From IMG/VR virus record IMGVR_UViG_3300023055_000005: a stretch of DNA of 64,000 bases; one strand, given 5' to 3'. The stretch comes from a virus. Taxonomy: Duplodnaviria > Caudoviricetes. Below, one piece after another: positions 1 to 64,000 of this stretch (positions within the stretch are counted from its first letter, which is position 1; the number at the start of each line of letters is the position of its first letter). Made by a program: the position numbers and the translations under genes. Under the pieces are notes generated by a model, which saw only the letters and a program-made list of their open reading frames with translations, did no database searches and was not told the origin of the DNA.

Positions 1-189
1 GCCCGTACCAAGGCCCGCACCGAAACCCAGATCCGTCGCGGCGCCAACCGCGCCAAGAACGTGTTCCATGAAACCGTGCACAACAAGAAGCGCCTGGTCG
101 CCATCGGCGTGGGTGCGGCAGTGGTGATCGGGACGGTGATGCTGATCAATCACCTGAACAATGATGGTCCCGCGCTGATCGACGCCTAA
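1..189 (+). CDS. 3' end of a gene running in from the left edge; small membrane-anchored hypothetical protein
   Basis: Frame 1 is open from base 1 to TAA at 187-189 (…KKRLVAIGVGAAVVIGTVMLINHL…DA*), with a hydrophobic segment after basic residues. Confidence 0.6.
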   Translation, partial: ARTKARTETQIRRGANRAKNVFHETVHNKKRLVAIGVGAAVVIGTVMLINHLNNDGPALIDA

Positions 190-206
190 GAACCGCAAGC
201 GTCCAC

Positions 207-243
207 GAGAGGGGAGTAGTTATCTACTCTCCTCTCCTATTGG
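207..243 (+). terminator. Intergenic hairpin followed by CTATGG
   Basis: GAGAGGGGAGTAG-TTAT-CTACTCTCCTCTC stem (207-236), then CTATGG; a variant of the hairpin-TATG family. Confidence 0.55.
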
Positions 244-260
244 ACGGAGGAAAGAGACGA

Positions 261-701
261 ATGTCCGTCGTGATAAAACAACCCGCTATGCGCGATACCC
301 TGACTCGAATTTTTGAGAGCGTGGACAAGTTGGCCAGAAACGTAGGCTTCCTGTTCATGCATTTCGTCCTTCAAGGTAAGGTTGGCATGTTCAACTACGA
401 CTTTGAAGAAAACGAAGAAGACGGCCTGATCCACGTTCGTGGCAACGGCATTGAACCAAACCGCTACATCAAGTTCCGCATCGAGAACCGTTGGATGGCG
501 AGCAAGAGCAAGTTGCCCCCTTCCGCAGTTCGTGACATCTTCTCCCGCATCATCACCGCTGGGTTTTCTGTGACCGGTTTCCTCTACAAGGGATACTGGT
601 ACACACCCTACGGTGCACCAACCCGCCAACTTGGTGGTGACCATACGTTCGCAGACTATCGCCTCTGGAACAAGGACACCGCCGCTCAACTATCCCAGTA
701 A
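261..701 (+). CDS. Hypothetical protein
   Basis: ORF 240..701; GGAGG at 246-250 favours the ATG at 261. Confidence 0.7.
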   Translation: MSVVIKQPAMRDTLTRIFESVDKLARNVGFLFMHFVLQGKVGMFNYDFEENEEDGLIHVRGNGIEPNRYIKFRIENRWMASKSKLPPSAVRDIFSRIITAGFSVTGFLYKGYWYTPYGAPTRQLGGDHTFADYRLWNKDTAAQLSQ

Positions 702-709
702 GGAGCATC

Positions 710-1210
710 ATGAACGCAGTCGCAAACCCCGTCACCGGTCCCGCGCTCGGTGAAGTAGCCCTGGCCATGGGCAAAGTCTTCCATCATGCTTTCTGCCCGT
801 CTGCCGAGTGTGAAGCCGGCTGGCGCAAGATCGCCAAGATGTTCAAGGAGGTGGACAAGCGCACCGCCTACTTCCACATCGCTATCGGCCACAACAAGCT
901 GGTGATGACCAACTACGACGACAGGGGTCGTCAGCTTGTGAGCGCGACGCGTTCGTTTGATCGCCCCCGCGGGAAGCACGCAGCAAAGCAGCTCACCGGA
1001 GCTGAGCTGATGGATCTGGAACGCTCCATGTTCCACCTGACCGAGCACGAACATCTGCGCAAGATGGAAGTGCAGACGTTGATGGATATCCACCTGCCCA
1101 ATGTGGTCGATGAAATGAACCTGTCGATCTGCCTGAGCGAAGATGGTCGTCGACGCTTCCGCGTTGAACGTAACCCCAAGTTCGAACCGTCGATCTTCCG
1201 CACCATCTAA
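710..1210 (+). CDS. Hypothetical protein
   Basis: 166 aa ORF with AAGGAG RBS just upstream and phage-typical codon use. Confidence 0.75.
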   Translation: MNAVANPVTGPALGEVALAMGKVFHHAFCPSAECEAGWRKIAKMFKEVDKRTAYFHIAIGHNKLVMTNYDDRGRQLVSATRSFDRPRGKHAAKQLTGAELMDLERSMFHLTEHEHLRKMEVQTLMDIHLPNVVDEMNLSICLSEDGRRRFRVERNPKFEPSIFRTI

Positions 1211-1212
1211 AC

Positions 1213-1275
1213 GGCATAGGCTCCAGCTACCCGCAGGGGTAGCTGGAGCTATGTCCTTACTCTTTTTTTTTTGCC
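1213..1275. terminator. Bidirectional hairpin element plus T10 tract between convergent genes
   Basis: GGCATAG-GCTCCAGCTAC-CCGCAGGG-GTAGCTGGAGC-TATGTCC followed by TTACTC-T10-GCC. Confidence 0.8.
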
Positions 1276-2835
1276 TTATGCGGCGACTGAGCCCATCTCG
1301 AAACTATCGAACCATGGCATTTCTTCGCTCGTTCCAATCGCACCACCACCCGGCTTGCGGAGAGTAGTGTCCTTACCGTTGAAGTCCCACAGCAACGTGC
1401 CGATCTTCTGGAACGGAAGCGCGAAGTACATGTCGCGGTCTTCCGTCTGGTCGATGAGCCCTCGATGCTTACCACGTTGGAATGTGAGGTAGGCTCTACC
1501 ATCGATCTTGACGATGTGGATGTAGTACTCCAGATCCACTTCCTGATCGATACCCTTACAGCCGTCCCAATAACCCAGGTTCGCAACTTCCTTGACGAAG
1601 TCCGACTCAGAGATACCATCGCGCAGCTTCTGCTTTGCGTCAGAGGACAACTGGTGAGGGGTCATGATGTGAATACCCTTAGCCGAGCCAAGGTTACGCA
1701 CACGACGGATCAGATCCTTGATCTCGGCACCCGTTGCACCATGGGTACAGCCAGCCTTGTTGAACATGGCCAGGTAGTCGATCACCAGCAGGTGGATCTC
1801 ATAACCCATCGCCTCGAAGCGATTGATACGATCCTGCAAGCTGGCGTAGGAGAAGTCCGACGGGTTGACACGGACCATGTTGATCTCATAGCCCATCTGC
1901 GTCAGCTTACCGATGGTGTACTCGGCAATCTCTTCAGCAGAGAACTGAGTGGAGTCGATCTTGACCCCTTCCAGATTCTCCTTGATGAACTTGAACATCC
2001 ACAGCAGCTTATCACTCACCTTGTCCTCGGTGGAGATAAGCATCATCATCGGCTTCTTGGTCTTGTCCTTCAGGTAGGGCGTGTTGAACATGCACGCTGT
2101 AGCAAACACAGCGTTACACCAGCCCGACTTGAACTTGTGCTGCAGTGCACCCACCAAAGACATGTCACCGCGCCGCAGGCCCTTGTGGTGGCCCAGCATG
2201 CGCATGAAGCCCTGATACCCGACGATCATCACACCGTCGGTCTGGTTCTCTTCCTTGGCGCGTTCTACGGCGCCTGCGATCTTGGTAATGTCATCGAAGG
2301 TCAGATCGTTGTCATCTTGCTCGATGACAGCGGTGGCGTCGCTTCGATAGGGTTCCAGCTTGTCCATCAGATCTTGGACGTAGGTGCGCCAGTCAATACT
2401 GCCCGAATTGAACATCAGGGTACTGGAGGCCGAGCGAACCAGGCTGGTCACTGCATTGTTGCGATGGTAGTGGATCAGGTCACGACGATGGGACAACGCC
2501 TCATCACGGATCTTTTCCTGGTCGTCGATGTCGCGGATGCCCTGTTCGATGGCGTCAAACAGCCACGTCTCGTCACCCACGTTCACACGTATTCTTTGAA
2601 GCAATGCTTCCTTGTCTACAGACCGCTCTGCCTTGCGGTCAATGAGCCAGAGCACTGTTGCCCGCAGCCCCGTCATCACCTCACGTCCATGGTCGGTTTC
2701 GATCACGGACTCAGGAAGCTTGATGGAGTTCAAGGTCTCACGGATGAGATCATCAGAGCCAGAGCCATAGTCGGCAATCTGGCTTTCGCGGAACAACAGA
2801 GTTACCGCTTTTACGAGGAGGAGTTTTGCATCCAT
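1276..2835 (-). CDS. dnaB: DnaB-like replicative helicase (phiKZ gp118-like)
   Basis: SF4 helicase motifs: GDMSLVGALQHKFKSG (P-loop region), LLVIDYL (Walker B), TPHQLS, RGKHRG. ATG at 2835; alternative GTG at 2847. Confidence 0.85.
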   Translation of the reverse strand: MDAKLLLVKAVTLLFRESQIADYGSGSDDLIRETLNSIKLPESVIETDHGREVMTGLRATVLWLIDRKAERSVDKEALLQRIRVNVGDETWLFDAIEQGIRDIDDQEKIRDEALSHRRDLIHYHRNNAVTSLVRSASSTLMFNSGSIDWRTYVQDLMDKLEPYRSDATAVIEQDDNDLTFDDITKIAGAVERAKEENQTDGVMIVGYQGFMRMLGHHKGLRRGDMSLVGALQHKFKSGWCNAVFATACMFNTPYLKDKTKKPMMMLISTEDKVSDKLLWMFKFIKENLEGVKIDSTQFSAEEIAEYTIGKLTQMGYEINMVRVNPSDFSYASLQDRINRFEAMGYEIHLLVIDYLAMFNKAGCTHGATGAEIKDLIRRVRNLGSAKGIHIMTPHQLSSDAKQKLRDGISESDFVKEVANLGYWDGCKGIDQEVDLEYYIHIVKIDGRAYLTFQRGKHRGLIDQTEDRDMYFALPFQKIGTLLWDFNGKDTTLRKPGGGAIGTSEEMPWFDSFEMGSVAA

Positions 2836-2871
2836 TTGTATGAACACTTTTTCTTAAAGAGGATTTTTTCG

Positions 2872-3381
2872 ATGAAGATGCTGTTCGCACCCCTCTGGAT
2901 GATGCGCGCCATTGAGGCTGCGTCGCTCCCCAGAAGTGCACTGGTCAACATCCCCAAACTTTTGGGCATAGTATCGCCTGAGGATGTAAGACTTTATGTC
3001 GGACTGAATCTCCGTCTGGACGACATCCTCCCGAAGCCCATCACTGGCTCCTTCCACCAGTGCGATCTGCTGCCGCGGAGCGATGAATGCGAGGAGACTC
3101 GCCGTCGTTTGGACCTCGGTGAAGACTTCAATGCGTCGATTACCGACAAACGTATGAAGGATTGCGCTGAAGAGCTGGGCAAGTATGTACTTTCTTGCTA
3201 CCCATTCTCTGAAGACACGGTGCTGATTTATCAGACCTCCACCGTGGGCGTCACCGACATGGCTGCTCTGTACACCGACGTCATGAAGATCCTCAACACC
3301 AAGATGCCGTTCGAAGAGCTCATGCAAGAGCCCTGCGCACGCGCATGGCTCCGCCATACCCTCGATCAGCAAGCGGCCTAA
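2872..3381 (+). CDS. Conserved hypothetical protein between helicase and capsid genes
   Basis: Only the 3' part of ORF 1465..3381 looks coding (MKMLFAPLWMM…); AGAGGA RBS at 2858-2863; divergent from dnaB. Confidence 0.7.
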   Translation: MKMLFAPLWMMRAIEAASLPRSALVNIPKLLGIVSPEDVRLYVGLNLRLDDILPKPITGSFHQCDLLPRSDECEETRRRLDLGEDFNASITDKRMKDCAEELGKYVLSCYPFSEDTVLIYQTSTVGVTDMAALYTDVMKILNTKMPFEELMQEPCARAWLRHTLDQQAA

Positions 3382-3586
3382 CAAGGCCTGACAACCGCAT
3401 TAGGCTTTTGCCTATTCTCCAGAATGCGTGTGATTTCCTGTATGGTATGGACAGGTTATCCCCGCAGGTGGAGGCAGTCCAAGGACAGGGTCGGGCTAGT
3501 TGCAGCTCCCTAGGAAGATATTCTATGGGAAAAGTGGCCGCCCCTCGCCCGATCCTATTCTCACCAAACCGTCAAGGAACCCAGAA

Positions 3587-5869
3587 ATGCAGCGCCTCAA
3601 TATCGCCTCGCGTCCGCACAACCCCTACAAGCAGGGCATCGACAACCTGAAGTCGCTGGTTGCCAACCAGTCTGCCAACTTCGGCGGCAAGGAAGCAACC
3701 AACAACATCCTCTCGATGGAGAGCCTGAACGACAGCGCCTTCGCCAACCTGGAGCGCACCGCCGAAGGCATCGCGCTGAGCCTGGAAAGCCACTTCAGCG
3801 GCCTGGAAGCCGATGCTGCCATCAAGCTGACCCCGGCCCAGAAGACCGCCGGTGCCATGGTCGCCATGGCCTACGGCAACCCCGGCGAGTACCACAAGGC
3901 TGCGCTGACCCGCAAGGCCGTGTCGCAGGAAGGCGTGCGCATGTCCCACGCCAGCAACTTCGGCGCCGCCGGCCTGCTGGACTACACCGACCAGGTCGAG
4001 CCGGCGATGGAAGCCTTCGACGACCGCGAGCTGCAGAACTCGATGGCCTACTCCATCCAGTTCAACGTGGAAGCCGCCCGCCAGGACGACGCTTCCGAAC
4101 TGGCCTACCCGACCATCGTTGTCGGTCCGGACCAGGCTGCCATCGACGTCACCGTCGGTCGCTACCAGGTCCACAAGGAAATCCGTCGCAAGTCCGACGG
4201 CACCGAGACCAACTGGCACCTGCGCAACCTGATCGACGCGCACCGTGATGCCACCATCCTGGCCGACGAAGAAACCCGCGTCTACCCGGTCGTGGCCGGC
4301 GACGACAGCAACGCTGCTTCGTTCGTGGACGCCGCCATCGTTGGCGAGCGTACCGTCATCGTGTCGGGCTTCGACATCACCACCGCGCCGCTTGCCCTGC
4401 GCAAGAAGCACGAGATCATCGGCCTGTCCGCTCACCCGGAACTGATGGCCAACCAGATCCTGGACAACAGCGACGCGCTGGACGCCCGCCTGGCCCTGGA
4501 AACCCTGTACGTGCAGCTCGCCGACGGCGAAACCGGCGTGCCGGTCGACGTCAGCCGCCTGCCGCTGAACAGCTTCCTGAAGACCATCGAAGGTCAGAGC
4601 AAGGATCTGTCGCTGCGTTTCACCAGCGTCGGCATCACCCTGAACGCTGCGACCCGTACCGTCGACCAGTCGACCCCGGCCGTCGTTGCTGACCTGGCCA
4701 CCTCGAAGTACACCGTCAAGCTGCGCCTGCAGGCCTTCGGTGATGCGAACGTCCAGTACGCCACGGTGCGCGTGGATGCTCCGGAAGTCGAGGTCTACGC
4801 GATCCTGGACGAGAACTCCGATCTGGTCGACCTGAAGTCCGGCGCCGGCCTGGCGATCGTGGAAAAGCTGAAGGACGCCCGCATCGTCGGTTACGACCTG
4901 AAGGCCTACCGCACCAACAGCAACCGCCGTACCCGCGGCATGCAGCTGGACGTCCAGTGGGAAACCGAGCGTTACGTGATTCCGCTGGGTTCCCCGATCA
5001 GCGCCCCGAGCCCGATCACCGCCTCGCGCGATGCCTCGGACCTGAAGGCCCTGACCAACGCCGTCCGCATCCGCAACAGCAACAACGCGATCACCACCCT
5101 GTTCAACTACGCTGCCGCGCTGCGTGACTACGTCGCCGGCCCGCAGATCAAGGGCTCGATCGCGCCGCTGGAAGGCATGGGCCGCTTCCTGGTGACCCCG
5201 TTCTACGAAGAACTGGAACTGGACCTGGAGAAGGAAATCAACTCCATCCGTTCCTGGGACAAGGCGTTCGACGTGTCGGCCTGCCTGGTCAACGCGGTGC
5301 GTGACATCACCTACCGCATGTACCAGAAGTCCGGCTACCAGCAGGCGCTCGACGCGCACGCCGGTTCGGGCAACAAGCCGGTCCTGGGTCTGATCACCGA
5401 CCAGGTCATCACCCGTCACCTGATGGTGCAGGGCGATACCCGTACCTGGGCGACCGTGTTCGACGAGGCCAAGCAGGCCGTGTCGGTGGACAGCCGCATC
5501 GACGGCCACATCGTCATGTTCTTCACCCGTCCGTCCGCGCAGGGTGCCGATCCGCTGAACTTCGGCAACTTCGCCTGGATCCCGGAACTGACCAGCTCGG
5601 TGATGGTGAACCGCAACGGCGCCACCATCAAGGAAGCGATGGTCCAGCCGCGTGCGCGTCACTTCAACAACTGCCCGATCATGGCGATCATCAAGGTCAA
5701 GAACCTGGACAAGGTGCTGACCCTGAAGTCGACCGTGGCCGTGGACAGCACCGACGTGACCCCGGTCGTCGATCCGGGCACGGGCGCTGGCGGTGGCACC
5801 GGCAACGGTGGCAACACCGGCGGTGGCACCGGCGGCAACGGCGGCACCGGTGGCGGCACCGGCCCGTAA
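3587..5869 (+). CDS. Major capsid protein precursor (phiKZ gp120-like)
   Basis: About 760 aa with extreme codon bias and an AAGGAA RBS. Propeptide with SMES/SLES/AMEA sites; segments MEAFDDRELQNSMAYSIQFNVEAARQD, RTNSNRRTRG and PLNFGNFAWIPE; syntenic position after the helicase. Confidence 0.9.
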   Translation: MQRLNIASRPHNPYKQGIDNLKSLVANQSANFGGKEATNNILSMESLNDSAFANLERTAEGIALSLESHFSGLEADAAIKLTPAQKTAGAMVAMAYGNPGEYHKAALTRKAVSQEGVRMSHASNFGAAGLLDYTDQVEPAMEAFDDRELQNSMAYSIQFNVEAARQDDASELAYPTIVVGPDQAAIDVTVGRYQVHKEIRRKSDGTETNWHLRNLIDAHRDATILADEETRVYPVVAGDDSNAASFVDAAIVGERTVIVSGFDITTAPLALRKKHEIIGLSAHPELMANQILDNSDALDARLALETLYVQLADGETGVPVDVSRLPLNSFLKTIEGQSKDLSLRFTSVGITLNAATRTVDQSTPAVVADLATSKYTVKLRLQAFGDANVQYATVRVDAPEVEVYAILDENSDLVDLKSGAGLAIVEKLKDARIVGYDLKAYRTNSNRRTRGMQLDVQWETERYVIPLGSPISAPSPITASRDASDLKALTNAVRIRNSNNAITTLFNYAAALRDYVAGPQIKGSIAPLEGMGRFLVTPFYEELELDLEKEINSIRSWDKAFDVSACLVNAVRDITYRMYQKSGYQQALDAHAGSGNKPVLGLITDQVITRHLMVQGDTRTWATVFDEAKQAVSVDSRIDGHIVMFFTRPSAQGADPLNFGNFAWIPELTSSVMVNRNGATIKEAMVQPRARHFNNCPIMAIIKVKNLDKVLTLKSTVAVDSTDVTPVVDPGTGAGGGTGNGGNTGGGTGGNGGTGGGTGP

Positions 5870-5965
5870 CTGATTTGGGATGCTGGGTGGTAGGCAAATC
5901 CGCCACCCACGCATTTCAGAACAGGAACACCAAGTTCTACCTGCATTTCTGGCAGTACGGTGGAT

Positions 5966-6010
5966 CAGAGGAGGAGCTTCGGCTCCTCCTCTGGTTTTTC
6001 CTTTATGCCG
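5966..6010 (+). terminator. Rho-independent terminator of the capsid gene
   Basis: CAGAGGAGGAGC-TTCG-GCTCCTCCTCTG followed by GTTTTTC, then TTTATGCCG. Confidence 0.85.
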
Positions 6011-6106
6011 TCATCCAAAAAATCTTGAACCATACATCATTGAGGTGTAACAGGAAAGTTACGACCAAATCGATTTGGAAGTTCCAAAGAAATCTTAGGG
6101 GATACC

Positions 6107-7198
6107 ATGGGTAGAGTATTCCGTGCAGTGGTTACTCGGGAGAGCGAGAACCTGCGCGTGGATTCAAACAAGCGAATGGCTGCGGAAAATCCCTCCTGGT
6201 ATGGTAAGGAAATCACGTTCCACAACGGTCTCGGGATCACCGTTGATGCAACTGACGTACTGGGGGTAAAAGCTAGTGTACCTTCTTATTCGCGTAAGAA
6301 GATAGACGGGATATTTGAGATCGTAATCGTTTACAGGTGGCATCAATCTGTAAATGTCGACATCTCCTCAGTATCTTCTGGAGTAGCCGAAAATCAGACA
6401 AGAGTGCGCAAGGCACTTATTGATGCACTGGACAATTCGCGAGAGATGCAGGAGAAGTTCCGGCGTACTCGCAGCCTACACATCACCTTCACTCGTGAAG
6501 ACCTCCGAGACAACGGTGGTGCGTTCTACATCCGAGAAATCGACATGGTCGTTTCGGAGGCAGACTTGGACAGTGTCATCATTCATCCGCGGTCTGTGGA
6601 AAGCAATATCGAACGACTGTATGCCAAAGACAAGGAAGAAGCACGAGATGGCTTCTTCGGATTCAACATCAAGCTTGTCGACAATCATGGTAAACATGGC
6701 ACGCAGTATCTCAATCTCAATGGCGTCGTCCACGATGTCCACCCTGTGAGCGCACCAGGGGTCGATGACGGCGTTTATGTCCTTACGCGTCCGCCAGCAA
6801 CGGCGGGGTCAAACTTCCCATCCACTCCAGTTCTGGATTGGTGCACTCTTGAAGATGCAAGGAAGAAGTATCGTCTCTATGGGAGCTATCGTGAAGCCGA
6901 CTCACTCGGCGACTGGAAGGCAGAACAAGAGCGCAAGCGGGAAGAGGCAACGCAACAATTCAAGACAAAGGACATGGAGAACGTCCACACGCTGACAGAG
7001 ATCAAACGCGAATCTGATCTCGTGACGCACCACAGGAATCTGGAAATGCAACTCAGGAAGGAACGATCTGAAGAGGTCTCACTATCCCGACGCGAGCATA
7101 CGGAGTTCTGGAAATCAATGCCAGCAGTACTGACAGCGATCGGTGTGATTGTCGCTAGTGTTAAGACATTCTCGATGTTTGGCAATAACAAGAGTTAG
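6107..7198 (+). CDS. Hypothetical protein with C-terminal coiled coil and single transmembrane helix
   Basis: 363 aa; EQERKREE… coiled coil followed by MPAVLTAIGVIVASVKTFSMF; lies between the capsid and RNAP genes as in phiKZ-like phages. Confidence 0.7.
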   Translation: MGRVFRAVVTRESENLRVDSNKRMAAENPSWYGKEITFHNGLGITVDATDVLGVKASVPSYSRKKIDGIFEIVIVYRWHQSVNVDISSVSSGVAENQTRVRKALIDALDNSREMQEKFRRTRSLHITFTREDLRDNGGAFYIREIDMVVSEADLDSVIIHPRSVESNIERLYAKDKEEARDGFFGFNIKLVDNHGKHGTQYLNLNGVVHDVHPVSAPGVDDGVYVLTRPPATAGSNFPSTPVLDWCTLEDARKKYRLYGSYREADSLGDWKAEQERKREEATQQFKTKDMENVHTLTEIKRESDLVTHHRNLEMQLRKERSEEVSLSRREHTEFWKSMPAVLTAIGVIVASVKTFSMFGNNKS

Positions 7199-7226
7199 CA
7201 GTAACCATCCTTATCCCGAGGAAGAG

Positions 7227-8849
7227 ATGACGGACAAACATTACTCCAGGCTGCTCAGGGAAGTCACTCCACGACTTAACCCTGACATTGCAAACGGTCT
7301 GGCAACCAAGCATGTGCCTTACGTGGACAAGATGGTGGATGACATCTTCCGCACCGCAGCCGCCGGGTTCCCCGAAGGGCTGAAGTACGAAGGTTTCGCC
7401 CGCTGCACTCCGCGTGAGTGGTTCAAGGAGATCACCAAGCGGGTCAACAGCCAAAGGACTTGGGAAACTGCACGAACCTCCGCACACCTGAACAAGTACA
7501 TGTTCAGTTACATGGGTCAGCTGCTTGACCCCAGATTCATCTTCCTGCCCAACGTCATGGACGGCGGACTGATGTATCTGCGCGGCTCGTTGTTTGCGGT
7601 AGCGCCCGTACTGGCCGACCGCGTGTTCAGCATCAACGCAACATCGATCTTTATCCCATTGCAAGGCGCCAAGCTCACCTTTGAGCGAATGTATTACACC
7701 TTCATGCGTGACGGCATACAGGTGGATGCGCACTTGATCCACGCCTCGTTGTACAACCACACGGCGGAGGGCAAAGCGGAACTGGCTCGCCAGCCGATCC
7801 GTGGGGATTCGACGATGGCACACTACCTGTTCTGTCGCTACGGTGTGGAAGAGACCTTCAAGCGTTACGGAGGCACTGACATCATCGTGGGCGACTCGGC
7901 AACGATCAACGAGGAAGCGTACCCGGCCAAAGACTGGGTTATCTTCACCTCGGCACAGATCAAGCCACAGGGCGTTCGTCTGAAGATAGGTCACCCGGTC
8001 ACGGACATCCGCATGGCTATCCCTCGGGAGAACTATTCGGACGCAGTACACATCCTGGTCGGTAGTTTCTTCTATGCCATCGACCACTTCCCGGAACGGT
8101 TCCCGCTGGAGTTCGCGCTTGACATCACCCGATGGCAACTCGCGCTCGGCATCTTCCTGTTCGGCGAAGGGCAGAGCGAAGGTAAAATCCTGGAGCGCCT
8201 CGACGATCACCTTGCATCGCTCGATACCTACATGGATCGCAACTCCCGCAAGAAGCTGTTGGAAGACGGCGTAATTGTGGAGACGGTCTACGACCTGTTC
8301 TTCCACATGATCGACACCTTCCATAGCCGGCTGACCGGTAATGCAAAGGACATTGCCAGCATGTACGGCAAGCAGTTTGTGATCCTGAGGTACATCGTCT
8401 TCGATATCAACAAGGCGATCTACAACTTCAGCTTCAACCTGCGCAACTCGAAGAAGCCGATCTTGAATCCCAAGGAGATCAACGCCGAGCTTCGGCGTAA
8501 TCTGCGGACTGACCTGATCTTCCAGCTCAATCAGCCCACGCACAACGAAGTTACTTCGGTAACGTGCCCTGGTGACAACAAGGTCTTCAAGATCACTGCA
8601 CGACTGGTGGCCCAGACCAGTACGACAGGTGGTCGCGGTGGTAACAAGGGAAGCATGAGCGACCCCGCACGACAGCTGCACTCCTCCATGGCGGAGGTGG
8701 GTAGTTTCCGAAACATGTCTAAGAGTGATCCCACCGGCCGGGACCGTGCCAATGTGTACGTGCGCCTGTCCCATGACGGACTGGTGGAAAGGTCGCCAGC
8801 ACTTCGTCCGATCCTGGATGATGTGCAACAAAGAATCCAACGGCGTTAA
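7227..8849 (+). CDS. rpoB: Non-virion RNA polymerase beta subunit, N-terminal fragment (phiKZ gp123-like)
   Basis: About 540 aa, GAGGAAGAG RBS. FLPNVMDGGLMYLRGSLFAVAPVLADRVFS and C-terminal LHSSMAEVGSFRNMSKSDPTGRDRAN resemble the beta fork/rifampicin region; synteny with the capsid gene. Confidence 0.75.
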   Translation: MTDKHYSRLLREVTPRLNPDIANGLATKHVPYVDKMVDDIFRTAAAGFPEGLKYEGFARCTPREWFKEITKRVNSQRTWETARTSAHLNKYMFSYMGQLLDPRFIFLPNVMDGGLMYLRGSLFAVAPVLADRVFSINATSIFIPLQGAKLTFERMYYTFMRDGIQVDAHLIHASLYNHTAEGKAELARQPIRGDSTMAHYLFCRYGVEETFKRYGGTDIIVGDSATINEEAYPAKDWVIFTSAQIKPQGVRLKIGHPVTDIRMAIPRENYSDAVHILVGSFFYAIDHFPERFPLEFALDITRWQLALGIFLFGEGQSEGKILERLDDHLASLDTYMDRNSRKKLLEDGVIVETVYDLFFHMIDTFHSRLTGNAKDIASMYGKQFVILRYIVFDINKAIYNFSFNLRNSKKPILNPKEINAELRRNLRTDLIFQLNQPTHNEVTSVTCPGDNKVFKITARLVAQTSTTGGRGGNKGSMSDPARQLHSSMAEVGSFRNMSKSDPTGRDRANVYVRLSHDGLVERSPALRPILDDVQQRIQRR

Positions 8850-8874
8850 GCCAAGAACTGCGGAGTAAGCCCAG

Positions 8875-11106
8875 ATGTCACGTTCACGTTCCCGCCTTCC
8901 CGTCGATCCGGAGTTTGTCGACAAAGGCTATTTTGTCCGTGGGTTGCCCGAGCGCATCCCGGATCGCTACATCCCCAATATCCAAATCCCCGGCGCCATC
9001 GAGCGCGACCTGCCGTTGATCGCAGGCGTCGTACTGCAGGAACTGCAGGCCGACTACGGTCGTCATGAGCTGCGTACGTTCCTGTACAACATGATGGCCG
9101 AGAACGAATTCGACAACAAGGACTACGACCAGCTCGTCGGTTCTGTCGCCGAAGCGTTCTTCTTCTTCTTCGAAGGCGAGCGCATGGAAGCCCCCGATGC
9201 GCTGCGCAAGGCAACCCAGGTGGTGCTGCGCTTCACCATGGCGCTGTACGTGGAGAAGTATCCCGAGCTGGACGAGTACGTCGACGGCAAGATGGATCGC
9301 GAACTGCGTGATGCCATGGACGACGGTCGTGACCTCATCGCTGACATCGAAGACTTCAACCGTGGTTCGCGCCGTGGTCGTGGTCGCGATGACCGTGATG
9401 ACCGCGGTCGTGGTCGTGGCGACGATCGTGACGATCGCCGTGGTGGTCGTAGTCGTGGTCGCGAAGATGGTGGTTACCGTGGTAATGGTAGCCGTGGTTA
9501 CGGTGGCAGCCGTCGTCGTGATGAAGAAGACGACACCGATGCAACGGCAACTCGCCGTGGCGGCATGGCTGGTGTGGTGCGTGCGTCGAGCAAGGACAAT
9601 CGCGATGACCGCCCCAGTCGTGATGAGCGTAGCAGCCGTCGTGACACCCCGCGTGAAGACCGCAGCCGCGAGTTCTCCTCCGGTGGCGTGGAAGAACGTG
9701 GTGGCAACGATCTGCATGCCGTGGAAGAAGAACTGCATGCCAGCCCGCGTGGCCACAACTACCAGAACCACGAAGCACAGCGCAAGGCCGATGCAACTCC
9801 GTCGCGCCCGATGCCGAAGCTGTTTGATCGCAGCAAGGGCACCGTGGTCTCGGCCGATACCGTCGACAAGGACGCAACCCTGCGTGCCAACATCCGTGCC
9901 GGCCGTCCCTACGACCGCGTGGACCTGGAAGACGGTTCCTTCGTCATCCCGGAAGTGCTGAGCACCTACAAGAAGACCTTCAGCCCGGAGCAGCCGTTCG
10001 CTCTGGTGTACGATCCCAACCTCTTCGTCAAGTTCCACCGGGTCTATCCCGATGGTCGTGTCGATGAAGTTGTCAAAGAGCGAAATGCCGACATGGACTA
10101 CCTGGACCTGGAAACCGACGAGAACCGCAAGAGCAAGGCGCAGCATCAGCGTCGCCAGGGTCGTGTCGACCCGCGCTTCGACCTGGTCGCCAACATGCAC
10201 AAGAAGGGCGAAAAGATGGTCGGCGTCGAGCTGGCCGCACCGAGTGGCGAAGTGACCGAAGGCAGCGAAGAAAGCACCTTCGACAACCTGGTCTTCGGTC
10301 CGGACACCGAGATCGGCGAAGTGGCTACCACCGTGCCGGCAATGTCGGTGGCTCAGGCCATTGCCATGACCGAAGTGGTGGCAGTTGAAGATGAAGGTGA
10401 AGACACTCCCAAGGAGTTCTACATCGACATCCTCACCCCGCACCTGGTGGAAGCCAACCTGATCGGTACGTTCCTGGCCATCGGCAAGGAAAAGACCGTG
10501 CAGGCTGCACTGGCCAAGTTCAGCCAGCTGCAGGGCCAGGAAGATGTGCCGGTCCGTCTGTGGCATCAGCTCAACGATGCGCTGACCGCTCGCATCAACT
10601 ACGTGCTGAAGAACTCGATGGGGCTGAGCTGGACCATCGATACCGCTGCTGACGACTTCGGCGATCTGCTGAAGGCGATGCAGGCCAAGGCAAGTGTGGG
10701 CGTGGCTGCTGCCAACCTGCTGAACTCCAAGGTCGACGAGGTGTTCAACTCGGTCATGCGTGTTCTGAAGGACGAAGAGCTGGCTCGCTTCGCTGAAGAG
10801 TACGGCAAGGCTGGTGCAGGCATGCATTGGCTGGTCTTCGCTCGTCGCCAGTCGGTGACGCTGCTGAGCTGGTCCAGTGCTGACATGGGTCCGTCGCTGG
10901 TCAACGGTGGCGTGGTGTCCGAACAGCTGTACCCGGCACTGCACGCTTCGCTGGATCGTCTGCTGCAGCGCACGGCGATCGTGGGTGGTGAGTTCTGCCA
11001 TCGCTACCTGGTCACCGAAGACAACGTGGCGTTCGATCTGCAGGTCGGCTTCTTCAACAACAGCCATTACGTGCTGACGCCGTCCAAGGTTGACATCATG
11101 GGCTAA
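8875..11106 (+). CDS. Large conserved hypothetical protein with RGG/RD low-complexity insert
   Basis: 743 aa, GGAG RBS, strong codon bias, R/G/D-rich tract at about 9355-9720. Confidence 0.85.
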   Translation: MSRSRSRLPVDPEFVDKGYFVRGLPERIPDRYIPNIQIPGAIERDLPLIAGVVLQELQADYGRHELRTFLYNMMAENEFDNKDYDQLVGSVAEAFFFFFEGERMEAPDALRKATQVVLRFTMALYVEKYPELDEYVDGKMDRELRDAMDDGRDLIADIEDFNRGSRRGRGRDDRDDRGRGRGDDRDDRRGGRSRGREDGGYRGNGSRGYGGSRRRDEEDDTDATATRRGGMAGVVRASSKDNRDDRPSRDERSSRRDTPREDRSREFSSGGVEERGGNDLHAVEEELHASPRGHNYQNHEAQRKADATPSRPMPKLFDRSKGTVVSADTVDKDATLRANIRAGRPYDRVDLEDGSFVIPEVLSTYKKTFSPEQPFALVYDPNLFVKFHRVYPDGRVDEVVKERNADMDYLDLETDENRKSKAQHQRRQGRVDPRFDLVANMHKKGEKMVGVELAAPSGEVTEGSEESTFDNLVFGPDTEIGEVATTVPAMSVAQAIAMTEVVAVEDEGEDTPKEFYIDILTPHLVEANLIGTFLAIGKEKTVQAALAKFSQLQGQEDVPVRLWHQLNDALTARINYVLKNSMGLSWTIDTAADDFGDLLKAMQAKASVGVAAANLLNSKVDEVFNSVMRVLKDEELARFAEEYGKAGAGMHWLVFARRQSVTLLSWSSADMGPSLVNGGVVSEQLYPALHASLDRLLQRTAIVGGEFCHRYLVTEDNVAFDLQVGFFNNSHYVLTPSKVDIMG

Positions 11107-11112
11107 GGCCTG

Positions 11113-11134
11113 GCGGGGAGGGAAACTTCCCCGC
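11113..11134 (+). terminator. Short GC hairpin after the 743 aa gene
   Basis: GCGGGGA-GGGAAAC-TTCCCCGC followed by an A-rich tract, no U tract. Confidence 0.4.
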
Positions 11135-11164
11135 TGTAAAAAGAAACAGCGATACGCAATAATG

Positions 11165-11366
11165 TGGAGCTAGAGTTCCTTTCCTAGTGCTCGAACCTCC
11201 TGACGTGTAGCCCGACCATGGGCGTTGGATTAGCGACGGTTGATCCTTCATGACTGCACGCGCCGCCTTAACCACCTTGGGGCACCGCGGTAGTCTATCC
11301 ACGTCACAACCTGCATATCCCCTGCCATCGTTTAAGGACGGTGGTGGGGGAGTGCTTTTTATGCCC
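11165..11366 (+). ncRNA. Candidate structured RNA or long structured 5' leader
   Basis: About 280 nt intergenic gap with nested stems: 11201-11210/11296-11307, 11227-11234/11239-11246, 11262-11291 and 11319-11349. G-U pairs are valid only on the + strand. Confidence 0.45.
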
Positions 11367-11387
11367 TTATCCCCAATGGAGTTGTCC

Positions 11388-12398
11388 GTGAATACCCCGA
11401 TGTTTTCCCTCGAAGACGATACCAACACCGTCTACGACCGCACTCCCGTGATGGCAACCATTGGTTCCCGTCTGGCCAGTTTCAACGATCGGATGGAATA
11501 CCGCAATCTGGAAACCCGTCTGGTCGTCAGCCACGAAGCAGCGCAGGAGCATGTGCCTGCTGACTTCGTTGCAATCGAATTCGAACAGTTCCCCACTGAG
11601 GATGAGACCTTCTCCATCCGGCAGGAACTGATCATGTCCGGCCTGTACATGCGTGCCCATCTCGATCCGGGTAAGCAGACCATCGAATCTACCCAGATCA
11701 CCGTCGGCATGTTGGAGGTCATGTGGACTCCTCTGTATGACAACCTGGTCGAGATCATCGAACGTATCAAGCAGCCCCTGCGGGTTCGCCGCTTCACCAT
11801 CACCAAGACCGACGAACTTGGCGAGACCACCGCTTCCTTCTTCATGTCCGCCTACAGCGTACCGCGGGCAAATCAGGACATGGTCCTTGACGAAATCGGC
11901 CTGCCGATGCGCGTCAAGCTCAACGAAGCGCTGGCCTCTGACGGATTCAACTACGCACTGGCCTACTCCAAGACGGTTGGTGAGCGTGTCTACGTGTTCA
12001 TCGAGGAAACCGATCCGGGTGCCGGTAAGGAACTGAGTACGGTTATCCTGAGCACCGATGACTACAACGACATCATCGCCAGAGCAGAAAGCGATCCGTT
12101 GATGCTCCCGGCGGCCAATCAGCTGCACATGCGTACGGAACTGTTGACGAAGATCATCGACAAGCATGTCCGCAAATTGCAGTACACCCTCGGTGGGCCG
12201 AGTGAGTATCCGGATATGTCCTACGACTCCTTCACCGGCCTGCAAATGGAACTGGAGCACAACGGCTTCATCGCCGCCGCCGCCAAGCTGCACTCCATGG
12301 GGGGTGTCGATAAGGTCATTCGTGGCAGTCAGGTTTCGCACCTGTACGTCATGCTGACCATGGCTGACTATGCCGACGAGCATAGCGCCATTCTCTAA
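11388..12398 (+). CDS. Hypothetical protein (possible virion protein)
   Basis: ORF 11250..12398; GGAG at 11378-11381 precedes an in-frame GTG at 11388. Confidence 0.7.
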   Translation: MNTPMFSLEDDTNTVYDRTPVMATIGSRLASFNDRMEYRNLETRLVVSHEAAQEHVPADFVAIEFEQFPTEDETFSIRQELIMSGLYMRAHLDPGKQTIESTQITVGMLEVMWTPLYDNLVEIIERIKQPLRVRRFTITKTDELGETTASFFMSAYSVPRANQDMVLDEIGLPMRVKLNEALASDGFNYALAYSKTVGERVYVFIEETDPGAGKELSTVILSTDDYNDIIARAESDPLMLPAANQLHMRTELLTKIIDKHVRKLQYTLGGPSEYPDMSYDSFTGLQMELEHNGFIAAAAKLHSMGGVDKVIRGSQVSHLYVMLTMADYADEHSAIL

Positions 12399-12433
12399 GA
12401 ACACAAGTCTCGCCTGGTGACATAGGCGCTTTT

Positions 12434-12521
12434 GCCCACTCCTATCCGGGGGGTGGGCACTTTTTTGCCGTCTCTTTTTTTTTGTCTTCGCGGCATAAAG
12501 GGAGGCCCCGAAGGGCCTCCC
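12434..12521. terminator. Pair of terminators between convergent genes
   Basis: TGCCCACTCC-TATCC-GGGGGTGGGCA plus T-tract for the + gene; CGGCATAAA-GGGAGGCCC-CGAA-GGGCCTCCC for the portal gene; T9 tract between them. Confidence 0.75.
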
Positions 12522-12529
12522 AGTTCCTA

Positions 12530-15500
12530 TTACGGCTTTGCCTGTTCCATCGTGACAACCTTGACGGGCAGACGATGTGCACCATCGGCGTTTGCACGAG
12601 ACAGACGCTTCAGACCATCGAGGATGACCACACGTCCATCTTCCTCACGCACGCCAATCAGCGGGTAGCTGTAGTCGGCACGGGAGACCAGACGCGGAGA
12701 CATCGAGCCAGCCTGATGGAGATTGAAGCGCAAGTCCTTCACTTCAATCAGCTCCGGTTCGAGGGCGTGTGCCGAACGCAGCAGCGGGTTGAGCGGACGA
12801 CTCACAGCATCGTAGAAGTAGACGCGATCATCGGCTTCCTGATAGAGATCAGCGATGGATTCAGTGGAAGCTTCTTCGCCACCTTCCTCCGTCGCCTCAG
12901 CTGCACCAGCATCAGCAGCAGCGTCTTCTTCACCAGTGTCCTCCTGCTCTTCCTCCTGCTGCTCGTCTTCCTGACCCTCTTCAGCGCCTTCATCGGCACC
13001 TTCGTCAGCGCCAGTATCCGTATCAGTACCCAGACCATCGTCCTGAGGCATGCCGGTGTCGTCAGCCGGCGGAGCACCGCCGTCATCCGGAGGCGTTTCA
13101 TCCTGAGGTTCGCGCTTCTCCACCAGCTTCTGGATACGGTCGATGTACTTGCCGAAGACCTTGTACAGCACCTTCATGTGCTCGGCAGCGGACTCGAAGA
13201 TGTTCACCTTGCCCTCTTCGTTCTCGTCCAGCTCCATCAGCTCGAACAGCTCGGGCATGATGTTGTTGGTACGCAGGAACTGACGCAGGTAGAAGGCAGT
13301 GGTCACAGCGACCAGTCCATCAACTGCAGTGGAGATGTCGGTCTGAGAGTCACCACCAGCATCGAACATTTCCTTGCTGATGTAGGCCGGCAGAACTTCA
13401 GCCAGCGCTTCCTTGTACTCCTTGTACGCCTCGACCTGAACCTTGATCTTGGTCGTGTCCGGAGAAGGCAGTTCGCAGATGACAGCGTCGATGAACAGCT
13501 TGACCACGTTGTCGACGTTCAGTTCCTGTCCATGGGAATGGATGTACTGACGGACTTCATCGCCCAGCTTGCCCTTGTTCTCGATGATGATCTTGCGCAG
13601 ACGGTCCAGCAGGGTGCCTGAGTTGTAGGTGTACTTCTGCACGAAGTCAGTGACATGCGGGCAGAACTGTTCCTGCGTCTTCAGCACGCGCTTGGTCAGC
13701 AGCAGGTTGTTGGTCACCGCCGTGGTCGCAAACTCCGGACCCTGGGCGTTGTCCACCATCTCCACCGGGATACCCAGCGACAGCGAGTGGTTCTTGCGCA
13801 GCAGGTTGTCCAGATCCAGATCCGGCTTGTTGACCTGTGCACCGAAGTCCTCGGCGTTGACTTCCGTGTTGGGGTAGCCATCGTTACCACTGACCACCAC
13901 TTCCACACCTGCGTTCTGCAAGAAGGAGATGATGTCCAGCGGGTTGGAGGCGCCCAGCGGGTAAGCCTGCTGACGGTTCTTGGAGAACTCGCCGATGATG
14001 AACTCGACGGTATCCACCGGATCGTCGTCACGCTCATCGAGCTTGATGTTCAGCTTCGTACGACCCACCGAGTTACGCAGCGAACCCATCGTGTTGGCAA
14101 ACATCAAGATTGCACGCATGCCAGCGAGGATCTTGGTGTCTTCCAGCAGCGAACGACCGATGCCGAACTTGTTGTAGTCGATGGCGAAGTAGGTCACCAT
14201 TTCAGCCGGGACGTACACCAGACGCGTGTCCTGGTTGGCCAGGGTACGAGCCAGCATGATCCGGAAGACTTCTTCCGGGCGAGCGATGGTCACGTTGTCA
14301 CCGCATGCACCGGCACGCAGACGAGCCAGCATGGTTTGTTCGACCATGTCCGAGTAGGCACGCTGGAGCGACTCACCGTCGATCTCGTTGTTGCCCTTCA
14401 TGCCGAACGTGCCACGATGCGTCGACTGGATCAGCTGACTGATCATGTCGTTGTTCGCATTCACGTTCTGGTTGAGCTGGTTGAAGTAGTCGTCCTGGGT
14501 GGACTTGTTGACCAGGTGACCCCGTTCATCGCAGACCAGGAAGTAGCCGAGATGATCGGAGGGATCGGACGGTACGAATACCGGGATCACAGCTTCCGAC
14601 GGCGCCTCGATGACCAGCGGGTGACCCTTGGTCTTGGTCTTCAGCTGGTCACGGGTATACAGGGTCTGCACCGGCATCGAAGCGTAACGACGCTGGCTGT
14701 ACAGAGCCGACTGCACCTCCATCAAGGTGGGCTTGCCATCGGTGCCGATGGACTCGGTGGCCACCGCTACCTTGGGCAGATTCAGCAGACCCTTGCGGTT
14801 GTTGCGACGCTTGAGGATGGCATCGCTGCGATGATGAATTGCCGCCTGTGCAAGCGCGGGCATCTTCAGCATCTCCGGGTTGTCGGTAATGAGCAACTTA
14901 CCGGTCTTTTCAGATGCAGCACCGTTGAACGGCTTGAAGACCGGATCGTAGTTCTTCGGACTTGCCGAGGCCTCCATACTGAAGGACTCCATGGCAAAGC
15001 CCACGCCAGCGGCCGTAGAACCACTCTTGGGAGCGTCGGCGCTCGTACCGGCAGGTTGGCCCAGCCAACCCAGCGAGTGCTGTCCTGCGCCTTCCACGGA
15101 CGCCTTGACGGACTCCATGGACGCACGCGTCGGATTGTTGATGACGTCGTCGATCGTGGATTCAGACAGGATGATCATCGGGCGCGAACCACGGTGATAC
15201 AGGATGTCTTCCAGCAATGTCGGAAGTCGGCTGTCAATCTTATAGACTTGCGTGAAGTGGGTAGAAACCACGTCCAACAACATGCCGGAAAGCTCGCTGT
15301 CGAAGATGCCCTCCTGCACACGGTAATTCAGTTTCGAGTTGATCATGTCCTTCGGGGACAGGATCGAGCTGACCATGATCTGCATGTTCAAACGCAGATC
15401 CGGCAACAGCTGCATCAGGTTGGCGGAATCGGTGACGTTGGTCGCCGTATTGTCGCTGAGCTTGGTGAAGAACTGATCACCCGGCAGGTTCACTTCGCGA

Positions 15501-15655
15501 CGACGGAACAGTCCACCGGTCTGGACTTCCCGGTTGGCGTAAACCAACTTGGAGACCACCGAGCCGAGTTGCGGACTCTTCTTCAGAGTCTCAATCTTCG
15601 GCATAGCCTTTCGGCGATCGCTGTCCTTCGGGAAGACGGGCGGCAGGTTGTTCAT
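12530..15655 (-). CDS. Portal protein (phiKZ gp129-like) with acidic linker and C-terminal ParB/Srx-like domain
   Basis: 1041 aa, GGAG RBS. Segments GHPLVIEAPSEAVIPVFVPSDPSDHLGYFLVCDERG, IDYNKFGIGRSLLED and ILMFANTMGSLRNS; N-terminal SMES/AMES/ATES sites; divergent from a large structural gene. Confidence 0.75.
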   Translation of the reverse strand: MNNLPPVFPKDSDRRKAMPKIETLKKSPQLGSVVSKLVYANREVQTGGLFRRREVNLPGDQFFTKLSDNTATNVTDSANLMQLLPDLRLNMQIMVSSILSPKDMINSKLNYRVQEGIFDSELSGMLLDVVSTHFTQVYKIDSRLPTLLEDILYHRGSRPMIILSESTIDDVINNPTRASMESVKASVEGAGQHSLGWLGQPAGTSADAPKSGSTAAGVGFAMESFSMEASASPKNYDPVFKPFNGAASEKTGKLLITDNPEMLKMPALAQAAIHHRSDAILKRRNNRKGLLNLPKVAVATESIGTDGKPTLMEVQSALYSQRRYASMPVQTLYTRDQLKTKTKGHPLVIEAPSEAVIPVFVPSDPSDHLGYFLVCDERGHLVNKSTQDDYFNQLNQNVNANNDMISQLIQSTHRGTFGMKGNNEIDGESLQRAYSDMVEQTMLARLRAGACGDNVTIARPEEVFRIMLARTLANQDTRLVYVPAEMVTYFAIDYNKFGIGRSLLEDTKILAGMRAILMFANTMGSLRNSVGRTKLNIKLDERDDDPVDTVEFIIGEFSKNRQQAYPLGASNPLDIISFLQNAGVEVVVSGNDGYPNTEVNAEDFGAQVNKPDLDLDNLLRKNHSLSLGIPVEMVDNAQGPEFATTAVTNNLLLTKRVLKTQEQFCPHVTDFVQKYTYNSGTLLDRLRKIIIENKGKLGDEVRQYIHSHGQELNVDNVVKLFIDAVICELPSPDTTKIKVQVEAYKEYKEALAEVLPAYISKEMFDAGGDSQTDISTAVDGLVAVTTAFYLRQFLRTNNIMPELFELMELDENEEGKVNIFESAAEHMKVLYKVFGKYIDRIQKLVEKREPQDETPPDDGGAPPADDTGMPQDDGLGTDTDTGADEGADEGAEEGQEDEQQEEEQEDTGEEDAAADAGAAEATEEGGEEASTESIADLYQEADDRVYFYDAVSRPLNPLLRSAHALEPELIEVKDLRFNLHQAGSMSPRLVSRADYSYPLIGVREEDGRVVILDGLKRLSRANADGAHRLPVKVVTMEQAKP

Positions 15656-15699
15656 TATCCACTCCAGTACACAAACATTTAAGAAGGGAGGACGCAGCG

Positions 15700-18399
15700 G
15701 TGTCCACTGCGTATTACAAACTTTACGTCGACGATGTCCTTGCGCTGGCGCGCTCGCTGGTTATCAAGTCAGCCAATGCTGCCGAAGCAAGCAATGCGTA
15801 CCTCCGTGAGCTGGGCTACGAAGTACGAGACGAAGATCCCAGCAGCTGGCGCTATTACAAGAACATGGCCGGCGAGTATCATCCAGCAGACAAACCGATG
15901 TATGTCACCTCGCTGGACACGCTTCAAAGAATAGAGTTCACCAAGGAAAGTTTGACAGAGCATCGCGTCACCAAGCGCGAATACTCGCTCCATGGGGACT
16001 ACTACAAGCAGTTGCGTGCCGCCTACCCGCGTCAGGTGAGCCTGATCAACGGTATCCTCAATCCTGTTGACCTCACCGCTGGGTTCACTCCCAACGACGC
16101 TGACAGCGAAAATTTCTCCACGGCTTACAACTGCGCCGACGGTACGATCTTGTACTACGACCCGACGTTGGTGGAGAGCAACGAGCGCAACTTGATCCCG
16201 CAACTGGAGGCATGGCTGCGCCGCGTACTTGTGCGCTGGTTGATCCCCGGCTTCCAGTTGACCGACGACATGTACTTCGGTGCAATGTTTGCGGCAATCG
16301 GTGCGAACATCCCCGGCAAGCTCATGGCGATCCGTGATGGCAATGCGCACACGCGCTATGCCCACAGCTTCCATATCCGTGAGTTCCTGGCCAGCCACGG
16401 CAAGCTGGACACGTTCATCGATACGCTGACCAAGAAGCAGATGCTCTGGCTGTATCGCAACATCCGCTACATCGAGCGCAATCCTGGTAAGCAGGAAACC
16501 TTCGATGACCTGCTACAGAACCTGCTGACCGAACGTGGCATCCCGCTGGCCAAGTGGGACATCCGTCATGATCTGGAAGAACAGCCTGAAGATATCGCCC
16601 CGACTCCGCGTCTGTTCCGTACGGCGCTGAACTTCGGCTTCAACCAGACCGGCGATGATGTACGCACGGTTGGTCGCATGCTCGATGCTGAGCAGCCTGC
16701 GGCAAAGGATAACGCAGCCATCCAGGGCTACGAGGAACCACTGATCATTGAAGCCATTGAAACGGCAGCAATGGACAAGTTCCCGACGAAGGTACTTGAA
16801 TCGGCCATGCTGGATCTGACCGACTCGATGCCTTTCACGCTCTCGGACACGCTGCTCAACCACTGGATCTTCTGGGGCAACAACGAGCGCTACTCGCCTG
16901 TCATCACCGTGCCTGATCCCCGCTCGGGTGAGGGTGTTCGCATGACGGTGCGCAATGCGTTCATCGTTTACCTGTGGGCCTACAACAAGGCTCGTGGCGT
17001 TGACCTGATCCGTCTGCCCAAGCTGGAAGCGCGCCACATCCTGCGTGACCCTGCTCCGCGTCCTTCGGAGCTGTGGACCATCGTGGATCGCAAGTACGTC
17101 AAGGACAACATCGTAGAGGCGCTCTACGCTGGGCACCCGGACATGATTCCTGCCAAGATCATTTCCACCGTGACCTTCTACGAGGCCTGCCAGGACATCT
17201 TCAACTACACCATGCACCAGCGCGACGTTTACGCAGCGCAGGAGCACGAGATGACCCGCGGCATGACCGAGGCGCTTGCGCACCGGTTCTTCTACAACGT
17301 CCCCGTCGACTTCGGCATCAATCTGTACTACGAGGATTGGCTGACCGAGAACAACTACCTGATCCACGACTACAGCGTCCTGGAACTGGATCTGTTGGCT
17401 ACCAACATCCTGCGTGCGGCAACCGGGATGGATAGCACCAACACCAAGTCGGCAAAGGAATTGCAGCAGGCGATGATCTCGCTGATGGAGCAGCTGTCCA
17501 GCTACGCCATCCAGTTCATTTCCTCCATCAACTCCGATGCACTGAAGATGGCAGACTTTGCTGTCATCCGACTGGGCGATGACTACACCTCCGCAGGTGA
17601 CGTCACGGATCTGTCCAAGCTGGCAGTGCGGGTGCTCAGTGCTGACACGTTGGCTCGACATGAAGTTGAGTACGACATGGTCGGGGACATGGTTGAGTTT
17701 GATGTAAGCTCCACCAAGTACCACGAGCTGAGCACTGACATGTCTGTCGGCTTTGAAGGTGGTGTGCAACGCGAGGTCACCGAGAACGTGGATGTTCTCA
17801 ACGTGCGCTTCTCCGTTGTGCAGGAACCGTCCAAGACGCTGGCAAGTCAGATCACCAGGACCACGCTGAGCGCCTTTGCGACCACTGCCCGCTTCACCGC
17901 GGGTAACTATCTCAAAGATGACAGCAACCCGTTGTTGGCAATGCCCAATGGTTGGTCGGTGATTCGCCGCATGAACGATGACAACACCGCAGCAGTGTAT
18001 CCCCATAATGCCACAGTCGCTCGTACGGGTGTGGTGGGTAGCAATGCCAAGGTGCTGGTGACCGCTGTTCCTCCGCGTAACACCGCAGAGCTGGAGCGCT
18101 ACACCGGAGTCATCGAACTGCAACTGCCGCTGTTGGATCTGGCAACGTACTTCACTGGCGCTAACCTGCGTTGGGATGGTAGTGTTCGCCCGATGGACGT
18201 CTACGAGGTTGTGGACTGGCTCAATCGCAAGTACGGCATGGAGCTGTCGCGTGATGAGTTCAACTACGTTGCTATCGCCACCAATGCAACCACGGTGACG
18301 ATGACAGCCTCGGCCAAGAGCATGCGACTGAAGGGGAGTTTCACTGTCCAAATTCCGGCCAGTGGCTTCCTGAGTAAGCTGACTGAAATGTTTGGCTAA
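15700..18399 (+). CDS. Virion structural protein, baseplate-wedge type, with a C-terminal tail-module extension
   Basis: 899 aa, GTG start. MSTAYYKLYVDDVLALARSLVIKS, WRYYKNMAGEYH and HSFHIREFLASHG are typical of the phiKZ-like protein encoded divergently from the portal. Confidence 0.7.
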   Translation: MSTAYYKLYVDDVLALARSLVIKSANAAEASNAYLRELGYEVRDEDPSSWRYYKNMAGEYHPADKPMYVTSLDTLQRIEFTKESLTEHRVTKREYSLHGDYYKQLRAAYPRQVSLINGILNPVDLTAGFTPNDADSENFSTAYNCADGTILYYDPTLVESNERNLIPQLEAWLRRVLVRWLIPGFQLTDDMYFGAMFAAIGANIPGKLMAIRDGNAHTRYAHSFHIREFLASHGKLDTFIDTLTKKQMLWLYRNIRYIERNPGKQETFDDLLQNLLTERGIPLAKWDIRHDLEEQPEDIAPTPRLFRTALNFGFNQTGDDVRTVGRMLDAEQPAAKDNAAIQGYEEPLIIEAIETAAMDKFPTKVLESAMLDLTDSMPFTLSDTLLNHWIFWGNNERYSPVITVPDPRSGEGVRMTVRNAFIVYLWAYNKARGVDLIRLPKLEARHILRDPAPRPSELWTIVDRKYVKDNIVEALYAGHPDMIPAKIISTVTFYEACQDIFNYTMHQRDVYAAQEHEMTRGMTEALAHRFFYNVPVDFGINLYYEDWLTENNYLIHDYSVLELDLLATNILRAATGMDSTNTKSAKELQQAMISLMEQLSSYAIQFISSINSDALKMADFAVIRLGDDYTSAGDVTDLSKLAVRVLSADTLARHEVEYDMVGDMVEFDVSSTKYHELSTDMSVGFEGGVQREVTENVDVLNVRFSVVQEPSKTLASQITRTTLSAFATTARFTAGNYLKDDSNPLLAMPNGWSVIRRMNDDNTAAVYPHNATVARTGVVGSNAKVLVTAVPPRNTAELERYTGVIELQLPLLDLATYFTGANLRWDGSVRPMDVYEVVDWLNRKYGMELSRDEFNYVAIATNATTVTMTASAKSMRLKGSFTVQIPASGFLSKLTEMFG

Positions 18400-18438
18400 C
18401 GGCATAAGGGGAGGGGCTCGCGCCCCTCCCTCTATGTC
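18400..18438. terminator. GGCATA-hairpin-TATG element between convergent genes
   Basis: CGGCATAAG-GGGAGGGGC-TCGC-GCCCCTCCC-TCTATGTCC. Confidence 0.75.
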
Positions 18439-18457
18439 CCCCTGCATCAGACGCTGA

Positions 18458-19504
18458 TTAGGTCAGCGGCTTGGACAGGGTGAAGTGGCCCAGCACACGA
18501 GCGGTGAAGACATCCTTGCGGATGGCCACAGCCGTCGCCGAGACCAGGTTGCCGAACAGGGCTTCCAGGTCCACCAGTGCCTGCAGCTTCAGGCCGTTGG
18601 CGCTGGCCGTCAGTTCGATGTCAGCCACCGACGGTTCGCCTTCGGTCACTTCCTCGCGCAGCAGGTACACGCCTTCTTCGACGTGCATCTTGAGGGTGAC
18701 CTCACGGTCGCCGACAACACGCAGGCGGAAGTCGTACAGGCTGTCGATGGTCGCGCCGTCTTCCAGAGCGACCGGGTTGGCCACTTCGAAGAGCACCATG
18801 TACTTGGTGCCCGGCAGGACTTCGTGGCCGCCGTTGCTCCACTTGACCGGACCGTCCATGTTGGCGCCCACGCCGACGATGGTTTCCTGGTTGGTGCCGA
18901 CTTCGTAGAACACGTGGTCCACGATCGACGGATCCATGTCCGGATTGGTCAGCGACTCGGTGTAGGCGTTGAGCACCTTGCCGATGTGCGAGGGCTTGGC
19001 GGTCGGGTACTGGAAGCCGCGCAGCGTGGTGTGGGTGACGTAGCTCGGCAGCATGATCTTTTCAGCGATCAGCTCGACGGTCATTTCACCCAGGTAGACG
19101 TACGAACCCGGCTTGGCGCGCAGGGTCAGCGTGCCCGAGCCGAACTCGCCCGGATAGTCGCCGATGACTTCGACGTCGGTCGGTTCCAGCTGCAGGCCGT
19201 ATTCGGCGTTGATCGCATCCAGCAGCGTGGCGTCGCTGATGACTTCCTTGGCGGAGAACTCGACTTCCTGGTCGATGAACATGCGGTCCAGGAACAGGCG
19301 CTCGAAGCGCGTGGTGACCGGACCGTACCAGTAGCTGGTCGGCGAAGCGGTGACAGTACAAGCGGTATTGCGCTCGTCCTGGTTCAGGCTCAGCTGCACC
19401 GGAGCTGCGAAGATCAGCTCATCGAAGGTGAAGGTGGCGTCGTTGTCATCATTGATCAGGTCCAGGAGGAGTTCCTTGCCCGGCTTGTTCAAGTAATCGA
19501 TCAT
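18458..19504 (-). CDS. Tail tip/adhesin paralog 1 (phiKZ gp131-135-like family)
   Basis: N-terminal KELLLDLINDDN…RLFLDRMF…INAEYGLQLE…LPSYVTHTTLRGFQYP module. Confidence 0.75.
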   Translation of the reverse strand: MIDYLNKPGKELLLDLINDDNDATFTFDELIFAAPVQLSLNQDERNTACTVTASPTSYWYGPVTTRFERLFLDRMFIDQEVEFSAKEVISDATLLDAINAEYGLQLEPTDVEVIGDYPGEFGSGTLTLRAKPGSYVYLGEMTVELIAEKIMLPSYVTHTTLRGFQYPTAKPSHIGKVLNAYTESLTNPDMDPSIVDHVFYEVGTNQETIVGVGANMDGPVKWSNGGHEVLPGTKYMVLFEVANPVALEDGATIDSLYDFRLRVVGDREVTLKMHVEEGVYLLREEVTEGEPSVADIELTASANGLKLQALVDLEALFGNLVSATAVAIRKDVFTARVLGHFTLSKPLT

Positions 19505-19581
19505 TTCTAGGTGCCTTTTCTGGGTGGAGCGGGGATGAGGAGACGCTCACATGATTCGCAAGCGGGGACTACTTTCTGGTG

Positions 19582-20739
19582 TTAGACGTAGAAGTTGACC
19601 GGGAAGTCGATGAAGAAGTCCGGCTTGTTCGGGTTGCGGCGATGCTTCAGCTTCAGGCGGAAGATCATTGCGCCACCGCGATACCACGAGGTCGAACCAC
19701 CGCCGGTAGCCGAGATGTAGTTGACACCAGCCTGCGTACGAGCCACATGCGGGTAGGAACCAGCAGCCGGCTGAGCGCCCAGCCCCACAGCCATGGAAAC
19801 GCGGAAGGTGGCGGCGGGGGTGATGGTGGTACGCAGCGGATAGAGCAAACCGGAGTCGCTCTTGAACGGTGCGGAGGTTCCGACCTGATCAGCCAGGGAC
19901 AACTTCATTTCCGGACCCACGCCAGCTGCGCCGATCTCGATGATGCTGACGTCGTAGTCTTCCAGGATCTGCGAGTTCTTCAGAGCAACGCCATCCTTGG
20001 ACGCGGTGACCGTCACGGCTGCAGTGGAGGAGCCCTGGTTGCTATAACGCCAGGCCATCTGTCGCACGCCATCGGCGCGGTCCAGTACCTGATACGGCGT
20101 CTGCGGGCGAACGTTGCCACCCATGTCCAGCTCGATCGACAACTTCAGATCACCATAGTCCTTGATGAACGAGTTGTAGAAAGTACTGCCGGCCTGCCGT
20201 GTGGCGGTGGTCTGGATCGGATTGTTCGGCGAGGGGATATCGCTGTTCGGATAACCGAAGCCGTCCAGATCCGTGACCAGGAGGCGTGCCGCCAAGGGCA
20301 TGCGTTCCAGATCAACGAAGACGTCGAATTCGCCAGTGTAGGCGAGATTGTCAGCCTTGGCCTTGACCTTGTAAAGTTCCGGGAGATCGCCGTCTTCTTG
20401 GGGGATGACGTCAAACTCACGCACATCAAACTTCGTCCCGTAGGTGAAGTTGAGGTGGCAGATGATATCCGAAGCAGTCGCGCCCTTGGGGACAGACACT
20501 TCGGCCATCTGGCCGCTGAACACCGTGAGCAGATCGAGTCGGGAGAAATCGACATCGACGTCACGGTTCCAGGGTGAATCAGGCGCGGCCTTCAGGTTGA
20601 GCAGGGTGTTGCCTTCAGCAGCACCACCTTCGGGAAGTCCGAAGATCAACTGATCTTCGGAGATCTCGGTCTCGTTCTCCTGATTGACGAGGTCAAGGAT
20701 CAACTCCTTGCTCGTCTTGGCCAGGGGACAGACTTCCAT
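19582..20739 (-). CDS. Tail tip/adhesin paralog 2
   Basis: MEVCPLAKTSKELILDLVN…ERMPLAARLLVTDLDGFGYP; AGGAGAG RBS. Confidence 0.8.
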   Translation of the reverse strand: MEVCPLAKTSKELILDLVNQENETEISEDQLIFGLPEGGAAEGNTLLNLKAAPDSPWNRDVDVDFSRLDLLTVFSGQMAEVSVPKGATASDIICHLNFTYGTKFDVREFDVIPQEDGDLPELYKVKAKADNLAYTGEFDVFVDLERMPLAARLLVTDLDGFGYPNSDIPSPNNPIQTTATRQAGSTFYNSFIKDYGDLKLSIELDMGGNVRPQTPYQVLDRADGVRQMAWRYSNQGSSTAAVTVTASKDGVALKNSQILEDYDVSIIEIGAAGVGPEMKLSLADQVGTSAPFKSDSGLLYPLRTTITPAATFRVSMAVGLGAQPAAGSYPHVARTQAGVNYISATGGGSTSWYRGGAMIFRLKLKHRRNPNKPDFFIDFPVNFYV

Positions 20740-20772
20740 CAAACTCTCCTACTACTTAAAACGTGGAGGGGA

Positions 20773-21888
20773 TCAGCGGAACGCGGTACGCGTCACGACG
20801 ATTTCCTTGGAGCGCTTAGTCTTGTGCTTACCACGCAGGGTAGCGATCAGCAAGCCGGTCGTACCAGCACTACCGCCGCCGCCACTGCCGCGGGACATGC
20901 CCAGGGTGATCATGCGCGGCTGGATATGGTTCTGAGCGGCCTGGCTGAAGTCCCACTCGAAGTTGAAGCCGGCCGTGGAGCGATAGCCGGCGAGCGTGCC
21001 GCCAGTGACGTCCATGCCGAGCGTGACGCCTTCCCCCTGCCAGGCAACCTGGCCATTGGGCTGAACCACCGGAAGCAGCGTGACCTTACCGCGAGTGGAG
21101 GCCATCTCCAGGGAGAAATCGTACTCGGCCATCAGCTGGACAAGCGAGCGCTGATCGCTGGCCGTGACAGCCGCCACCAGATGCGGGAAGCGATAGCTGC
21201 CGCTGCCGACGGGACTGCCCACGCCCAACGCTGCGCCTTGCGGATCACCGCTGACCATCGTCGGGTAGTTGACCGGGAAACCGCGCACTTCGATTTCCAG
21301 CTTCACATCGCCGTTGTCACCGAAGCGGTTCTGCAGGTTGTTGACGATCGGGCTGTCGGTGTAGATGACGTTGTTCATCGACGGGACGTCAGCGTTCGGA
21401 TAGTGGAAGCCATCCAGATCGGTCTGTAGGATACGCGCAGCCAGTGGCATGCGCTCCAGGTCCACGAACAGCGGGAACTCGCCGGTGTAGGCCAGGTTGT
21501 TGGGCAGAGCGCGCAGCTTGTACGGCTCGGGGATGCCGCCGTCTTCCTGCGGCAGCAGTTCGAACTCATCCACCTTGAACGACATGTCGTAGGTGAAGTT
21601 GAGGTGACAGATGATGTCAGCCGCCGTGGCGTCCTTGGGCACCGACACCGACACGTCCTGACCGGCGAACAGCGTTGCCAGATCCAGACGATCGTAGACG
21701 ACATCGACGAAGGAGTTCCAGGGGGAATCCTCGGCCGCGGCTACGTTCAGACCCGTGTTGCCATCTTCCGTGCTGGCAGTGGGGAGGCCGAAGACCAGCT
21801 GCTCTTCGGTGATGGTGGAACCGTTCTCGGAGTTGATCAGTTCGAGGATCAATTCCTTACCGGGTTTTGCAAGAGGACAGACGTCCAT
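20773..21888 (-). CDS. Tail tip/adhesin paralog 3
   Basis: MDVCPLAKPGKELILELIN…ERMPLAARILQTDLDGFHYP. Confidence 0.8.
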   Translation of the reverse strand: MDVCPLAKPGKELILELINSENGSTITEEQLVFGLPTASTEDGNTGLNVAAAEDSPWNSFVDVVYDRLDLATLFAGQDVSVSVPKDATAADIICHLNFTYDMSFKVDEFELLPQEDGGIPEPYKLRALPNNLAYTGEFPLFVDLERMPLAARILQTDLDGFHYPNADVPSMNNVIYTDSPIVNNLQNRFGDNGDVKLEIEVRGFPVNYPTMVSGDPQGAALGVGSPVGSGSYRFPHLVAAVTASDQRSLVQLMAEYDFSLEMASTRGKVTLLPVVQPNGQVAWQGEGVTLGMDVTGGTLAGYRSTAGFNFEWDFSQAAQNHIQPRMITLGMSRGSGGGGSAGTTGLLIATLRGKHKTKRSKEIVVTRTAFR

Positions 21889-21982
21889 CTAAGTACCTGC
21901 TGTGGTGGGTGAAGCGTGGAGAGATTAACCGGTGGACCTTCCTTGGTCCTAGGTATGGGCGGGTAAGAACGAGGTGATGCTA

Positions 21983-23143
21983 TCAGACCGCGGTGGCGGC
22001 AGCCTGGATTTCCAACGTCTTGGCACGACCAGCCTTGCGAACTGCCCAGAGACGGTACTCCATCATGCCGGTCAGTTTGGTCGAACCCTGGCTCAGTCCC
22101 GGCCAGATGTTGGTGTTGCGATCAAGCGACATCGCATGCGTGCCATCACGCGGAACAGTGGTGAAGGCCCCGCGACCGAAGTTGTTGGGTCCATCGACCT
22201 GCCAGAAACCAGCCGTGTTGTAGTTCGAGGCGCCGGGAACATCACTGTCACGACGGTACTTGAAGGTACGAACCTGCCACTGTTGAGAGGCACTCGCGCG
22301 CGAGCGAGTTTCCATGAAGACATCGTAGTCTTCGATCAGCTCGACCACCGTCTTGCCGACGTAACGCAGGCCGACGAGCACGTTCCAGCTGGCTGCCTGC
22401 GTCAGGTTGCCATTGGTCTCCTGCCAGGTGGTAAGACGACGCGGTTCGCCGGCAGGCCCGTACTTGACGCCGATCGGGTAACGCGATTGCTGCCAGCCGC
22501 CGTTGGTATTGGAGGTACGCAGACCCAGGACAACCTCGGAGTTCTCACCACGATCGTAGCCGAGCTTGTTGTCCTGAGCGCCGCCATCATTCCACGCGCC
22601 GTCGACGTCCTTGAAGAACACCGGGTTGTTCAGCGACGGGCGGTCAGCGTTGGGGTACATGAAACCATTCAGATCCGTCTGCAGGATACGAGCCGAGAGC
22701 GGCATCCGTTCCAGATCGACGAACACATCGAAGGTGCCGCCGTAGGCCAGGTTGTTGTCGAGGGCTTCGACCTTGTACAACTCGGGCAGGTCGCCGTCTT
22801 CGACCGGCGTCACCTTGAACTCGGTAACGTCGAACTTGGTGCCGTAGGTGAAGTTCAGATGACAGATGATGTCAGCCGGCGTTGCGCCCTTCGGAACGGA
22901 GATCTCTGCGCGTTCACCATGGAACAAGGTGTTCAGGTCGAGACGATCGTAGTCCACGTCCACGAAGCTGTTCCACGGCGAATCGGGCGCCGCGGTAAGA
23001 TTCAGTCGGGTGTTCTGCTCGGAATCGGTGGACTGCGGTTCACCGAAGATGAGCTGCTCTTCGGTAATCGCCGAGGCGTTCTCGGCATTCACCAGTTCGA
23101 GGATCAGCTCCTTGCCAGTTTTGGCAAGAGGACAAACTTCCAT
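21983..23143 (-). CDS. Tail tip/adhesin paralog 4
   Basis: MEVCPLAKTGKELILELVN…ERMPLSARILQTDLNGFMYP; GGAG RBS before the ATG at 23143. Confidence 0.8.
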   Translation of the reverse strand: MEVCPLAKTGKELILELVNAENASAITEEQLIFGEPQSTDSEQNTRLNLTAAPDSPWNSFVDVDYDRLDLNTLFHGERAEISVPKGATPADIICHLNFTYGTKFDVTEFKVTPVEDGDLPELYKVEALDNNLAYGGTFDVFVDLERMPLSARILQTDLNGFMYPNADRPSLNNPVFFKDVDGAWNDGGAQDNKLGYDRGENSEVVLGLRTSNTNGGWQQSRYPIGVKYGPAGEPRRLTTWQETNGNLTQAASWNVLVGLRYVGKTVVELIEDYDVFMETRSRASASQQWQVRTFKYRRDSDVPGASNYNTAGFWQVDGPNNFGRGAFTTVPRDGTHAMSLDRNTNIWPGLSQGSTKLTGMMEYRLWAVRKAGRAKTLEIQAAATAV

Positions 23144-23155
23144 CAGATTCTCCAA

Positions 23156-25111
23156 TTACGCGAGTGGATTGGTGCGGAGGTTGAATTCCATGTACAGAGG
23201 CTGTCCGCCCTTCTTCGGGGTCAGGGTCATCTTGACAACAACGAGCCCATGAACACGAGTGTAGGTGGTGCCGTTTGCGGTCTGCTGCCAGCGCGCCATG
23301 CCGGGGAACCAGGCATTGTTGGGAGACGGTGCCACCGAGATGGTGACCGCCGCAGCCGTATCCGGCGTAGGCAGGGTAACGATCTGACTACCGACAACAG
23401 CGCCGTTCTGGTCCAGGAACTGCAAGATACGCGGTGCCGCCGGATCAGCACGCATGGTGCCGGACTTGATGGTCGGCTGAATACCCGCCTGACCCGAGGA
23501 GAACTCCCACGTACCGTCGTACTCGTCAAGGACCATCTGCGCATTGAACGGCTGGTTCTTGCGAGTGGACGCCATGCCGAAGACGATGAGCAGACTCTGG
23601 ACAGGCGCTACGGCCGACTTCGCCTGATCGTAGGTGTGGTAGGTGATCGACTCATTGCCAGACAGGGTATTGCGCAAGTCTGAGCGGTTGACACTTTCAC
23701 CAGCGAGTTGAATCGTTCTGCGGCCGAACGTGTACAACATCACCTTGCCGTCGTCAACGGTCTTGCCGCCCCGCAGATACAGTGCGTTGTTGGCAGGGGT
23801 GGTGTGACCCGTCATGCCCAGCATGTTCTGACGATCGCCCCATGCAGGATTCTCGTCAATGACGATACCCACCTCAGGCGTTGTACGGAACTTGTACTCC
23901 AGACGAATCGGATCGGCCGGACCTTCCTTGCGAACCATCTCCAGGACCATCTTGCCGCGGCCACGGACTCGCGTGGTGATCACAGAGTTGACAGTCTTGG
24001 AGATCGACCGCATGGCGGGAAGGGGCTCAGCGGGACCGGGGTAGAAGTCCGCCATGAGGTATCTGCCACCCTGCGCATTGGTACGCCCGGAACCCTGACG
24101 ACGCGCGGCACCGGCGGCTGCGGTGGCCGCATCCGGTACGATGAAGAAAGAGTCAGCGCGATTCGGATCAACAGCGAGCGTGTAGACGCAGGTGACCTCG
24201 TCGTAGCCATGATGGGAACTGACAGTCGTCAACTTGATGTCGTACAGATCCAACAGTTCACTGGCGGTAGCCAGAGTGGTGGTACGATCAGCATGCATGA
24301 AACCGATACTGGGGAACATGCCGCCGCGAGGCGTGTTGGTGTACGCGTCGGGTTGTTCGACGATGTACTCGCCAGTCTCCTCATCGAAGGCATGCTTGAA
24401 GTTGGTGAAGTTCCGCGTCACGTCCTGACCAGGAACCCACTTCGCAGCGCCCACGGCAAGGAAGGCTTCGAACTCACCATTATTGGCAGTGACAAAACCA
24501 CTCATCCAACCCTGTTCCTGCTGCGCAGCCGGCGGCGGCGAATAGGAACCAATGGAAAGGAACCCACGGTAGTCGCTATTGCTGTCGTAGTACACGTTGG
24601 TCAGGGTGGGCGGGCGATACGGGTAGCGGAACCCGTTGAGGTCAGTGACCAGCAGTCGAGCCGACAGAGGCATCCGCTCCAGATCCACAAAGAGATCGAA
24701 GGCGCCCGTGTAAGCCAGATTGTCGTCCTTGGCAGTGATGCGGTAGACCTCAGGGAGATCCCCGTCCTCGATGGGCGTCACTACGAACTCGTTGACGTCG
24801 AACTTCATCCCGTAGGTGTAGTTCAAGTGACAAACGATATCCGAAGGAGTGGCACCTTTGGGTACGGAGATCTCCGGGCGTCCTGCGCCGAATACAACAC
24901 CCAGGTCCAATCGGGTGTAGTCGAGATCAACAGAGTTGTTCCACGGTGCATCGGGAGCAGCGGCGAGATTGAGGGTCGTGTTGCCCTCAGCTGCGCCGTC
25001 TTCAGCAGTGCCGAAGATCAACTGCTCCTCTGCAATCGTGGTCTCGTTGGTCTCGTTGACCAAGTCAAGGACAAGCGCCTTGCTGGTTTTTGCGAGAGGA
25101 CAGACCTCCAT
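23156..25111 (-). CDS. Tail tip/adhesin paralog 5, with two C-terminal domains
   Basis: 651 aa; same N-module; two LxxYD and terminal RKxG-type motifs indicate a tandem duplicated C-domain. Confidence 0.8.
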   Translation of the reverse strand: MEVCPLAKTSKALVLDLVNETNETTIAEEQLIFGTAEDGAAEGNTTLNLAAAPDAPWNNSVDLDYTRLDLGVVFGAGRPEISVPKGATPSDIVCHLNYTYGMKFDVNEFVVTPIEDGDLPEVYRITAKDDNLAYTGAFDLFVDLERMPLSARLLVTDLNGFRYPYRPPTLTNVYYDSNSDYRGFLSIGSYSPPPAAQQEQGWMSGFVTANNGEFEAFLAVGAAKWVPGQDVTRNFTNFKHAFDEETGEYIVEQPDAYTNTPRGGMFPSIGFMHADRTTTLATASELLDLYDIKLTTVSSHHGYDEVTCVYTLAVDPNRADSFFIVPDAATAAAGAARRQGSGRTNAQGGRYLMADFYPGPAEPLPAMRSISKTVNSVITTRVRGRGKMVLEMVRKEGPADPIRLEYKFRTTPEVGIVIDENPAWGDRQNMLGMTGHTTPANNALYLRGGKTVDDGKVMLYTFGRRTIQLAGESVNRSDLRNTLSGNESITYHTYDQAKSAVAPVQSLLIVFGMASTRKNQPFNAQMVLDEYDGTWEFSSGQAGIQPTIKSGTMRADPAAPRILQFLDQNGAVVGSQIVTLPTPDTAAAVTISVAPSPNNAWFPGMARWQQTANGTTYTRVHGLVVVKMTLTPKKGGQPLYMEFNLRTNPLA

Positions 25112-25126
25112 CTTTGTTTCCTCAGA

Positions 25127-26305
25127 TTACTGCGCGAAGAGCGCGGTGCGATAGATCAGTTCGATCGGCTTGGCCAGGCCTTTCTTGCGAGTTGCGGTGA
25201 GCTTGAAGGTCACCATACCCGTGCAGCAAGCCGGTCGCTGCGTCGTGCCAGGGATAGCCATGGTGGATGCTGTCAAGCTACCGAACATGCCGGTCGGCGT
25301 GTAGGGGATACCGATGGTCGCTTCATAGCCAGTGACGCCGTTCTGAATCTTCTGGACCAGGTCGATACGCTGGCCGTCAGTGAACTCGACCCGCAGCCTG
25401 GTCCCAAACCGAATGACCTTACTGCTGCGGATGACGCCGCCGCCACCATTCAAGGCGCTCACGGTCATTTCCATCGCAATGTCGTAGCCGTCGAGCAGAT
25501 GTTCAAAATTGCCCTGTTCAGCCTTGAGCCCCATGAAGAGGCTAAGTACTGGCGCGTTGCGATAGATCGTGTTGTTGTACAGTGCGCCCGTGCTTGTGCA
25601 GGTGTAGTACGGAGGGTTTGCGCTGGCGGAGTAACCAGCCGCCTGGAAGATGGCGGCGTTGTTCGTCGATGCCGACCAGCTGGAACGACCGCCCATGAAC
25701 ATTTCATCGTTCTCGGCGATTTCGAACCCATTCCGATTGCCAGTGGGCATGTGGCCAAACGCCCACGTTGCGGGCATGGTTTTGTTGTGAGAGACGACGA
25801 CGTCACCACCGGCATTGTAGCCGAAACCATTCAGATCGGTCACCGTCAGTCGAGCCGACAGGGGCATGCGATTGAGGTCTGCAAAGACATCGACCGAACC
25901 GATGTAGGCCATGTTGCCAGCTTTCGCCGTAACCTTGTAAAGTTCCGGCAGCTCACCATCCTCCTGGGGAACAACGTCGAATTCATTGACGTCAAACTTC
26001 AGGTCGTAGGTGAAATTGAGATGACAGATGAGATCGGCGGCGGTAGCACCTTTGGGCAGGGACACCTCCGCGCGCTCGTTGTGGAACAACGTGCCCAGAT
26101 CGAGACGATCGTAGGACGTATCCACAAACGAGTTCCAGGGCGCGTCAGGCGCTGCCGTGAGGCGGAGGGCAGTGTTACCGCCTTCCAGGCTCTCTTCCAC
26201 TTCGCCAAAGATCAACTGCTCTTCGGCGATATTGCTCGAATTCTCCTGGTTGACCAGATCGAGTACGAGCAGTTTGCTGGGCTTTGCCAACGGGCAAACG
26301 TCCAT
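25127..26305 (-). CDS. Tail tip/adhesin paralog 6
   Basis: MDVCPLAKPSKLLVLDLVN…NRMPLSARLTVTDLNGFGY; AAGGAGAA RBS. Confidence 0.8.
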   Translation of the reverse strand: MDVCPLAKPSKLLVLDLVNQENSSNIAEEQLIFGEVEESLEGGNTALRLTAAPDAPWNSFVDTSYDRLDLGTLFHNERAEVSLPKGATAADLICHLNFTYDLKFDVNEFDVVPQEDGELPELYKVTAKAGNMAYIGSVDVFADLNRMPLSARLTVTDLNGFGYNAGGDVVVSHNKTMPATWAFGHMPTGNRNGFEIAENDEMFMGGRSSWSASTNNAAIFQAAGYSASANPPYYTCTSTGALYNNTIYRNAPVLSLFMGLKAEQGNFEHLLDGYDIAMEMTVSALNGGGGVIRSSKVIRFGTRLRVEFTDGQRIDLVQKIQNGVTGYEATIGIPYTPTGMFGSLTASTMAIPGTTQRPACCTGMVTFKLTATRKKGLAKPIELIYRTALFAQ

Positions 26306-26315
26306 GGTCTTCTCC

Positions 26316-27518
26316 TTACGATGCGATGGCGTCGGTGATGATCTCAATCACCTTGGCGCGGCCGGTCTTGCGGGTCAGGGTCAGCTTGGTCTTGATCTGA
26401 CCGCGGTAGATCGACATGTTCGTCCCGTTGACAGTCGTATTGGTGACCCGCATGCCGGGGAACAGCGCTTGGTTGCTGCTGTCGGTCCGGAACTTGTAGG
26501 TGGTCTTACCCGACCCGGAGTTGCTCAGGTTGCCGATGACGACGCCGGTATCCTTGTTGACCAGACGCAGGCGCGTGGCATCGGTGGGCAGGTATTCGAC
26601 CCGGCACGTAACCTTCTTCTCGCCCGAGCCATTCGGGAACGCCGTCGTGACCTCCAGTTCGACATCGTAACCCTCCAGGATATCCTGGAACTTGTTCTGC
26701 TCGGCGGTCAGCTGGAAGCCGAAGGCAACCTGCCAGCTTCGAGCATAACCGAAGTTACTGTGCGAACCGGTGGCGGTACTGATCGGGTAGACGCCATCTG
26801 CATTCGGGTCAACGCCAGTGCCGCCGGTGGTATCCCAGCCACCCCTGGTATTGAAGGCACGCACGAACGCCACCACCTCGCCGTTCTTGGCGAAGTTGAA
26901 ACCCTTGCGGTTGTCGGCGATGCCGCTCGAAACAATGGCCGCAAAATGACCATCCGGAGCCAGGGCATTGCGTTCGAAGATGATGTTGTTCAGGGACGGC
27001 GTGTTGGCGTTCGGATAACCGAAGCCATCCAGATCCGACTTGGTCAGGCGGTCGCTCAGCGGGGAGCGGGTCAGGTCCAGGAACAACGCCACCTGGCCGA
27101 TGTAGCCCAGCGAGTTGGGCACCGCCTTCAGGACGAACTCACCGGGGATATTGTCGGCCGACGGAGCCGGGGAGATTTCCATCTCCAGGTTGGAAAGACG
27201 CGTGTCGTACTCGGCATTGATGCGCGAGATGATGTCTTCCTTGGAGGCGCCCTTGGGCACTGCCAGCTCGACCCCGCCACCGAAGTAGCGATTCAGGTCG
27301 CGGCGATGGTAGTCGACCTTGACGCTCTTGTTCCAGGGGGCATCCGGATCGGCGATGACTTCGGTACGAGTGTTGGCGTCGCTGCCTTCGATCGGTTCGG
27401 CCAGACTGTTGGGCAGGCCGAAGTCGATCTGCTCGCGCTCGATCGTACTTTCGTTTTCACTGTTGATCAGATTCAGCAACAACTTGTCGCTGGTCTGAGG
27501 CTGTTCATTTTCGCTCAT
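26316..27518 (-). CDS. Tail tip/adhesin paralog 7
   Basis: SDKLLLNLINSEN…TRSPLSDRLTKSDLDGFGYP; GGAG RBS. Confidence 0.8.
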   Translation of the reverse strand: MSENEQPQTSDKLLLNLINSENESTIEREQIDFGLPNSLAEPIEGSDANTRTEVIADPDAPWNKSVKVDYHRRDLNRYFGGGVELAVPKGASKEDIISRINAEYDTRLSNLEMEISPAPSADNIPGEFVLKAVPNSLGYIGQVALFLDLTRSPLSDRLTKSDLDGFGYPNANTPSLNNIIFERNALAPDGHFAAIVSSGIADNRKGFNFAKNGEVVAFVRAFNTRGGWDTTGGTGVDPNADGVYPISTATGSHSNFGYARSWQVAFGFQLTAEQNKFQDILEGYDVELEVTTAFPNGSGEKKVTCRVEYLPTDATRLRLVNKDTGVVIGNLSNSGSGKTTYKFRTDSSNQALFPGMRVTNTTVNGTNMSIYRGQIKTKLTLTRKTGRAKVIEIITDAIAS

Positions 27519-27567
27519 TTGAACGACTCCATTAGTGGGCTGAGTGGATTGATCGTATCCCTCCTAG

Positions 27568-27613
27568 GACATAGGATTGGTCTTTATAAAACGACGCCAC
27601 CCAATCTTATGGC
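27568..27613. promoter_or_regulatory. Divergent putative late-promoter pair (TATG on each strand) in an inverted repeat
   Basis: CATAGGATTGG (27570-27580) and CCAATCTTATG (27601-27611) lie between divergent genes. Confidence 0.45.
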
Positions 27614-27669
27614 TACCACGAAAACATCAACTCATTGATGCTTTCTTTTCCCCTTAACGGAGTCCTTGC

Positions 27670-28752
27670 ATGCATAGCCAGCCTCCCTTCCCACGCGGTG
27701 GCAATCAGCCCCCTGGGAACTTTCCGGATCAAGACAGTTGGAGCGCGGCCCCGCCGGTACATGGACGTCGGCCTCCTGCACATGGTCACCACGATCCGCA
27801 CAATCATGGCCACTCGCACCCGCGCCCTGATCACCGGCACTACGAGCATTTCCCGCATCAGCATCGCCACCCTGAAGCGTGGCAGTGCCCCGAGCCGATC
27901 TTCCCGTACAACAAACCGGGCAAGCATGTCCTGATTGATCTGATCAACCGGGCCAACGAAACCGACTTCTCTCCTGATCAGCTTGAACTGAGTGCACCGG
28001 CCGCACTTGGCAACACGCTGACCCAGGTGCACATCACCCCGACGCAGAAGACCGGGTGGTGCAGCAGCGATACCTTCACCTACCATCGCATGTTGATGGA
28101 GGCGTATCTGGGCAAGACCCACATCAACCTGCATGTGGACGCCCGGATGACCAAGGAAAGCGTCGCCCAAGCCATGCGTGATCGTTACCGCATCTGGCTG
28201 GACATGGAAGACTTCGACGTGGACTTCTCCAACTGCCCGCCGAGTTGGCTGCAGCGTGGTCATTTCCTCGCGCGCCTGCGCTTCCGTCCGAACTGCCTGG
28301 TGTGGATCGGTGCAATGGAAGTGGTCCTGATCCCGGACAATCGTCTCAGTGCGATGATCTGCGTCACCGATCTTTCCGGCTTCATCTATCCAGACCATCT
28401 CGGTGGACAGGGTCGCAAGCAACTGGCCGAGTCGTACTACCAGGATTTGGAAGGCACCATCCTCTTCCAAAACCTGTTGAAGTATCGTGTCGGTGAACCG
28501 GTGCGTACCCACGACGGCAAGTGGCGCGATGGCACGCGACTGACTGGCGACTTCTGGATCTCTTCCCCGCAGGAAGTTGAGTTCAATGTCTCCGGCGCTC
28601 GCATCCTGTACAACGGTCGCAATGATGGTCCGTGGCACTGCGGCTGTGATGACTACAGCCATGTACTGGTGATCGAGCTTGGCCCGCTGTGCAAGAACCT
28701 GCGCGGCAAGCTGGTCATCCCCTACGACGTGCGTCGTGAGAAGCCTTACTAA
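27670..28752 (+). CDS. Tail paralog 8 with His/Pro-rich N-terminal extension
   Basis: YNKPGKHVLIDLINRAN…LSAMICVTDLSGFIYP module preceded by a region with 15 His in 67 aa; GGAG RBS. Confidence 0.75.
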   Translation: MHSQPPFPRGGNQPPGNFPDQDSWSAAPPVHGRRPPAHGHHDPHNHGHSHPRPDHRHYEHFPHQHRHPEAWQCPEPIFPYNKPGKHVLIDLINRANETDFSPDQLELSAPAALGNTLTQVHITPTQKTGWCSSDTFTYHRMLMEAYLGKTHINLHVDARMTKESVAQAMRDRYRIWLDMEDFDVDFSNCPPSWLQRGHFLARLRFRPNCLVWIGAMEVVLIPDNRLSAMICVTDLSGFIYPDHLGGQGRKQLAESYYQDLEGTILFQNLLKYRVGEPVRTHDGKWRDGTRLTGDFWISSPQEVEFNVSGARILYNGRNDGPWHCGCDDYSHVLVIELGPLCKNLRGKLVIPYDVRREKPY

Positions 28753-28827
28753 GCCTCTGTAGAGAATTACCTCTAGCACGCTATCGTATAGCGCGACTTA
28801 CGTCAAAACGAACAAAGGTATTCCCAC

Positions 28828-29688
28828 GTGAAAATCATTACCCGTACTGGCTACGGCTGCCTGCGTCAGACCGAGCTGCTGATCGGCAAGCCCTACAAGG
28901 CGCTGCCCAACAGCACACTCAACGAGAAGTTCGAAGTACAGGCCAACGTGGTCCCCGAAGCTGGCAAGATACCCTACCTTGGCTACTACAGCATCGGTCA
29001 GGGTGGTCACCGCAACGAGACCGGCGCCGATGGCTTCCCGCTGACCAGCCCGATCGACCATCGTCCCACCGACGCTGGCCTGTTCCGCTTCCTGCCGTTC
29101 GTCTTGCGTGAGCTGACCAACGACCTGGACAGCGGCGCCCGCAGTCGCTATGCGATGCGCAAGATCATCCAGGTGGATGGCCGCAACTACGTGGCGTACT
29201 ACCTGAAGAAGATCCCGATGGACTCGGTGTCCCCGGACATCTACTACAACCGTGTGGTCGATGGTCAGGTCACCACGACCCCGTTCCGTCCGGACAACAG
29301 CAACCTCAACCCGACCCCGCCGGAGATCCCCAACACCGGCACCGTCACCACCTCGGGCGACTACCTGTCCGTGTCGGCGATCCTGCCGCTGGACTTCACC
29401 GCCAACGACGTGGCCGAGCTGGTCAACGCGATCCGCATCCTGTACAAGGACGAGCGTTACGCGGTGATCTCGGAAATCGCCATGGTCACTGCATCGGCCA
29501 AGGTTGTCACCGGTCCGGGTCCGGGTAACACCACGATCCAGTACGAAGAAGCAGTGGCTGCACAGATCGCCGCCCACATGACCGGCCACTACCCGGTGGG
29601 CTTCACCAACATGGGCTTCAACCTGAAGGTGAACCTGGGCGCGACCGAGCCGATGTTCAAGCCGTCGGCTGTTACCACCGGTAACTAA
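28828..29688 (+). CDS. Virion structural protein (phiKZ gp139-like, baseplate region)
   Basis: GTG start; TRTGYG…PNSTLNEKF…YYSIGQGGH…LFRFLPFVLRELTNDL…NYVAYYLKKI…YAVISEIAMVTA. Confidence 0.7.
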   Translation: MKIITRTGYGCLRQTELLIGKPYKALPNSTLNEKFEVQANVVPEAGKIPYLGYYSIGQGGHRNETGADGFPLTSPIDHRPTDAGLFRFLPFVLRELTNDLDSGARSRYAMRKIIQVDGRNYVAYYLKKIPMDSVSPDIYYNRVVDGQVTTTPFRPDNSNLNPTPPEIPNTGTVTTSGDYLSVSAILPLDFTANDVAELVNAIRILYKDERYAVISEIAMVTASAKVVTGPGPGNTTIQYEEAVAAQIAAHMTGHYPVGFTNMGFNLKVNLGATEPMFKPSAVTTGN

Positions 29689-29705
29689 TCCAGCGAGGTT
29701 CTCTT

Positions 29706-30326
29706 ATGCTGGTGATGCCGGATCGAGGTAGGGAGTACCGGGTGCTCGGAGTCGACCCCGGTGGTTTCTGTCTAGGTGCAGCAATCTTGGAGATCAACTT
29801 CGAGACCTCTACCGTTGAGGTCATCCACGCTGATACTGTCCATACCGGCAATGCTGATGTCCGATACCCCGTGTTGCATGAAGTGCACGGGGGTCGGGTT
29901 CCTCGACATCGAATGCTGGAGGACGAGATTGCTTGCCTCCTGCGCACATTCGAACCCAATGCGGTGATTTCCGAATCGCCGTTTATGCGCAAGTTTGCCA
30001 AGGTCTTCCATGCGCTGATCGAATGTGTTTACCTTCTCCGTTTCGCACTGCGACAGTTTGATGAATACATCCCGCTGTTGGCAGTGGATCCTCCATCGGT
30101 GAAGATGGCTGTGGGCGGTACTGGTAAGAGCGATAAGGACGCAATGAAGCGTCTGGTTTGCAAAGTACCTAATCTTACCTTTGCCGAGGGCATCGATTAC
30201 GATTCACTGGATGAACATTCCGTGGACGCAATTGCTATCGCCTACTGCCACTGCGCACACCTGCTAGGTTGCGCTAGAGAGGTTAAACCCAATGAAAATG
30301 CGCGACGCCGTAAAGGTCGTCGGTGA
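29706..30326 (+). CDS. ruvC: RuvC-like Holliday junction resolvase
   Basis: Catalytic motifs VLGVDPG, VISESP and EHSVDAIAIAY; PPSVKMAVGGTGKSDKDAM. Confidence 0.85.
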   Translation: MLVMPDRGREYRVLGVDPGGFCLGAAILEINFETSTVEVIHADTVHTGNADVRYPVLHEVHGGRVPRHRMLEDEIACLLRTFEPNAVISESPFMRKFAKVFHALIECVYLLRFALRQFDEYIPLLAVDPPSVKMAVGGTGKSDKDAMKRLVCKVPNLTFAEGIDYDSLDEHSVDAIAIAYCHCAHLLGCAREVKPNENARRRKGRR

Positions 30327-30765
30327 ACTGACCCTGGCGGATTTTCCCTGGGGTCAGCGCATTGTCGACTATACCAACGATTTCCTGGAAGAGGCTGAGG
30401 TCACCTTGGCCACCACGGGCGTTGAGCTGTTGGCTGAGATCGGCAAGCTGCCTGTGGAAAAGCAGGAAGCGTTGCTGGCTCTGTCGTTGAAGATTCGCAA
30501 GGTCGCCAAGAAGACCGTCAAGAAGGAAAAGAAGCACGCTGGGTTGATCGAGTCCTTGGTCAAGAACCCGCGGTTGCTGATGCTGATGTTGGTGCTCACC
30601 GCTTCGGTGGTCATCGCTTTCCTGGTCATCCTGGCGGTCAACGCATCAGCCGTGAAGAACGGCACTGCCCCGGATCAGGGATTGATCGATGCGGTGTTTA
30701 AGTTCCTGATTGAACTTGTCAAGGCATTCACGGGCTCCGGAGCTACTCCCACCCCCGCGATGTAG
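30292..30765 (+). CDS. Membrane protein (holin-like candidate)
   Basis: Basic stretch KIRKVAKKTVKKEKK, then a long hydrophobic helix LLMLMLVLTASVVIAFLVILAV and a second amphipathic helix. Confidence 0.6.
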   Translation: MKMRDAVKVVGELTLADFPWGQRIVDYTNDFLEEAEVTLATTGVELLAEIGKLPVEKQEALLALSLKIRKVAKKTVKKEKKHAGLIESLVKNPRLLMLMLVLTASVVIAFLVILAVNASAVKNGTAPDQGLIDAVFKFLIELVKAFTGSGATPTPAM

Positions 30766-30800
30766 CGCACCTTAGTCTAGCTGCGCGATAAAGATTCAGG

Positions 30801-30838
30801 TCATATCGCCCCTCCCCGAAGGGAGGGGCTTTATGCCG
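30801..30838. terminator. CATA-hairpin-TATGCCG element between convergent genes
   Basis: TCATATC-GCCCCTCCC-CGAA-GGGAGGGGC-TTTATGCCG. Confidence 0.75.
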
Positions 30839-31522
30839 TTACGGGACTTTCTTGTTGAAGGTGATCTTCAGGCGACCTTCCCTGGGGAAGGGCATGAACT
30901 CGGTCGGCACCGCCACCTGGAGGAGGCCGAACTTGGCGCGGAACGACGGATTGGTTGCAGTACCTTCCCGCATGGCGGTGGGTAAGATATCCGTGGCGTA
31001 GACCTGCGCCTCGCCGCTGTTCGGAGTGAACTCAAACTCCACATCGCTGATGGCCCAGTCGATCGTCGTGCTATCGTCAGCGTTGATGACACGATCGTTG
31101 ACCATCAGAACGAGCGTATCCCACTGTCCGGTGTTACCGCCGCCAGGAGTGGCGAGGATACGACCAATGGTAGCTGAGAGCACCTGACTGACACTGGTGG
31201 TCAACAGATACCCAAGCGGCTGATCGTTTCGGACCGTACCCGAGTAACGACGGGCAGCGTGGTAGCCGACTCGTGGAGAGCCACCATCGCTGAGACTGTC
31301 ATTGCCAACGAAGGCCTCGAAGACGATCTTGGTGAAGGGCGGACCACTGGGGGCGTCGTCGAAGATCGGAAGCATGGCGCCGTTGACCTTCTGCCAACCC
31401 TTCACGATCGACACCTGCCGACCAACCCAGTTGCCGTTTTCAAAGGACTGGGTAATGAGGGAAGGTTTCACGGTCAACATCTGCCCACTGCGCTTGGTGA
31501 GAAAGTCAATCTTCCGAGCCAT
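30839..31522 (-). CDS. Tail-associated hypothetical protein
   Basis: AAGGAGGAGGAG RBS before MARKIDF; the IVKGWQKVNG motif resembles small tail-fibre-associated proteins. Confidence 0.65.
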   Translation of the reverse strand: MARKIDFLTKRSGQMLTVKPSLITQSFENGNWVGRQVSIVKGWQKVNGAMLPIFDDAPSGPPFTKIVFEAFVGNDSLSDGGSPRVGYHAARRYSGTVRNDQPLGYLLTTSVSQVLSATIGRILATPGGGNTGQWDTLVLMVNDRVINADDSTTIDWAISDVEFEFTPNSGEAQVYATDILPTAMREGTATNPSFRAKFGLLQVAVPTEFMPFPREGRLKITFNKKVP

Positions 31523-32204
31523 GCTCCTCCTCCTTACCTTCGCACTGGGCAATGAAGCCGTTGGTGCGGAAGTGATCAGCCGCGGCAGCCATCAAGTCCC
31601 CACCGACCTTGTAGGGATGGTCGAATTCCAACACACCGAGCTTGCTCGGATCCCACTCGCCGGTGATGGTGGAACCACCTTCGCAGTAGGAAATCCCCTC
31701 GTAGCTGATCTTGTCGTAGACCTGCTCCAAGTTCATGTTGTCCGGCGACTGCCACACGGCACGGTGGGTGACCGCACGCACGCCTACCTTCACATCGTCC
31801 TTGGTGGAGGTGACGATACGTGCCTTGTGGCCGTTAACCCGACGAACCATCTCATCGGGGGAGACCATCGAACGCTTGCCCGGAACGACCACGGTCAGGA
31901 AGTCGGCGATGGCGATCTTCTCCAACTGTTCGATCGTGTAGTCACCATCCTTGATGAGCACACCGAACTTCGCACCATTCAGGTACGGAGTGGCGTTGAC
32001 GTAGTCGCGGTCCTTCTCCGGCTGGTTCTTCCAGAGCACCAGTGTGTACACCAGTGCACGGAAGTTGACCGGCTGGGGAGCGCTGTGCAGTTCGAGCTTG
32101 TTGATCCGCATGATCGCCCGGTAGATGGTCGAGCCGCCCACCGGGAGATTGGCGACTACGAACATGCCGCGGTTGTTGTCGACGATGTTTTCTTCATCGG
32201 CCAT
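31506..32204 (-). CDS. Tail-associated hypothetical protein
   Basis: 232 aa ORF coupled to its neighbours in the tail-fibre operon. Confidence 0.7.
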   Translation of the reverse strand: MADEENIVDNNRGMFVVANLPVGGSTIYRAIMRINKLELHSAPQPVNFRALVYTLVLWKNQPEKDRDYVNATPYLNGAKFGVLIKDGDYTIEQLEKIAIADFLTVVVPGKRSMVSPDEMVRRVNGHKARIVTSTKDDVKVGVRAVTHRAVWQSPDNMNLEQVYDKISYEGISYCEGGSTITGEWDPSKLGVLEFDHPYKVGGDLMAAAADHFRTNGFIAQCEGKEEEHGSED

Positions 32205-32207
32205 GAC

Positions 32208-32585
32208 TTAGGCTCCCGTCTGGAACCAGACCGCACCATCGGGCAGGTTGTTGATTTCCGCCTGGGTTGGTGCGTGGTCGGCCACGACGAACATGGTGAT
32301 CTGCTCGGAGGTCGGACGACTACCGATGCCGGACTGGATCGCCTGCTGCATCTGGGCGTTCGTCGGACGCGAGGACAAGCCATCGGTCAAGGCCTGCTTG
32401 GTAGCCAGATCCTTGGTCGCGTCGCTGATGGCGGTGTTGACAGCCTGCGTGCTCGGCTTGGAGCTCAGGCCCTCGGTGAGCGCCTGCGTGGTTGCGTAGC
32501 CTTTCAGCTTGTCAACCACAGATGTCACGAAGTCTTCGATCGACTTCTTCAGTGCCTGCAAGAGGGCGGGGGTGCTGTCGCTCAT
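32208..32585 (-). CDS. Small protein with internal helical repeats (tail-associated)
   Basis: Repeats ATTQALTEGLSSKPS / ATKQALTDGLSSRPT / QSGIGSRPT; C-terminal PTQAEINNLPDGAVWFQT; GAGG RBS. Confidence 0.65.
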   Translation of the reverse strand: MSDSTPALLQALKKSIEDFVTSVVDKLKGYATTQALTEGLSSKPSTQAVNTAISDATKDLATKQALTDGLSSRPTNAQMQQAIQSGIGSRPTSEQITMFVVADHAPTQAEINNLPDGAVWFQTGA

Positions 32586-32594
32586 GATTACCTC

Positions 32595-35510
32595 TTATTT
32601 CCAGATGAGGGTGCCGGGTCTGCTGGGCAGTCCGCCACTGACGGGGATACCTTGGCCGCATGGTGCAATCGACAGTCTGCCACCACCGTAACCAATCACC
32701 TTGTTCATCATCAGCCGCTCGATGGCTGAGCCGTTGGTAATGATCGTGCCGATGTGCATCCGCTGAGCGGTATCGGCATACTTGGTCTGGGTGATTTCAT
32801 ATCCCGGACGAGGGACAGTGACCGCGTAGACGTGGAACGTCTTGTTTGCGGGGTTAGCGATGACGTCTGCCAAGTTGAACGAAGCTGGCTGGAGTTCATA
32901 ATAACGTCCGCCCAGCACCAACGGTTCGACCTGATTGAACGAGACGGTCCACGCCGAGGCCATCTGTGCGCTGGCCAACACGATCCACTTGGTGCGATCT
33001 TGTTCGATTGCCCAGTTCTTCATCATCTCAGCATTACTGGCCACAGGGGCGAGCAGCGCCTTGGTAACAAAGTCAGCATCACCGTTGGTGTCAATCATCT
33101 CACACAGACCAACGCCAGCCAGCGCCACGATGCCACGCAGGTTGGGCGCGGAGTTGGAGCGACGTGCTGCCCAGTAGGTGCCATCGACCACCTTGCCATC
33201 GGAACGACGCAAGGCAAAGCGAGAATCGAAGATCGCCGCTGCGCCTGAGTTGTTGTGGCTGTTGGCCATGCGCAAACCGATCAGGTAAGTATCGGCCGTC
33301 TGGTAGGCTTGGAAATAAGCCGACCTGCGGGAGATGTCCTGCACACCGATGGTGTACGTGCTGGGTCCACCGGCTACTCGCACGCTACCAATCAGATCCT
33401 TCAGAGTCGGAGTGATAGCATTGAATCGAGCAGAGTTTAGCGTCCATGCATAGACCCACGTGCTGCCGTCCTCAAATACCACCGGGACGTTCAGGATGGG
33501 AGGCAGGTCCGCCATCTCAGTTGTGATGATCTCCAACGCCATGGAGCGAGGCACATTCGGAGCCATGGCTGCCACAACAGCCAGTCGCAGGTTCTCCAGC
33601 GGACCGGATGCGATGTTGATGGGGATGGATGCCGTCCCATCGGCCGCCAAACGCATCATACCGCCACCGCGCAGTCCGTTGGCTATCACGCCAAGGCTCG
33701 TGGTGACCGTGCCGTTGGTGGCCACTACGGAGGCGGGATAGATGGTGTCCTGATAATGGTCAACAACATCACTCACGAACATTCGACGCGTGCTCGGAGC
33801 AAAGCCGGTGTAGCTGCCATTGTAGAGCGACTTGTAGGTGAAGCCACTCGCCCCGATGGAGAACAGGGCGTGAGCGGCCGTACTCTGGCCATCGTTCCGA
33901 CGTCCGAAGCTGTGGACCAGCCAACCCGAGGGAATCGGAACAGGGGAGCTGTTGAACTGACCCAGTGCCGATGGTGCAGGCGGATAGGAGTTGTCGCCAG
34001 TTGCCCACTGCGTACGCGGGCAGGTCATCGGCAGGTAGCCATTGACCTTCGGGCTATTCGGACCAGCTGCAGACTTGCCGCGGTTGAAGCGGTTCGGACT
34101 GAACTGGTAGTAGCCGTCGGTGAACACGTAGACCGTGCCATCATCTGCCACCGTGAGCGATGCCTGCTGATCGCTGTCCCCGTAGCCGAGATACTCGCTG
34201 TTGGGCATGGTGTACGTCGGACCACTGACCGTAGCAGTATCGGCAATGTCACTGACGATAACCTTGGCCGGGGGATTGTCAGGCAACGACCCAGCACCAG
34301 CCTTCACTTCGAAGTGAGACGACGTCGGGGTCAACGTGAGCTCGTATTCGAAGTTGAACCGGTGAGTGAGGAAGCCGGAGAAGTTGGTGATGCTGGTACG
34401 CCGCACCCCTCGGAAGCATCCCTTCACCTTGCCCGAGACCGGGTCGTAGATCGAGAAGATCGAGGGACGATGATTGACACCCACGAACGGGCGCAACGTA
34501 TCGCGAGCACCGGGGCAGTGGAAGAACGGCTTGTCCGACACCACCCTGGAAGCGATGCACTCGGTGAGACGATGGATGTTGGCCGGCGTACCAGCGCGAG
34601 GCGTTTCGCCGTACAGATCCTTCGTCGTGCAGTTGGCGATGCGGATGGGCTCAACCAGCGCCTGATTGCCCGCGGAGAATGCGGCGATCGGGAAGAAGTG
34701 AACAGCGAAGTCCAGCTTCTGGTTCTGGTTGTCGCGCACGTCAGCCATCGTGAGGACGTAGACTCCCTCAGGCTTCAGGATGCACTCGCCACGATGCAGG
34801 TAGTCGCCAAACCACGTCGGGTCGATCAGGATGCCACGATGATTGGCTCCGAAGATCGAACCATCCATCAGCGAGATGAAGCACTCACCAAACTCGCCAG
34901 TGGCCAGGTTCTGCACCTTACCTGCGATCACACCAGCGCCGCCCTGGAACACGTAGGCGCTCGTCTTACCTGCCGGGAAGTACGGAGCCTTGTAGCGGTT
35001 GTTGGTGTAGATCATCGTGCCGCGTGCGGCCGTGGAGGCGTCTTCGCTGTAGCAGAGGAACGCGCCGATGTTACCGCCGTCCGTACCGTTGCGAATCAGA
35101 GCGACCGAACCATCCGGCTCCACGTTCATCACCGACCAGCGAATCTCCTGATAACGGAAGGCTGCTTCGAAAGCACCCGAGGTATCAATCGGGTACTCGT
35201 TCTGTCGACCGAAGCTGATCACCGGACATGCGTCCGCGGGCAGGGTCGTCTCCAGAGCCGACAGGAGCGTCGGCTTGTCGTAGGAACCCACCTGCGCGGC
35301 AGTGACACCGTGCGGGTTGTTGGTGCGCCCTGAGTGCGCCATGAAGCGTTCTACGAAGGCGTAGTACCAATCCGTGAAGACGTTGCCGCCAAGATTGGTA
35401 GTGTCATCCGAAGTGATCGCACCATTGGGTTTGAGCTTGGACTTTGCGATAGCGGATGCGAGGAAGGCATCCAGCTTCGCTCGCATTGCCGCCAATCCTT
35501 TCGTACTCAT
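32595..35510 (-). CDS. Tail fibre/receptor-binding protein A
   Basis: 971 aa; N-terminal NNPHGVTAAQVG; C-terminal domain shared with the two upstream genes; beta-rich centre. Confidence 0.75.
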   Translation of the reverse strand: MSTKGLAAMRAKLDAFLASAIAKSKLKPNGAITSDDTTNLGGNVFTDWYYAFVERFMAHSGRTNNPHGVTAAQVGSYDKPTLLSALETTLPADACPVISFGRQNEYPIDTSGAFEAAFRYQEIRWSVMNVEPDGSVALIRNGTDGGNIGAFLCYSEDASTAARGTMIYTNNRYKAPYFPAGKTSAYVFQGGAGVIAGKVQNLATGEFGECFISLMDGSIFGANHRGILIDPTWFGDYLHRGECILKPEGVYVLTMADVRDNQNQKLDFAVHFFPIAAFSAGNQALVEPIRIANCTTKDLYGETPRAGTPANIHRLTECIASRVVSDKPFFHCPGARDTLRPFVGVNHRPSIFSIYDPVSGKVKGCFRGVRRTSITNFSGFLTHRFNFEYELTLTPTSSHFEVKAGAGSLPDNPPAKVIVSDIADTATVSGPTYTMPNSEYLGYGDSDQQASLTVADDGTVYVFTDGYYQFSPNRFNRGKSAAGPNSPKVNGYLPMTCPRTQWATGDNSYPPAPSALGQFNSSPVPIPSGWLVHSFGRRNDGQSTAAHALFSIGASGFTYKSLYNGSYTGFAPSTRRMFVSDVVDHYQDTIYPASVVATNGTVTTSLGVIANGLRGGGMMRLAADGTASIPINIASGPLENLRLAVVAAMAPNVPRSMALEIITTEMADLPPILNVPVVFEDGSTWVYAWTLNSARFNAITPTLKDLIGSVRVAGGPSTYTIGVQDISRRSAYFQAYQTADTYLIGLRMANSHNNSGAAAIFDSRFALRRSDGKVVDGTYWAARRSNSAPNLRGIVALAGVGLCEMIDTNGDADFVTKALLAPVASNAEMMKNWAIEQDRTKWIVLASAQMASAWTVSFNQVEPLVLGGRYYELQPASFNLADVIANPANKTFHVYAVTVPRPGYEITQTKYADTAQRMHIGTIITNGSAIERLMMNKVIGYGGGRLSIAPCGQGIPVSGGLPSRPGTLIWK

Positions 35511-35525
35511 CTTTCACCTTTCTGT

Positions 35526-38459
35526 TTAGTGCCAGCTCAGCGGGACAATGTCACGCGGCGAACCAGCACTGGTGGGGATTGCCGAACCGATGGCAGTGGT
35601 CGAGGGACGGTAGTTACCCAGACGCGTCACCTTGACGATGTTCAACGAGGTGATGGACGTCGGACCCGTGACGATCGTGCCGATGAACATGTTGGCCGCC
35701 GACTCGGGGACTTCATCCAATTGGATCGAGTAGACCAACTGACCTGCGACCAGACGCACGTAGACGTAGAACGTCTTGTTGGCCGGATCGGCTACCAGAT
35801 CATTGAGGAACACGGTGACAGGTTCGAGCACGTACTTGCGCCCTGCCAGAATCACATCCGTCGGTTCAGTGAAGGACACATTCCACTGCGCAGGCTTCAG
35901 CATGGACAGCAGCACAATGTTGTCAGGCGAACGCGTCGTCAGGTCGTACAGCTCCTTCTCCGTGTCGCCTTCGAAGGTGTAGACGATCTTGGAGAACGAG
36001 TCGTAGCCGGAGTTGCAACGAGCCACGCACATGCCGACACCTGGGAACCACTGACGCTTGGCCATGCCGTTGCTGACATCGGAGATGCCGACAGAAACCT
36101 TCTCAAACTTGCGGGTTGCCTTGTTGAGCGCAAACCGCCACGTCGGATAGCCGGAGCTACCAGAACGCTGCACATGGCGACCGCCGTGTCCAGTGAGGAA
36201 CCAGTAGTTATCCGATTCGATATACGACATCGAACCAGCTCGCCGTTGCGTGGAGAGGTTCATGCTGAAGTTGGCGACGTTGTTGTCGAAGATGGTCTGG
36301 ATGATCGAGGCGTCATCCCACGTCACTCCAGTCACCGTACCGTTCTTGGTGTTCGGCTCGGCCAAGATAAACACCACACCGATGCGTGCACCAGGAGTCA
36401 GGTACATTGCCGACATTACCGCCGGGCCAGTCCTGGGGATCAGCCACTCGACAGTGAAGTCTGCTTCATTGCTCGTGAAGTCTGCGCTGAAGGCCGCTGT
36501 GATCTTAGCCTTCAGTGCTGCACGCAGCGTGTCGAAGTAGGCCGGGGTGATCGCCAGCGTGTGGGTGTACGTCAGGTCCGAAGCGATGCCGCGGTAGAGC
36601 AGTGTACGCTGACCGTGAATGAAACTGACCTGATCGGTGACCATGTAAGACTTGTCACTGATCTTGCACTCGTTCATGATCATGTAGGTCAGTTCGGACA
36701 GCCCCACGCGAACCTCACCCAGCTCCTGTCGATATGCCCTCGGGATCGAACCGGGCAGCGTACCGAAGTCCAGCGACTGGTAGGTGAAGGTGGTCTCAAA
36801 GCCGACGTCGCCGTAGGCCATGTGTTCCTGCCAACGGCCGGCGGCTGAGTTGCCTTCGCAGTGCACCATCACCTTGCCGTTGCCAACAAAGATGGGAGCG
36901 CCAAAGCGACGACCGAACGCCCCACCGAACTGAGGAGCGAAGGAAACACTGGAGGAGTAGGTGACAGGCGTGTCCAGCCCCAGATCAAGAATCTGCGAGA
37001 CCTTGGTAGAACCGGCGTACTTGCGACGAACCAACTGATGGCTGTAAGCGCCCCACCAGTTCATCTGGGACATCAGGTAGCTAGGCACACGCGTGCCGTT
37101 GGCCTGACGGTCGTAGACGAACAGATAGTCCGTGCCACGATCGCTTACACCGCTGCGACTACGGGCAGCCAGTTTGCCGGTGTAGGTGATATCAGGGCCA
37201 TTGACGGTGACAGTCATCGGTGCAGTGGGTGGATTCACCGTACCGAGCTGTTCGATGGCCGAGGCCTTCTTGTTGACGAAGTCAACCTTGACGCCCCATA
37301 CCCACACGTTCCACGTACCACGAGCAGCCTGACCGGGTGGGGTCCAGTTGAACTGCATCTGCTGTTCGAAGTTGGCGTGGTAGACACCATCCTCCATCGT
37401 CCCATGAATACCAGCGCGGGTATTGTGGGAACGAATCAACGTGATGCTCATCGAGGAACCGTCGGGCGTCTGCCAATGAATGAACGGCAACGTGCTCAGG
37501 TTCGAGCTGGTGCCCTGTTGAGTCATCTGCAGGACTTCCTGACCAGTACGAGTGACACCGTAGAGATCGGTGACTTCCCAACCGGTCTCTGCACGGATCT
37601 CAGACACATTGCCAGCACGCACCTGACTTTCAGCAACCGAGTAGACCGTGATGGACATACCCGTGTTGTTGTTTCCGCGAGGAGTCAGGAAGTAGATGCG
37701 ACCACCGTGGTAGACCATGTCCACACGGCTGCAATTGTAGGTGCCGCCTTCGTGCCACTCTGCCGGGATCTGAGCAAGCGGAACCAAGGAGCCGATGTGG
37801 GCAGCGTCATCCAGCGTACCGCCGGCCATTGCAAGGAAGACTGCAATCTCACCCGACGGCTTGGATGCCAGCCCGAAGATGACATCACGGGTGGAGCGGA
37901 ACAACATGATCGGTGCCCAGCCTGCCGAGGTCAGGAACGAAGGCATGTAGCGACGAGAGGTCGCACGAATGGCCAACGGGACAGCCTGGTTGAGCGGATC
38001 GAGCACGTAGGAGTAGTAGATGCCACGGGTGCCGCCATCCGTACCTGGACGCAGCATGACCAGCGTGCCATCGTCTTCGATGTTCAGTGCGAGGTGGAGA
38101 TTGTCCGTGGGCTGGATAGCGCCCTCGTAACTGCCGGACACACCAACAGGCAGGAAGTTCAACGAACCGTAGCGACTGATGGGGAGCACGCCACTGGGGA
38201 TGCGTCCACCCAACATGGTGTCCAGTTCCTCCTTGCTGTAGGTGTTCACCTGCTCGGGAGTTACCACATGGACGTTACTACGGTTGGCGATATGGGAGGT
38301 GCTGATCTCCCGGACGTAAGCGATGACCTGAGCCCGCGTACGACCCATCCACTTCAAGGCGTTATCGCCCTTTACGACGCGATTGGCCTTCGCTCGGAAC
38401 AACACGCCGAGTCGGTCAAAGAACTTGGTAATAGCCTGCTTGACGGGCGAAGTGTCCAT
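35526..38459 (-). CDS. Tail fibre/receptor-binding protein B
   Basis: About 977 aa from MDTSPVK; SNVHVVTPEQV…PSGVLPISRYG; paralog of 32595..35510. Confidence 0.75.
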   Translation of the reverse strand: MDTSPVKQAITKFFDRLGVLFRAKANRVVKGDNALKWMGRTRAQVIAYVREISTSHIANRSNVHVVTPEQVNTYSKEELDTMLGGRIPSGVLPISRYGSLNFLPVGVSGSYEGAIQPTDNLHLALNIEDDGTLVMLRPGTDGGTRGIYYSYVLDPLNQAVPLAIRATSRRYMPSFLTSAGWAPIMLFRSTRDVIFGLASKPSGEIAVFLAMAGGTLDDAAHIGSLVPLAQIPAEWHEGGTYNCSRVDMVYHGGRIYFLTPRGNNNTGMSITVYSVAESQVRAGNVSEIRAETGWEVTDLYGVTRTGQEVLQMTQQGTSSNLSTLPFIHWQTPDGSSMSITLIRSHNTRAGIHGTMEDGVYHANFEQQMQFNWTPPGQAARGTWNVWVWGVKVDFVNKKASAIEQLGTVNPPTAPMTVTVNGPDITYTGKLAARSRSGVSDRGTDYLFVYDRQANGTRVPSYLMSQMNWWGAYSHQLVRRKYAGSTKVSQILDLGLDTPVTYSSSVSFAPQFGGAFGRRFGAPIFVGNGKVMVHCEGNSAAGRWQEHMAYGDVGFETTFTYQSLDFGTLPGSIPRAYRQELGEVRVGLSELTYMIMNECKISDKSYMVTDQVSFIHGQRTLLYRGIASDLTYTHTLAITPAYFDTLRAALKAKITAAFSADFTSNEADFTVEWLIPRTGPAVMSAMYLTPGARIGVVFILAEPNTKNGTVTGVTWDDASIIQTIFDNNVANFSMNLSTQRRAGSMSYIESDNYWFLTGHGGRHVQRSGSSGYPTWRFALNKATRKFEKVSVGISDVSNGMAKRQWFPGVGMCVARCNSGYDSFSKIVYTFEGDTEKELYDLTTRSPDNIVLLSMLKPAQWNVSFTEPTDVILAGRKYVLEPVTVFLNDLVADPANKTFYVYVRLVAGQLVYSIQLDEVPESAANMFIGTIVTGPTSITSLNIVKVTRLGNYRPSTTAIGSAIPTSAGSPRDIVPLSWH

Positions 38460-38536
38460 GTTTTTACCTAGTTGCTGAAATAGAAAGATAAGGGCTCTCT
38501 GCCCGATGCATAGCATCAGACAGAGAGCGAGACTTA

Positions 38537-39265
38537 TCAGCGTATCCAAAGGCTACTGAGTGCGGTCGGGTCCATGGGCATGCCTTCAGTGCGAGGAATT
38601 GCACTGCCAGATGGAGTCTGGGATACGGTGAAGGTGTCCAGGCGCTGTCTCGCCGTCCCGAAGGAAGCGGTGATATTGCCGGAGTTGTCCGCCCGTACGG
38701 TAGCCATGTACATTCGGTTGAGTGATTCGCCGAGCTTTTCCGGGGTACAGACGTAGACGGGCGATCCTTCGCTCATCGAAACGTAGACGTTGACGTCCTT
38801 GCCTGCGTAGTCTGCCAGTGATCCGAAGATCTGACTCAGACGCAGGGTCGTCGCTCCGATGGAGAAGAAACGACCCAACATCAGAACCGACTGTGACCGG
38901 ATGGTGAACTGATCCCCAGAGTAAGGCCAGATCAACAACGTGGATGTTGCTGTCCCCAATCCCACTGCTGAGATAGGAAGAATGCCAGATGGGATCAACC
39001 CAGCCAGCAACGCATCAACCTCACCGATGCTGTAAGCTCCAATTGCCGCTGCCGTGTCACCGTGAGGATTGCTCCTGTTGGTAATGTGAGCATTCTGCGT
39101 GGCATCACTGTCCGTAGTGAGCTTTGCGAGAGTGGAGCCTTCCAGCGTGTCTGCGTTATCCGACGCAAAGGCGGCGGCCCTCTTGGCCGCCGCCAGCTTG
39201 TTGATAGCCGTTGGAATACGATCAATGGCGTCCTGCAGGTCTTGCAAGTCCTGTTCTCTACTCAT
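38537..39265 (-). CDS. Short paralog of the fibre proteins (N- and C-modules only)
   Basis: 242 aa; NRSNPHGDTAAAIG…PSGILPIS joined directly to the shared C-domain …GSAIPRTEGMPMDPTALSSLW. Confidence 0.7.
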   Translation of the reverse strand: MSREQDLQDLQDAIDRIPTAINKLAAAKRAAAFASDNADTLEGSTLAKLTTDSDATQNAHITNRSNPHGDTAAAIGAYSIGEVDALLAGLIPSGILPISAVGLGTATSTLLIWPYSGDQFTIRSQSVLMLGRFFSIGATTLRLSQIFGSLADYAGKDVNVYVSMSEGSPVYVCTPEKLGESLNRMYMATVRADNSGNITASFGTARQRLDTFTVSQTPSGSAIPRTEGMPMDPTALSSLWIR

Positions 39266-39282
39266 CGTCGTATCCCCTTGGA

Positions 39283-42200
39283 TCAGCCCAGACCGGTTGC
39301 AGCGGTATCGAACGATTCGGTCAAGCTTGCGATCAGCAGGTCCATGTCGGCACTTGCAGAACCGAAGATCTTGACTTCCTCGAACGCGCCATCACCCAGG
39401 CCCGCAAACAGGCGACCGGTGATCTGGTTGTTGTACATGCGACCGGGCTTGATCAGCTCGTCTGCCGTCTGGTCCGAAGATGCCCAGCCCGAACCCGTCC
39501 ACTGCTGCACGGCACCAGTACGGCCATCGATGATGGTCGGACGCGAACCGGGGAGCGAGTCGTACAGGAAACGAGTGGGGTTGTTCAGACCCAGATAACC
39601 GATGCTGACCGGACCATCGAACACTGCCAGCTCCGGCAGGTCATCCAGCGAGAACGACAGCTGTGCAGCGGCCACGTAGTTCTTCAGGCGCGCATCGGTC
39701 GGCAGGATGGTAGCTGCGCCGGTCGAGTCGAGGATGAAGTCCGTGGTGCGTACGGTGAAGACCTTGCCAACGCGGGTGACACGGATACGGCAGCCACCCA
39801 ACTGGTAAGCCCACCCGGTGTTGCCGGTGATCTCGCCAGCGTTGACGCGACGGGTGTCGTTCTGCACGCCATCGCCCCACTTCAGCTTGTTGGTCGACTT
39901 GATCAACTTGCTGTCGCGCTGACCCAGGCAGTACTGAATACCCATCAGGGCCATCGGAGCGGTGGTGTTGCCAGCCGGAACGTGCTGCGTGGTCAGACCA
40001 GCAGCGAAGCCCAGCGAGCCACCCGGCGTACGGGTAACCGTGATGGTACGGACCACGCCACCGTCATCGAACGCACCGATCACCAGACCCACCAAGCCCT
40101 TGGTTGCCGAACGGCTGTCAACCAGCACTTCGAAATCGAAATCTTCGAAGGTCTCATTGGACAGCAGGCCGACTACGCGGGGACTGGTGCGGGAGTTCTC
40201 GGTACGACCGGTTGCGGTGTTGTAGGACCATGCAGCCTTGTCAGCCGCATCACCATCGGGCTCACCTTCGCTGTTGATGGACACGCGCCGGTAGGTGTTC
40301 ACCAGCTCGGTCGGATCGTCAGCATCGGTCTGCATCGAGGCCAGTTCGGAATCGTTCAGCACGATACCCAGACGACTCACCACACGGCTCAGCGAAGCGC
40401 CGGGGTTGCCGTTGTCTTCATCCGTGAAGAGCACCTGACCACGCTTGCCGGAGTAGAGAGCCACGTCCAGCTTCTTGCCCATGGCTGCATCGACTTCAGC
40501 GTAGGTGTAAGCACCCACCTGCCCGGCCGAGACTTCGTGCGGATTGTCCTTGCGGTTGGCATGACCATCCACGCCGCCGGAGATCAGCGGCATGACGTAC
40601 TGCTTGACGCGCAGCGGGGTCATGTACTTGACGTTGGAGGCACCGTCGATCGCTTCCTGTTCGGTTGCGATACCGTAGTTCAGAACGGCGCTGAGGCCAA
40701 CCTGAGCCTTGGTTACCTGATGCGGATTGTCCAGGTTGCTCAAGTGCGGACCGACCACATCGCTGTCGTAGGCAAACAGCGCCGTACGGAAGCCGAGCGG
40801 GGTGACGTACTTGTTGTTGACCGAGGTGACTTCCAGTCGACCAGCAGCCTGCATTTCCGCGGTGGTGGCGATGCCGTAGTTCTGCACCGAACCCAGGCCG
40901 ACCTGAGCAGCCGACACCTTGTGCGGGTTGTCGGTACGTGCCGCGAAGACGTCGAACACCGTCGCCTTGAAATCACCGACGACGCTCTTGACCAACAGGG
41001 GCGTCATGTAGCGCGTGTTCAACGTGCCATCGAGCGCTTCCTGCGTGTTGGCGATCGCATAGTTCTGGACAGAGCCCAGACCCACTTGTGCCTTGGTCAC
41101 TTCATGCGGGTTGTCCTTGCGACCGCTGTGCGCCGAGACCACGTCGGTCATCTGCGCGGCAATGGCCTGCTTGGTCCGCTGCGGCGTCATGTAGGCGGTG
41201 TTGATGTCGCCCGACTCAGCCTGCTGTTGCGTTGCGATCGGGTAATCCTGGACCGACCCCAGACCCACCTGTGCCTTACTGACACGATGCGGGTTGTCGT
41301 AGTTGGTCACGTGACCGCCGGTCAGTTCGCCGCTGATCTGGTTGACCATGTAGCGAACCAACAGAGGCGTCATGTAACGGTCATCACGCTGACCATCCAG
41401 AGCTTCCTGCTCGGTAGCGATCGGATAGTTCTGCACCAAGTTCAGGCCAACCTGCGCCTTGGTCACTTTGTGCGGATTGCCGAAGTCGTTGGCATGCGTG
41501 GTGAACAGATCACCCACCTGCTTCTTGATGGCCTGCTGCGTACGCTGCGGGGTCATGTAGCGGGTAGCCGACGTGCCATCCTCAGCCTCGCCTACCGTGG
41601 CGATGGCATAGTTGAGGACGTTGCCCAAGCCAACCTGCGCCTTGGTAACACCGTGCGGGTTCTGCTTGTCCTGGAGGTGCGCTTCCAAGCGCTGATCCAG
41701 AATGGCGTTGACGCGCAGCGTGACGCCTGCGGGAGTCATGTAGCGCTGATTGCTACCGCCGTTGCTGGCTTCGGTGTCAGTTGCGATCGGGTAGTCCAGC
41801 ACGTTGCCGAGGCCGACCTGGCCCTTGGTAACCTTGTGCGGGTTGTCTTCATCGTTGGCATGTTCGTCGAACAGAGTCCGCATGGTCGTGATGCGACCGT
41901 CCAGCTGCGAGATCTTGTTGTTGACGTGCGCGATGATGGCGTCTTCCACAGCACCGGAACCGGTCAGGATCGCAGTGACCATGTTCTCCAGAACGGGGAT
42001 CAGGTACTCGAAACCGTAGAGGTCGCCGATATCGTGGAAGTGGTCCGAAGGCGCGAAGGTATCGGGCAAGCCGATGATCTCGCCCCAATGCACCGGACGG
42101 TTGTCGATGTTCAGGTTCTTGATGGCGTCTTCCAGCGCACCAGCCGAAACACTGAACTCACCGCCCACGACCTGATAGAAGATCTCAATGTCGGAGGGGA

Positions 42201-42489
42201 CGAGGGTGTCGGTGATGACGATGGCGCAGCAGACTTCCAAACCCGTAGCGAACGATGCATCCTGGTAGAACTCGGTGCACACGTACTGCGTTTTCGGATC
42301 CAGCACCTTGCCGGTGGATTTGACGCGGACCTTCAGCCCTTCCGTGTAGAAGGCGCCGTATTTCGGAACGATAACACGATTCTTCCGGCTCGCCGTCGTC
42401 GCACCAATTGCGTGCGGCTCCGCCTGAACCAGATTGTTCGTGCTCCGCCCGGTCAGGTCCAGGGGATAACGAATGATAAGCGAGGGCAT
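39283..42489 (-). CDS. Long tail fibre protein with NPHxVTKxQVGL repeats (phiKZ gp145/146-like)
   Basis: 1068 aa; YPLDLTGRSTNNLVQAEPH N-terminus; 7 full plus 1 partial repeats of about 56 aa; lectin-like C-domain; GGAG RBS. Confidence 0.85.
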   Translation of the reverse strand: MPSLIIRYPLDLTGRSTNNLVQAEPHAIGATTASRKNRVIVPKYGAFYTEGLKVRVKSTGKVLDPKTQYVCTEFYQDASFATGLEVCCAIVITDTLVPSDIEIFYQVVGGEFSVSAGALEDAIKNLNIDNRPVHWGEIIGLPDTFAPSDHFHDIGDLYGFEYLIPVLENMVTAILTGSGAVEDAIIAHVNNKISQLDGRITTMRTLFDEHANDEDNPHKVTKGQVGLGNVLDYPIATDTEASNGGSNQRYMTPAGVTLRVNAILDQRLEAHLQDKQNPHGVTKAQVGLGNVLNYAIATVGEAEDGTSATRYMTPQRTQQAIKKQVGDLFTTHANDFGNPHKVTKAQVGLNLVQNYPIATEQEALDGQRDDRYMTPLLVRYMVNQISGELTGGHVTNYDNPHRVSKAQVGLGSVQDYPIATQQQAESGDINTAYMTPQRTKQAIAAQMTDVVSAHSGRKDNPHEVTKAQVGLGSVQNYAIANTQEALDGTLNTRYMTPLLVKSVVGDFKATVFDVFAARTDNPHKVSAAQVGLGSVQNYGIATTAEMQAAGRLEVTSVNNKYVTPLGFRTALFAYDSDVVGPHLSNLDNPHQVTKAQVGLSAVLNYGIATEQEAIDGASNVKYMTPLRVKQYVMPLISGGVDGHANRKDNPHEVSAGQVGAYTYAEVDAAMGKKLDVALYSGKRGQVLFTDEDNGNPGASLSRVVSRLGIVLNDSELASMQTDADDPTELVNTYRRVSINSEGEPDGDAADKAAWSYNTATGRTENSRTSPRVVGLLSNETFEDFDFEVLVDSRSATKGLVGLVIGAFDDGGVVRTITVTRTPGGSLGFAAGLTTQHVPAGNTTAPMALMGIQYCLGQRDSKLIKSTNKLKWGDGVQNDTRRVNAGEITGNTGWAYQLGGCRIRVTRVGKVFTVRTTDFILDSTGAATILPTDARLKNYVAAAQLSFSLDDLPELAVFDGPVSIGYLGLNNPTRFLYDSLPGSRPTIIDGRTGAVQQWTGSGWASSDQTADELIKPGRMYNNQITGRLFAGLGDGAFEEVKIFGSASADMDLLIASLTESFDTAATGLG

Positions 42490-42546
42490 GATGACTCCGT
42501 GAAAGCTTGGCGGGAGGGTTACTCCCGCCTAACCGGATGAAAGAAC

Positions 42547-44814
42547 TTATGCGGCCGTACCGATGGCGACGTAGCTGTAGCCCTGAACGCCGATACCGTC
42601 CCAGCGGAAGCGGAAGGCACTGGTGTTGACACCGTCCACCGTCTGCAGGGAGCGAGAGGGCGAGCCGTTGGTCACGTCGTGAGCCTGTGCGACAACTGCC
42701 GGACGGTTCGAGAAGCCACGCATGAACGGGATCACCGAGTTGTTCGCCTGGGTGTTCATCCAGCCGAAGCAGACAAGGATCGGACCGATTCGTGCGTAAC
42801 CACGCTGACCTGAGCCGTAGTTTTCGTACTGACCAGAACCATCGCCGATGCCCAGCGAGTTCAGGTAAGCCTTGATCGCATCTGCCGGAACATAGCGACC
42901 ACCCGTACCGTTGGCGATATCCCACTGGGATGCCGCCGGCCAGTCGTTGATGTTGCCCAACCCAACGTGCCACTTGTTCGTGCCATGCGGGTTGTTGCCA
43001 TTGCCGACGTGCGCTGCGATGTTCGGGTCAGGCTGCGCGGTGGTGTGGACACGCCCCATGTAGGTCGCATCGACCGTTGCACGGATTTCACCACCAGCCC
43101 ATTCCAGATAGATCTGGTTGCCACCGTTGTTGCGGACCTGCCGGTAGTCATCCACCGAACCAAGACCGATCTGGCCCTTGGTTACGCCGTGCGGGTTATC
43201 CCGACGGTTGGAGTGCTGGTCCGAGTAAGCCTTGGCGCGATTCTCTGCGGCCACAGCAACGGAGTCGGTCTGGGCGATGGTGTAAGCACCCACCTGCGCT
43301 GCAGTTACCTGATGCGGGTTGTCACGACGTGCGACGAACGGATCGAAGACCGTGGTCTTGAAGTTGTCGATCGCTTCCTTGGTACGCTGCGGCGTCATGT
43401 ACTTGACGTTGGACGCACCAGCAACCGCTTCCTGTGTCGTGGCAAGGCCGTAGTTCTCGACCGAGCCCAAACCCACCTGCGCCTTGGTGACAGCATGCGG
43501 ATTGGTCTTGTCGTCGATGTGCTTCTGCAGCAGCTTACCAGCCTGCTCCTGGATCGCCTGCGACGTCCGCAAGGGCGTCATGTAGCGGGTGTTGAGGATG
43601 CCGTCACGGGCTTCCTGTTCGGACGGGACGGCGTAGTTCTCCACCAGTGCCAGACCAATCTGAGCACGCGTGACGCGATGCGGGTTGGTGTAGTCGGTGA
43701 TGTGCTCGTCCAGCATCGTACCCGCTACTGCCTGCACCAGCGCCTTACCCGACGCAGGCGTCAGGTAGCGGTTGGTCAGCGCAGCGGCAGCTGCTTCCGC
43801 ATTGGTAGCCGGCGGGTAGTTCTGCACCTGACCCAAGCCAACCTGTTCCTTGGTAACCTTGTGGGGGTTCTCCAAGTCGGTGACGTGGTTGAGCAGATCC
43901 TGCCCGACGCTCTGGGAGATGGTGTGCTTCAAACCTGCCGGAGTCACATACAGGTTGAAAGCCGTACCAAGCAGCGTGGCGGCGTTGTCGGCGGTGCCGT
44001 AGTTCTGTACCAGGCCCAATCCGATCTGCGTCTTGGTGACCGCATGGGGATTGTCGCGACGGGCAACGAATGCATCGAAGTCCGTGCGAATCTGGAAGTT
44101 GATGGCCTGCTTGACGCGCAGAGGCGTCATGTAGCGATCTTCGGCCGTACCCTGTTCTGCCTGCGGGCGGGTCGAGATGCCATAGTTCTCCACCAGGCCA
44201 AGGCCGACTTGTGCCTTGGTGACCTGGTGCGGATTGTTGCGGTTGCCCAGATGCTGGGAGAACTCATCGCTCTGTCGGGCATAGATCGCATCAACGACCT
44301 TCTCCAACACTTCGACGGTTTCCTTCATCCCGATCAGATCGTCCATGTACCACTCATGGTCGGTCGGGGGGAAGCGCGTCGGGCGATCATCCACCTCTTC
44401 CCAGGTGGTGATGCGCGGATTGCCGAGCGCATTGGCGACGATTTCAATCGCCTTCTGCGGATCGATAACCCAGTCGCCGCCGACGGTCTGGTATTCGGCC
44501 AGCTCGACCACACCCGCCAACTGCTTGTTGAGGATGGTGATGGAGCCGTAGACCGGCTTGGCAGTGGAGCGGGAGGCACCGATGAAGAAGTGCGTCGCCA
44601 GCCAGTCCACGCCGTGAATCATTTCCCGGCGCGCACCATTCGCCTCACGGAAGAACACCTTCATGGTGTCCTTGAAGTACGGTGCTGCCTTCGGGATGAG
44701 GAAGTAGTAATCCGAGCTATTCGGAGGGGAGATGACCTGGAACTCGTTGGTCACCTTATTCTCGGGCTTCGTCCCCGTCGGGTCGAAATCCCATTTGACC
44801 TTGTTATCCGGCAT
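42547..44814 (-). CDS. Tail fibre protein with NPHxVTKxQVGL repeats (phiKZ gp145/146-like)
   Basis: 755 aa; WDFDPTGTKPENKVTNE N-terminus; 5 full plus 3 partial repeats; C-terminal small lectin-like domain (GYARIGPILVCFGW…FSNRPAVV). Confidence 0.85.
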   Translation of the reverse strand: MPDNKVKWDFDPTGTKPENKVTNEFQVISPPNSSDYYFLIPKAAPYFKDTMKVFFREANGARREMIHGVDWLATHFFIGASRSTAKPVYGSITILNKQLAGVVELAEYQTVGGDWVIDPQKAIEIVANALGNPRITTWEEVDDRPTRFPPTDHEWYMDDLIGMKETVEVLEKVVDAIYARQSDEFSQHLGNRNNPHQVTKAQVGLGLVENYGISTRPQAEQGTAEDRYMTPLRVKQAINFQIRTDFDAFVARRDNPHAVTKTQIGLGLVQNYGTADNAATLLGTAFNLYVTPAGLKHTISQSVGQDLLNHVTDLENPHKVTKEQVGLGQVQNYPPATNAEAAAAALTNRYLTPASGKALVQAVAGTMLDEHITDYTNPHRVTRAQIGLALVENYAVPSEQEARDGILNTRYMTPLRTSQAIQEQAGKLLQKHIDDKTNPHAVTKAQVGLGSVENYGLATTQEAVAGASNVKYMTPQRTKEAIDNFKTTVFDPFVARRDNPHQVTAAQVGAYTIAQTDSVAVAAENRAKAYSDQHSNRRDNPHGVTKGQIGLGSVDDYRQVRNNGGNQIYLEWAGGEIRATVDATYMGRVHTTAQPDPNIAAHVGNGNNPHGTNKWHVGLGNINDWPAASQWDIANGTGGRYVPADAIKAYLNSLGIGDGSGQYENYGSGQRGYARIGPILVCFGWMNTQANNSVIPFMRGFSNRPAVVAQAHDVTNGSPSRSLQTVDGVNTSAFRFRWDGIGVQGYSYVAIGTAA

Positions 44815-44927
44815 GGTGGACTCCAGCTATGCGTTGACGCTACCTAGGTTGTTAAAAATTACATGCACCATACCATAACGGGACGGTCAAGCCTCTGAGG
44901 TATCGTATAGATTAGGCGAAGGAGCCA

Positions 44928-46172
44928 GTGATGCCCTACACGTACAAAGCCGCCCGCGTGCGTGGGCGTTTGAGCAGCTCGGTCTGGGAAGATATCGACG
45001 CCAGCAACATGGCAATCGATGATCTGCTCACTGACTACTCCAAGGTCTACCTGACCCTGCGGCACCAGTTGATCGATCACGATCTGTTCTTGCTGCTCTC
45101 CGACGCGCAGGAGATGATCCCCAACAAGATCCCCTCCTACAAGGTCAACGAGTGGCTGGCAATGATCGGCGATCGCACGTTGCCGACCAAAGACAAGATG
45201 CCTGATCCCTACTACGGTAAGCTGCGTTACAACGACGCCTTCCGTGCAGGCTACGGTATCCAGCCCACCGTCGCCACGATGCATCACGACTCGGACCTGC
45301 CCACCAGCGCCAAGCCTGACCTGATGCTCACCAAGTCCGGCGTGGACTACATGGAGATGCACAAGTACTGCTTGGCTTCTGTCAACGGTATGTTCCATCC
45401 CACTGCCGCTGGTCCGGATGGCTTCTACATCCTCGATGGCGCACGTCAGGGTCGCATTGCCAACGAGTCGATCGTGGGTCTGTACAACTTCAAGCAGCTC
45501 GGCGAGATCGAGATCATTCCGATCACTGCAGACATGCTGTACAAGACTCACCCGCGTCAGGAATACAAGACCTCGGTCAACCTGCAAATCCCCAAGTCAA
45601 CTTCGGGCAAGGCGGCGCTGCTGGTAATCGGCGGCTACCTGCACGTGCTGGACAACAGTTACAAGCAAGTGGGCGATGGTCTGATCAAGATCGACTTCGC
45701 CAACCTGCCGTGGCTGGAGCGTTACTACGAGTCGCGCAAGCTGCTGGATCTGAGCATGCTCAACTTCAGCGAGTCCACGGTCAATGTCAATCAGCTCACG
45801 CTGGAAGACCTGTACAGCGAAGAGAACATCATCGCGTACCTGACCATGGCCAACTCGTTCGTAGTGCTGGTGGATACCGAGCAGCTCTACATCGATCGCC
45901 ACTTCGTTGAGAAGACCGGACTGAACGGGCGCTACATCTCCCACATCAATCCGGACATGCCGCTCTTCGGTGGCATCGGTCGTGTGTTTGAATACTGGCC
46001 GGTTGAAGAAGATGGTGACTACGTTCTCCAGACGTTGGACAACACGGTGGACATGTTCACCGCTCGTACGACCAACTGGAAGACGCAGACCTCCATCGAC
46101 GACACGCGCTATCCGAAGAACCCGTTCTTCTTCTCCAAGGCCTTCTTCCTCGAAGTCGGTCGTATCGACTAA
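44928..46172 (+). CDS. Conserved virion structural protein
   Basis: 414 aa; AAGGAG RBS; YCLASVNGMFH and LLVIGGYLH motifs seen in phiKZ-like structural proteins encoded next to the fibres. Confidence 0.65.
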   Translation: MMPYTYKAARVRGRLSSSVWEDIDASNMAIDDLLTDYSKVYLTLRHQLIDHDLFLLLSDAQEMIPNKIPSYKVNEWLAMIGDRTLPTKDKMPDPYYGKLRYNDAFRAGYGIQPTVATMHHDSDLPTSAKPDLMLTKSGVDYMEMHKYCLASVNGMFHPTAAGPDGFYILDGARQGRIANESIVGLYNFKQLGEIEIIPITADMLYKTHPRQEYKTSVNLQIPKSTSGKAALLVIGGYLHVLDNSYKQVGDGLIKIDFANLPWLERYYESRKLLDLSMLNFSESTVNVNQLTLEDLYSEENIIAYLTMANSFVVLVDTEQLYIDRHFVEKTGLNGRYISHINPDMPLFGGIGRVFEYWPVEEDGDYVLQTLDNTVDMFTARTTNWKTQTSIDDTRYPKNPFFFSKAFFLEVGRID

Positions 46173-46216
46173 CGGCATAAAAGCATAGAGCCGGGCTTGC
46201 GCCCGGCTCTATGCCC
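46173..46216. terminator. GGCATA-hairpin-TATGCC element between convergent genes
   Basis: CGGCATAAAA-GCATAGAGCCGGGC-TTGC-GCCCGGCTCTATGC-CC. Confidence 0.8.
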
Positions 46217-46238
46217 TAACCTGGAAGAAGTTCTTCTT

Positions 46239-46697
46239 TTAACCCTGGCCGAGGACGTTGGACGTCTTCGGCTGATTCAATTCCTGGATGGTGCGAATTA
46301 CCTTGCGGGTGTCTTCGCGCATCTGGGACAGGTCGTATTTCAGCCATGCAGGGCATCTGGCGATCACCTGCGCAATCAGAAGATCCAGATCAGCGCCACA
46401 AAGGGCACCCAGACATGTGAGGTCTTCTTTCCGGTTCTCATCCTTCCACACCAGTGGAGTGAGGAGTGCAGGAAATTCGAACGCTTGCCCGTTCTCACGG
46501 ACCAGTTGCTCGAAAACCGTGTTGAGCTTGGCCATCACCAGCCGGTCCATGCGCTTGCTGGCGGACAAGTGCATGTAGAGGGTGACGGCAAAGATCACTT
46601 GCTTGACGTGCAGAGAAACCGCACGCGAGAAGAAGTCACTGAAGAAAGATCCCAGCGATGACTTCATCGACGTGGTCATGGATCCACTGACATTCAT
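46239..46697 (-). CDS. Hypothetical protein
   Basis: 152 aa ORF downstream of RNase H that fills the gap to the terminator; start uncertain. Confidence 0.6.
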   Translation of the reverse strand: MNVSGSMTTSMKSSLGSFFSDFFSRAVSLHVKQVIFAVTLYMHLSASKRMDRLVMAKLNTVFEQLVRENGQAFEFPALLTPLVWKDENRKEDLTCLGALCGADLDLLIAQVIARCPAWLKYDLSQMREDTRKVIRTIQELNQPKTSNVLGQG

Positions 46698-46765
46698 GTA
46701 AGGTGTCTCAAAAGCAGCTTCAACGTAGAAACTCCCTGCCCCCTTGGTAGGAGGCAGGCCCTGGT

Positions 46766-48289
46766 TTAACGCGGCAGCAGTACGAGGTTGGAGTACGGGC
46801 TGGAGTAGATCACCGCATCGTCAACAGTCTGCACGACCGTGGCGAAGCGGAAAGCCTGACCGGATTCTTTCCACGTTACAACCGTTACCTTAGGCGACAG
46901 TTCCGCAATCGCACTGAGGGCATTACGAACAGCGATATCCTGACCCACGGTCAAGCAAAGCTTGGCTTCACCCTTGTGAGTATCCGTGTCGAAGCCGACG
47001 ACGGCGTCGATGGATTTCAACGATCCGTTGATCTCTGGGAGCAGCTTTGTCTTGCTTGCGGACTTACCGGGAGTGGATACATAGAGTAAGTCGGTAATGT
47101 CGGTGTAGACCATTCCCGGCTTCTTCTCCAATGTCGCTTCCAGCACGTCCTCCAGAGTACCGAGAACTTCCAACGCCCGGAAAGCCATCCGAGGCGGGTT
47201 CAGTTCTTCAGTCAGCGGGAGATGGCGAGCTGTGTTAGGCGACTTGGAGTTCTGGTCGTCATCCTGACGAATCTGGTAGACACCGCCGACCAGCGAGATA
47301 TCCAGACGACGCGGATTACCACGGGTCATGAACGTATCGCCATATTCCAGCAGGTCGTTGTACACGTCCTTGTGGAGGATGTTCTTCAGCTTGCCGAAGA
47401 TCAGCGAGTTGGCTGTGGAACGATCGACCTGGTTCTGGTAGGTACGCACCAGTTCCATGACCGGATCAGGTTCCTTCAGGAACATCACGCTGTAGCACGA
47501 GTTGGCAATCGGCTTGCCGTGGTACTCGATCTTTTCCTGCAGATCGCAGGTGTAGTAGATCGTGCGCCCATCCTTGGATGCGTTCTCGGTGCTGATGTGG
47601 GTGTTGAACAACCACCCGGTCTGGTAGATCAGACGATTGCGATCGTTGTCCCGGTTCCAGTAACCCTTCCCCGGTGTGAGGTCTCGTACCGTGAGCACGA
47701 CCCGGTTGACCGAGGCCGACACTGCACGTGTTGCCAAGCTGTCCGCCAGATGGTTGCCGAGATTACCACTGTGACCCTTGACCCAGTTGTAACGGGTCTT
47801 GGTGCCACCATCTTCGACTTCACGCTTCAGGGCGAGCAGCTGTTCCCACAACTTTCGGTTAGGCACTTCATTGCCGTCCGGTCGCATCCACCCCCGGCTC
47901 TCCCAGCCCTTGTGCCATTCAGTCATGCCCTTCAGCACGTACTGACTGTCCAAGTGCATGGTCACCGCTTTGAGCCCGTGGTCACGGACAAAGGTGAATG
48001 CTTCAATCGCTGCCATCAGTTCAGCGATGTTATTGGTAGATCCGTCCGGGAGCGTCCCGAAGAAGTCGACGTAATCGACGACCGAAATCGAGGGCTTGCC
48101 CGTTGCTTTCATTTCGTAGCCACCCGCTTCCGGGTTGGCCTTCGGACAGCCCGAACCTTGCTTGGGCGCGTCCAGAGTAAAGGTGTAGCCATGAATGCCC
48201 CAGCCGCCAGGGCCGCGTGGTGGCATGCACCCGCCGTCGGTATAGAGAACCGCGTGGGTAGCTTTGATATCTTCGTTCTTCTCTGCCAT
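46766..48289 (-). CDS. rnhA: Ribonuclease HI with long C-terminal extension (phiKZ gp155-like)
   Basis: YTDGGC, NNIAELMA, LDSQYV, PNRKLWEQL, WVKGHSGNLGNHLADSLA. Confidence 0.92.
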   Translation of the reverse strand: MAEKNEDIKATHAVLYTDGGCMPPRGPGGWGIHGYTFTLDAPKQGSGCPKANPEAGGYEMKATGKPSISVVDYVDFFGTLPDGSTNNIAELMAAIEAFTFVRDHGLKAVTMHLDSQYVLKGMTEWHKGWESRGWMRPDGNEVPNRKLWEQLLALKREVEDGGTKTRYNWVKGHSGNLGNHLADSLATRAVSASVNRVVLTVRDLTPGKGYWNRDNDRNRLIYQTGWLFNTHISTENASKDGRTIYYTCDLQEKIEYHGKPIANSCYSVMFLKEPDPVMELVRTYQNQVDRSTANSLIFGKLKNILHKDVYNDLLEYGDTFMTRGNPRRLDISLVGGVYQIRQDDDQNSKSPNTARHLPLTEELNPPRMAFRALEVLGTLEDVLEATLEKKPGMVYTDITDLLYVSTPGKSASKTKLLPEINGSLKSIDAVVGFDTDTHKGEAKLCLTVGQDIAVRNALSAIAELSPKVTVVTWKESGQAFRFATVVQTVDDAVIYSSPYSNLVLLPR

Positions 48290-48342
48290 GTCAAAACCGC
48301 CGCTAGTATTCCTATCTGATTGGTAGCCCAGGTAAAGAAATA

Positions 48343-48894
48343 CTAGCGACGACGTGGACCCCCGGTATCAAAAGGTGCAACCACCTCATGGCCGGTAGCA
48401 GAGGAAGAGACAGGCGGAGCGGGTGGGACTTCATCTCGCTTCAGAGCCTCGATCCTGTCGACGATCTGCGAGGTTTCCGGAGTAGCCTGAGCCGCCTCAC
48501 GCCGAACCGCTGGTGTCTTACCGTCCCGAGCCAACAGGGCGTTGGTCAGATCAGTAACGATGATCAGCGACTCTGCGTACTTCGCCTCAAAGCGTACAGA
48601 CCTCGTACGCTCCAGCTCAAGATCGCTGGACAACGTTTTGACTTTCCCCTGCTCAACCTCCAGCTGGTACTTCATCAGCTCACTCTGATGGTAAGTCGTA
48701 CCTGCCGCAGTGTTGTAGGAGATGACCTTATCGGCCATGTACAAGAACATCAAGAACAGCAGGATGTTCAGCACAGTCATCGCGGTGATGATCTTGTTCT
48801 TTCGGACAACCTCTTTCAGATCAGCATTGCCCAGGACCACTTCCTTCAGGAAGGGCCAGATGGCGAGAAGCCCCTTCAACAGGCTGTACAGCAT
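48343..48894 (-). CDS. Single-TM coiled-coil protein (inner-spanin-like candidate)
   Basis: IITAMTVLNILLFLMFLYM TM helix followed by a periplasmic-type coiled coil. Confidence 0.55.
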   Translation of the reverse strand: MLYSLLKGLLAIWPFLKEVVLGNADLKEVVRKNKIITAMTVLNILLFLMFLYMADKVISYNTAAGTTYHQSELMKYQLEVEQGKVKTLSSDLELERTRSVRFEAKYAESLIIVTDLTNALLARDGKTPAVRREAAQATPETSQIVDRIEALKRDEVPPAPPVSSSATGHEVVAPFDTGGPRRR

Positions 48895-48972
48895 TTTACG
48901 TTTCCCCAGTGGGAGTAATGGTATGGCTTCTCATATTGATCTTTCTCCAAACTTCAGCACCGAGGTGTTTAG

Positions 48973-50316
48973 ATGCTTAACCTGAAGGGCTTCCTGGTCA
49001 TTGGACCAATGGCCGACAACGCACCCAACGTCGTGGCTGACTTCGGTGAGATCTCCGCCAAGGCGCTGACCTACGCAACCGACCGTCTGCTCTACACCTC
49101 CCCTGACGCCAAGGGCGTGGGGCTGGTTGTCTTCCAGAGTATCGATGAAGGCACCGATGGCACCATCGAGCCACCGTTCGATATCCACGACAATGTCCTG
49201 AAGATCGGCGCGTGGTGCTACAACGCATCCGAGCAGGGCATCATCACTGGCACCCGTGAGGACTTCCTCACTGCCTTGATGAACGAGTGGGGCGACAAGA
49301 TCGACAACGTCACCTTCGGCGACCTGGTCACCGATGGTACGCGCTGGATGCCGGAGTTCCTCACCTGGCAGTTGACCGCCGGTACGAACGTGCCCGAGAA
49401 CCGTCTGAAGATCTGGTTCTCCGACAAGGCCTTCCGCCTGCAGTACGACGCGTACACCATCCGCGTGGTGCCGCCGATCGACAACCTCGATGACTTCTTC
49501 GCCGATCCGCTGGACGTGCAGGCGCTGGTCAACCTGCGTACCGTCAGCGAGACCCTGGAACGTGTGGATGCAGCCACCAACGGCTCCCCGTACACCACCG
49601 TTCGCGCCGACGTGTTCGACTACCAGGATCAGTTCGACCCGACCTTCAAGGTGCCGACGAACTGGACCACGATCCACTACGGTATCGCGGGCAACAACAT
49701 CGACACGATCAAGGAAGAGATCGTCAAGCACATCCTGGAGAACTCCACCCATCCTCGCGAGGACTGGGTCAAGATCTTCCCGGATCTGTTCACCAGCACC
49801 GAGTTTATCATGATTCCGAACTGGCTGCAATACGCCACGGAGAACAAGACGAACCAGGCTGGCATCTACTCCCCGATCCTGCGTCACCTGGACGGCATGC
49901 AGCTGGCGCGCTGGGCGTGCAAGAGTCCTGGCTACAACGAGGACCACTTCAGCACCTATGGCACCACCTTGCCGGTGATGTTCAAGTCCATGTCGCTGAT
50001 GGTGGTGGGTGGCCCGGAGAACCGCAACGGTACGTTCCTGCTGACGGACTACGTGAAGGACTACATCAACGTGCCCTCCACGTCGATCGACTTCTCGCGC
50101 ATGTCCCCGGCAACGCGTGAATGGGTCCATCTGGTCTCCACGCTGCTGACCGCGGCTGAAACCATGACCGAGTTCTCCGACGTTCCGCAGAAGGTCAATC
50201 GCCTGATCCGTAACGGGGTCATCTACGCTGCTGCCAGCTTCAACAAGGTGCAGTATCTGGTCGTGGCCAAGGGCTGGCTGGAAAAGCAGACCGTTGAACC
50301 CGTACCGCAGCAGTGA
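48973..50316 (+). CDS. Virion structural protein (phiKZ gp157-like)
   Basis: MLNLKGFLVIGPMADNAPNVVADFGEISAKALTY; NNIDTIKEEIVKHILENS…WVKIFPDLFTSTEFIMIPNW. Confidence 0.7.
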   Translation: MLNLKGFLVIGPMADNAPNVVADFGEISAKALTYATDRLLYTSPDAKGVGLVVFQSIDEGTDGTIEPPFDIHDNVLKIGAWCYNASEQGIITGTREDFLTALMNEWGDKIDNVTFGDLVTDGTRWMPEFLTWQLTAGTNVPENRLKIWFSDKAFRLQYDAYTIRVVPPIDNLDDFFADPLDVQALVNLRTVSETLERVDAATNGSPYTTVRADVFDYQDQFDPTFKVPTNWTTIHYGIAGNNIDTIKEEIVKHILENSTHPREDWVKIFPDLFTSTEFIMIPNWLQYATENKTNQAGIYSPILRHLDGMQLARWACKSPGYNEDHFSTYGTTLPVMFKSMSLMVVGGPENRNGTFLLTDYVKDYINVPSTSIDFSRMSPATREWVHLVSTLLTAAETMTEFSDVPQKVNRLIRNGVIYAAASFNKVQYLVVAKGWLEKQTVEPVPQQ

Positions 50317-50321
50317 GGTGA

Positions 50322-50939
50322 TTGATGGCAAGTATCCTTCCGCCCATTGAAACCCAGGGTCAGTTCGAGCTTCGCGCTCCCTGGGCTGCAGATGCATCCG
50401 TGGTCTACACGGTCAAAGCAATCCGTACGTTCCCGGAACTCCTCCAGGCTGACATCGACATCTTCGCTGATTTCTATCAGCCGATGGGTCTGGTGGAGAG
50501 TGACTACTTGGCTGACCAGTTGGGCGATGCCTGCATTGTCACGCTGATCTCGGACAAGAAAGCCACGATCAATGTCCCGGACACCTACATCTCCAAGTAC
50601 CCCGATCAGGACATCGTGCCCTACATGCGCACGATCTTGGCCGTCAACTTGGGGATGGTGCCGCGCGACATGCCGTTGCAGTTTGTAGTTGAGCAGGTCT
50701 CTGCCGCTGTTTCCTCGTCGTTCGGCGTCATTCCTGCAATCTCCATTGCCTCGGCACCCTCCACAGGAGTGGTAACCACGACGCAGCATGAAGCACTGGA
50801 ACGAGTGCGCGGTGCTGCGGCTACCAATCGTGACACCACAGAAGCTCGCTTGATTGCCGCCAACGCCGAGATCGCTCGGCTGCAGGTGATCATAAAGGAC
50901 TACGAGCGCTCGATCATGGAACAGACCATCATCGAGTAA
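50322..50939 (+). CDS. Conserved hypothetical protein, probably virion
   Basis: GAGGTG RBS; LPPIETQGQFELRAPW…VPDTYISKYP…LAVNLGMVP; C-terminal coiled coil. Confidence 0.7.
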   Translation: MMASILPPIETQGQFELRAPWAADASVVYTVKAIRTFPELLQADIDIFADFYQPMGLVESDYLADQLGDACIVTLISDKKATINVPDTYISKYPDQDIVPYMRTILAVNLGMVPRDMPLQFVVEQVSAAVSSSFGVIPAISIASAPSTGVVTTTQHEALERVRGAAATNRDTTEARLIAANAEIARLQVIIKDYERSIMEQTIIE

Positions 50940-50940
50940 C

Positions 50941-50978
50941 AACATACGGGGAGGGGCTCGCGCCCCTCCCCTATGCCG
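50941..50978. terminator. CATA-hairpin-TATGCCG element between convergent genes
   Basis: AACATACG-GGGAGGGGC-TCGC-GCCCCTCCC-CTATGCCG; the 22-nt hairpin is identical to the one at about 18.41 kb. Confidence 0.8.
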
Positions 50979-51941
50979 TCAGGTGTACTTGAGGTTTGGT
51001 GCAGTGACGCTGGTGGTAGCCTTGATTACGTCAGCTTCGATCGAGCCGCCAGAGATCGTGCCGGTCATCTTGGACGTGCCAGTCACCACGAGATTGCCGA
51101 TGGTGGCAGTGCCCTTGACGCCAAGGTTCTGGGCGATGTCGACGTCACCGCTGATTTTGGTGTTGGGTGCCTCCACCGTAACCAACTTGGTTTCCATCTT
51201 GATCTCATTGCCAGCCGTCATCTCAATGGAGTCTTTGGCCTTCATGAGGATCTTCTTGCGGTTCAGCTCCACCAACGTCTTGTCGGCGTTGAGCATGCGC
51301 AAGATCGTCTCCACCGAGTCGAACTCAAACTCGTTGCCCTTCTCATCGGCGATGAACATCGCGCCGTCTTTGAGATTGAGCTGAACGGTGAACACTGCCT
51401 TCTCGCCGTTCTTGGCAGAGTTCTCCAGCATGATGTACTGACCATGCGAGGACATCTCCAGGAAGTAGCAGAAGCCTTCCTTCGTGCCGTCTTCCTTCTC
51501 TTTGCTCGTGCCGGAGATGGAGTAACGCACCGTCTCCAGCTTACGCAGGTTCAGGTCGAGGTCCAGACAGTGCCAGTACAGCTGAGGGGCATCGCCGAAC
51601 TTCATGACGATCAGGCGCTCACCACGGCGTACGTTGGGCGGGGTCTGACGATTGCCGCCACCCAGGTTCAGCCACTGAGCGGACGGGGTGATGGTGCTCT
51701 CGGTCTTTTCGGTGTAGGCCTTACCTTCGCCGTCCACACCTTCGACTTCGACCTCGTTGTTCTCGGCAGTGATTTCACCGTCAGCCATCGGGAAGCCTTC
51801 CACCAGCCACACCCGCAGTTCGGTTTCAGGCTTGAGGTCTTCATCGGTTTCGATGGACAGGTTCTCTGCCGCGTAGGCGAAAGAGTGGAAGTGAAAGCCA
51901 GAGGGCAGTTCACCGAGATTGCTGGGAGCGGCGTCAGCCAT
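50979..51941 (-). CDS. Baseplate central spike protein (gp5/gpV-like; phiKZ gp164-like)
   Basis: OB-fold-like N-terminus (AQWLNLGGGNRQTPPNVRRGERLIVMKFGD…LYW) followed by short beta-strand repeats (ISGDVDIAQNLGVKGTATIGNLVVTG). Confidence 0.7.
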   Translation of the reverse strand: MADAAPSNLGELPSGFHFHSFAYAAENLSIETDEDLKPETELRVWLVEGFPMADGEITAENNEVEVEGVDGEGKAYTEKTESTITPSAQWLNLGGGNRQTPPNVRRGERLIVMKFGDAPQLYWHCLDLDLNLRKLETVRYSISGTSKEKEDGTKEGFCYFLEMSSHGQYIMLENSAKNGEKAVFTVQLNLKDGAMFIADEKGNEFEFDSVETILRMLNADKTLVELNRKKILMKAKDSIEMTAGNEIKMETKLVTVEAPNTKISGDVDIAQNLGVKGTATIGNLVVTGTSKMTGTISGGSIEADVIKATTSVTAPNLKYT

Positions 51942-52007
51942 GGAAGTACCTTCGTATTTAGTTACGCGGCGTTCTCAGGATATGTAGAACAGCGCGAAAG
52001 GGTTCGT

Positions 52008-54482
52008 ATGCGAATTGAAAAGGTCGAGCTCGTAGGATATACACGTCTCGCAACGTTGAATAACATCCACGAGTTCATCTATACCCCCACCTCGGATTAC
52101 CAGCTGATCCTGGGGACCAATGGGTGCGGCAAGAGTTCGGTGATGCGTGAGTTGTCCCCGCTCCCGGCGAACAAGGACGACTTCGTGAAGGGTGGTCGAA
52201 AGGTCGTCCACCTCACCCATGAAAACAGCTATTACATCTTCACCTCTCTGATGACGGGTGGCACTGGCAAGCACAGTGTCCTCAAAGACGGCGTGGAGTT
52301 GAACACCAGTGGACTGGTCACTCTCCAACGTGATCTGGTCAAGCAGGAAGTGGGACTGGATCAGGAACTGCATGATCTGCTCACCGACCGTATCCGCTTC
52401 AGTCGGATGAAGGCCAACGATCGTCGCCATTGGGCAACCCGTCTGTCCACGGCTGACTACCGCTACGTCATGGTCAAGTACAAGGAGTTCGCTACTCGTG
52501 CTCGTGACGCGGAAGGTTCGATCAAGGAGTACGAGCGCCGCGTGATCCAACAGACCACCCGTCTGCTGGCACTGGAGGACATGGACAACCTTGATACCCG
52601 CATTGCTGACCTGACAGCAGAGTTGGTTGAACTGTTCTCCCAGCGCAAGTCTGACCTGCCGCATTTGAACGCGGTGTGGCATCAGTACAACAACAGCATC
52701 GAACAGATCGAGCGTGATGCCAAGGCATTGCTGAAGATCAACTCGTTCTTCCCGGCACAGTACAGCTTCACCAACGTCGAGCAGATGCAGGCGCACATCC
52801 ACAAGCTCCAGGAAGACCTCAGCGGCGCACGGGGACGCTTCGACGTATACTCCCGCGACTACGCAGACATGGAGACTGTGATACGCGCTCTGGAGGAATC
52901 TGGGGCAGACAGCTTGGACAAGCTGCGCGAGATGCAGGACAAGCTTGGTCGTGACATTGCAGCCATTGATGAGCAGGTCATCAACTTCTCCAATGCAAGT
53001 CCGAACAAGAACACCCTGTCTGATTCCCACGACGTCATCAACACCTTCGTGGATATCTTCTCCAGTCTGCCGGACAACACCAACCGCTACTACACCAAGC
53101 AGCGGCGTGAGGAAGTGCGTACCGAGCTGACTGACCTGAAGCGCCAGATCCAAGGCGAGGAGAACAAGGTCGCCTCGGTTGAACGTCGAGTCGAGATGAT
53201 CATGGCGGCCAAGGATTCCACCTGTCCCAAGTGCGGGTATGTGTGGAAGGAAGGTGTCAGCGAGAACGAGGTGGAGGGTCTGCTGGAAAGCAAGGCCATG
53301 CTGGAAGCTGGCGTGAAGATCTTGGAAGGGCGCTGCGTTGACCATGAGCGCTATCTGGAAGAGATCGACACGATCGCCTTGCAGTACACCCGCTACACCA
53401 AGCTGTGCCACGACTATCCGCGTCTGTCGCCTCTGTGGGACTACGTGGCAGCCAACAACTGCATGTCCTCCAATCCCAAGATGCACTCCGGGATGATTCA
53501 CACGTGGATCAACGAGGCAACGCTGTTGGTGGAACGTGCGCAGAAGGCTGAAGACCTCGATCACATCCAAGCTGCTCTGCGTAAGTCCGACCTCACCGGT
53601 GGTGGGGAAGGTGCGCATTACAGCAAGCGACTGGCTCGACTGGAGCAGGACATTGCTACCACGTCCAACGAGATTGCACACCTGAGCAGTGAGATCTCCT
53701 CGCTGACCACGGTCAAGTCTCGTATCGACGAACAGTTGGCGCGCTTTGCTGATCTGACCATCCGCATGGCTCAGGCCTACGAGCATGTGCAAAAGCTCGT
53801 GGAGATCGAAAAGAACAATGGCGTTGAAGGGGTGATCTCTACCCACCAGACTCAGCTGGCAGCATTGCAGCAGAAGATGACGGAGAAGATCACACTGACG
53901 GCGATCATTGAAGACCTGAAGAAGGCGATGGAGGAAATGGAAGTCCGTCGTCGGGCGCTGCGGATCATCGAAGAAGAGCTCTCTCCCAAGAGCGGCTTGA
54001 TCGCTTCGCTGGTGCTGGGTTTCATCAACGCGCTCACAGATCACATGAACTCTGTCATCGCTCCCATCTGGGAGTACGACATGGCCATCCAGTCTTGTTC
54101 GATGGCAGAAGGCGATCTGGATTACAAGTTCCCGTTCATGGTGGCAGCTAACAGCAAGGCCATCAGTGACGTGTCGGAAGGGTCGGATGGTCAGGTGGAG
54201 TTGTTTGACTTCGCCTTCAAGTTGACGGCAATGGTTTACCTCAACCTGCAGAGCTACCCGCTCTGGCTGGATGAGCTGGGCAAGTACTTCGATGAGAAGC
54301 ACCGGTCCAACCTGATGATGTTCCTGAAGAGCGTAGTGGATGATCGCACGATCACGCAGGTGTTCCTCACCTCCCACTCGGCTACTCAGTACATCACCAT
54401 GAACCAAGCCCAAGCCTGCGTTCTGAACCCGGCCAACATCGTGGTGCCTGAAATCCACAACGAGCACGTGGTAATGCACTGA
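52008..54482 (+). CDS. sbcC: SbcC/Rad50-like SMC ATPase (phiKZ gp165-like)
   Basis: Walker A GTNGCGKS, coiled coils, CPKC zinc hook, signature SEGSDGQ, Walker B LWLDELG, H-loop TSH. The true ATG is at 52008 inside ORF 50973..54482. Confidence 0.9.
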   Translation: MRIEKVELVGYTRLATLNNIHEFIYTPTSDYQLILGTNGCGKSSVMRELSPLPANKDDFVKGGRKVVHLTHENSYYIFTSLMTGGTGKHSVLKDGVELNTSGLVTLQRDLVKQEVGLDQELHDLLTDRIRFSRMKANDRRHWATRLSTADYRYVMVKYKEFATRARDAEGSIKEYERRVIQQTTRLLALEDMDNLDTRIADLTAELVELFSQRKSDLPHLNAVWHQYNNSIEQIERDAKALLKINSFFPAQYSFTNVEQMQAHIHKLQEDLSGARGRFDVYSRDYADMETVIRALEESGADSLDKLREMQDKLGRDIAAIDEQVINFSNASPNKNTLSDSHDVINTFVDIFSSLPDNTNRYYTKQRREEVRTELTDLKRQIQGEENKVASVERRVEMIMAAKDSTCPKCGYVWKEGVSENEVEGLLESKAMLEAGVKILEGRCVDHERYLEEIDTIALQYTRYTKLCHDYPRLSPLWDYVAANNCMSSNPKMHSGMIHTWINEATLLVERAQKAEDLDHIQAALRKSDLTGGGEGAHYSKRLARLEQDIATTSNEIAHLSSEISSLTTVKSRIDEQLARFADLTIRMAQAYEHVQKLVEIEKNNGVEGVISTHQTQLAALQQKMTEKITLTAIIEDLKKAMEEMEVRRRALRIIEEELSPKSGLIASLVLGFINALTDHMNSVIAPIWEYDMAIQSCSMAEGDLDYKFPFMVAANSKAISDVSEGSDGQVELFDFAFKLTAMVYLNLQSYPLWLDELGKYFDEKHRSNLMMFLKSVVDDRTITQVFLTSHSATQYITMNQAQACVLNPANIVVPEIHNEHVVMH

Positions 54483-54493
54483 AGGAGAAATCG

Positions 54494-54916
54494 ATGGCAA
54501 CTGATTTTGTGGAAAAGAAGTTCACGGCAGCCGAAGTGGCTGCCTTGCTCACCTCGGCCGATGACATGGGCGGTGGTCTGATCAACATCTTCGGCAACGA
54601 CGTTGCCAATGTGCTGGTCACCGAAGGCGCTGACACGGAGAACATCCGTAAGCACTATCGCGCCACCTTGCAGGCAGTCAGCGAAGGGTTCATGGACCTG
54701 CGTGCCCCGAACGTACAGATGACGGTCTTCGTCAATCTGGTGCGCCGGATCATCCAGTCCACCCCGACTCCGGTCACCGAGATGGACAAGAACATCAAAC
54801 GTCTCTTGTCGCGCTGTTACTTCACCAGCACCTTCTCGGCAAGCCTGTTGAAGCACATGCACTTCGATCGCATGGCCCAGAGCCAGTACGTGTACATGGT
54901 TCGTGATGCGGCATAG
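54494..54916 (+). CDS. Hypothetical protein
   Basis: 140 aa; AAGGAG RBS directly after sbcC. Confidence 0.75.
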   Translation: MATDFVEKKFTAAEVAALLTSADDMGGGLINIFGNDVANVLVTEGADTENIRKHYRATLQAVSEGFMDLRAPNVQMTVFVNLVRRIIQSTPTPVTEMDKNIKRLLSRCYFTSTFSASLLKHMHFDRMAQSQYVYMVRDAA

Positions 54917-54948
54917 AGGGAGGGGCTTCGGCCCCTCCCCTTATGTTG
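54909..54948. terminator. GGCATA-hairpin-TATG element between convergent genes
   Basis: CGGCATAGA-GGGAGGGGC-TTCG-GCCCCTCCC-CTTATGTTG; overlaps the upstream stop codon. Confidence 0.8.
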
Positions 54949-55815
54949 TTACTTGTAGACGCGCTTGAGGTGGTCGAAGCCTTCGCGGTAGGCGTTGGCT
55001 GCCAGCACGGCGTGGTAGTACAGCGTGCTCAGCGCTTCGGCACGCGAGGCCAGGCGCCAGCCCATCTCGGCCATGACCTTCAGCTGCGGACCGGAGATGC
55101 GCTCGAAGCCCGGCTCTCGGTTGGTGATGCGCTTGGCCAGCTCACGCATCAGTTCGTCGGCACGGTCGAGGAAGCCGTTGAGCTTGCTCAGGTCCAGCTC
55201 GTTCATCATCAGCGCCAGATCGTTCAGACGGGCACCGGTGCGGTCGTAGGAACCGACGTTGGGATACAGCGAACCGAAGGGACGCGTCTTCAGCTGGTTG
55301 CTGCTGGAATCGGAGAAGCAGGCCAGCAGGCCCTGCAGGGTTTCGGCCGGTGCCTTGTCCGAGAGCATGTTGTGACGGCTGGAGGTGACGCTCTGCAGCT
55401 TGGTCGGTTCACCCAGCATCTCGCCCAGCCAGCCCACGCAGTCCGGCAGCTCGGTCACGGCAAAGCCGCAGAGATCCTTGTAGGCCTTGTGGAGCTCTTC
55501 GACCATGGACGGGTAGTCGCTCACCAGGCCACGCGGGATCGGCATCTCCGCCACAGCCAGCGAGGTGTAGGGGAACTTGGCGACGAAGTTGTGGATGGTC
55601 AGCGTGTTGAAGCCAGCACGCACCTTCAGATCCTTGCTGAAAGCCTGCTTCAGGTAGGCACTCACGCCCTTGACGAAGGTGTCAAGGCGGCCGGTGAAGG
55701 CATTGAGATACTGGTCCCCGTTCATCGACTCGGTCGAGATATGCTCGCTGAGCTGGTGTACTTCTTCCAGGCTCTGTTCTTCTTCGGTGTCTTCGGGCAG
55801 ATCGATGTAGTTCAT
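54949..55815 (-). CDS. Internal head (ejection-type) protein with cleavable acidic propeptide (possibly phiKZ gp153-like)
   Basis: AAGGAA RBS; acidic N-terminus ending ISTES; helical body; divergent from the RecA-like gene. Confidence 0.6.
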   Translation of the reverse strand: MNYIDLPEDTEEEQSLEEVHQLSEHISTESMNGDQYLNAFTGRLDTFVKGVSAYLKQAFSKDLKVRAGFNTLTIHNFVAKFPYTSLAVAEMPIPRGLVSDYPSMVEELHKAYKDLCGFAVTELPDCVGWLGEMLGEPTKLQSVTSSRHNMLSDKAPAETLQGLLACFSDSSSNQLKTRPFGSLYPNVGSYDRTGARLNDLALMMNELDLSKLNGFLDRADELMRELAKRITNREPGFERISGPQLKVMAEMGWRLASRAEALSTLYYHAVLAANAYREGFDHLKRVYK

Positions 55816-55924
55816 TCGAGTTCCTTGACTCAATGTTGAAAAGGGTGCGTGCGGAACGCTGCTCATAAAAATAAACGTACGGACGCTATCGTTTGATGAT
55901 TTCACAGACAACAGGTGTGCAAAA

Positions 55925-57331
55925 ATGTCGTTGATTGGTGGCTTTACCCAGGCTCCGGAATTCCGCCCGAACCTGAACATCGGTGCGTGCCTTGACATTC
56001 CGACCGGCAACTATTTCAAAGGCATCCACGATGAGATGATTCTCAACGGTGGCCTGAGCCATACGACCGGCATCGTGGCGCGTGCGAACATGCACAAGTC
56101 CTCGTTGATGCATCACATGTACCTCACGACCCTGGACCGACATCGTTCGGCTGAGGGCAACTCTTATGACACCGAGTATTCGCTGGGCAACCCGCGCTTG
56201 ATGTCGCTGGCCAAGCACATGCCGAACATCGGCGGCCGCAACCTGTTGGCCGAAGGCCGACTGAGCATCACCACGCCTGCCGAACAGGAAGGTGACGAAT
56301 GGTTCGAGACCGTTCGTGAGATGATCGAAACCAAGAACAAGAACAAGTCGTTCCGTCAGCTGACCCCGTTCGTGGATTCGCAGGGACAGCAGATGTCGTT
56401 CCTGTACCCGACCCCGATGGAACTGGACAGCATCAGCCAGTTTGAAGTCTCCACGATCACCAAGAAGCGTGAAGACAACAACATCGGCGCCAAGGAACAG
56501 AACCCGCTGGAAATGCACGCGGCCATGGCCAAGAGCCAGATGGTTCGCCAGATGCCGAAGCTGGCTGCGGCCGGTGGCATGTACATCATGATGACTGCCC
56601 ACGTTGGCGACGTCATCAACATGGATCCGCACAAGCCGGCACCGAAGAAGTTCGCCATGATGAAGGGCGACGCCAAGGTCAAGGACACCCCGGAAAAGTT
56701 CACCTTCCTGCTGAACAACTGCTGGCACATCACCCGTGCACAGCCGCTGATCAACAAGCTCAACGGCACGCCCGAATTCCCGCGTGGTCCGGACGATGCA
56801 CTGAAGGGTGACACCGACCTGATGGCCATCTCGATGGTCAACCTGCGTGGCAAGTTCGGTCCGTCCGGTCTTCCGATCGAACTGCTGTGCTCGCAGTCTG
56901 ATGGCCTGCTGCCGACCCTGAGCGAGTTCTACTACCTGAAGAACTCCGACGGCTTCGGCCTGGGTGGTCACGACCGCGCGTACTTCCTGGACCTGCTGCC
57001 GGATGTGAAGATGCAGCGCACCACCGTTCGCGGCAAGTGCGGCGAAGACAAGACCTTGCAGCGTGCGATGGAGATCACCTCCGAACTCTGCCAGCTGGTC
57101 AATCTGCGTCACGACTTCGACCGCTCGCTGCTGTGCACCCCGGCGGATCTGTACAAGGATCTGAAGGAGCGCGGCTACGATTGGGATGAACTGCTCAACG
57201 GTACTCGTGGCTACTGGCTGTTCGAGAACGATGAGAAGATCGAACCCAAGAAGTTCCTCTCCACGGCCGACCTGCTGCGCATGCGTAAGGGTCTGTACAA
57301 GCCGTGGTGGTACGACGGCGCGGCGCGTTAA
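55925..57331 (+). CDS. uvsX: RecA/UvsX-like recombinase-fold protein (phiKZ gp152-like)
   Basis: RPNLNIGACLDIPTG, NGGL…TGIVARANMHKS (degenerate P-loop), YDTEYS, ELDSISQF (Walker B), MTAHVGD, NLRGKFGPSG. Confidence 0.75.
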   Translation: MSLIGGFTQAPEFRPNLNIGACLDIPTGNYFKGIHDEMILNGGLSHTTGIVARANMHKSSLMHHMYLTTLDRHRSAEGNSYDTEYSLGNPRLMSLAKHMPNIGGRNLLAEGRLSITTPAEQEGDEWFETVREMIETKNKNKSFRQLTPFVDSQGQQMSFLYPTPMELDSISQFEVSTITKKREDNNIGAKEQNPLEMHAAMAKSQMVRQMPKLAAAGGMYIMMTAHVGDVINMDPHKPAPKKFAMMKGDAKVKDTPEKFTFLLNNCWHITRAQPLINKLNGTPEFPRGPDDALKGDTDLMAISMVNLRGKFGPSGLPIELLCSQSDGLLPTLSEFYYLKNSDGFGLGGHDRAYFLDLLPDVKMQRTTVRGKCGEDKTLQRAMEITSELCQLVNLRHDFDRSLLCTPADLYKDLKERGYDWDELLNGTRGYWLFENDEKIEPKKFLSTADLLRMRKGLYKPWWYDGAAR

Positions 57332-57355
57332 GCGCCGCTTTCATGAGACAGGACA

Positions 57356-57655
57356 ATGCGTTCACAATTCCCCGAAGTGGTGGAGAAGCTGATCAAGATC
57401 TTTGATCAGCACGGACGGGGGCTGCGCGATGTGCAGCTCCTGCTCAACGACACCTGCCCGGCTGGCTGGAGCCATCTGAGCAACGAGAGCATCATCGAGG
57501 CAGTCAACAAGAACCTGCGCATCAAGCTGGGTCTGTTGGCTGTCGATACCTTCGATGCCCGCGAGTGCCTGATTCAGGAAGACTCCGTGGGGGACTGGGT
57601 TTACGGCTTCAAGACCTACGTGATGCCCGCGCTGGTAAAGCACGAGCTGGTCTGA
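57356..57655 (+). CDS. Hypothetical protein
   Basis: 99 aa; AGGA RBS; stop overlaps the next start (TGATG). Confidence 0.7.
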   Translation: MRSQFPEVVEKLIKIFDQHGRGLRDVQLLLNDTCPAGWSHLSNESIIEAVNKNLRIKLGLLAVDTFDARECLIQEDSVGDWVYGFKTYVMPALVKHELV

Positions 57656-58098
57656 TGGTCAACACAAACGAATCGCAAGCGGACGAGCTGAAGGTCATCG
57701 TTGCGGGTAGCCGTGGCTACTCGAACTATGACTTCGTCCAAGCGCACTTGAAGCTTCTGCTCAAGCGTCGCGGAAAGTTCACCGTGGTCAGTGGCTTGGA
57801 AAAGACTGGCCCGGATATGTTAGGCGTTCGATTCGCCAAAGAGAACGACCTGAAAGTTGAAGGCCATGCTCCGGCATGGGACGACCTGGAAGCTCCGGGC
57901 GCGGTGATCAAAACGAATAAGTATGACAAGCAGTACAACGCCAAAGCGGGTATGGACCGCAATCTCGCTATGGCGCAAACTGCCAACGTACTGGTCGCTT
58001 TCTGGGACGCTAAGTCCCCTGGCACTCGCAACATGATCATGGAAGCGAGGAAGCTGAACCTGGAAGTGATCGTGTTCATCGTGAACTTGGAGAAGTAG
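57655..58098 (+). CDS. SLOG-superfamily protein (DUF2493/YspA-like)
   Basis: KVIVAGSR, VVSGLEKTGPDMLG, AGMDRNLAM, LVAFWDAKSPGTRNMI. Confidence 0.8.
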   Translation: MVNTNESQADELKVIVAGSRGYSNYDFVQAHLKLLLKRRGKFTVVSGLEKTGPDMLGVRFAKENDLKVEGHAPAWDDLEAPGAVIKTNKYDKQYNAKAGMDRNLAMAQTANVLVAFWDAKSPGTRNMIMEARKLNLEVIVFIVNLEK

Positions 58099-58099
58099 C

Positions 58100-58780
58100 G
58101 TGGCGACGAAAAATCGTAAGGCGGCCGTTGACTTTTATGTCGACGTGCTCACTGACATGCTGGGCAGTCGCGAGCAGGCCCTGTGGCACAAGGAGAACCT
58201 CCTCGACCCGATGAGTGATGAGGAGTTCGACTCGCTGATGGCCAAGTATGCCAGTGGCGAAGAGATCGCCCCGATCATCGTGCCCAACATGACCAACGTC
58301 AAGTTGAAGATGGAACGGAATCTGGCCGTGGCCAAGAAGCACGGCATTGCGATCTTCCAGCGCATCGAAATGACCGACGCCGTTACTGGCGTGACGTTCA
58401 TCACCCCGAAGGAATACATGGTGGTGGACATGCCCGTGCGTCTGCAGGTGGAGCAGCTGGACAAGAAGATCAAGATCCCCGAAGACAACAAGCACGTCGA
58501 TGAACGCACTGGTCAGCCGACTGGTCCGTCCAAGGGCAGCTCGGTGTCCTTCCCGGAACTGCAGGTCATGTCTGCCCAGGGCTTCAACGCGGCGATCAAG
58601 GAACTGCTGCGCTGGCGTGGTGGTGATGAGATTGGCTTCCAAGCCATGAACCGTCAGATCGTGGACAACGGCACCGTGCGTTTGGAAACGCTCGCTCGAC
58701 TGCCGACCAAGGTCAAGAGTACCGAAACGCTGGGCGCCTACCTGATGGCTGCTCATCTGGACAACAATCTGAATCTTTGA
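58100..58780 (+). CDS. rpoB: Virion RNA polymerase beta subunit, C-terminal fragment (phiKZ gp149-like)
   Basis: GTG start with GGAG RBS. RTGQPTGPSKG…FPELQVM…GFNAAIKELLRWRGGD aligns by eye with RpoB TQQPLGGKA…EMEVWAL…GAAYTLQEMLTVKSDD. Confidence 0.8.
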   Translation: MATKNRKAAVDFYVDVLTDMLGSREQALWHKENLLDPMSDEEFDSLMAKYASGEEIAPIIVPNMTNVKLKMERNLAVAKKHGIAIFQRIEMTDAVTGVTFITPKEYMVVDMPVRLQVEQLDKKIKIPEDNKHVDERTGQPTGPSKGSSVSFPELQVMSAQGFNAAIKELLRWRGGDEIGFQAMNRQIVDNGTVRLETLARLPTKVKSTETLGAYLMAAHLDNNLNL

Positions 58781-58791
58781 GGTAGCTTTCC

Positions 58792-59325
58792 ATGGAACGC
58801 GTGCAATCCTTCGGCGAGAGTGTCAACGCCATCTTCGATGCCGTCTTTGTCAACCAGCTTCGTCTGGCCGGACAGGGGCGCATGACCGAGAAGTACTTCG
58901 GCACCCTGATGGAGCAGCTGGAGGAGTTCGCCCATAACTCGAACGTGGCTCTGCTGCCCAGTGGCGACCAGGCGGTGATCGAGCAGTGGGTCGAACTGCG
59001 CGCCAACATCGACATGTTCAAGCTGATCATGAACATCACCATGGAGCTGCGCTTCCATCTCAGCTCAGTTGGTCAGTGGAACGATGTCGTGGGAGCTATC
59101 TCCCGTGCGGCAAGTCGGATCGCCCATTCTCCGTGGATTGAGTCGGAGGATCCCAGCTATCGGGCCCACTCCCGCAGTGAGGAGGAGCTGCTGAAGCTCT
59201 TGGACGAGAACCACTGGCTGGTGGCTACCCAGTTGCTGTACTGGTCCTTGCAGCGTGTCATGGGTGACCAGCGTGCCCTGAAGATCTCCTTCGCGCAGGA
59301 ACAGGAAGATGAGAACAGCAAGTGA
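58792..59325 (+). CDS. Conserved hypothetical protein
   Basis: 177 aa; GAGGT RBS; operon-coupled. Confidence 0.75.
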   Translation: MERVQSFGESVNAIFDAVFVNQLRLAGQGRMTEKYFGTLMEQLEEFAHNSNVALLPSGDQAVIEQWVELRANIDMFKLIMNITMELRFHLSSVGQWNDVVGAISRAASRIAHSPWIESEDPSYRAHSRSEEELLKLLDENHWLVATQLLYWSLQRVMGDQRALKISFAQEQEDENSK

Positions 59326-60040
59326 TGATATCCATCACCGCATCCACGTAATGCTGGATGTGCTGCTGGACACCCGGATCGCCACTGTGGCAGGGATCAA
59401 TGGTGAGGCTGCTGCACGGATGCTTGGTAATCCCGAGTATCTGGAGCGCCTCAACGATGACATGGAAGCCATCACCGAAGGGGCAGTCACCAACGCCGCC
59501 TACCGTGATGCCTACGCCAAGCGTGATCTTGTCACCCTGGCCTTGTCTCGTCCCACTGGGGCATTCAAGGCGCTGGATGATCTGAAGCGCTCCCTGGCTG
59601 CCAACATCCCCAATACTCCCTTCGCCGATGGTTTCGCTTTCGAGATCAACGTCTGGCCTTACCGGATGGACGAAGATGAGAAGCGCGATGTTGAAACCGC
59701 TGTTGCTTACTGGCTCGGTGCGCGAACCAGTATCAAGGTGGTTGACATCCCGATGGCCGACCTGACCCCTTACCGGTTGTCCGGTGGGTACAGCGCCGTG
59801 TTCCTCTACTCGCTGGACGAGTGGGCAAGGCTGCACGGTAAGGAGGCAATGCATACTCCCATTCGTGATGTGACGCTGTTCTGTCCGCGGCTTTACAAGG
59901 ACCGGGCGCTCACCATGGAAGAGTGCATCATCGCCCCGGATAGTTCGGCACTGGATCCCTTTGCCGAGACCGTGAACATGTGGCGTGACTTTGTGGGCAT
60001 CGTCTTTTTCCCGGCGGCCGTCTACTCGATCATGTCCTAA
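59309..60040 (+). CDS. Conserved hypothetical protein
   Basis: 243 aa; LDVLLDTRIATV motif; overlaps the upstream stop. Confidence 0.75.
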   Translation: MRTASDDIHHRIHVMLDVLLDTRIATVAGINGEAAARMLGNPEYLERLNDDMEAITEGAVTNAAYRDAYAKRDLVTLALSRPTGAFKALDDLKRSLAANIPNTPFADGFAFEINVWPYRMDEDEKRDVETAVAYWLGARTSIKVVDIPMADLTPYRLSGGYSAVFLYSLDEWARLHGKEAMHTPIRDVTLFCPRLYKDRALTMEECIIAPDSSALDPFAETVNMWRDFVGIVFFPAAVYSIMS

Positions 60041-60082
60041 CGGCATACAGGCAGGGCGCAAGCCCTGCCTGCTGCTATACCC
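60041..60082. terminator. GGCATA-hairpin element between convergent genes
   Basis: CGGCATA-CAGGCAGGGC-GCAA-GCCCTGCCTG-CTGCTATACC. Confidence 0.7.
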
Positions 60083-60568
60083 TTAATGGGATCCGATCTC
60101 TTCTTCGACCGGTGCCTTGACACCCTGTCGCTGCATGCGGGCAGTGAACTCGGAGTAGTTCTCCGACGACACACCCACTTCAGTTTCACCTTCCACGAAC
60201 ACAGGTTCGGGAAGACGCGATGCGTCCTCGGCCTCGTAGGCCTTGCGACCCTTGGCCGCGTTCTCTTTCAAGAATGGATCGGTGGAGCCATCGTCCTTGA
60301 ACATGCGCACCACTGCGCTTGCCACCAGACGATCGTTCTCTGCACCCTTCTCCTGGATGCCGAGCTTCTTCTTGGTCAGTGCCGTCTTGTCCATATCCGA
60401 CAGGGCCTTGAGCACGACCGCCCCGCCTTTCGGATCTGCGGTGAGGTCAACGTCCTTGTCTTTGACCAGTTCGATGCGCCGTGCCTGGGTGTACTTCAGG
60501 ATGGCATCGTCGTCACCGGGATCGGATGGCATGTAGCGATCAGCCAGCCGTTTGCTTGGTTCCTGCAT
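60083..60568 (-). CDS. Hypothetical protein
   Basis: 161 aa; GGAGAA RBS. Confidence 0.75.
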   Translation of the reverse strand: MQEPSKRLADRYMPSDPGDDDAILKYTQARRIELVKDKDVDLTADPKGGAVVLKALSDMDKTALTKKKLGIQEKGAENDRLVASAVVRMFKDDGSTDPFLKENAAKGRKAYEAEDASRLPEPVFVEGETEVGVSSENYSEFTARMQRQGVKAPVEEEIGSH

Positions 60569-60635
60569 AGCTGTTCTCCATTGAAAAAAATCACAAGCCT
60601 ATATCATTCATGGGAAGCTGCATTCAAGAGGTTAC

Positions 60636-61154
60636 ATGAACATCTTCAAAAGTCTTATCCGGAAGCTCGGATTTGGCAGGCTGCGGGAAGAAGTAGTGAA
60701 GGATCGCCTTCAAAAAGAAGCCACGCCGCTGCTGTATCGCAACAAGGAACTCCTGGCTCTGCTGGAACCCTTCGGGAAAGAAATCCCTCGGTCCGTGCTT
60801 CGCCAGACAAAGCTCACCACCCGCATTGATGGGATGGAGGCGCTTATCTCTTCCTTGATGCTGACAGCTCACGGCATTAAGACTGGCGACGGGTTCCCGC
60901 CCTCCGCCGTCGTCTCCATCCAACGCGATCCCGAGTTGCGTTCGTTGGAGGAGTTCCTGGTCACCATGGACGGTCACGTCCTGAGTGTCAACGAGGCCCT
61001 ACCGATGCTGCATGAGTTCTACGGTAGGCTGATCAACGCAATCGAAACCAAGAAAGAAAACGAGGGGTACTTTCAGCGCGTTAACGAGAAGTTGTTGGAG
61101 GATGTGGCCGAAGTTGTGGCCGCGTTTAGCTTGATAGCCAGAAAATGGAGTTAA
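60636..61154 (+). CDS. Hypothetical protein
   Basis: 172 aa; GAGG RBS. Confidence 0.7.
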   Translation: MNIFKSLIRKLGFGRLREEVVKDRLQKEATPLLYRNKELLALLEPFGKEIPRSVLRQTKLTTRIDGMEALISSLMLTAHGIKTGDGFPPSAVVSIQRDPELRSLEEFLVTMDGHVLSVNEALPMLHEFYGRLINAIETKKENEGYFQRVNEKLLEDVAEVVAAFSLIARKWS

Positions 61155-61210
61155 TGTCGAAGTGATCGGCATCTTCTGTTTCACAATGGCCCTGGGAATT
61201 CCCGGCAGCC

Positions 61211-61681
61211 ATGACCGATAAAATCAACCGACTGCTATCACTTCCTGACAAAGGAAGAATGAAGGCGGTAGGTGAACTGACGCGTCTCTGGCGGGAAGTA
61301 CTCGCAGAGCGGCAGATCGGTCCGTTACACTGGGGCAAGTTGATGGTAGACCACATCAACAAGTCTCACGGTCGTTCCAAAACGCATTCCAAACAACGGT
61401 CAACCGAGCGTGGCAATCTCAACAGGCAGTTGGCTCAAAACAACCTGTCATGGAGAATGTTCCGGCGTGCGATCCGCTTCTTGAACCCCAAAAGATCGTG
61501 GGTTGAGTTTCATTCGGAATGGGATGAGGGACCGAACACAGTGATCTCCTTGGACATCTACAAACGTCCTGGGGAAAATCTCGTGCCGGTTAAACCCTCT
61601 GGAGAGAAGTTTGATTTCGGAGAAGAGCTGCAAGATGTCGAGCGAGACCCCCGCAAACGAAACAGTCGCTCCGGTAACTGA
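61211..61681 (+). CDS. Basic conserved hypothetical protein (possibly nucleic-acid binding)
   Basis: LTRLWREVL…WGKLM…ERGNLNRQL…SWRMFRRAIRFL. Confidence 0.65.
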   Translation: MTDKINRLLSLPDKGRMKAVGELTRLWREVLAERQIGPLHWGKLMVDHINKSHGRSKTHSKQRSTERGNLNRQLAQNNLSWRMFRRAIRFLNPKRSWVEFHSEWDEGPNTVISLDIYKRPGENLVPVKPSGEKFDFGEELQDVERDPRKRNSRSGN

Positions 61682-62138
61682 CGGTGAAGATCACATCAAC
61701 ATCTATACCGGAGGTAAGACCAGGCTAGGTCGTTTGCTGAGTAACCTGGCTCCAGTCGGCTTCATCCACCCTACCCACGGCAAGTTCGATACCGTGGAAG
61801 GGTTCTGGTATTGGGCGCGCTCTGGCTTCATTGAAAAGTACTGGGATGACTTCTCCACCGCAAGCGGCTTTGATGCCAAGCGGTTGGGTAAGACGCTGCC
61901 TCGTGTCGAGGTGGACGACTTCCAGGACCAGATCAAGAAAGTCATCGAACTCAAGATCCGGCAAAATCAAGAGCTGCGCGAACTGCTGCGAGAGTCGACC
62001 CTGCCACTGCGTCACTACTACTGCTACGGTAGTGGGGACAAAGTGAAGGTCATCGATCTGAGCAAGAAATACTCGTGGCAAATCGAGCACATCGACTCCA
62101 TCCGAAATGCACTGAAGGGAATTACACGAAATGACTGA
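61635..62138 (+). CDS. NADAR/YbiA-like protein 1
   Basis: DGEDHINIY…LGRLLSNLAP…HGKFDTVEGFWYW…AKRLGK…LKIRQNQELRELLRES. Confidence 0.6.
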   Translation: MSSETPANETVAPVTDGEDHINIYTGGKTRLGRLLSNLAPVGFIHPTHGKFDTVEGFWYWARSGFIEKYWDDFSTASGFDAKRLGKTLPRVEVDDFQDQIKKVIELKIRQNQELRELLRESTLPLRHYYCYGSGDKVKVIDLSKKYSWQIEHIDSIRNALKGITRND

Positions 62139-62592
62139 GTTCAACCCGAACCGCGAAGGCGTCGACCACATCAACATCAACCGCAACGCGCGGTCGGCGT
62201 TGGGTCGTCTGCTGCATCCTGCATCCAACCTGCCGTTGAACCATCCCGAGCATGGGAAGTTCGCCTCTCTGGAAAACTTCCGGATGTGGATCAACACAGG
62301 CATGTCGGTGATGCGGCTGCGTCACGTACCGGTGAACCGGGCAATCGAGATCGCCAATACCCTGCCCCGTGGGAACATCACCGCCATGGTGCGTGAAGAC
62401 CTGCTGTGCGAGGGCCTTGGCTTCAAGATCGAGCAGAACGCTGAGTTGGCCTCGCTGCTGCGTGACTGCAAGCTGCCGATTGTCGCCTATCACGTCCATC
62501 GTGACGGCGAGAACAATCTGGTGGTGAGCAACTACGCCCAGCCGTTGGATTGGATGTTGCAGCATCTGGCACTTCATCGCCACTGCTGCTAA
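62131..62592 (+). CDS. NADAR/YbiA-like protein 2 (divergent paralog)
   Basis: EGVDHININ…LGRLLHPASN…HGKFASLENFRMW…FKIEQNAELASLLRDC. Confidence 0.55.
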   Translation: MTEFNPNREGVDHININRNARSALGRLLHPASNLPLNHPEHGKFASLENFRMWINTGMSVMRLRHVPVNRAIEIANTLPRGNITAMVREDLLCEGLGFKIEQNAELASLLRDCKLPIVAYHVHRDGENNLVVSNYAQPLDWMLQHLALHRHCC

Positions 62593-62600
62593 GTAACGAT

Positions 62601-62662
62601 GGCCCTCCTCCGCAAGGGGGAGGGTCGTTATGCCTTACTCTTTTTTTTTGCCTAGCTTATGA
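62601..62662 (+). terminator. Hairpin-TATGCC element plus T9 tract and downstream TATG
   Basis: GGCCCTCCTCC-GCAA-GGGGGAGGGTC-GTTATGCC-TTACTC-T9-GCCTAGCTTATG. Confidence 0.75.
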
Positions 62663-62683
62663 CAGTTCCAGGGAATCACTGCT

Positions 62684-63913
62684 ATGGCCAAGCGCCTTAC
62701 CGATACCATTTTCTCCAAGGGCGCCAAAGACAAAATCTTGGTGGCTGATCCGTACAAGATTGCCGATACCGTATCGCGCAACAACATCGTCTCCAAGTTG
62801 GGTGGCTTGGCCGGTGGGCTCACTGGTAAGCTTGGAGCCTTCGGTTCCAAGATTGGAAAGCTGGCTGACGTCAAGGGAAAGATCTCTGCTGTCAAGAGCA
62901 AGATCGACGCAGTCAAGAACTCCTCGGCCCTGAAGGCAATCAAGGGCGGTATTGCCACCGTCAAGAAAGGCGTGGAGACTGCCCGTAAGGCTGTCGGCAT
63001 TGCCAAGAACATGGTCAATGGCGCCAAGCAGATCAAGAAGAATCTGCTCGACGTCAAGAAGAATCTGGCGAGCGATGTCAAGGCTGGCTTCGCCGGCGGT
63101 GCCAAGAACTTCCTGCGCGAGAATGCAGGGTTCATGGGTGATCGTCTGGCCAGCTCTGTCTCGGAGAAAGGCTTCAACTTCTCCAACCTGAAGGACAGTG
63201 TCAAGCAGGATGCGCTCACCAACACCAACCTGCTGAAGAACAACCTGAAGGTCATCTCCAAGGACTCGTTCGGTAACATCAGCGTTTCCCGGTTCAAGGA
63301 TAAGGACGGGCGCGAGTTCATCGATTCGGCCAAGGGTATCAAGGCCATGACCGGTGGCAGCGATGACTCGATCAAGGTCGTCGACTTGGAAGCTGAGCAG
63401 GCTGTTGCCACGGCCACTGGTAAGGACATGGTTGCCTCTGGCATGTCCAACCAACTCAAGGACATGCTGGCCAACATCGAGCCGGAGAATCGCAAGGAAG
63501 TTGTCCTTGGGATCTTCCCTCAGGCAGTGGCAGCCTCTGACCTGACTGCGATCTGGTACATGCTCTCTGTTGTTCCGGGGAAGGTCATCTGTGCCCGCTA
63601 TCCGGATGCGGCGGAGATGATCATGCGCAACTACCGCAAGCCGGTGCCGTGCACTCCCGAACAGGAGCAGGCCGAGTGTGCTGTTCTGCGTGACGTGCTG
63701 GGCCTGATGCAGGAGAACTGGTGGTACGCTGATCGCAACGGTACTGCGGTCATTGACATCACTGCTTTCGCTGAGGCCAGTCCTGACGCCCTGTCGGTCT
63801 TCCGATGGGATGAGCGATTCGAAACGGCCATCCTGCTTGCTCCTCTGTTCCCCAACCGGGCGATCAAGGATCAGGTGCTGGAGTACTACCCGTTTGTACC
63901 CGAGTTTGGTTGA
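62684..63913 (+). CDS. Virion structural protein with Lys/Ala/Gly-rich amphipathic insert
   Basis: 409 aa; MAKRLTDTIFSKGAKDKILVADPY N-terminus typical of phiKZ-like structural proteins; K/A/G/V heptad-like stretch at about aa 35-140. Confidence 0.65.
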   Translation: MAKRLTDTIFSKGAKDKILVADPYKIADTVSRNNIVSKLGGLAGGLTGKLGAFGSKIGKLADVKGKISAVKSKIDAVKNSSALKAIKGGIATVKKGVETARKAVGIAKNMVNGAKQIKKNLLDVKKNLASDVKAGFAGGAKNFLRENAGFMGDRLASSVSEKGFNFSNLKDSVKQDALTNTNLLKNNLKVISKDSFGNISVSRFKDKDGREFIDSAKGIKAMTGGSDDSIKVVDLEAEQAVATATGKDMVASGMSNQLKDMLANIEPENRKEVVLGIFPQAVAASDLTAIWYMLSVVPGKVICARYPDAAEMIMRNYRKPVPCTPEQEQAECAVLRDVLGLMQENWWYADRNGTAVIDITAFAEASPDALSVFRWDERFETAILLAPLFPNRAIKDQVLEYYPFVPEFG

Positions 63914-63953
63914 CGACATAGAGGAGGGGCTTTCGCCCCTCCTCGTATGCCCT
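63914..63953. terminator. GACATA-hairpin-TATGCC element
   Basis: CGACATA-GAGGAGGGGC-TTTC-GCCCCTCCTC-GTATGCCC. Confidence 0.75.
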
Positions 63954-64000
63954 TTACGGACGATCCGTACCACGGTACAGAATGGAGATCAGTCGACCAG

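What the first reader, a model, noticed from the sequence alone, without database searches (positions are those of the whole stretch)
12530..13110. Portal protein ends in a ParB/Srx-like domain behind an acidic linker with a head-protease site
Seen: after the portal body comes an ~80 aa D/E/G/P/A linker ending …EEASTE|SIADL, then a 109 aa domain (12530-12859) with DYSYPLIGVREEDGRVVILDGLKRLSRANADG…LPVKVV. This matches the ParB/sulfiredoxin N-domain pattern (YPI…DGxHR…G…VPV) but has K in place of the usual H. No in-frame start with an RBS separates it from the portal. Known: the phiKZ head protease cuts after S/A/G-x-E. Inference: the portal may carry a nucleotide- or DNA-binding cargo that is released by proteolysis, or a sensor for docking proheads onto the phage nucleus or DNA during packaging. 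I do not recall such a fusion in phiKZ portals.
Basis: partly seen in the sequence, partly recalled or inferred. Interest (0 to 1): 0.75.

Follow-up and report, generated by a model that had tools for sequence, protein, structure and literature searches.

The report
Giant-phage portal carrying ParB-like domain
The portal protein of this giant Xanthomonas-type phage really does end in a small ParB/sulfiredoxin-like domain on a long acidic tether. The domain would sit inside the phage head, and it belongs to a family that phages repeatedly build into head-packaged proteins, so the portal probably serves as a carrier for an internal cargo.

Summary
Window 12530-15655 (-) is one 1041-aa ORF, a phiKZ gp129-type portal (PDB 9xpe, E 1e-121). 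It has an 87-aa acidic low-complexity tail (aa 846-932, net charge -34) followed by a 109-aa folded domain (aa 933-1041).

The fusion is real. It occurs in four 82-100% identical portal clusters, including isolate Xoo-sp14. The linker carries in-frame indels, domain dN/dS is 0.14-0.22, and contigs from four runs are identical.

New context:
- The acidic tail is ancestral. All 120 portal homologues sampled have one, and only this clade has a folded domain after it.
- The domain family (phrog_17560) is also fused to a virion-RNA-polymerase subunit (Ralstonia RP12-like phages), to MuF, and to an unrelated portal. It is also part of an MS-detected PA5oct virion protein.
- The same genome holds a canonical free-standing copy.
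- The portal copy alone has lost two family-invariant residues (H to K, R to L).

Portal C-termini face the capsid interior. An internal, possibly protease-released cargo is therefore plausible, and a nucleus-docking sensor is not. Cleavage and biochemical activity remain untested.

The parts
12530..15655 (-). Portal gene, 1041 aa plus stop. A GGAG-type ribosome-binding site lies just upstream of the ATG at 15655.
   Evidence: ORF list and translation. phrog_3004 over aa 15-931, E 1e-213. phiKZ gp129 structure 9xpe_M E 1.3e-121 and Goslar portal gp36 E 1e-102.
14753..15655 (-). N-terminal region aa 1-301. Likely a propeptide, ending at the conserved VAVATE|SIG.
   Evidence: Long N-terminal portal propeptides are removed in SPN3US (ATE-161, AQE-254), phiKZ and 201phi2-1. 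ATES is invariant in the four orthologues. Cleavage here is inferred.
14750..14761 (-). A-T-E|S, aa 299-302, the candidate N-terminal maturation site.
   Evidence: It has the same context as the verified SPN3US gp81 site KPSVATE|SL.
13121..14752 (-). Portal body (wing, stem, clip and crown), aa 302-845.
   Evidence: Aligned to phiKZ gp129 residues 222 to about 800. dN/dS 0.13-0.23. The crown region is modelled as helices.
12860..13120 (-). Acidic low-complexity tail/linker, aa 846-932 (87 aa, net -34), predicted to be disordered.
   Evidence: Composition. In-frame length variation between orthologues. pLDDT below 50 with no secondary structure. Equivalent acidic tails of 43-329 aa occur in all 120 portal homologues sampled.
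12857..12868 (-). S-T-E|S, aa 930-933, the candidate head-protease site at the linker/domain junction.
   Evidence: EEASTESI is invariant in four orthologues while the flanking linker varies. TESI occurs only twice in the whole predicted proteome, both times in this protein. TES[IL] is enriched 4-fold in portal homologues, clustering at the N-propeptide and near tail ends. Cleavage is not shown.
12533..12859 (-). ParB/Srx-fold domain, aa 933-1041 (109 aa, 12.3 kDa, pI 6.3), a member of phrog_17560.
   Evidence: phrog_17560 E 7.6e-10. Family profile versus SbnI E 2e-6. AF2 pLDDT 89.6. Fold searches. dN/dS 0.14-0.22.
12605..12619 (-). D-G-L-K-R, the family's DGxHR motif with Lys in place of the invariant His.
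   Evidence: His is present in 44 of 44 other family members. K is conserved in all four portal-fused orthologues.
12500..12521 (.). GC-rich hairpin just downstream of the portal stop, between the convergent genes. Likely a terminator.
   Evidence: Terminator scan. Sequence read.

Best explanation
This is the portal protein of a Xoo-sp14-like, phiKZ-type (Chimalliviridae) giant phage. Like all portals of this type it ends in a disordered acidic tail that leaves the crown on the capsid-interior side. In this one lineage a 109-aa ParB/Srx-fold domain has been added to the end of that tail. The domain belongs to a phage family (phrog_17560) that is usually a free 110-125-aa protein. That family has repeatedly been built into proteins that travel in the head: a virion RNA polymerase subunit, MuF proteins, and an unrelated portal. 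The portal therefore works as a carrier. Every virion is built with 12 copies of the domain inside the head, next to the inner mouth of the DNA channel. The most likely sequel is that the prohead protease, which cuts after Glu in S/A-x-E contexts, chops the acidic linker and cuts at the invariant STE|SI junction. This would free a 12-kDa protein that stays in the head and can leave with the DNA, in the manner of polyvalent-protein effector domains. The portal copy has replaced two residues that are invariant in all other family members, and it sits on a very long branch while still under purifying selection. It probably no longer performs the family's ancestral reaction and instead acts as a binding module or has changed ligand specificity. 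Shown: gene structure, fold, family membership, lineage restriction, selection, and the other head-associated fusions. Inferred: interior location (by homology to solved portals), cleavage, ejection, and altered activity.
For: Portal identity. [quoted passage not shown] The tail is ancestral and the domain is clade-specific: 120 homologues, with the domain only in P0050-P0053. The fusion is real: Xoo-sp14 annotates a single 1044-aa CDS. Four clusters come from ENA, JGI, Logan and GenBank. Linker indels are in frame. dN/dS is 0.14-0.22. Contigs of four runs show 0 differences and 0 gaps over 12300-13700. ParB/Srx fold. The family is head-associated. RP12 ORF042 is an RNAP subunit (phrog_2986) plus the domain at aa 557-658, and its homologues are annotated as virion-associated RNAP; vRNAP subunits are head ejection proteins in SPN3US. 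PA5oct gp343 is annotated 'structural protein, ESI-MS/MS'. Metagenomic fusions occur to MuF, to Phage_portal_3+InPase+GNAT, to MuF+T7-like RNAP beside a DUF4055 portal gene, to GNAT and to a cell-wall hydrolase. This matches the polyvalent-protein pattern of PMC5512222. Protease site: the junction is invariant. TESI occurs only twice in the proteome, both in the portal. The SPN3US verified site is VATE|SL. TES[IL] occurs 27 times against 6.4 expected in portal homologues, clustered in the N-propeptide and near tail ends. Divergence: H91K, R64L, W52F and Y28R against 44/44, 44/44, 43/44 and 41/44 in the family. The stem branch is 2.55 against a median tip of 0.9. A canonical free paralogue exists in the same genome.
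Against: No proteomic or structural data exist for this phage, so cleavage, retention in the head and ejection are all untested. Known portal processing in SPN3US, phiKZ and 201phi2-1 is N-terminal; no C-terminal portal processing is mentioned in the papers read. S/A/G-x-E is expected many times by chance in an acidic tract, and the TESI argument is post hoc. The SPN3US protease prefers Ala at P3, whereas the junction has Ser. Lys in place of His keeps a basic residue, as Arg does at the aligned position of canonical ParB GERR, and Arg63 sits next to the lost Arg64. Activity may therefore be retained rather than lost. The domain is near-neutral (net -1), which gives no hint of DNA binding.
Confidence: 0.5

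Rival explanations
1. The domain stays covalently tethered. Twelve copies on 87-aa acidic leashes act at the inner mouth of the portal, for example to hold or sense the DNA end, to anchor the inner body or ejection proteins during assembly, or to gate the channel. They are never released.
For: The C-terminus faces the capsid interior. The SPN3US authors suggest that portal extensions may anchor ejection or core proteins. Loss of two invariant residues fits a structural or binding role. No C-terminal portal cleavage is documented in relatives.
Against: The linker is full of protease-type sites, and the junction motif is invariant and matches a verified site in a homologous system. The domain is near-neutral and lacks any HTH or other DNA-binding module. 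Other family members sit on proteins that are ejected, such as vRNAP.
Confidence: 0.28
2. The tail plus domain is a C-terminal propeptide that is needed only during prohead assembly, for example for portal ring nucleation or recruitment of a core component. It is then cut off, degraded and expelled before DNA packaging.
For: Giant-phage propeptides are long, are cut at several sites and are cleared from the head. The linker has many candidate sites, and one (ALE, aa 964-966) lies inside the domain.
Against: Relatives of the domain are found in mature virions: PA5oct gp343 by MS, and vRNAP fusions. A compact 12-kDa fold is a poor protease substrate. The closest portals assemble without it.
Confidence: 0.12
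3. One reading: the domain is a sensor that docks proheads onto the phage nucleus or onto DNA at the start of packaging.
For: ParB/Srx folds bind nucleotides, and some act on DNA.
Against: Docking and terminase binding use the clip side of the portal, outside the shell, whereas the C-terminal crown and tail are inside. There is no DNA-binding domain and no positive charge. Only one small clade has the domain, while all Chimalliviridae must dock.
Confidence: 0.04
4. The fusion is an artefact: an assembly error, or a frameshift or lost stop codon joining two genes.
For: A free-standing version of the domain exists in other phages and in this genome.
Against: The same single ORF occurs in isolate Xoo-sp14 and in three further independent assemblies, with in-frame linker indels. 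Selection on the domain is purifying. Contigs are identical in four runs. No start codon or RBS precedes the domain.
Confidence: 0.01

Closest known systems
phiKZ portal gp129 (PDB 9xpe) and Goslar portal gp36
   Same: Homologous over the propeptide region, wing, stem, clip and crown (E 1e-121 and 1e-102). Both have a long N-terminal region and an acidic disordered C-terminal tail. phiKZ even ends ...EDESTE|SDEIG.
   Different: phiKZ and Goslar, and all 116 other sampled clusters, stop at the acidic tail. Only the Xoo-sp14 clade continues into a folded 109-aa domain.
Polyvalent proteins of phages: effector domains fused to MuF or portal domains and packaged in the head (Iyer et al. 2017, PMC5512222)
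   Same: A head-assembly protein is used as the carrier for an extra enzymatic-type domain. The same domain family is found in textbook polyvalent architectures: MuF + domain + RNAP, and portal + InPase + GNAT + domain.
   Different: Here there is only one added domain, on a T4/phiKZ-type portal of a nucleus-forming giant phage. It is joined through the portal's own acidic tail. No autoprotease domain is present, and release would depend on the prohead protease.
DdrB-like ParB domain of phage P1 (head-packaged ParB/Srx domain; Pfam PF18763)
   Same: A ParB/Srx-superfamily domain that is incorporated into a phage head and encoded among late or structural genes.
   Different: None of 45 family members matched PF18763 at E<=1. 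This family has its own N-terminal YQE...STFTH hairpin and a DGxHR motif. DdrB is a separate large protein, not part of the portal.
SbnI / SerK free serine kinases (ParB/Srx fold, ATP-dependent)
   Different: SbnI and SerK have an extra C-terminal domain and a metabolic role. The phage family is a single domain. The portal copy has K for H and lacks the family's invariant Arg64.
Canonical ParB/Noc/KorB CTPase N-domains
   Different: No GERRxR box, no HTH or dimerisation domains, no ParA partner, and no Pfam ParB_N hit for the window copy. A 2025 survey of ParB-CTPase fusions does not mention portal or capsid fusions.

Membership tests
phiKZ-type (gp129) portal protein | Full-length homology to solved phiKZ and Goslar portals | tested here: met
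   9xpe_M E 1.3e-121 over aa 62-933. Goslar gp36 E 1e-102. phrog_3004 E 1e-213.
phiKZ-type (gp129) portal protein | Acidic low-complexity C-terminal tail after the crown | tested here: met
   aa 846-932, net -34. Tails are present in all 120 homologues.
phiKZ-type (gp129) portal protein | Long N-terminal propeptide removed by the prohead protease after A/S-x-E | not testable with these tools
   The motif VATE|SI at aa 298-303 is conserved and resembles the verified SPN3US VATE|SL. Cleavage needs proteomics.
ParB/Srx superfamily (fold level) | [quoted passage not shown] | tested here: met
ParB/Srx superfamily (fold level) | Conserved Arg in the active-site pocket (end of the Gly-x-x-Arg / DGxHR motif) | tested here: met
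   R1017 (R92 of P0002) is invariant in the family and retained.
ParB/Srx superfamily (fold level) | Nucleotide (ATP/CTP/GTP) binding or nuclease activity | not testable with these tools
   Needs biochemistry. Only fold and motif evidence is available.
phrog_17560 family (small phage ParB/Srx proteins, e.g. EL gp75) | HMM match over the whole domain | tested here: met
   E 7.6e-10, profile positions 15-108 of 119. 47 homologues at E<=1e-3 among 1.8 billion representatives. A1 profile 98.5 bits.
phrog_17560 family (small phage ParB/Srx proteins, e.g. EL gp75) | Family-invariant residues Y13, E15, R64, P73, D88, G89, H91, R92 (P0002 numbering) | tested here: not met
   Y13, E15, P73, D88, G89 and R92 are kept. 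R64 is Leu and H91 is Lys, against 44/44 in the other members. W52 is Phe and Y28 is Arg. It is therefore a divergent member by descent, not a typical one.
Canonical ParB CTPase (chromosome/plasmid partition) | GERRxR box, HTH DNA-binding domain, ParA partner | tested here: not met
   No Pfam ParB_N or HTH hit. The motif is DGLKR. The domain ends the protein after 109 aa.
DdrB-like ParB domain (PF18763) | Match to the Pfam model | tested here: inconclusive
   No match at E<=1 in any of 45 family members. No profile-profile comparison was possible.
Polyvalent proteins (Iyer et al. 2017) | Effector-type domain(s) fused in one polypeptide to a head-incorporation domain (MuF or portal) | tested here: met
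   Portal + ParB/Srx domain in one ORF. Relatives of the domain occur in multi-domain MuF and portal proteins.
Polyvalent proteins (Iyer et al. 2017) | [quoted passage not shown] | not testable with these tools
   Needs virion proteomics and infection assays.

The most novel reading that the evidence does not exclude
In one lineage of nucleus-forming giant phages the portal itself has become the loading device for an injected or head-internal factor. Twelve copies of a retooled ParB/Srx pseudo-enzyme are built in through the portal's acidic tail and cut loose by the prohead protease at a dedicated STE|SI site. They then act on the incoming genome or on the first host-cell events alongside the virion RNA polymerase, the protein to which the same domain is fused in Ralstonia phages. 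This would be the first portal-borne cargo described for Chimalliviridae. It would also be a natural handle for loading foreign proteins into giant-phage heads.
Probability: 0.3. Interest if true: 0.72.

Novelty: new variant of a known kind. Interest (0 to 1): 0.58.

Why it matters
How giant phiKZ-like phages select and load the many proteins that travel inside their heads is largely unknown. Here one small domain family is attached, in different lineages, to two different head-resident proteins: the portal tail and a virion RNA polymerase subunit. In unrelated phages the same family is attached to MuF and to other portals. This marks the family as a head-delivered module and gives a defined, testable case: 12 copies, a known position and a candidate release site. 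It also shows that the acidic portal tail can accept a folded passenger, which is useful for engineering cargo into giant-phage capsids. In addition, it extends the recently surveyed ParB-fold fusion repertoire to portal proteins. The divergent portal copy and the canonical free copy in one genome form a natural pair for asking what the family's invariant His and Arg do.

Tried and rejected
- Pfam, NCBIfam and PADLOC scans of the window domain alone gave nothing usable. Only family-level profiles reached ParB/Srx.
- A single-sequence PDB search gave only E 1.6 to SbnI.
- The search for related loci with the family alignment failed because no stretch was conserved enough, so viral-contig contexts were not surveyed systematically.
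- Complex prediction of the portal domain with the genome's free paralogue (idea: the tethered copy recruits the free copy into the head) returned 'no answer', score 0.00. This is no evidence either way.
- The family tree is poorly resolved (30 of 50 forks open), so the donor of the portal domain could not be identified. It is not a recent copy of the in-genome paralogue, with which it shares only 22% identity.
- I looked for a major-capsid-protein cleavage site to calibrate the protease motif but could not assign one from sequence.
- I looked for folded domains in other unusually long portal tails (up to 329 aa) and found only low-complexity sequence.
- A literature search for EL gp75 in virion proteomes found nothing.
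- The RNA-library contigs span more than 200 kb of the genome, so they say nothing about transcription.
- The apparent alignment of phiKZ's terminal ESTES with this portal's ASTES lies in low-complexity sequence and was not used as evidence of homology.
Full report
**What is in the sequence**

Window 12530-15655 on the minus strand is one open reading frame of 1041 aa, preceded by a GGAG-type ribosome-binding site and followed by a GC-rich hairpin.
- Residues 15-931 match phrog_3004 at E 1e-213.
- The whole protein matches the solved phiKZ portal gp129 (PDB 9xpe_M, E 1.3e-121) and the Goslar portal gp36 (E 1e-102). The gene is therefore the portal.
- Residues 846-932 form an 87-aa tract made almost entirely of E, D, G, A, T, P and Q (36 acidic residues, net charge -34) that ends EEASTE.
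- Residues 933-1041 (window 12533-12859) form a 109-aa, 12.3-kDa, near-neutral segment beginning SIADLYQE and containing DGLKR.

**Is the fusion real?**

The closest cultured relative, Xanthomonas phage Xoo-sp14 (88% identical portal), is annotated with a single 1044-aa CDS of the same architecture. A search of 5.8 billion proteins found four portal clusters with the domain: one identical, and three at 82-87% identity from ENA, Logan and JGI assemblies, one of them on a 230-kb contig.

Between these clusters the linker differs by in-frame insertions and deletions. The domain and the junction EEASTESI are conserved. The dN/dS of the domain is 0.14-0.22 in three pairwise comparisons, similar to the rest of the portal.

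Logan contigs of one DNA run and three RNA-library runs cover 12300-13700 with no differences and no gaps. These runs may share an origin with the window. No start codon precedes the domain. An artefact or a broken two-gene arrangement is effectively excluded.

**What the domain is**

Pfam does not recognise the domain, but it matches phrog_17560 (E 7.6e-10). An exhaustive search of 1.8 billion representatives found 47 relatives, mostly free-standing proteins of 110-125 aa. Their alignment gives a clear signature: YQE..STFTH.G..Y.LN.LL, then L.W.L, RV..AD.S.PILV, and VV.DG.HRL.KA..G...P.K.

Evidence for a ParB/Srx fold:
- A profile of this alignment hits the ParB/Srx-fold serine kinase SbnI at E 2e-6. 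Next come ParB (0.076) and sulfiredoxin (0.84).
- With the alignment, AlphaFold2 gives a confident model (pLDDT 89.6, pTM 0.80).
- All 50 best Foldseek matches in the PDB are ParB/Srx proteins: sulfiredoxin, SbnI, SerK, Noc, ParB, KorB, PadC and Atu1540.
- AlphaFold DB clusters named 'ParB/Sulfiredoxin domain-containing protein' match at E 2.5e-7, TM up to 0.74.
- In the viral structure library the best matches are the C-terminus of a Ralstonia phage RP31 RNA polymerase subunit (TM 0.84, rmsd 1.3 Å) and phage EL gp75.

**The acidic 'linker' is the ancestral portal tail**

I examined 120 portal homologue clusters. Every tail that could be delimited (118 of 120) is low-complexity and mostly acidic, 43-329 aa long, and follows the last crown helices. 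Only the four Xoo-sp14-type clusters continue into a folded domain.
- The nearest portals without the domain (49-52% identity, 920-937 aa) simply end in the tail.
- phiKZ gp129 ends ...EDESTESDEIG.
- A model of aa 700-1041 shows a helical crown, then no structure and pLDDT below 50 through the tail.

[quoted passage not shown] By homology, the tail and the added domain point into the head.

**The family travels with head proteins**

Within giant phages the domain occurs in several settings:
- As a free gene in Pseudomonas phage EL (gp75) and in Erwinia and Pseudomonas phages, where some annotators call it ParB.
- As the C-terminal 100 aa of an RNA polymerase subunit in the Ralstonia phages RP12, RP31 and FLC (phrog_2986 plus the domain at aa 557-658).
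- As the C-terminal half of PA5oct gp343, which is annotated 'structural protein, ESI-MS/MS'.

Homologues of the Ralstonia RNA polymerase subunit are annotated as virion-associated RNA polymerase in several records. In SPN3US, vRNAP subunits are head ejection proteins.

In metagenomic phages the domain is fused to:
- MuF;
- MuF plus a T7-like RNA polymerase, next to a DUF4055 portal gene;
- an unrelated Phage_portal_3 portal together with an inorganic pyrophosphatase and a GNAT;
- GNAT alone;
- a cell-wall hydrolase;
- a second ParB-like domain.

This is the pattern described for 'polyvalent proteins', in which effector domains ride on MuF or portal domains into the capsid and then into the host. 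That class already includes a different ParB/Srx family, the DdrB-like ParB of phage P1 (PMC5512222). A 2025 survey of ParB-fold fusions does not mention portal or capsid fusions (PMC12704722). The Xoo-sp14 genome note does not mention the portal.

**The portal copy is a divergent member, and the genome also has a canonical one**

The 234-kb genome holds a second, free-standing copy at 27442-27786 (120 aa). It has every family signature (STFT, W, R, DGLHR) and lies next to an enlarged thymidylate synthase gene.

The portal copy keeps Y13, E15, P73, D88, G89 and R92. It replaces R64 with Leu and H91 with Lys, and both positions are invariant in all 44 other aligned members. It also replaces W52 with Phe (W in 43 of 44) and Y28 with Arg (Y in 41 of 44). 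All four portal orthologues share these changes.

In a family tree the portal clade sits on a stem of 2.55 substitutions per site, against a median tip length of 0.9. Its internal branches are 0-0.08. The domain therefore changed greatly around the time of fusion and has been conserved since.

This suggests an altered function, but two caveats apply. Lys keeps a basic side chain where canonical ParB has Arg. Arg63 also adjoins the lost Arg64.

**Is there a protease site?**

Homologous prohead proteases cut after Glu: A-x-E in SPN3US, and related motifs in phiKZ and 201phi2-1. They remove long N-terminal portal propeptides. A bare S/A/G-x-E match means little here, because the linker has 12 such matches through composition alone.

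More telling evidence:
- The junction EEASTE|SI is invariant while the linker around it varies.
- The tetrapeptide TESI occurs only twice in the whole predicted proteome (0.66 expected). Both occurrences are in the portal: at this junction, and at VAVATE|SIG (aa 296-304) at the end of the N-terminal region.
- The experimentally verified SPN3US portal site is KPSVATE|SL.
- Across 120 portal homologues TES[IL] occurs 27 times against 6.4 expected. The occurrences cluster at residues 180-300 and 12-40 residues before the C-terminal ends of the tails.

These observations are post hoc, but together they make cleavage at the junction plausible. No C-terminal portal processing has been reported in the papers I could read, and there is no proteomic evidence for this phage.

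**Most likely mechanism**

The portal carries twelve copies of a retooled ParB/Srx domain into the head interior. The prohead protease probably fragments the acidic tail and frees the domain, which would then be a small internal protein able to leave with the DNA.

I put about 0.5 on this cargo-and-release reading. I put about 0.28 on the domain staying tethered and acting at the inner portal mouth, about 0.12 on an assembly-only propeptide, and very little on a nucleus-docking sensor or an artefact.

The biochemical activity is unknown. The fold predicts nucleotide binding, and the nearest solved relative uses ATP.

**Novelty**

The parts are known kinds: a phiKZ-type portal, a ParB/Srx fold, and head-carried effector domains. 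The combination is new: a ParB/Srx domain on the acidic tail of a Chimalliviridae portal, paralogous to a free copy in the same genome, with the same family fused to the virion RNA polymerase in another lineage. I did not find this combination described. I rate it a new variant of a known kind, of moderate to good interest to phage structural biologists.

Noticed in passing
Own genome G000:C1:27442-27786 (outside the window; locus L004:1489-1851): A free-standing canonical member of the same ParB/Srx family (120 aa, DGLHR, all family-invariant residues). Xoo-sp14 annotates its orthologue as 'putative chromosome partitioning protein'.
   Followed up: partly
L004:1861-3084 (genome about 27800-29000): A thymidylate-synthase-family gene of 407 aa (PF00303, E 1.5e-99, matched in two stretches), so it carries a large insertion relative to the 266-position model. 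It lies directly downstream of the free ParB/Srx gene.
   Followed up: no
Portal homologues P0078, P0082, P0090, P0096, P0097 (C-termini): One clade of phiKZ-type portals ends its acidic tail with a short conserved hydrophobic motif (T-Y-V-Y or S-Y-I-Y, followed by basic residues). In most of them a K-T-E-S-[IL] motif precedes it. This may be a trimmed or docking peptide.
   Followed up: no
L003:4330-6324 (Ralstonia phage RP12 ORF042) and RP31/FLC relatives: A virion-type RNA polymerase subunit (phrog_2986) carries the same ParB/Srx domain at its C-terminus (aa 557-658). Homologues in other phiKZ-like phages lack it.
   Followed up: partly
L012:6001-10878 (protein P0013, 1625 aa, metagenomic phage): A polyvalent portal: Phage_portal_3 + inorganic pyrophosphatase + GNAT + the same ParB/Srx family domain, plus about 690 aa with no family match. 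This is an independent portal fusion of the same family.
   Followed up: partly
window 12433-12459 and 12500-12521: Two terminator-like hairpins lie back to back between the convergent 382-aa gene and the portal gene. The 22-nt GC hairpin recurs once more in the genome, at about 60330.
   Followed up: partly
window 12300-13700 in runs X4, X9, X16: Soil 'metatranscriptomic' libraries contain contigs of 76-234 kb that are identical to this phage. The libraries therefore appear to carry phage DNA or an exceptionally abundant phage. The phage recurs in 24 runs of 2018-2019.
   Followed up: no
window 8875-11106 (+), aa about 160-270: A 743-aa ORF upstream of the portal region has a long Arg/Gly/Asp/Ser-rich low-complexity insert. 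The first-stage reader also noted this.
   Followed up: no

Follow-up and report, generated by a model that had tools for sequence, protein, structure and literature searches.

The eight-gene array found in the analyzed window (a whole 64,000-nucleotide stretch of viral DNA) is interpreted here, with a probability of about 0.6, as encoding modular DUF7941 subunits of the outer-baseplate fibre apparatus of a chimallivirus, whose C-terminal domains would bind the host. In such subunits, the alpha/beta N-domain, which is constant, would attach the protein to the virion together with a flexible hinge of conserved sequence (PL..R...TDL.GF.YP), and a variable Ig-like C-domain beyond the hinge would touch the host surface, so that a virion would show several binding specificities simultaneously. 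Attachment is likely to occur by docking of the hinge on a second DUF7941 module, at its N-domain, a mode proposed for gp22/gp23 of phage Goslar; the neighbouring wedge protein, with its fused DUF7941 N-domain, may offer the first acceptor. The window originates from a complete 234-kb chimallivirus genome related to Xanthomonas phage Xoo-sp14 (nt identity 81–86%), which is itself on the list of chimalliviruses; the phage is a nucleus-forming jumbo phage close to Xoo-sp14. Proteins of Xoo-sp14 (L001) were excluded from every fold and profile job.

The array consists of seven tandem minus-strand ORFs and one divergent plus-strand ORF, an arrangement already recognized in an earlier note made from the same DNA. 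The coordinates of these genes and of the related features are given in Table 1.

Table 1. Positions of the array genes, their domains and the baseplate-related genes in the window.
Feature	Position (nt)	Strand	Details
phiKZ gp128 baseplate wedge homologue	15700–18399	+	899 aa; tblastn 35% identity over aa 2–652, E 1e-125
Wedge-fused DUF7941 N-module, hinge-less	17974–18360	+	aa 759–887; Pfam DUF7941 36.8 bits at aa 778–885; PHROG 1037/2935
Paralog 1	18458–19504	-	348 aa; DUF7941 N-module + hinge 19007–19504; C-domain 18458–19006; Pfam 114 bits
Paralog 2	19582–20739	-	385 aa; N-module 20251–20739; C-domain type cC 19582–20250
Paralog 3	20773–21888	-	371 aa; N-module 21400–21888; C-domain type cB
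Paralog 4	21983–23143	-	386 aa; N-module 22655–23143; C-domain type cD
Paralog 5	23156–25111	-	651 aa; N-module 24623–25111, then two tandem C-domains (double type cF)
Paralog 5, first C-domain	23876–24622	-	aa 164–412; one of two separate profile matches (E 2e-62 and 5e-62)
Paralog 5, second C-domain	23165–23854	-	aa 420–649; the other of these two matches
Paralog 6	25127–26305	-	392 aa; N-module 25817–26305; C-domain type cG
Paralog 7	26316–27518	-	400 aa; N-module 27015–27518; C-domain type cH; structure modelled
Paralog 8	27670–28752	+	360 aa, divergent; N-module + hinge 27895–28389; canonical DUF7941 C-terminal part 28390–28752
DUF7208 protein, phiKZ gp139 outer-baseplate band homologue	28828–29688	+	Pfam DUF7208 345 bits; tblastn 39% identity, E 3e-64
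gp131-135-like gene	39283–42489		separate from array
gp131-135-like gene	42547–44814		separate from array
phiKZ gp130 homologue	44928–46172		

According to the Pfam analysis, all eight genes are assigned by their sequences to the DUF7941 family (PF25613; 76–173 bits at a cut-off of 27), and the N-module of approximately 160 aa with its hinge, which the earlier note had described as common to them, is present in each. PHROG families 1037 and 2935 were matched as well, their "virion structural protein" label being an annotation only. In the seven tandem genes, the match covers profile positions 3–176 (to 191 in paralog 4 and to 180 in paralog 6). Paralog 8, which begins with a His/Pro-rich leader (aa 1–75), spans the full length of the profile (positions 3–275 of 276, 173 bits) and is the only one of the eight with the canonical DUF7941 C-terminal part, which is unrelated to the C-domain of the array. 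The hinge at the end of the N-module contains an invariant L...L-x-G-F-x-Y; the hinge is almost identical across paralogs 2–6, and the hinges and N-modules of paralogs 1, 7, and 8 clearly differ (25–46% identity to paralogs 2–6). The family of eight members described previously holds for the array, but the genome encodes 11 DUF7941 N-modules (eight in the array and three further), one of them fused to the wedge protein. P0033 is a protein with an NTD alone.

For paralog 7, AF2 modelling (mean pLDDT 82.6) predicts an alpha/beta N-terminal domain (NTD, aa 1–150) and an all-beta C-domain (aa 175–400), both confident, flanking the hinge (aa 151–170) with a pLDDT of ~50. The modelled NTD matches the phiKZ outer-peripheral-baseplate chain 9xqd_0 in VIA (Z 9.7, rmsd 3.2 Å, 133 residues) and in Foldseek (probability 1.0, TM 0.64 by target), and its predicted fold is that of phiKZ gp127, the NTD of which has a model in the outer-peripheral-baseplate structure (PDB 9xqd; PMC13250141). 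In BFVD and AFDB, the only matches from fold searches were DUF7941 N-domains from other jumbo phages, with nothing informative for the C-domain. Complex prediction for two copies of paralog 7 gave a score of 0.00, obtained without controls, and is neutral on docking of the hinge to the NTD.

As for the C-domains, the profile matches the genome at exactly seven places, gene 5 accounting for two, and the domain is common to six of the seven tandem genes (genes 2–7). These genes contain the LxxYD anchor, in which Y and D never vary, as well as the RKxGxAK hairpin at the terminus, both of which are retained in each of the two C-domains of paralog 5. The overall layout proposed earlier, a constant module followed by a diversified C-domain and doubled in paralog 5, was borne out. 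The LxxYD anchor had been ascribed to all seven tandem genes, and this does not extend to gene 1: its C-domain has no detectable relation to the main family in hhalign (probability 1%) and its AF2 model, built from a five-sequence alignment, is too poor for fold comparison (pLDDT 52), so that its "DSLYD" is not countable as the same anchor.

Structure modeling of the array C-domain indicates an Ig-like beta-sandwich, a rare one for which no specific relative is known. Its matches are generic Ig-like sandwiches only, the best in VIA being an unrelated Ig-like domain (Z 7.9), and Foldseek finds weak matches with the fimbrial adhesins CfaE, CooA, and FimH (E 4e-4 to 1e-2, TM < 0.4); neither a site for ligand binding nor membership of a known adhesin family was identified. 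A triple tandem copy of the domain is present in a protein lacking DUF7941 on an unrelated 72-kb contig, within a gene cluster containing tail-fibre genes. For P0032, a paralog beyond the window, the similarity of the C-domain to the array profile is weak (hhalign probability 2%), and its link rests on BLAST similarity to the P0030 repeats (E 5e-21). The TPR protein P0027 was rejected as a C-domain carrier, its profile match being spurious and caused by a repeated AGYDLALEV motif.

The array is surrounded by homologues of phiKZ gp128, gp129, and gp139 and by a match to a phage polymerase family (phrog_2943). In the phiKZ atlas, gp128 is the wedge protein, and gp139 dimers connect it with gp127, a DUF7941 protein. 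Since the gp128 and gp139 homologues flanking the array correspond to proteins physically connected to gp127 in phiKZ, the gene neighbourhood supports a baseplate location. Through its fused N-module, the wedge protein may provide a site for acceptance or anchoring. Identification of this 899-aa protein with the portal (gp129) was discarded, as tblastn shows a gp128 wedge homologue instead. A scan for sigma-70 promoters and terminators detected nothing exceeding chance.

Evidence for exchange of the two parts was obtained from N-module and C-domain trees of six related phages, in which the starred clades conflict. The AU tests rejected N-clades on C data (p 1e-5, 2e-8, 6e-38, and 1e-4) as well as C-clades on N data (p 8e-150, 0.008, 3e-76, and 1e-6). 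The earlier note had pointed to the hinge as a place to look for breakpoints and to sister phages for differences in the array; recombination was indeed located at the hinge by collinearity and AU tests, and the relatives differ in array content and in the number of tandem genes (six or seven). High-identity DNA collinearity with Xoo-sp14 in blastn ends 6–16 nt from the hinge boundary, namely, at 22671 in paralog 4 (16 nt off) and at 25823 in paralog 6 (6 nt off). Both genes are mosaics relative to Xoo-sp14. The N-module of paralog 4 is 85% identical to that of gene 131, and the closest counterparts of its C-domain are gene 132 (37%) and gene Z2 of the relative L003 (87%); in paralog 6, the N-module is 89% identical to that of the double-domain gene 134, and gene 133 has the most similar C-domain (42%). 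Paralog 2 has no positional orthologue in Xoo-sp14, and its C-domain reappears in gene Y2 of the relative L002 with a different N-module. In five cases, the same N-type was found with differing C-types, and single C-domains were swapped for double ones between relatives. These comparisons show that N-modules and C-domains were re-paired by hinge recombination as the sister phages diverged; the purpose is probably varied host binding.

Orthologues with both parts in common reveal unequal rates of change. Paralog 1, which adjoins the wedge gene in all five relatives with that end visible, shares with its orthologues in close relatives 88–89% identity in the N-module and 69–71% in the C-domain (63% and 21%, respectively, in the distant locus L008), and the values for paralog 3 and its orthologue, Xoo-sp14 gene 130, are 88% and 67%. 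Of five orthologous pairs, four have a dN/dS of 0.33–0.55 for C-domains versus 0.15–0.29 for N-modules, and the closest pair (W7–Y7) has 0.21 versus 0.16; since these averages are below 1, positive selection cannot be claimed. The protein sequence of the C-domain changes two to three times faster than that of the N-module. Paralog 8 orthologues retain 90–98% identity with a dN/dS of 0.05–0.10. The C-domain types are old lineages retained in L008, where paralogs 1, 7, and 8 keep their positions as well; within a genome, N-modules remain similar to each other, and those of three L008 genes are monophyletic.

Among the closest known counterparts is the set of ten virion-borne DUF7941 paralogs of phage Goslar (gp22, gp23, gp31, gp33, gp34, gp86, gp91-93, and gp161), described as a "DUF7941 fibre cloud"; purified gp22 forms filaments, and three paralogs have C-terminal carbohydrate-binding, hydrolase, or LRR domains (bioRxiv 10.64898/2026.04.21.720040). 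In the published family model, the subunits copolymerise head-to-tail to form baseplate filaments and number hundreds to thousands in each virion (bioRxiv 10.64898/2026.04.21.720040), which means that paralogs would co-assemble and not exclude each other. Both phages have many paralogs of the same Pfam family in a chimallivirus genome, with an N-terminal globular domain, a flexible linker and a variable C-terminal part, and in both the genes adjoin a gp139/DUF7208 homologue; host recognition from the peripheral baseplate is proposed in either case. Unlike in Goslar, seven genes form one tight tandem array here, six array genes share a private Ig-like C-domain in place of the CBM, glycoside-hydrolase, and LRR domains, only paralog 8 has the gp22-type C-terminal part, and the wedge protein has a fused N-module. 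Hinge-centred reassortment among sister phages is not described in the Goslar preprint.

In phiKZ, the homologues according to Pfam and our own N-module HMM are gp126, gp127, and gp143. They resemble the array proteins in the NTD fold and in the gp128–gp139 structural neighbourhood, but they are three small members, none with the array C-domain, and their genes lie on the opposite side of gp128. The kinship with phiKZ gp131-135 suggested in the earlier note was not upheld: these proteins have no Pfam DUF7941 match and give E 0.5–1.2 with our N-module HMM, and their true homologues in this phage lie elsewhere (Table 1). These fibre paralogs (Sycheva 2012, cited in PMC13250141), which form a hetero-hexameric fibre base (PMC13250141), occupy a similar genomic slot and follow a non-homologous but analogous plan, in which proteins at the periphery of the baseplate share an N-terminal part and diverge in the C-terminal one.

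Within this strain, the array is constant: 23 of the 24 contigs read with an identical paralog 1 agree in the proteins encoded next to it. Programmed switching of the expressed tip in a population (by a DGR, a shufflon, or cassette switching) is most improbable. All that speaks for such a system is the overall appearance, with variable cassettes placed behind a constant part; neither an RVT_1 (reverse transcriptase) nor a Resolvase-family (serine recombinase) match was found in the complete genome, there are no near-identical repeat pairs, inverted repeats reach at most 26 nt (79–88% identity), and all eight genes are intact with their own start codons. The DNA copies of the N-modules are only 60–72% identical, and the earlier note, which had observed this divergence, was right to set aside a DGR or shufflon.

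Two other explanations concern the way in which the paralogs are built into the virion. They might, as in the strict form of the model in the earlier note, be alternative tips in competition for a limited number of docking sites of one kind, with individual virions differing in the tips carried. The nearly identical hinge of paralogs 2–6 and the single hinge-less acceptor on the wedge protein would suit such competition, and N-module similarity within genomes, including the monophyly in L008, would preserve interchangeability. This is nevertheless doubtful, as each paralog has its own N-domain, a potential acceptor for another hinge, the published family model is a copolymer filament, and the deviating hinges and N-modules of paralogs 1, 7, and 8 suggest distinct partners. 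It is likewise rather unlikely that the paralogs are fixed bricks of the peripheral baseplate like gp126/gp127, with Ig-like C-domains serving assembly or stabilisation and not host binding. The old C-domain lineages kept in L008 would equally fit fixed structural roles, as would the conserved positions of paralogs 1, 7, and 8, the overall purifying selection and the generic nature of the Ig-like fold, and in phiKZ every star-lobe complex has gp127 as a defined component. However, the varying number of tandem genes, the lack of a paralog 2 counterpart in Xoo-sp14, and the repeated re-pairing with replacement of single by double domains are hard to square with lock-and-key slots, and the related triple-domain protein lies in a cluster with tail-fibre genes.

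Multi-tailspike sets of CBA120-like and K1/K5-type phages combine a conserved N-terminal anchor with exchangeable C-terminal domains and consist of trimeric beta-helix spikes on branched adaptors. They are similar to the array in having an attachment module, recombination at its boundary and several specificities per virion, whereas their folds and attachment chemistry differ from those of the array proteins, which seem to be monomeric beads of two domains that carry a donor hinge.

For the preferred reading as modular fibre subunits, a more detailed scheme can be offered tentatively. The hinge-less N-domain fused to the wedge protein might prime six filaments per baseplate, to which any of at least nine hinge-bearing paralogs would add head-to-tail, giving a stochastic multi-specific fibre cloud; homogenisation of N-modules within a genome would keep them cross-compatible, and hinge recombination would swap binding domains between subunits and between phages.

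DUF7941 fibres were proposed in 2026 as a chimallivirus-specific host-recognition device (bioRxiv 10.64898/2026.04.21.720040). Sister phages that re-pair one attachment module with different C-domains represent a natural experiment in this respect: the re-pairing predicts which domains set the host range and marks the hinge as a functional module boundary, and the wedge-fused acceptor module is a possible anchor for the fibres. Knowing the host-range genes would be of practical use for Xanthomonas biocontrol phages.

The window corresponds to bases 86334-150333 of a complete virus record of 234,278 bp with direct terminal repeats. The sole named close relative is the Xanthomonas phage Xoo-sp14, which has been placed among the chimalliviruses, nucleus-forming phiKZ-like jumbo phages (10.1101/2024.03.21.585822). 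In the alignment with Xoo-sp14, half of the array showed 81% identity, and the flanking collinear blocks showed approximately 86%. Around the array, homologues of phiKZ gp128, gp129 and gp139 and a match to the phage polymerase family phrog_2943 were found. A protein identical to that of paralog 1, belonging to the same phage strain, was detected in 67 indexed blocks of a public assembly collection, 44 of them with contigs of 0.2-1 Mb; thus, this uncultured phage occurs widely across sequenced samples.

Positions of the array, its neighbours and related genes (window positions unless a locus is named)
Feature	Position	Strand	Description
Portal gene	12530-15655	-	phiKZ gp129 homologue, 1041 aa; 32% identity over 784 aa
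Hinge-less DUF7941 N-module	17974-18360	+	C-terminus of 899-aa protein at 15700-18399; adjoins paralog 1
DUF7941 array	18458-28752	-/+	Seven minus-strand ORFs (paralogs 1-7), one divergent plus-strand ORF (paralog 8)
Leader of paralog 8	27670-27894	+	75 aa, rich in His, Pro and Gly
DUF7208 gene	28828-29688		gp139, by tblastn against phiKZ
gp131-135-like genes	39283-42489; 42547-44814	-	Homologues of the phiKZ fibre family
gp130 homologue	44928-46172	+	Beside the gp131-135-like genes
Two DUF7941 genes just upstream of the window	G000:C1:82519-84832 (L007 4520-6833)		384 aa: N-module, variant hinge VLNGLKYP, C-domain of the type of database protein P0030; 180 aa: NTD-only, like phiKZ gp126
Triple-C-domain protein, 765 aa	L006 10001-12298		Non-DUF7941 N-terminus; Logan SRR25456185, unrelated 72-kb contig

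The earlier note on this DNA, which had described the array as eight paralogs with a common N-terminal module, proved largely right. The tandem genes are separated by 10-94 bp, and alignment confirmed an N-module of approximately 160 aa in all eight paralogs, with a hinge at its end in which L...L-x-G-F-x-Y is invariant; its form in paralogs 2-6 is [ED/N]RMPL[AS]AR..(x)TDL[DN]GFxY. Each paralog matches Pfam DUF7941 (PF25613) at 76-173 bits (cut-off 27), as well as PHROGs 1037 and 2935, annotated as "virion structural protein". Pairwise identity among the N-modules of paralogs 2-6 is 58-73%; identity to them is ~41-46% for paralog 7 and ~23-32% for paralogs 1 and 8. The leader of paralog 8, which may be metal-binding or disordered, is retained in Xoo-sp14, L002 and L009 (each protein 360 aa); the L008 protein (380 aa) has a longer one.

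The note had also assigned one C-domain to all seven tandem genes, and this held for paralogs 2-7. Their aligned C-terminal parts and those of relatives share a PNAxxPSLNN start, a conserved NGE motif, an invariant YD within L[ED]xYD, PG, an invariant G and a terminal RKxGxAKxxE hairpin. A profile of this C-domain matched the phage genome in exactly seven places, all within the array, two of them in paralog 5 (aa 164-412 and 420-649), so that the two domains described in that gene were borne out. For the C-terminal 180 aa of paralog 1, hhalign showed no link to this family (probability 1%; the fold model of paralog 1 is weak, pLDDT 52). The C-terminal part of paralog 8 likewise shows none and is the canonical DUF7941 C-terminal part. 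An exhaustive profile search across 1.84 billion representative proteins recovered the C-domain in 22 at E 1e-3 or better. The matches inspected were DUF7941 fusions of this phage clade, except for three: the TPR protein P0027, rejected as spurious, and a pair of 765 and 771 aa (the latter is P0031), each with a different N-terminus, three tandem C-domain copies and no Pfam match. Since these triple copies stand behind a non-DUF7941 N-terminus, the C-domain is an autonomous module absent from family libraries. The gene cluster of the 765-aa protein includes tail-fibre genes; a collagen-like tail-fibre gene and a minor-tail-like protein lie ~5.5 kb from it.

Exchange of C-domains was assessed in six loci: the window (W), Xoo-sp14 (X, L001), a 230-kb IMG/VR genome (Y, L002), a truncated IMG/VR contig (Z, L003), and the Logan contigs A (L008, distant) and B (L009). 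W and X have seven tandem genes each; Y and A have six. In every locus showing that part of the array, paralogs 1, 7 and 8 are positionally constant, but its interior differs; the gene adjoining paralog 1 carries C-domain type cC in W and Y, cB in X and cD in Z. The proposed design of a constant module with a diversified tip was supported by five cases, assigned by identity, in which one N-type is joined to differing C-types. The N-type of W3, X130 and Y2 is followed by cB in W and X and by cC in Y; that of W2 and Z2, by cC in W and cD in Z; that of W4, X131, Y4 and B4, by cD in W and cE in the others; that of W6, X134 and Y6, by a single cG in W and a double domain in X and Y; and that of X133, Y5 and B5, by cG in X and another type in Y and B.

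The breakpoints expected at the hinge were found: high-identity DNA collinearity with Xoo-sp14 stops at 22671, 16 nt from the hinge boundary of paralog 4, and at 25823, 6 nt from that of paralog 6. Maximum-likelihood trees of N-modules and C-domains contain fully supported clades in conflict, and AU tests rejected both the N-clades on the C data (p 1e-5, 2e-8, 6e-38 and 1e-4) and the C-clades on the N data (p 8e-150, 0.008, 3e-76 and 1e-6). The earlier interpretation is right as to modular design and hinge recombination. In the distant L008, three N-modules are mutually closest (100/100 support) and are joined to C-domains of three different old types, a pattern that indicates either within-genome homogenisation of N-modules or repeated C-domain replacement. 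In four of five orthologous pairs, dN/dS was 0.33-0.55 for C-domains versus 0.15-0.29 for N-modules; the values for the closest pair, W7-Y7, were 0.21 and 0.16, and for paralog 8, 0.05-0.10 in both parts. As the earlier note had held, the array is not a classical shufflon or DGR: neither a reverse transcriptase nor a serine recombinase was found in the genome, the DNA of the N-modules is 60-72% identical between copies, and only short inverted repeats occur. Among 24 contigs read that encode the identical paralog-1 protein, 23 share the neighbouring proteins and one represents this genome with a different cut point; judged from consensus assemblies, the variation thus arises between lineages rather than within a lysate.

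Paralog 7 was modelled using AF2 from an alignment of 23 sequences (mean pLDDT 82.6). The model shows an alpha/beta NTD (aa 1-150), a hinge (aa 151-170, pLDDT ~50) and an all-beta C-domain (pLDDT ~90) with a long hairpin at its end. In fold comparison, chain 9xqd_0 of the phiKZ outer baseplate matched the NTD at Z 9.7 (rmsd 3.2 A over 133 aa); a 150-residue chain of the phiKZ outer-baseplate structure is the gp127 NTD according to the Goslar preprint (10.64898/2026.04.21.720040), whose printed code 9QXD was taken to be the same entry. Fold searches with the C-domain of this model found only generic Ig-like sandwiches (best Z 7.9) and, in Foldseek, fimbrial adhesins and pilins as weak matches (E 4e-4 to 1e-2, TM <0.4), none of which singles out a specific relative.

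The comparison with phiKZ gp131-135 as a counterpart of the array did not hold. In phiKZ, Pfam DUF7941 is present in gp126, gp127 and, weakly, gp143 and is not found in gp129-135; the N-module HMM matched the same three proteins at E 5e-7 to 3e-6 and gp130-135 at E 0.5 or worse. The phage has its own gp131-135 homologues in two large genes. The array thus resembles gp131-135 by analogy without homology, and the phage possesses a second, separate baseplate fibre system. In each of the two large genes, a ~80-100-aa stretch of gp133 is matched five to six times, suggestive of an internal repeat.

The whole genome contains eleven DUF7941 matches, three beyond the array genes. The C-domain of the 384-aa upstream protein is 27-28% identical to the P0030 repeats. 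The 899-aa protein is a homologue of gp128 (tblastn against phiKZ: 35% identity, aa 2-652, E 1e-125), the wedge protein in the phiKZ structural atlas (PMC13250141), and its DUF7941 N-domain is carried by a C-terminal extension of ~200 aa that phiKZ gp128 (724 aa) lacks. The relative in L008 retains this extension (886-aa protein, weak DUF7941 match). In phiKZ, a band of five gp139 dimers runs outward from gp128 and ends at gp127 (PMC13250141), which is a DUF7941 protein according to Pfam; the array therefore lies between the genes of two proteins that link the wedge with a DUF7941 protein in phiKZ.

Goslar virions are reported to contain ten DUF7941 proteins, two of which reach about 580 and 2140 copies; purified gp22 of this family forms filaments, AlphaFold predicts docking of the linker of one protomer on the NTD of the next, and three paralogs have carbohydrate-binding, hydrolase or LRR domains (10.64898/2026.04.21.720040). 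If this model is taken for the whole family, the hinge conserved here most probably serves as donor element, with the NTD as its acceptor, and the hinge-less NTD fused to the wedge protein is a plausible starting acceptor; a variable C-domain would then face outward at each junction. Support for a host-binding C-domain is only indirect and comes from its faster evolution, modular exchange, kinship with a protein neighbouring tail-fibre genes and peripheral-baseplate location. The DUF7941 family and its logic of multiple paralogs with variable C-termini were already published in 2026; the details new here are a tandem array with its own C-domain family, documented reassortment at the hinge and a wedge-fused module.
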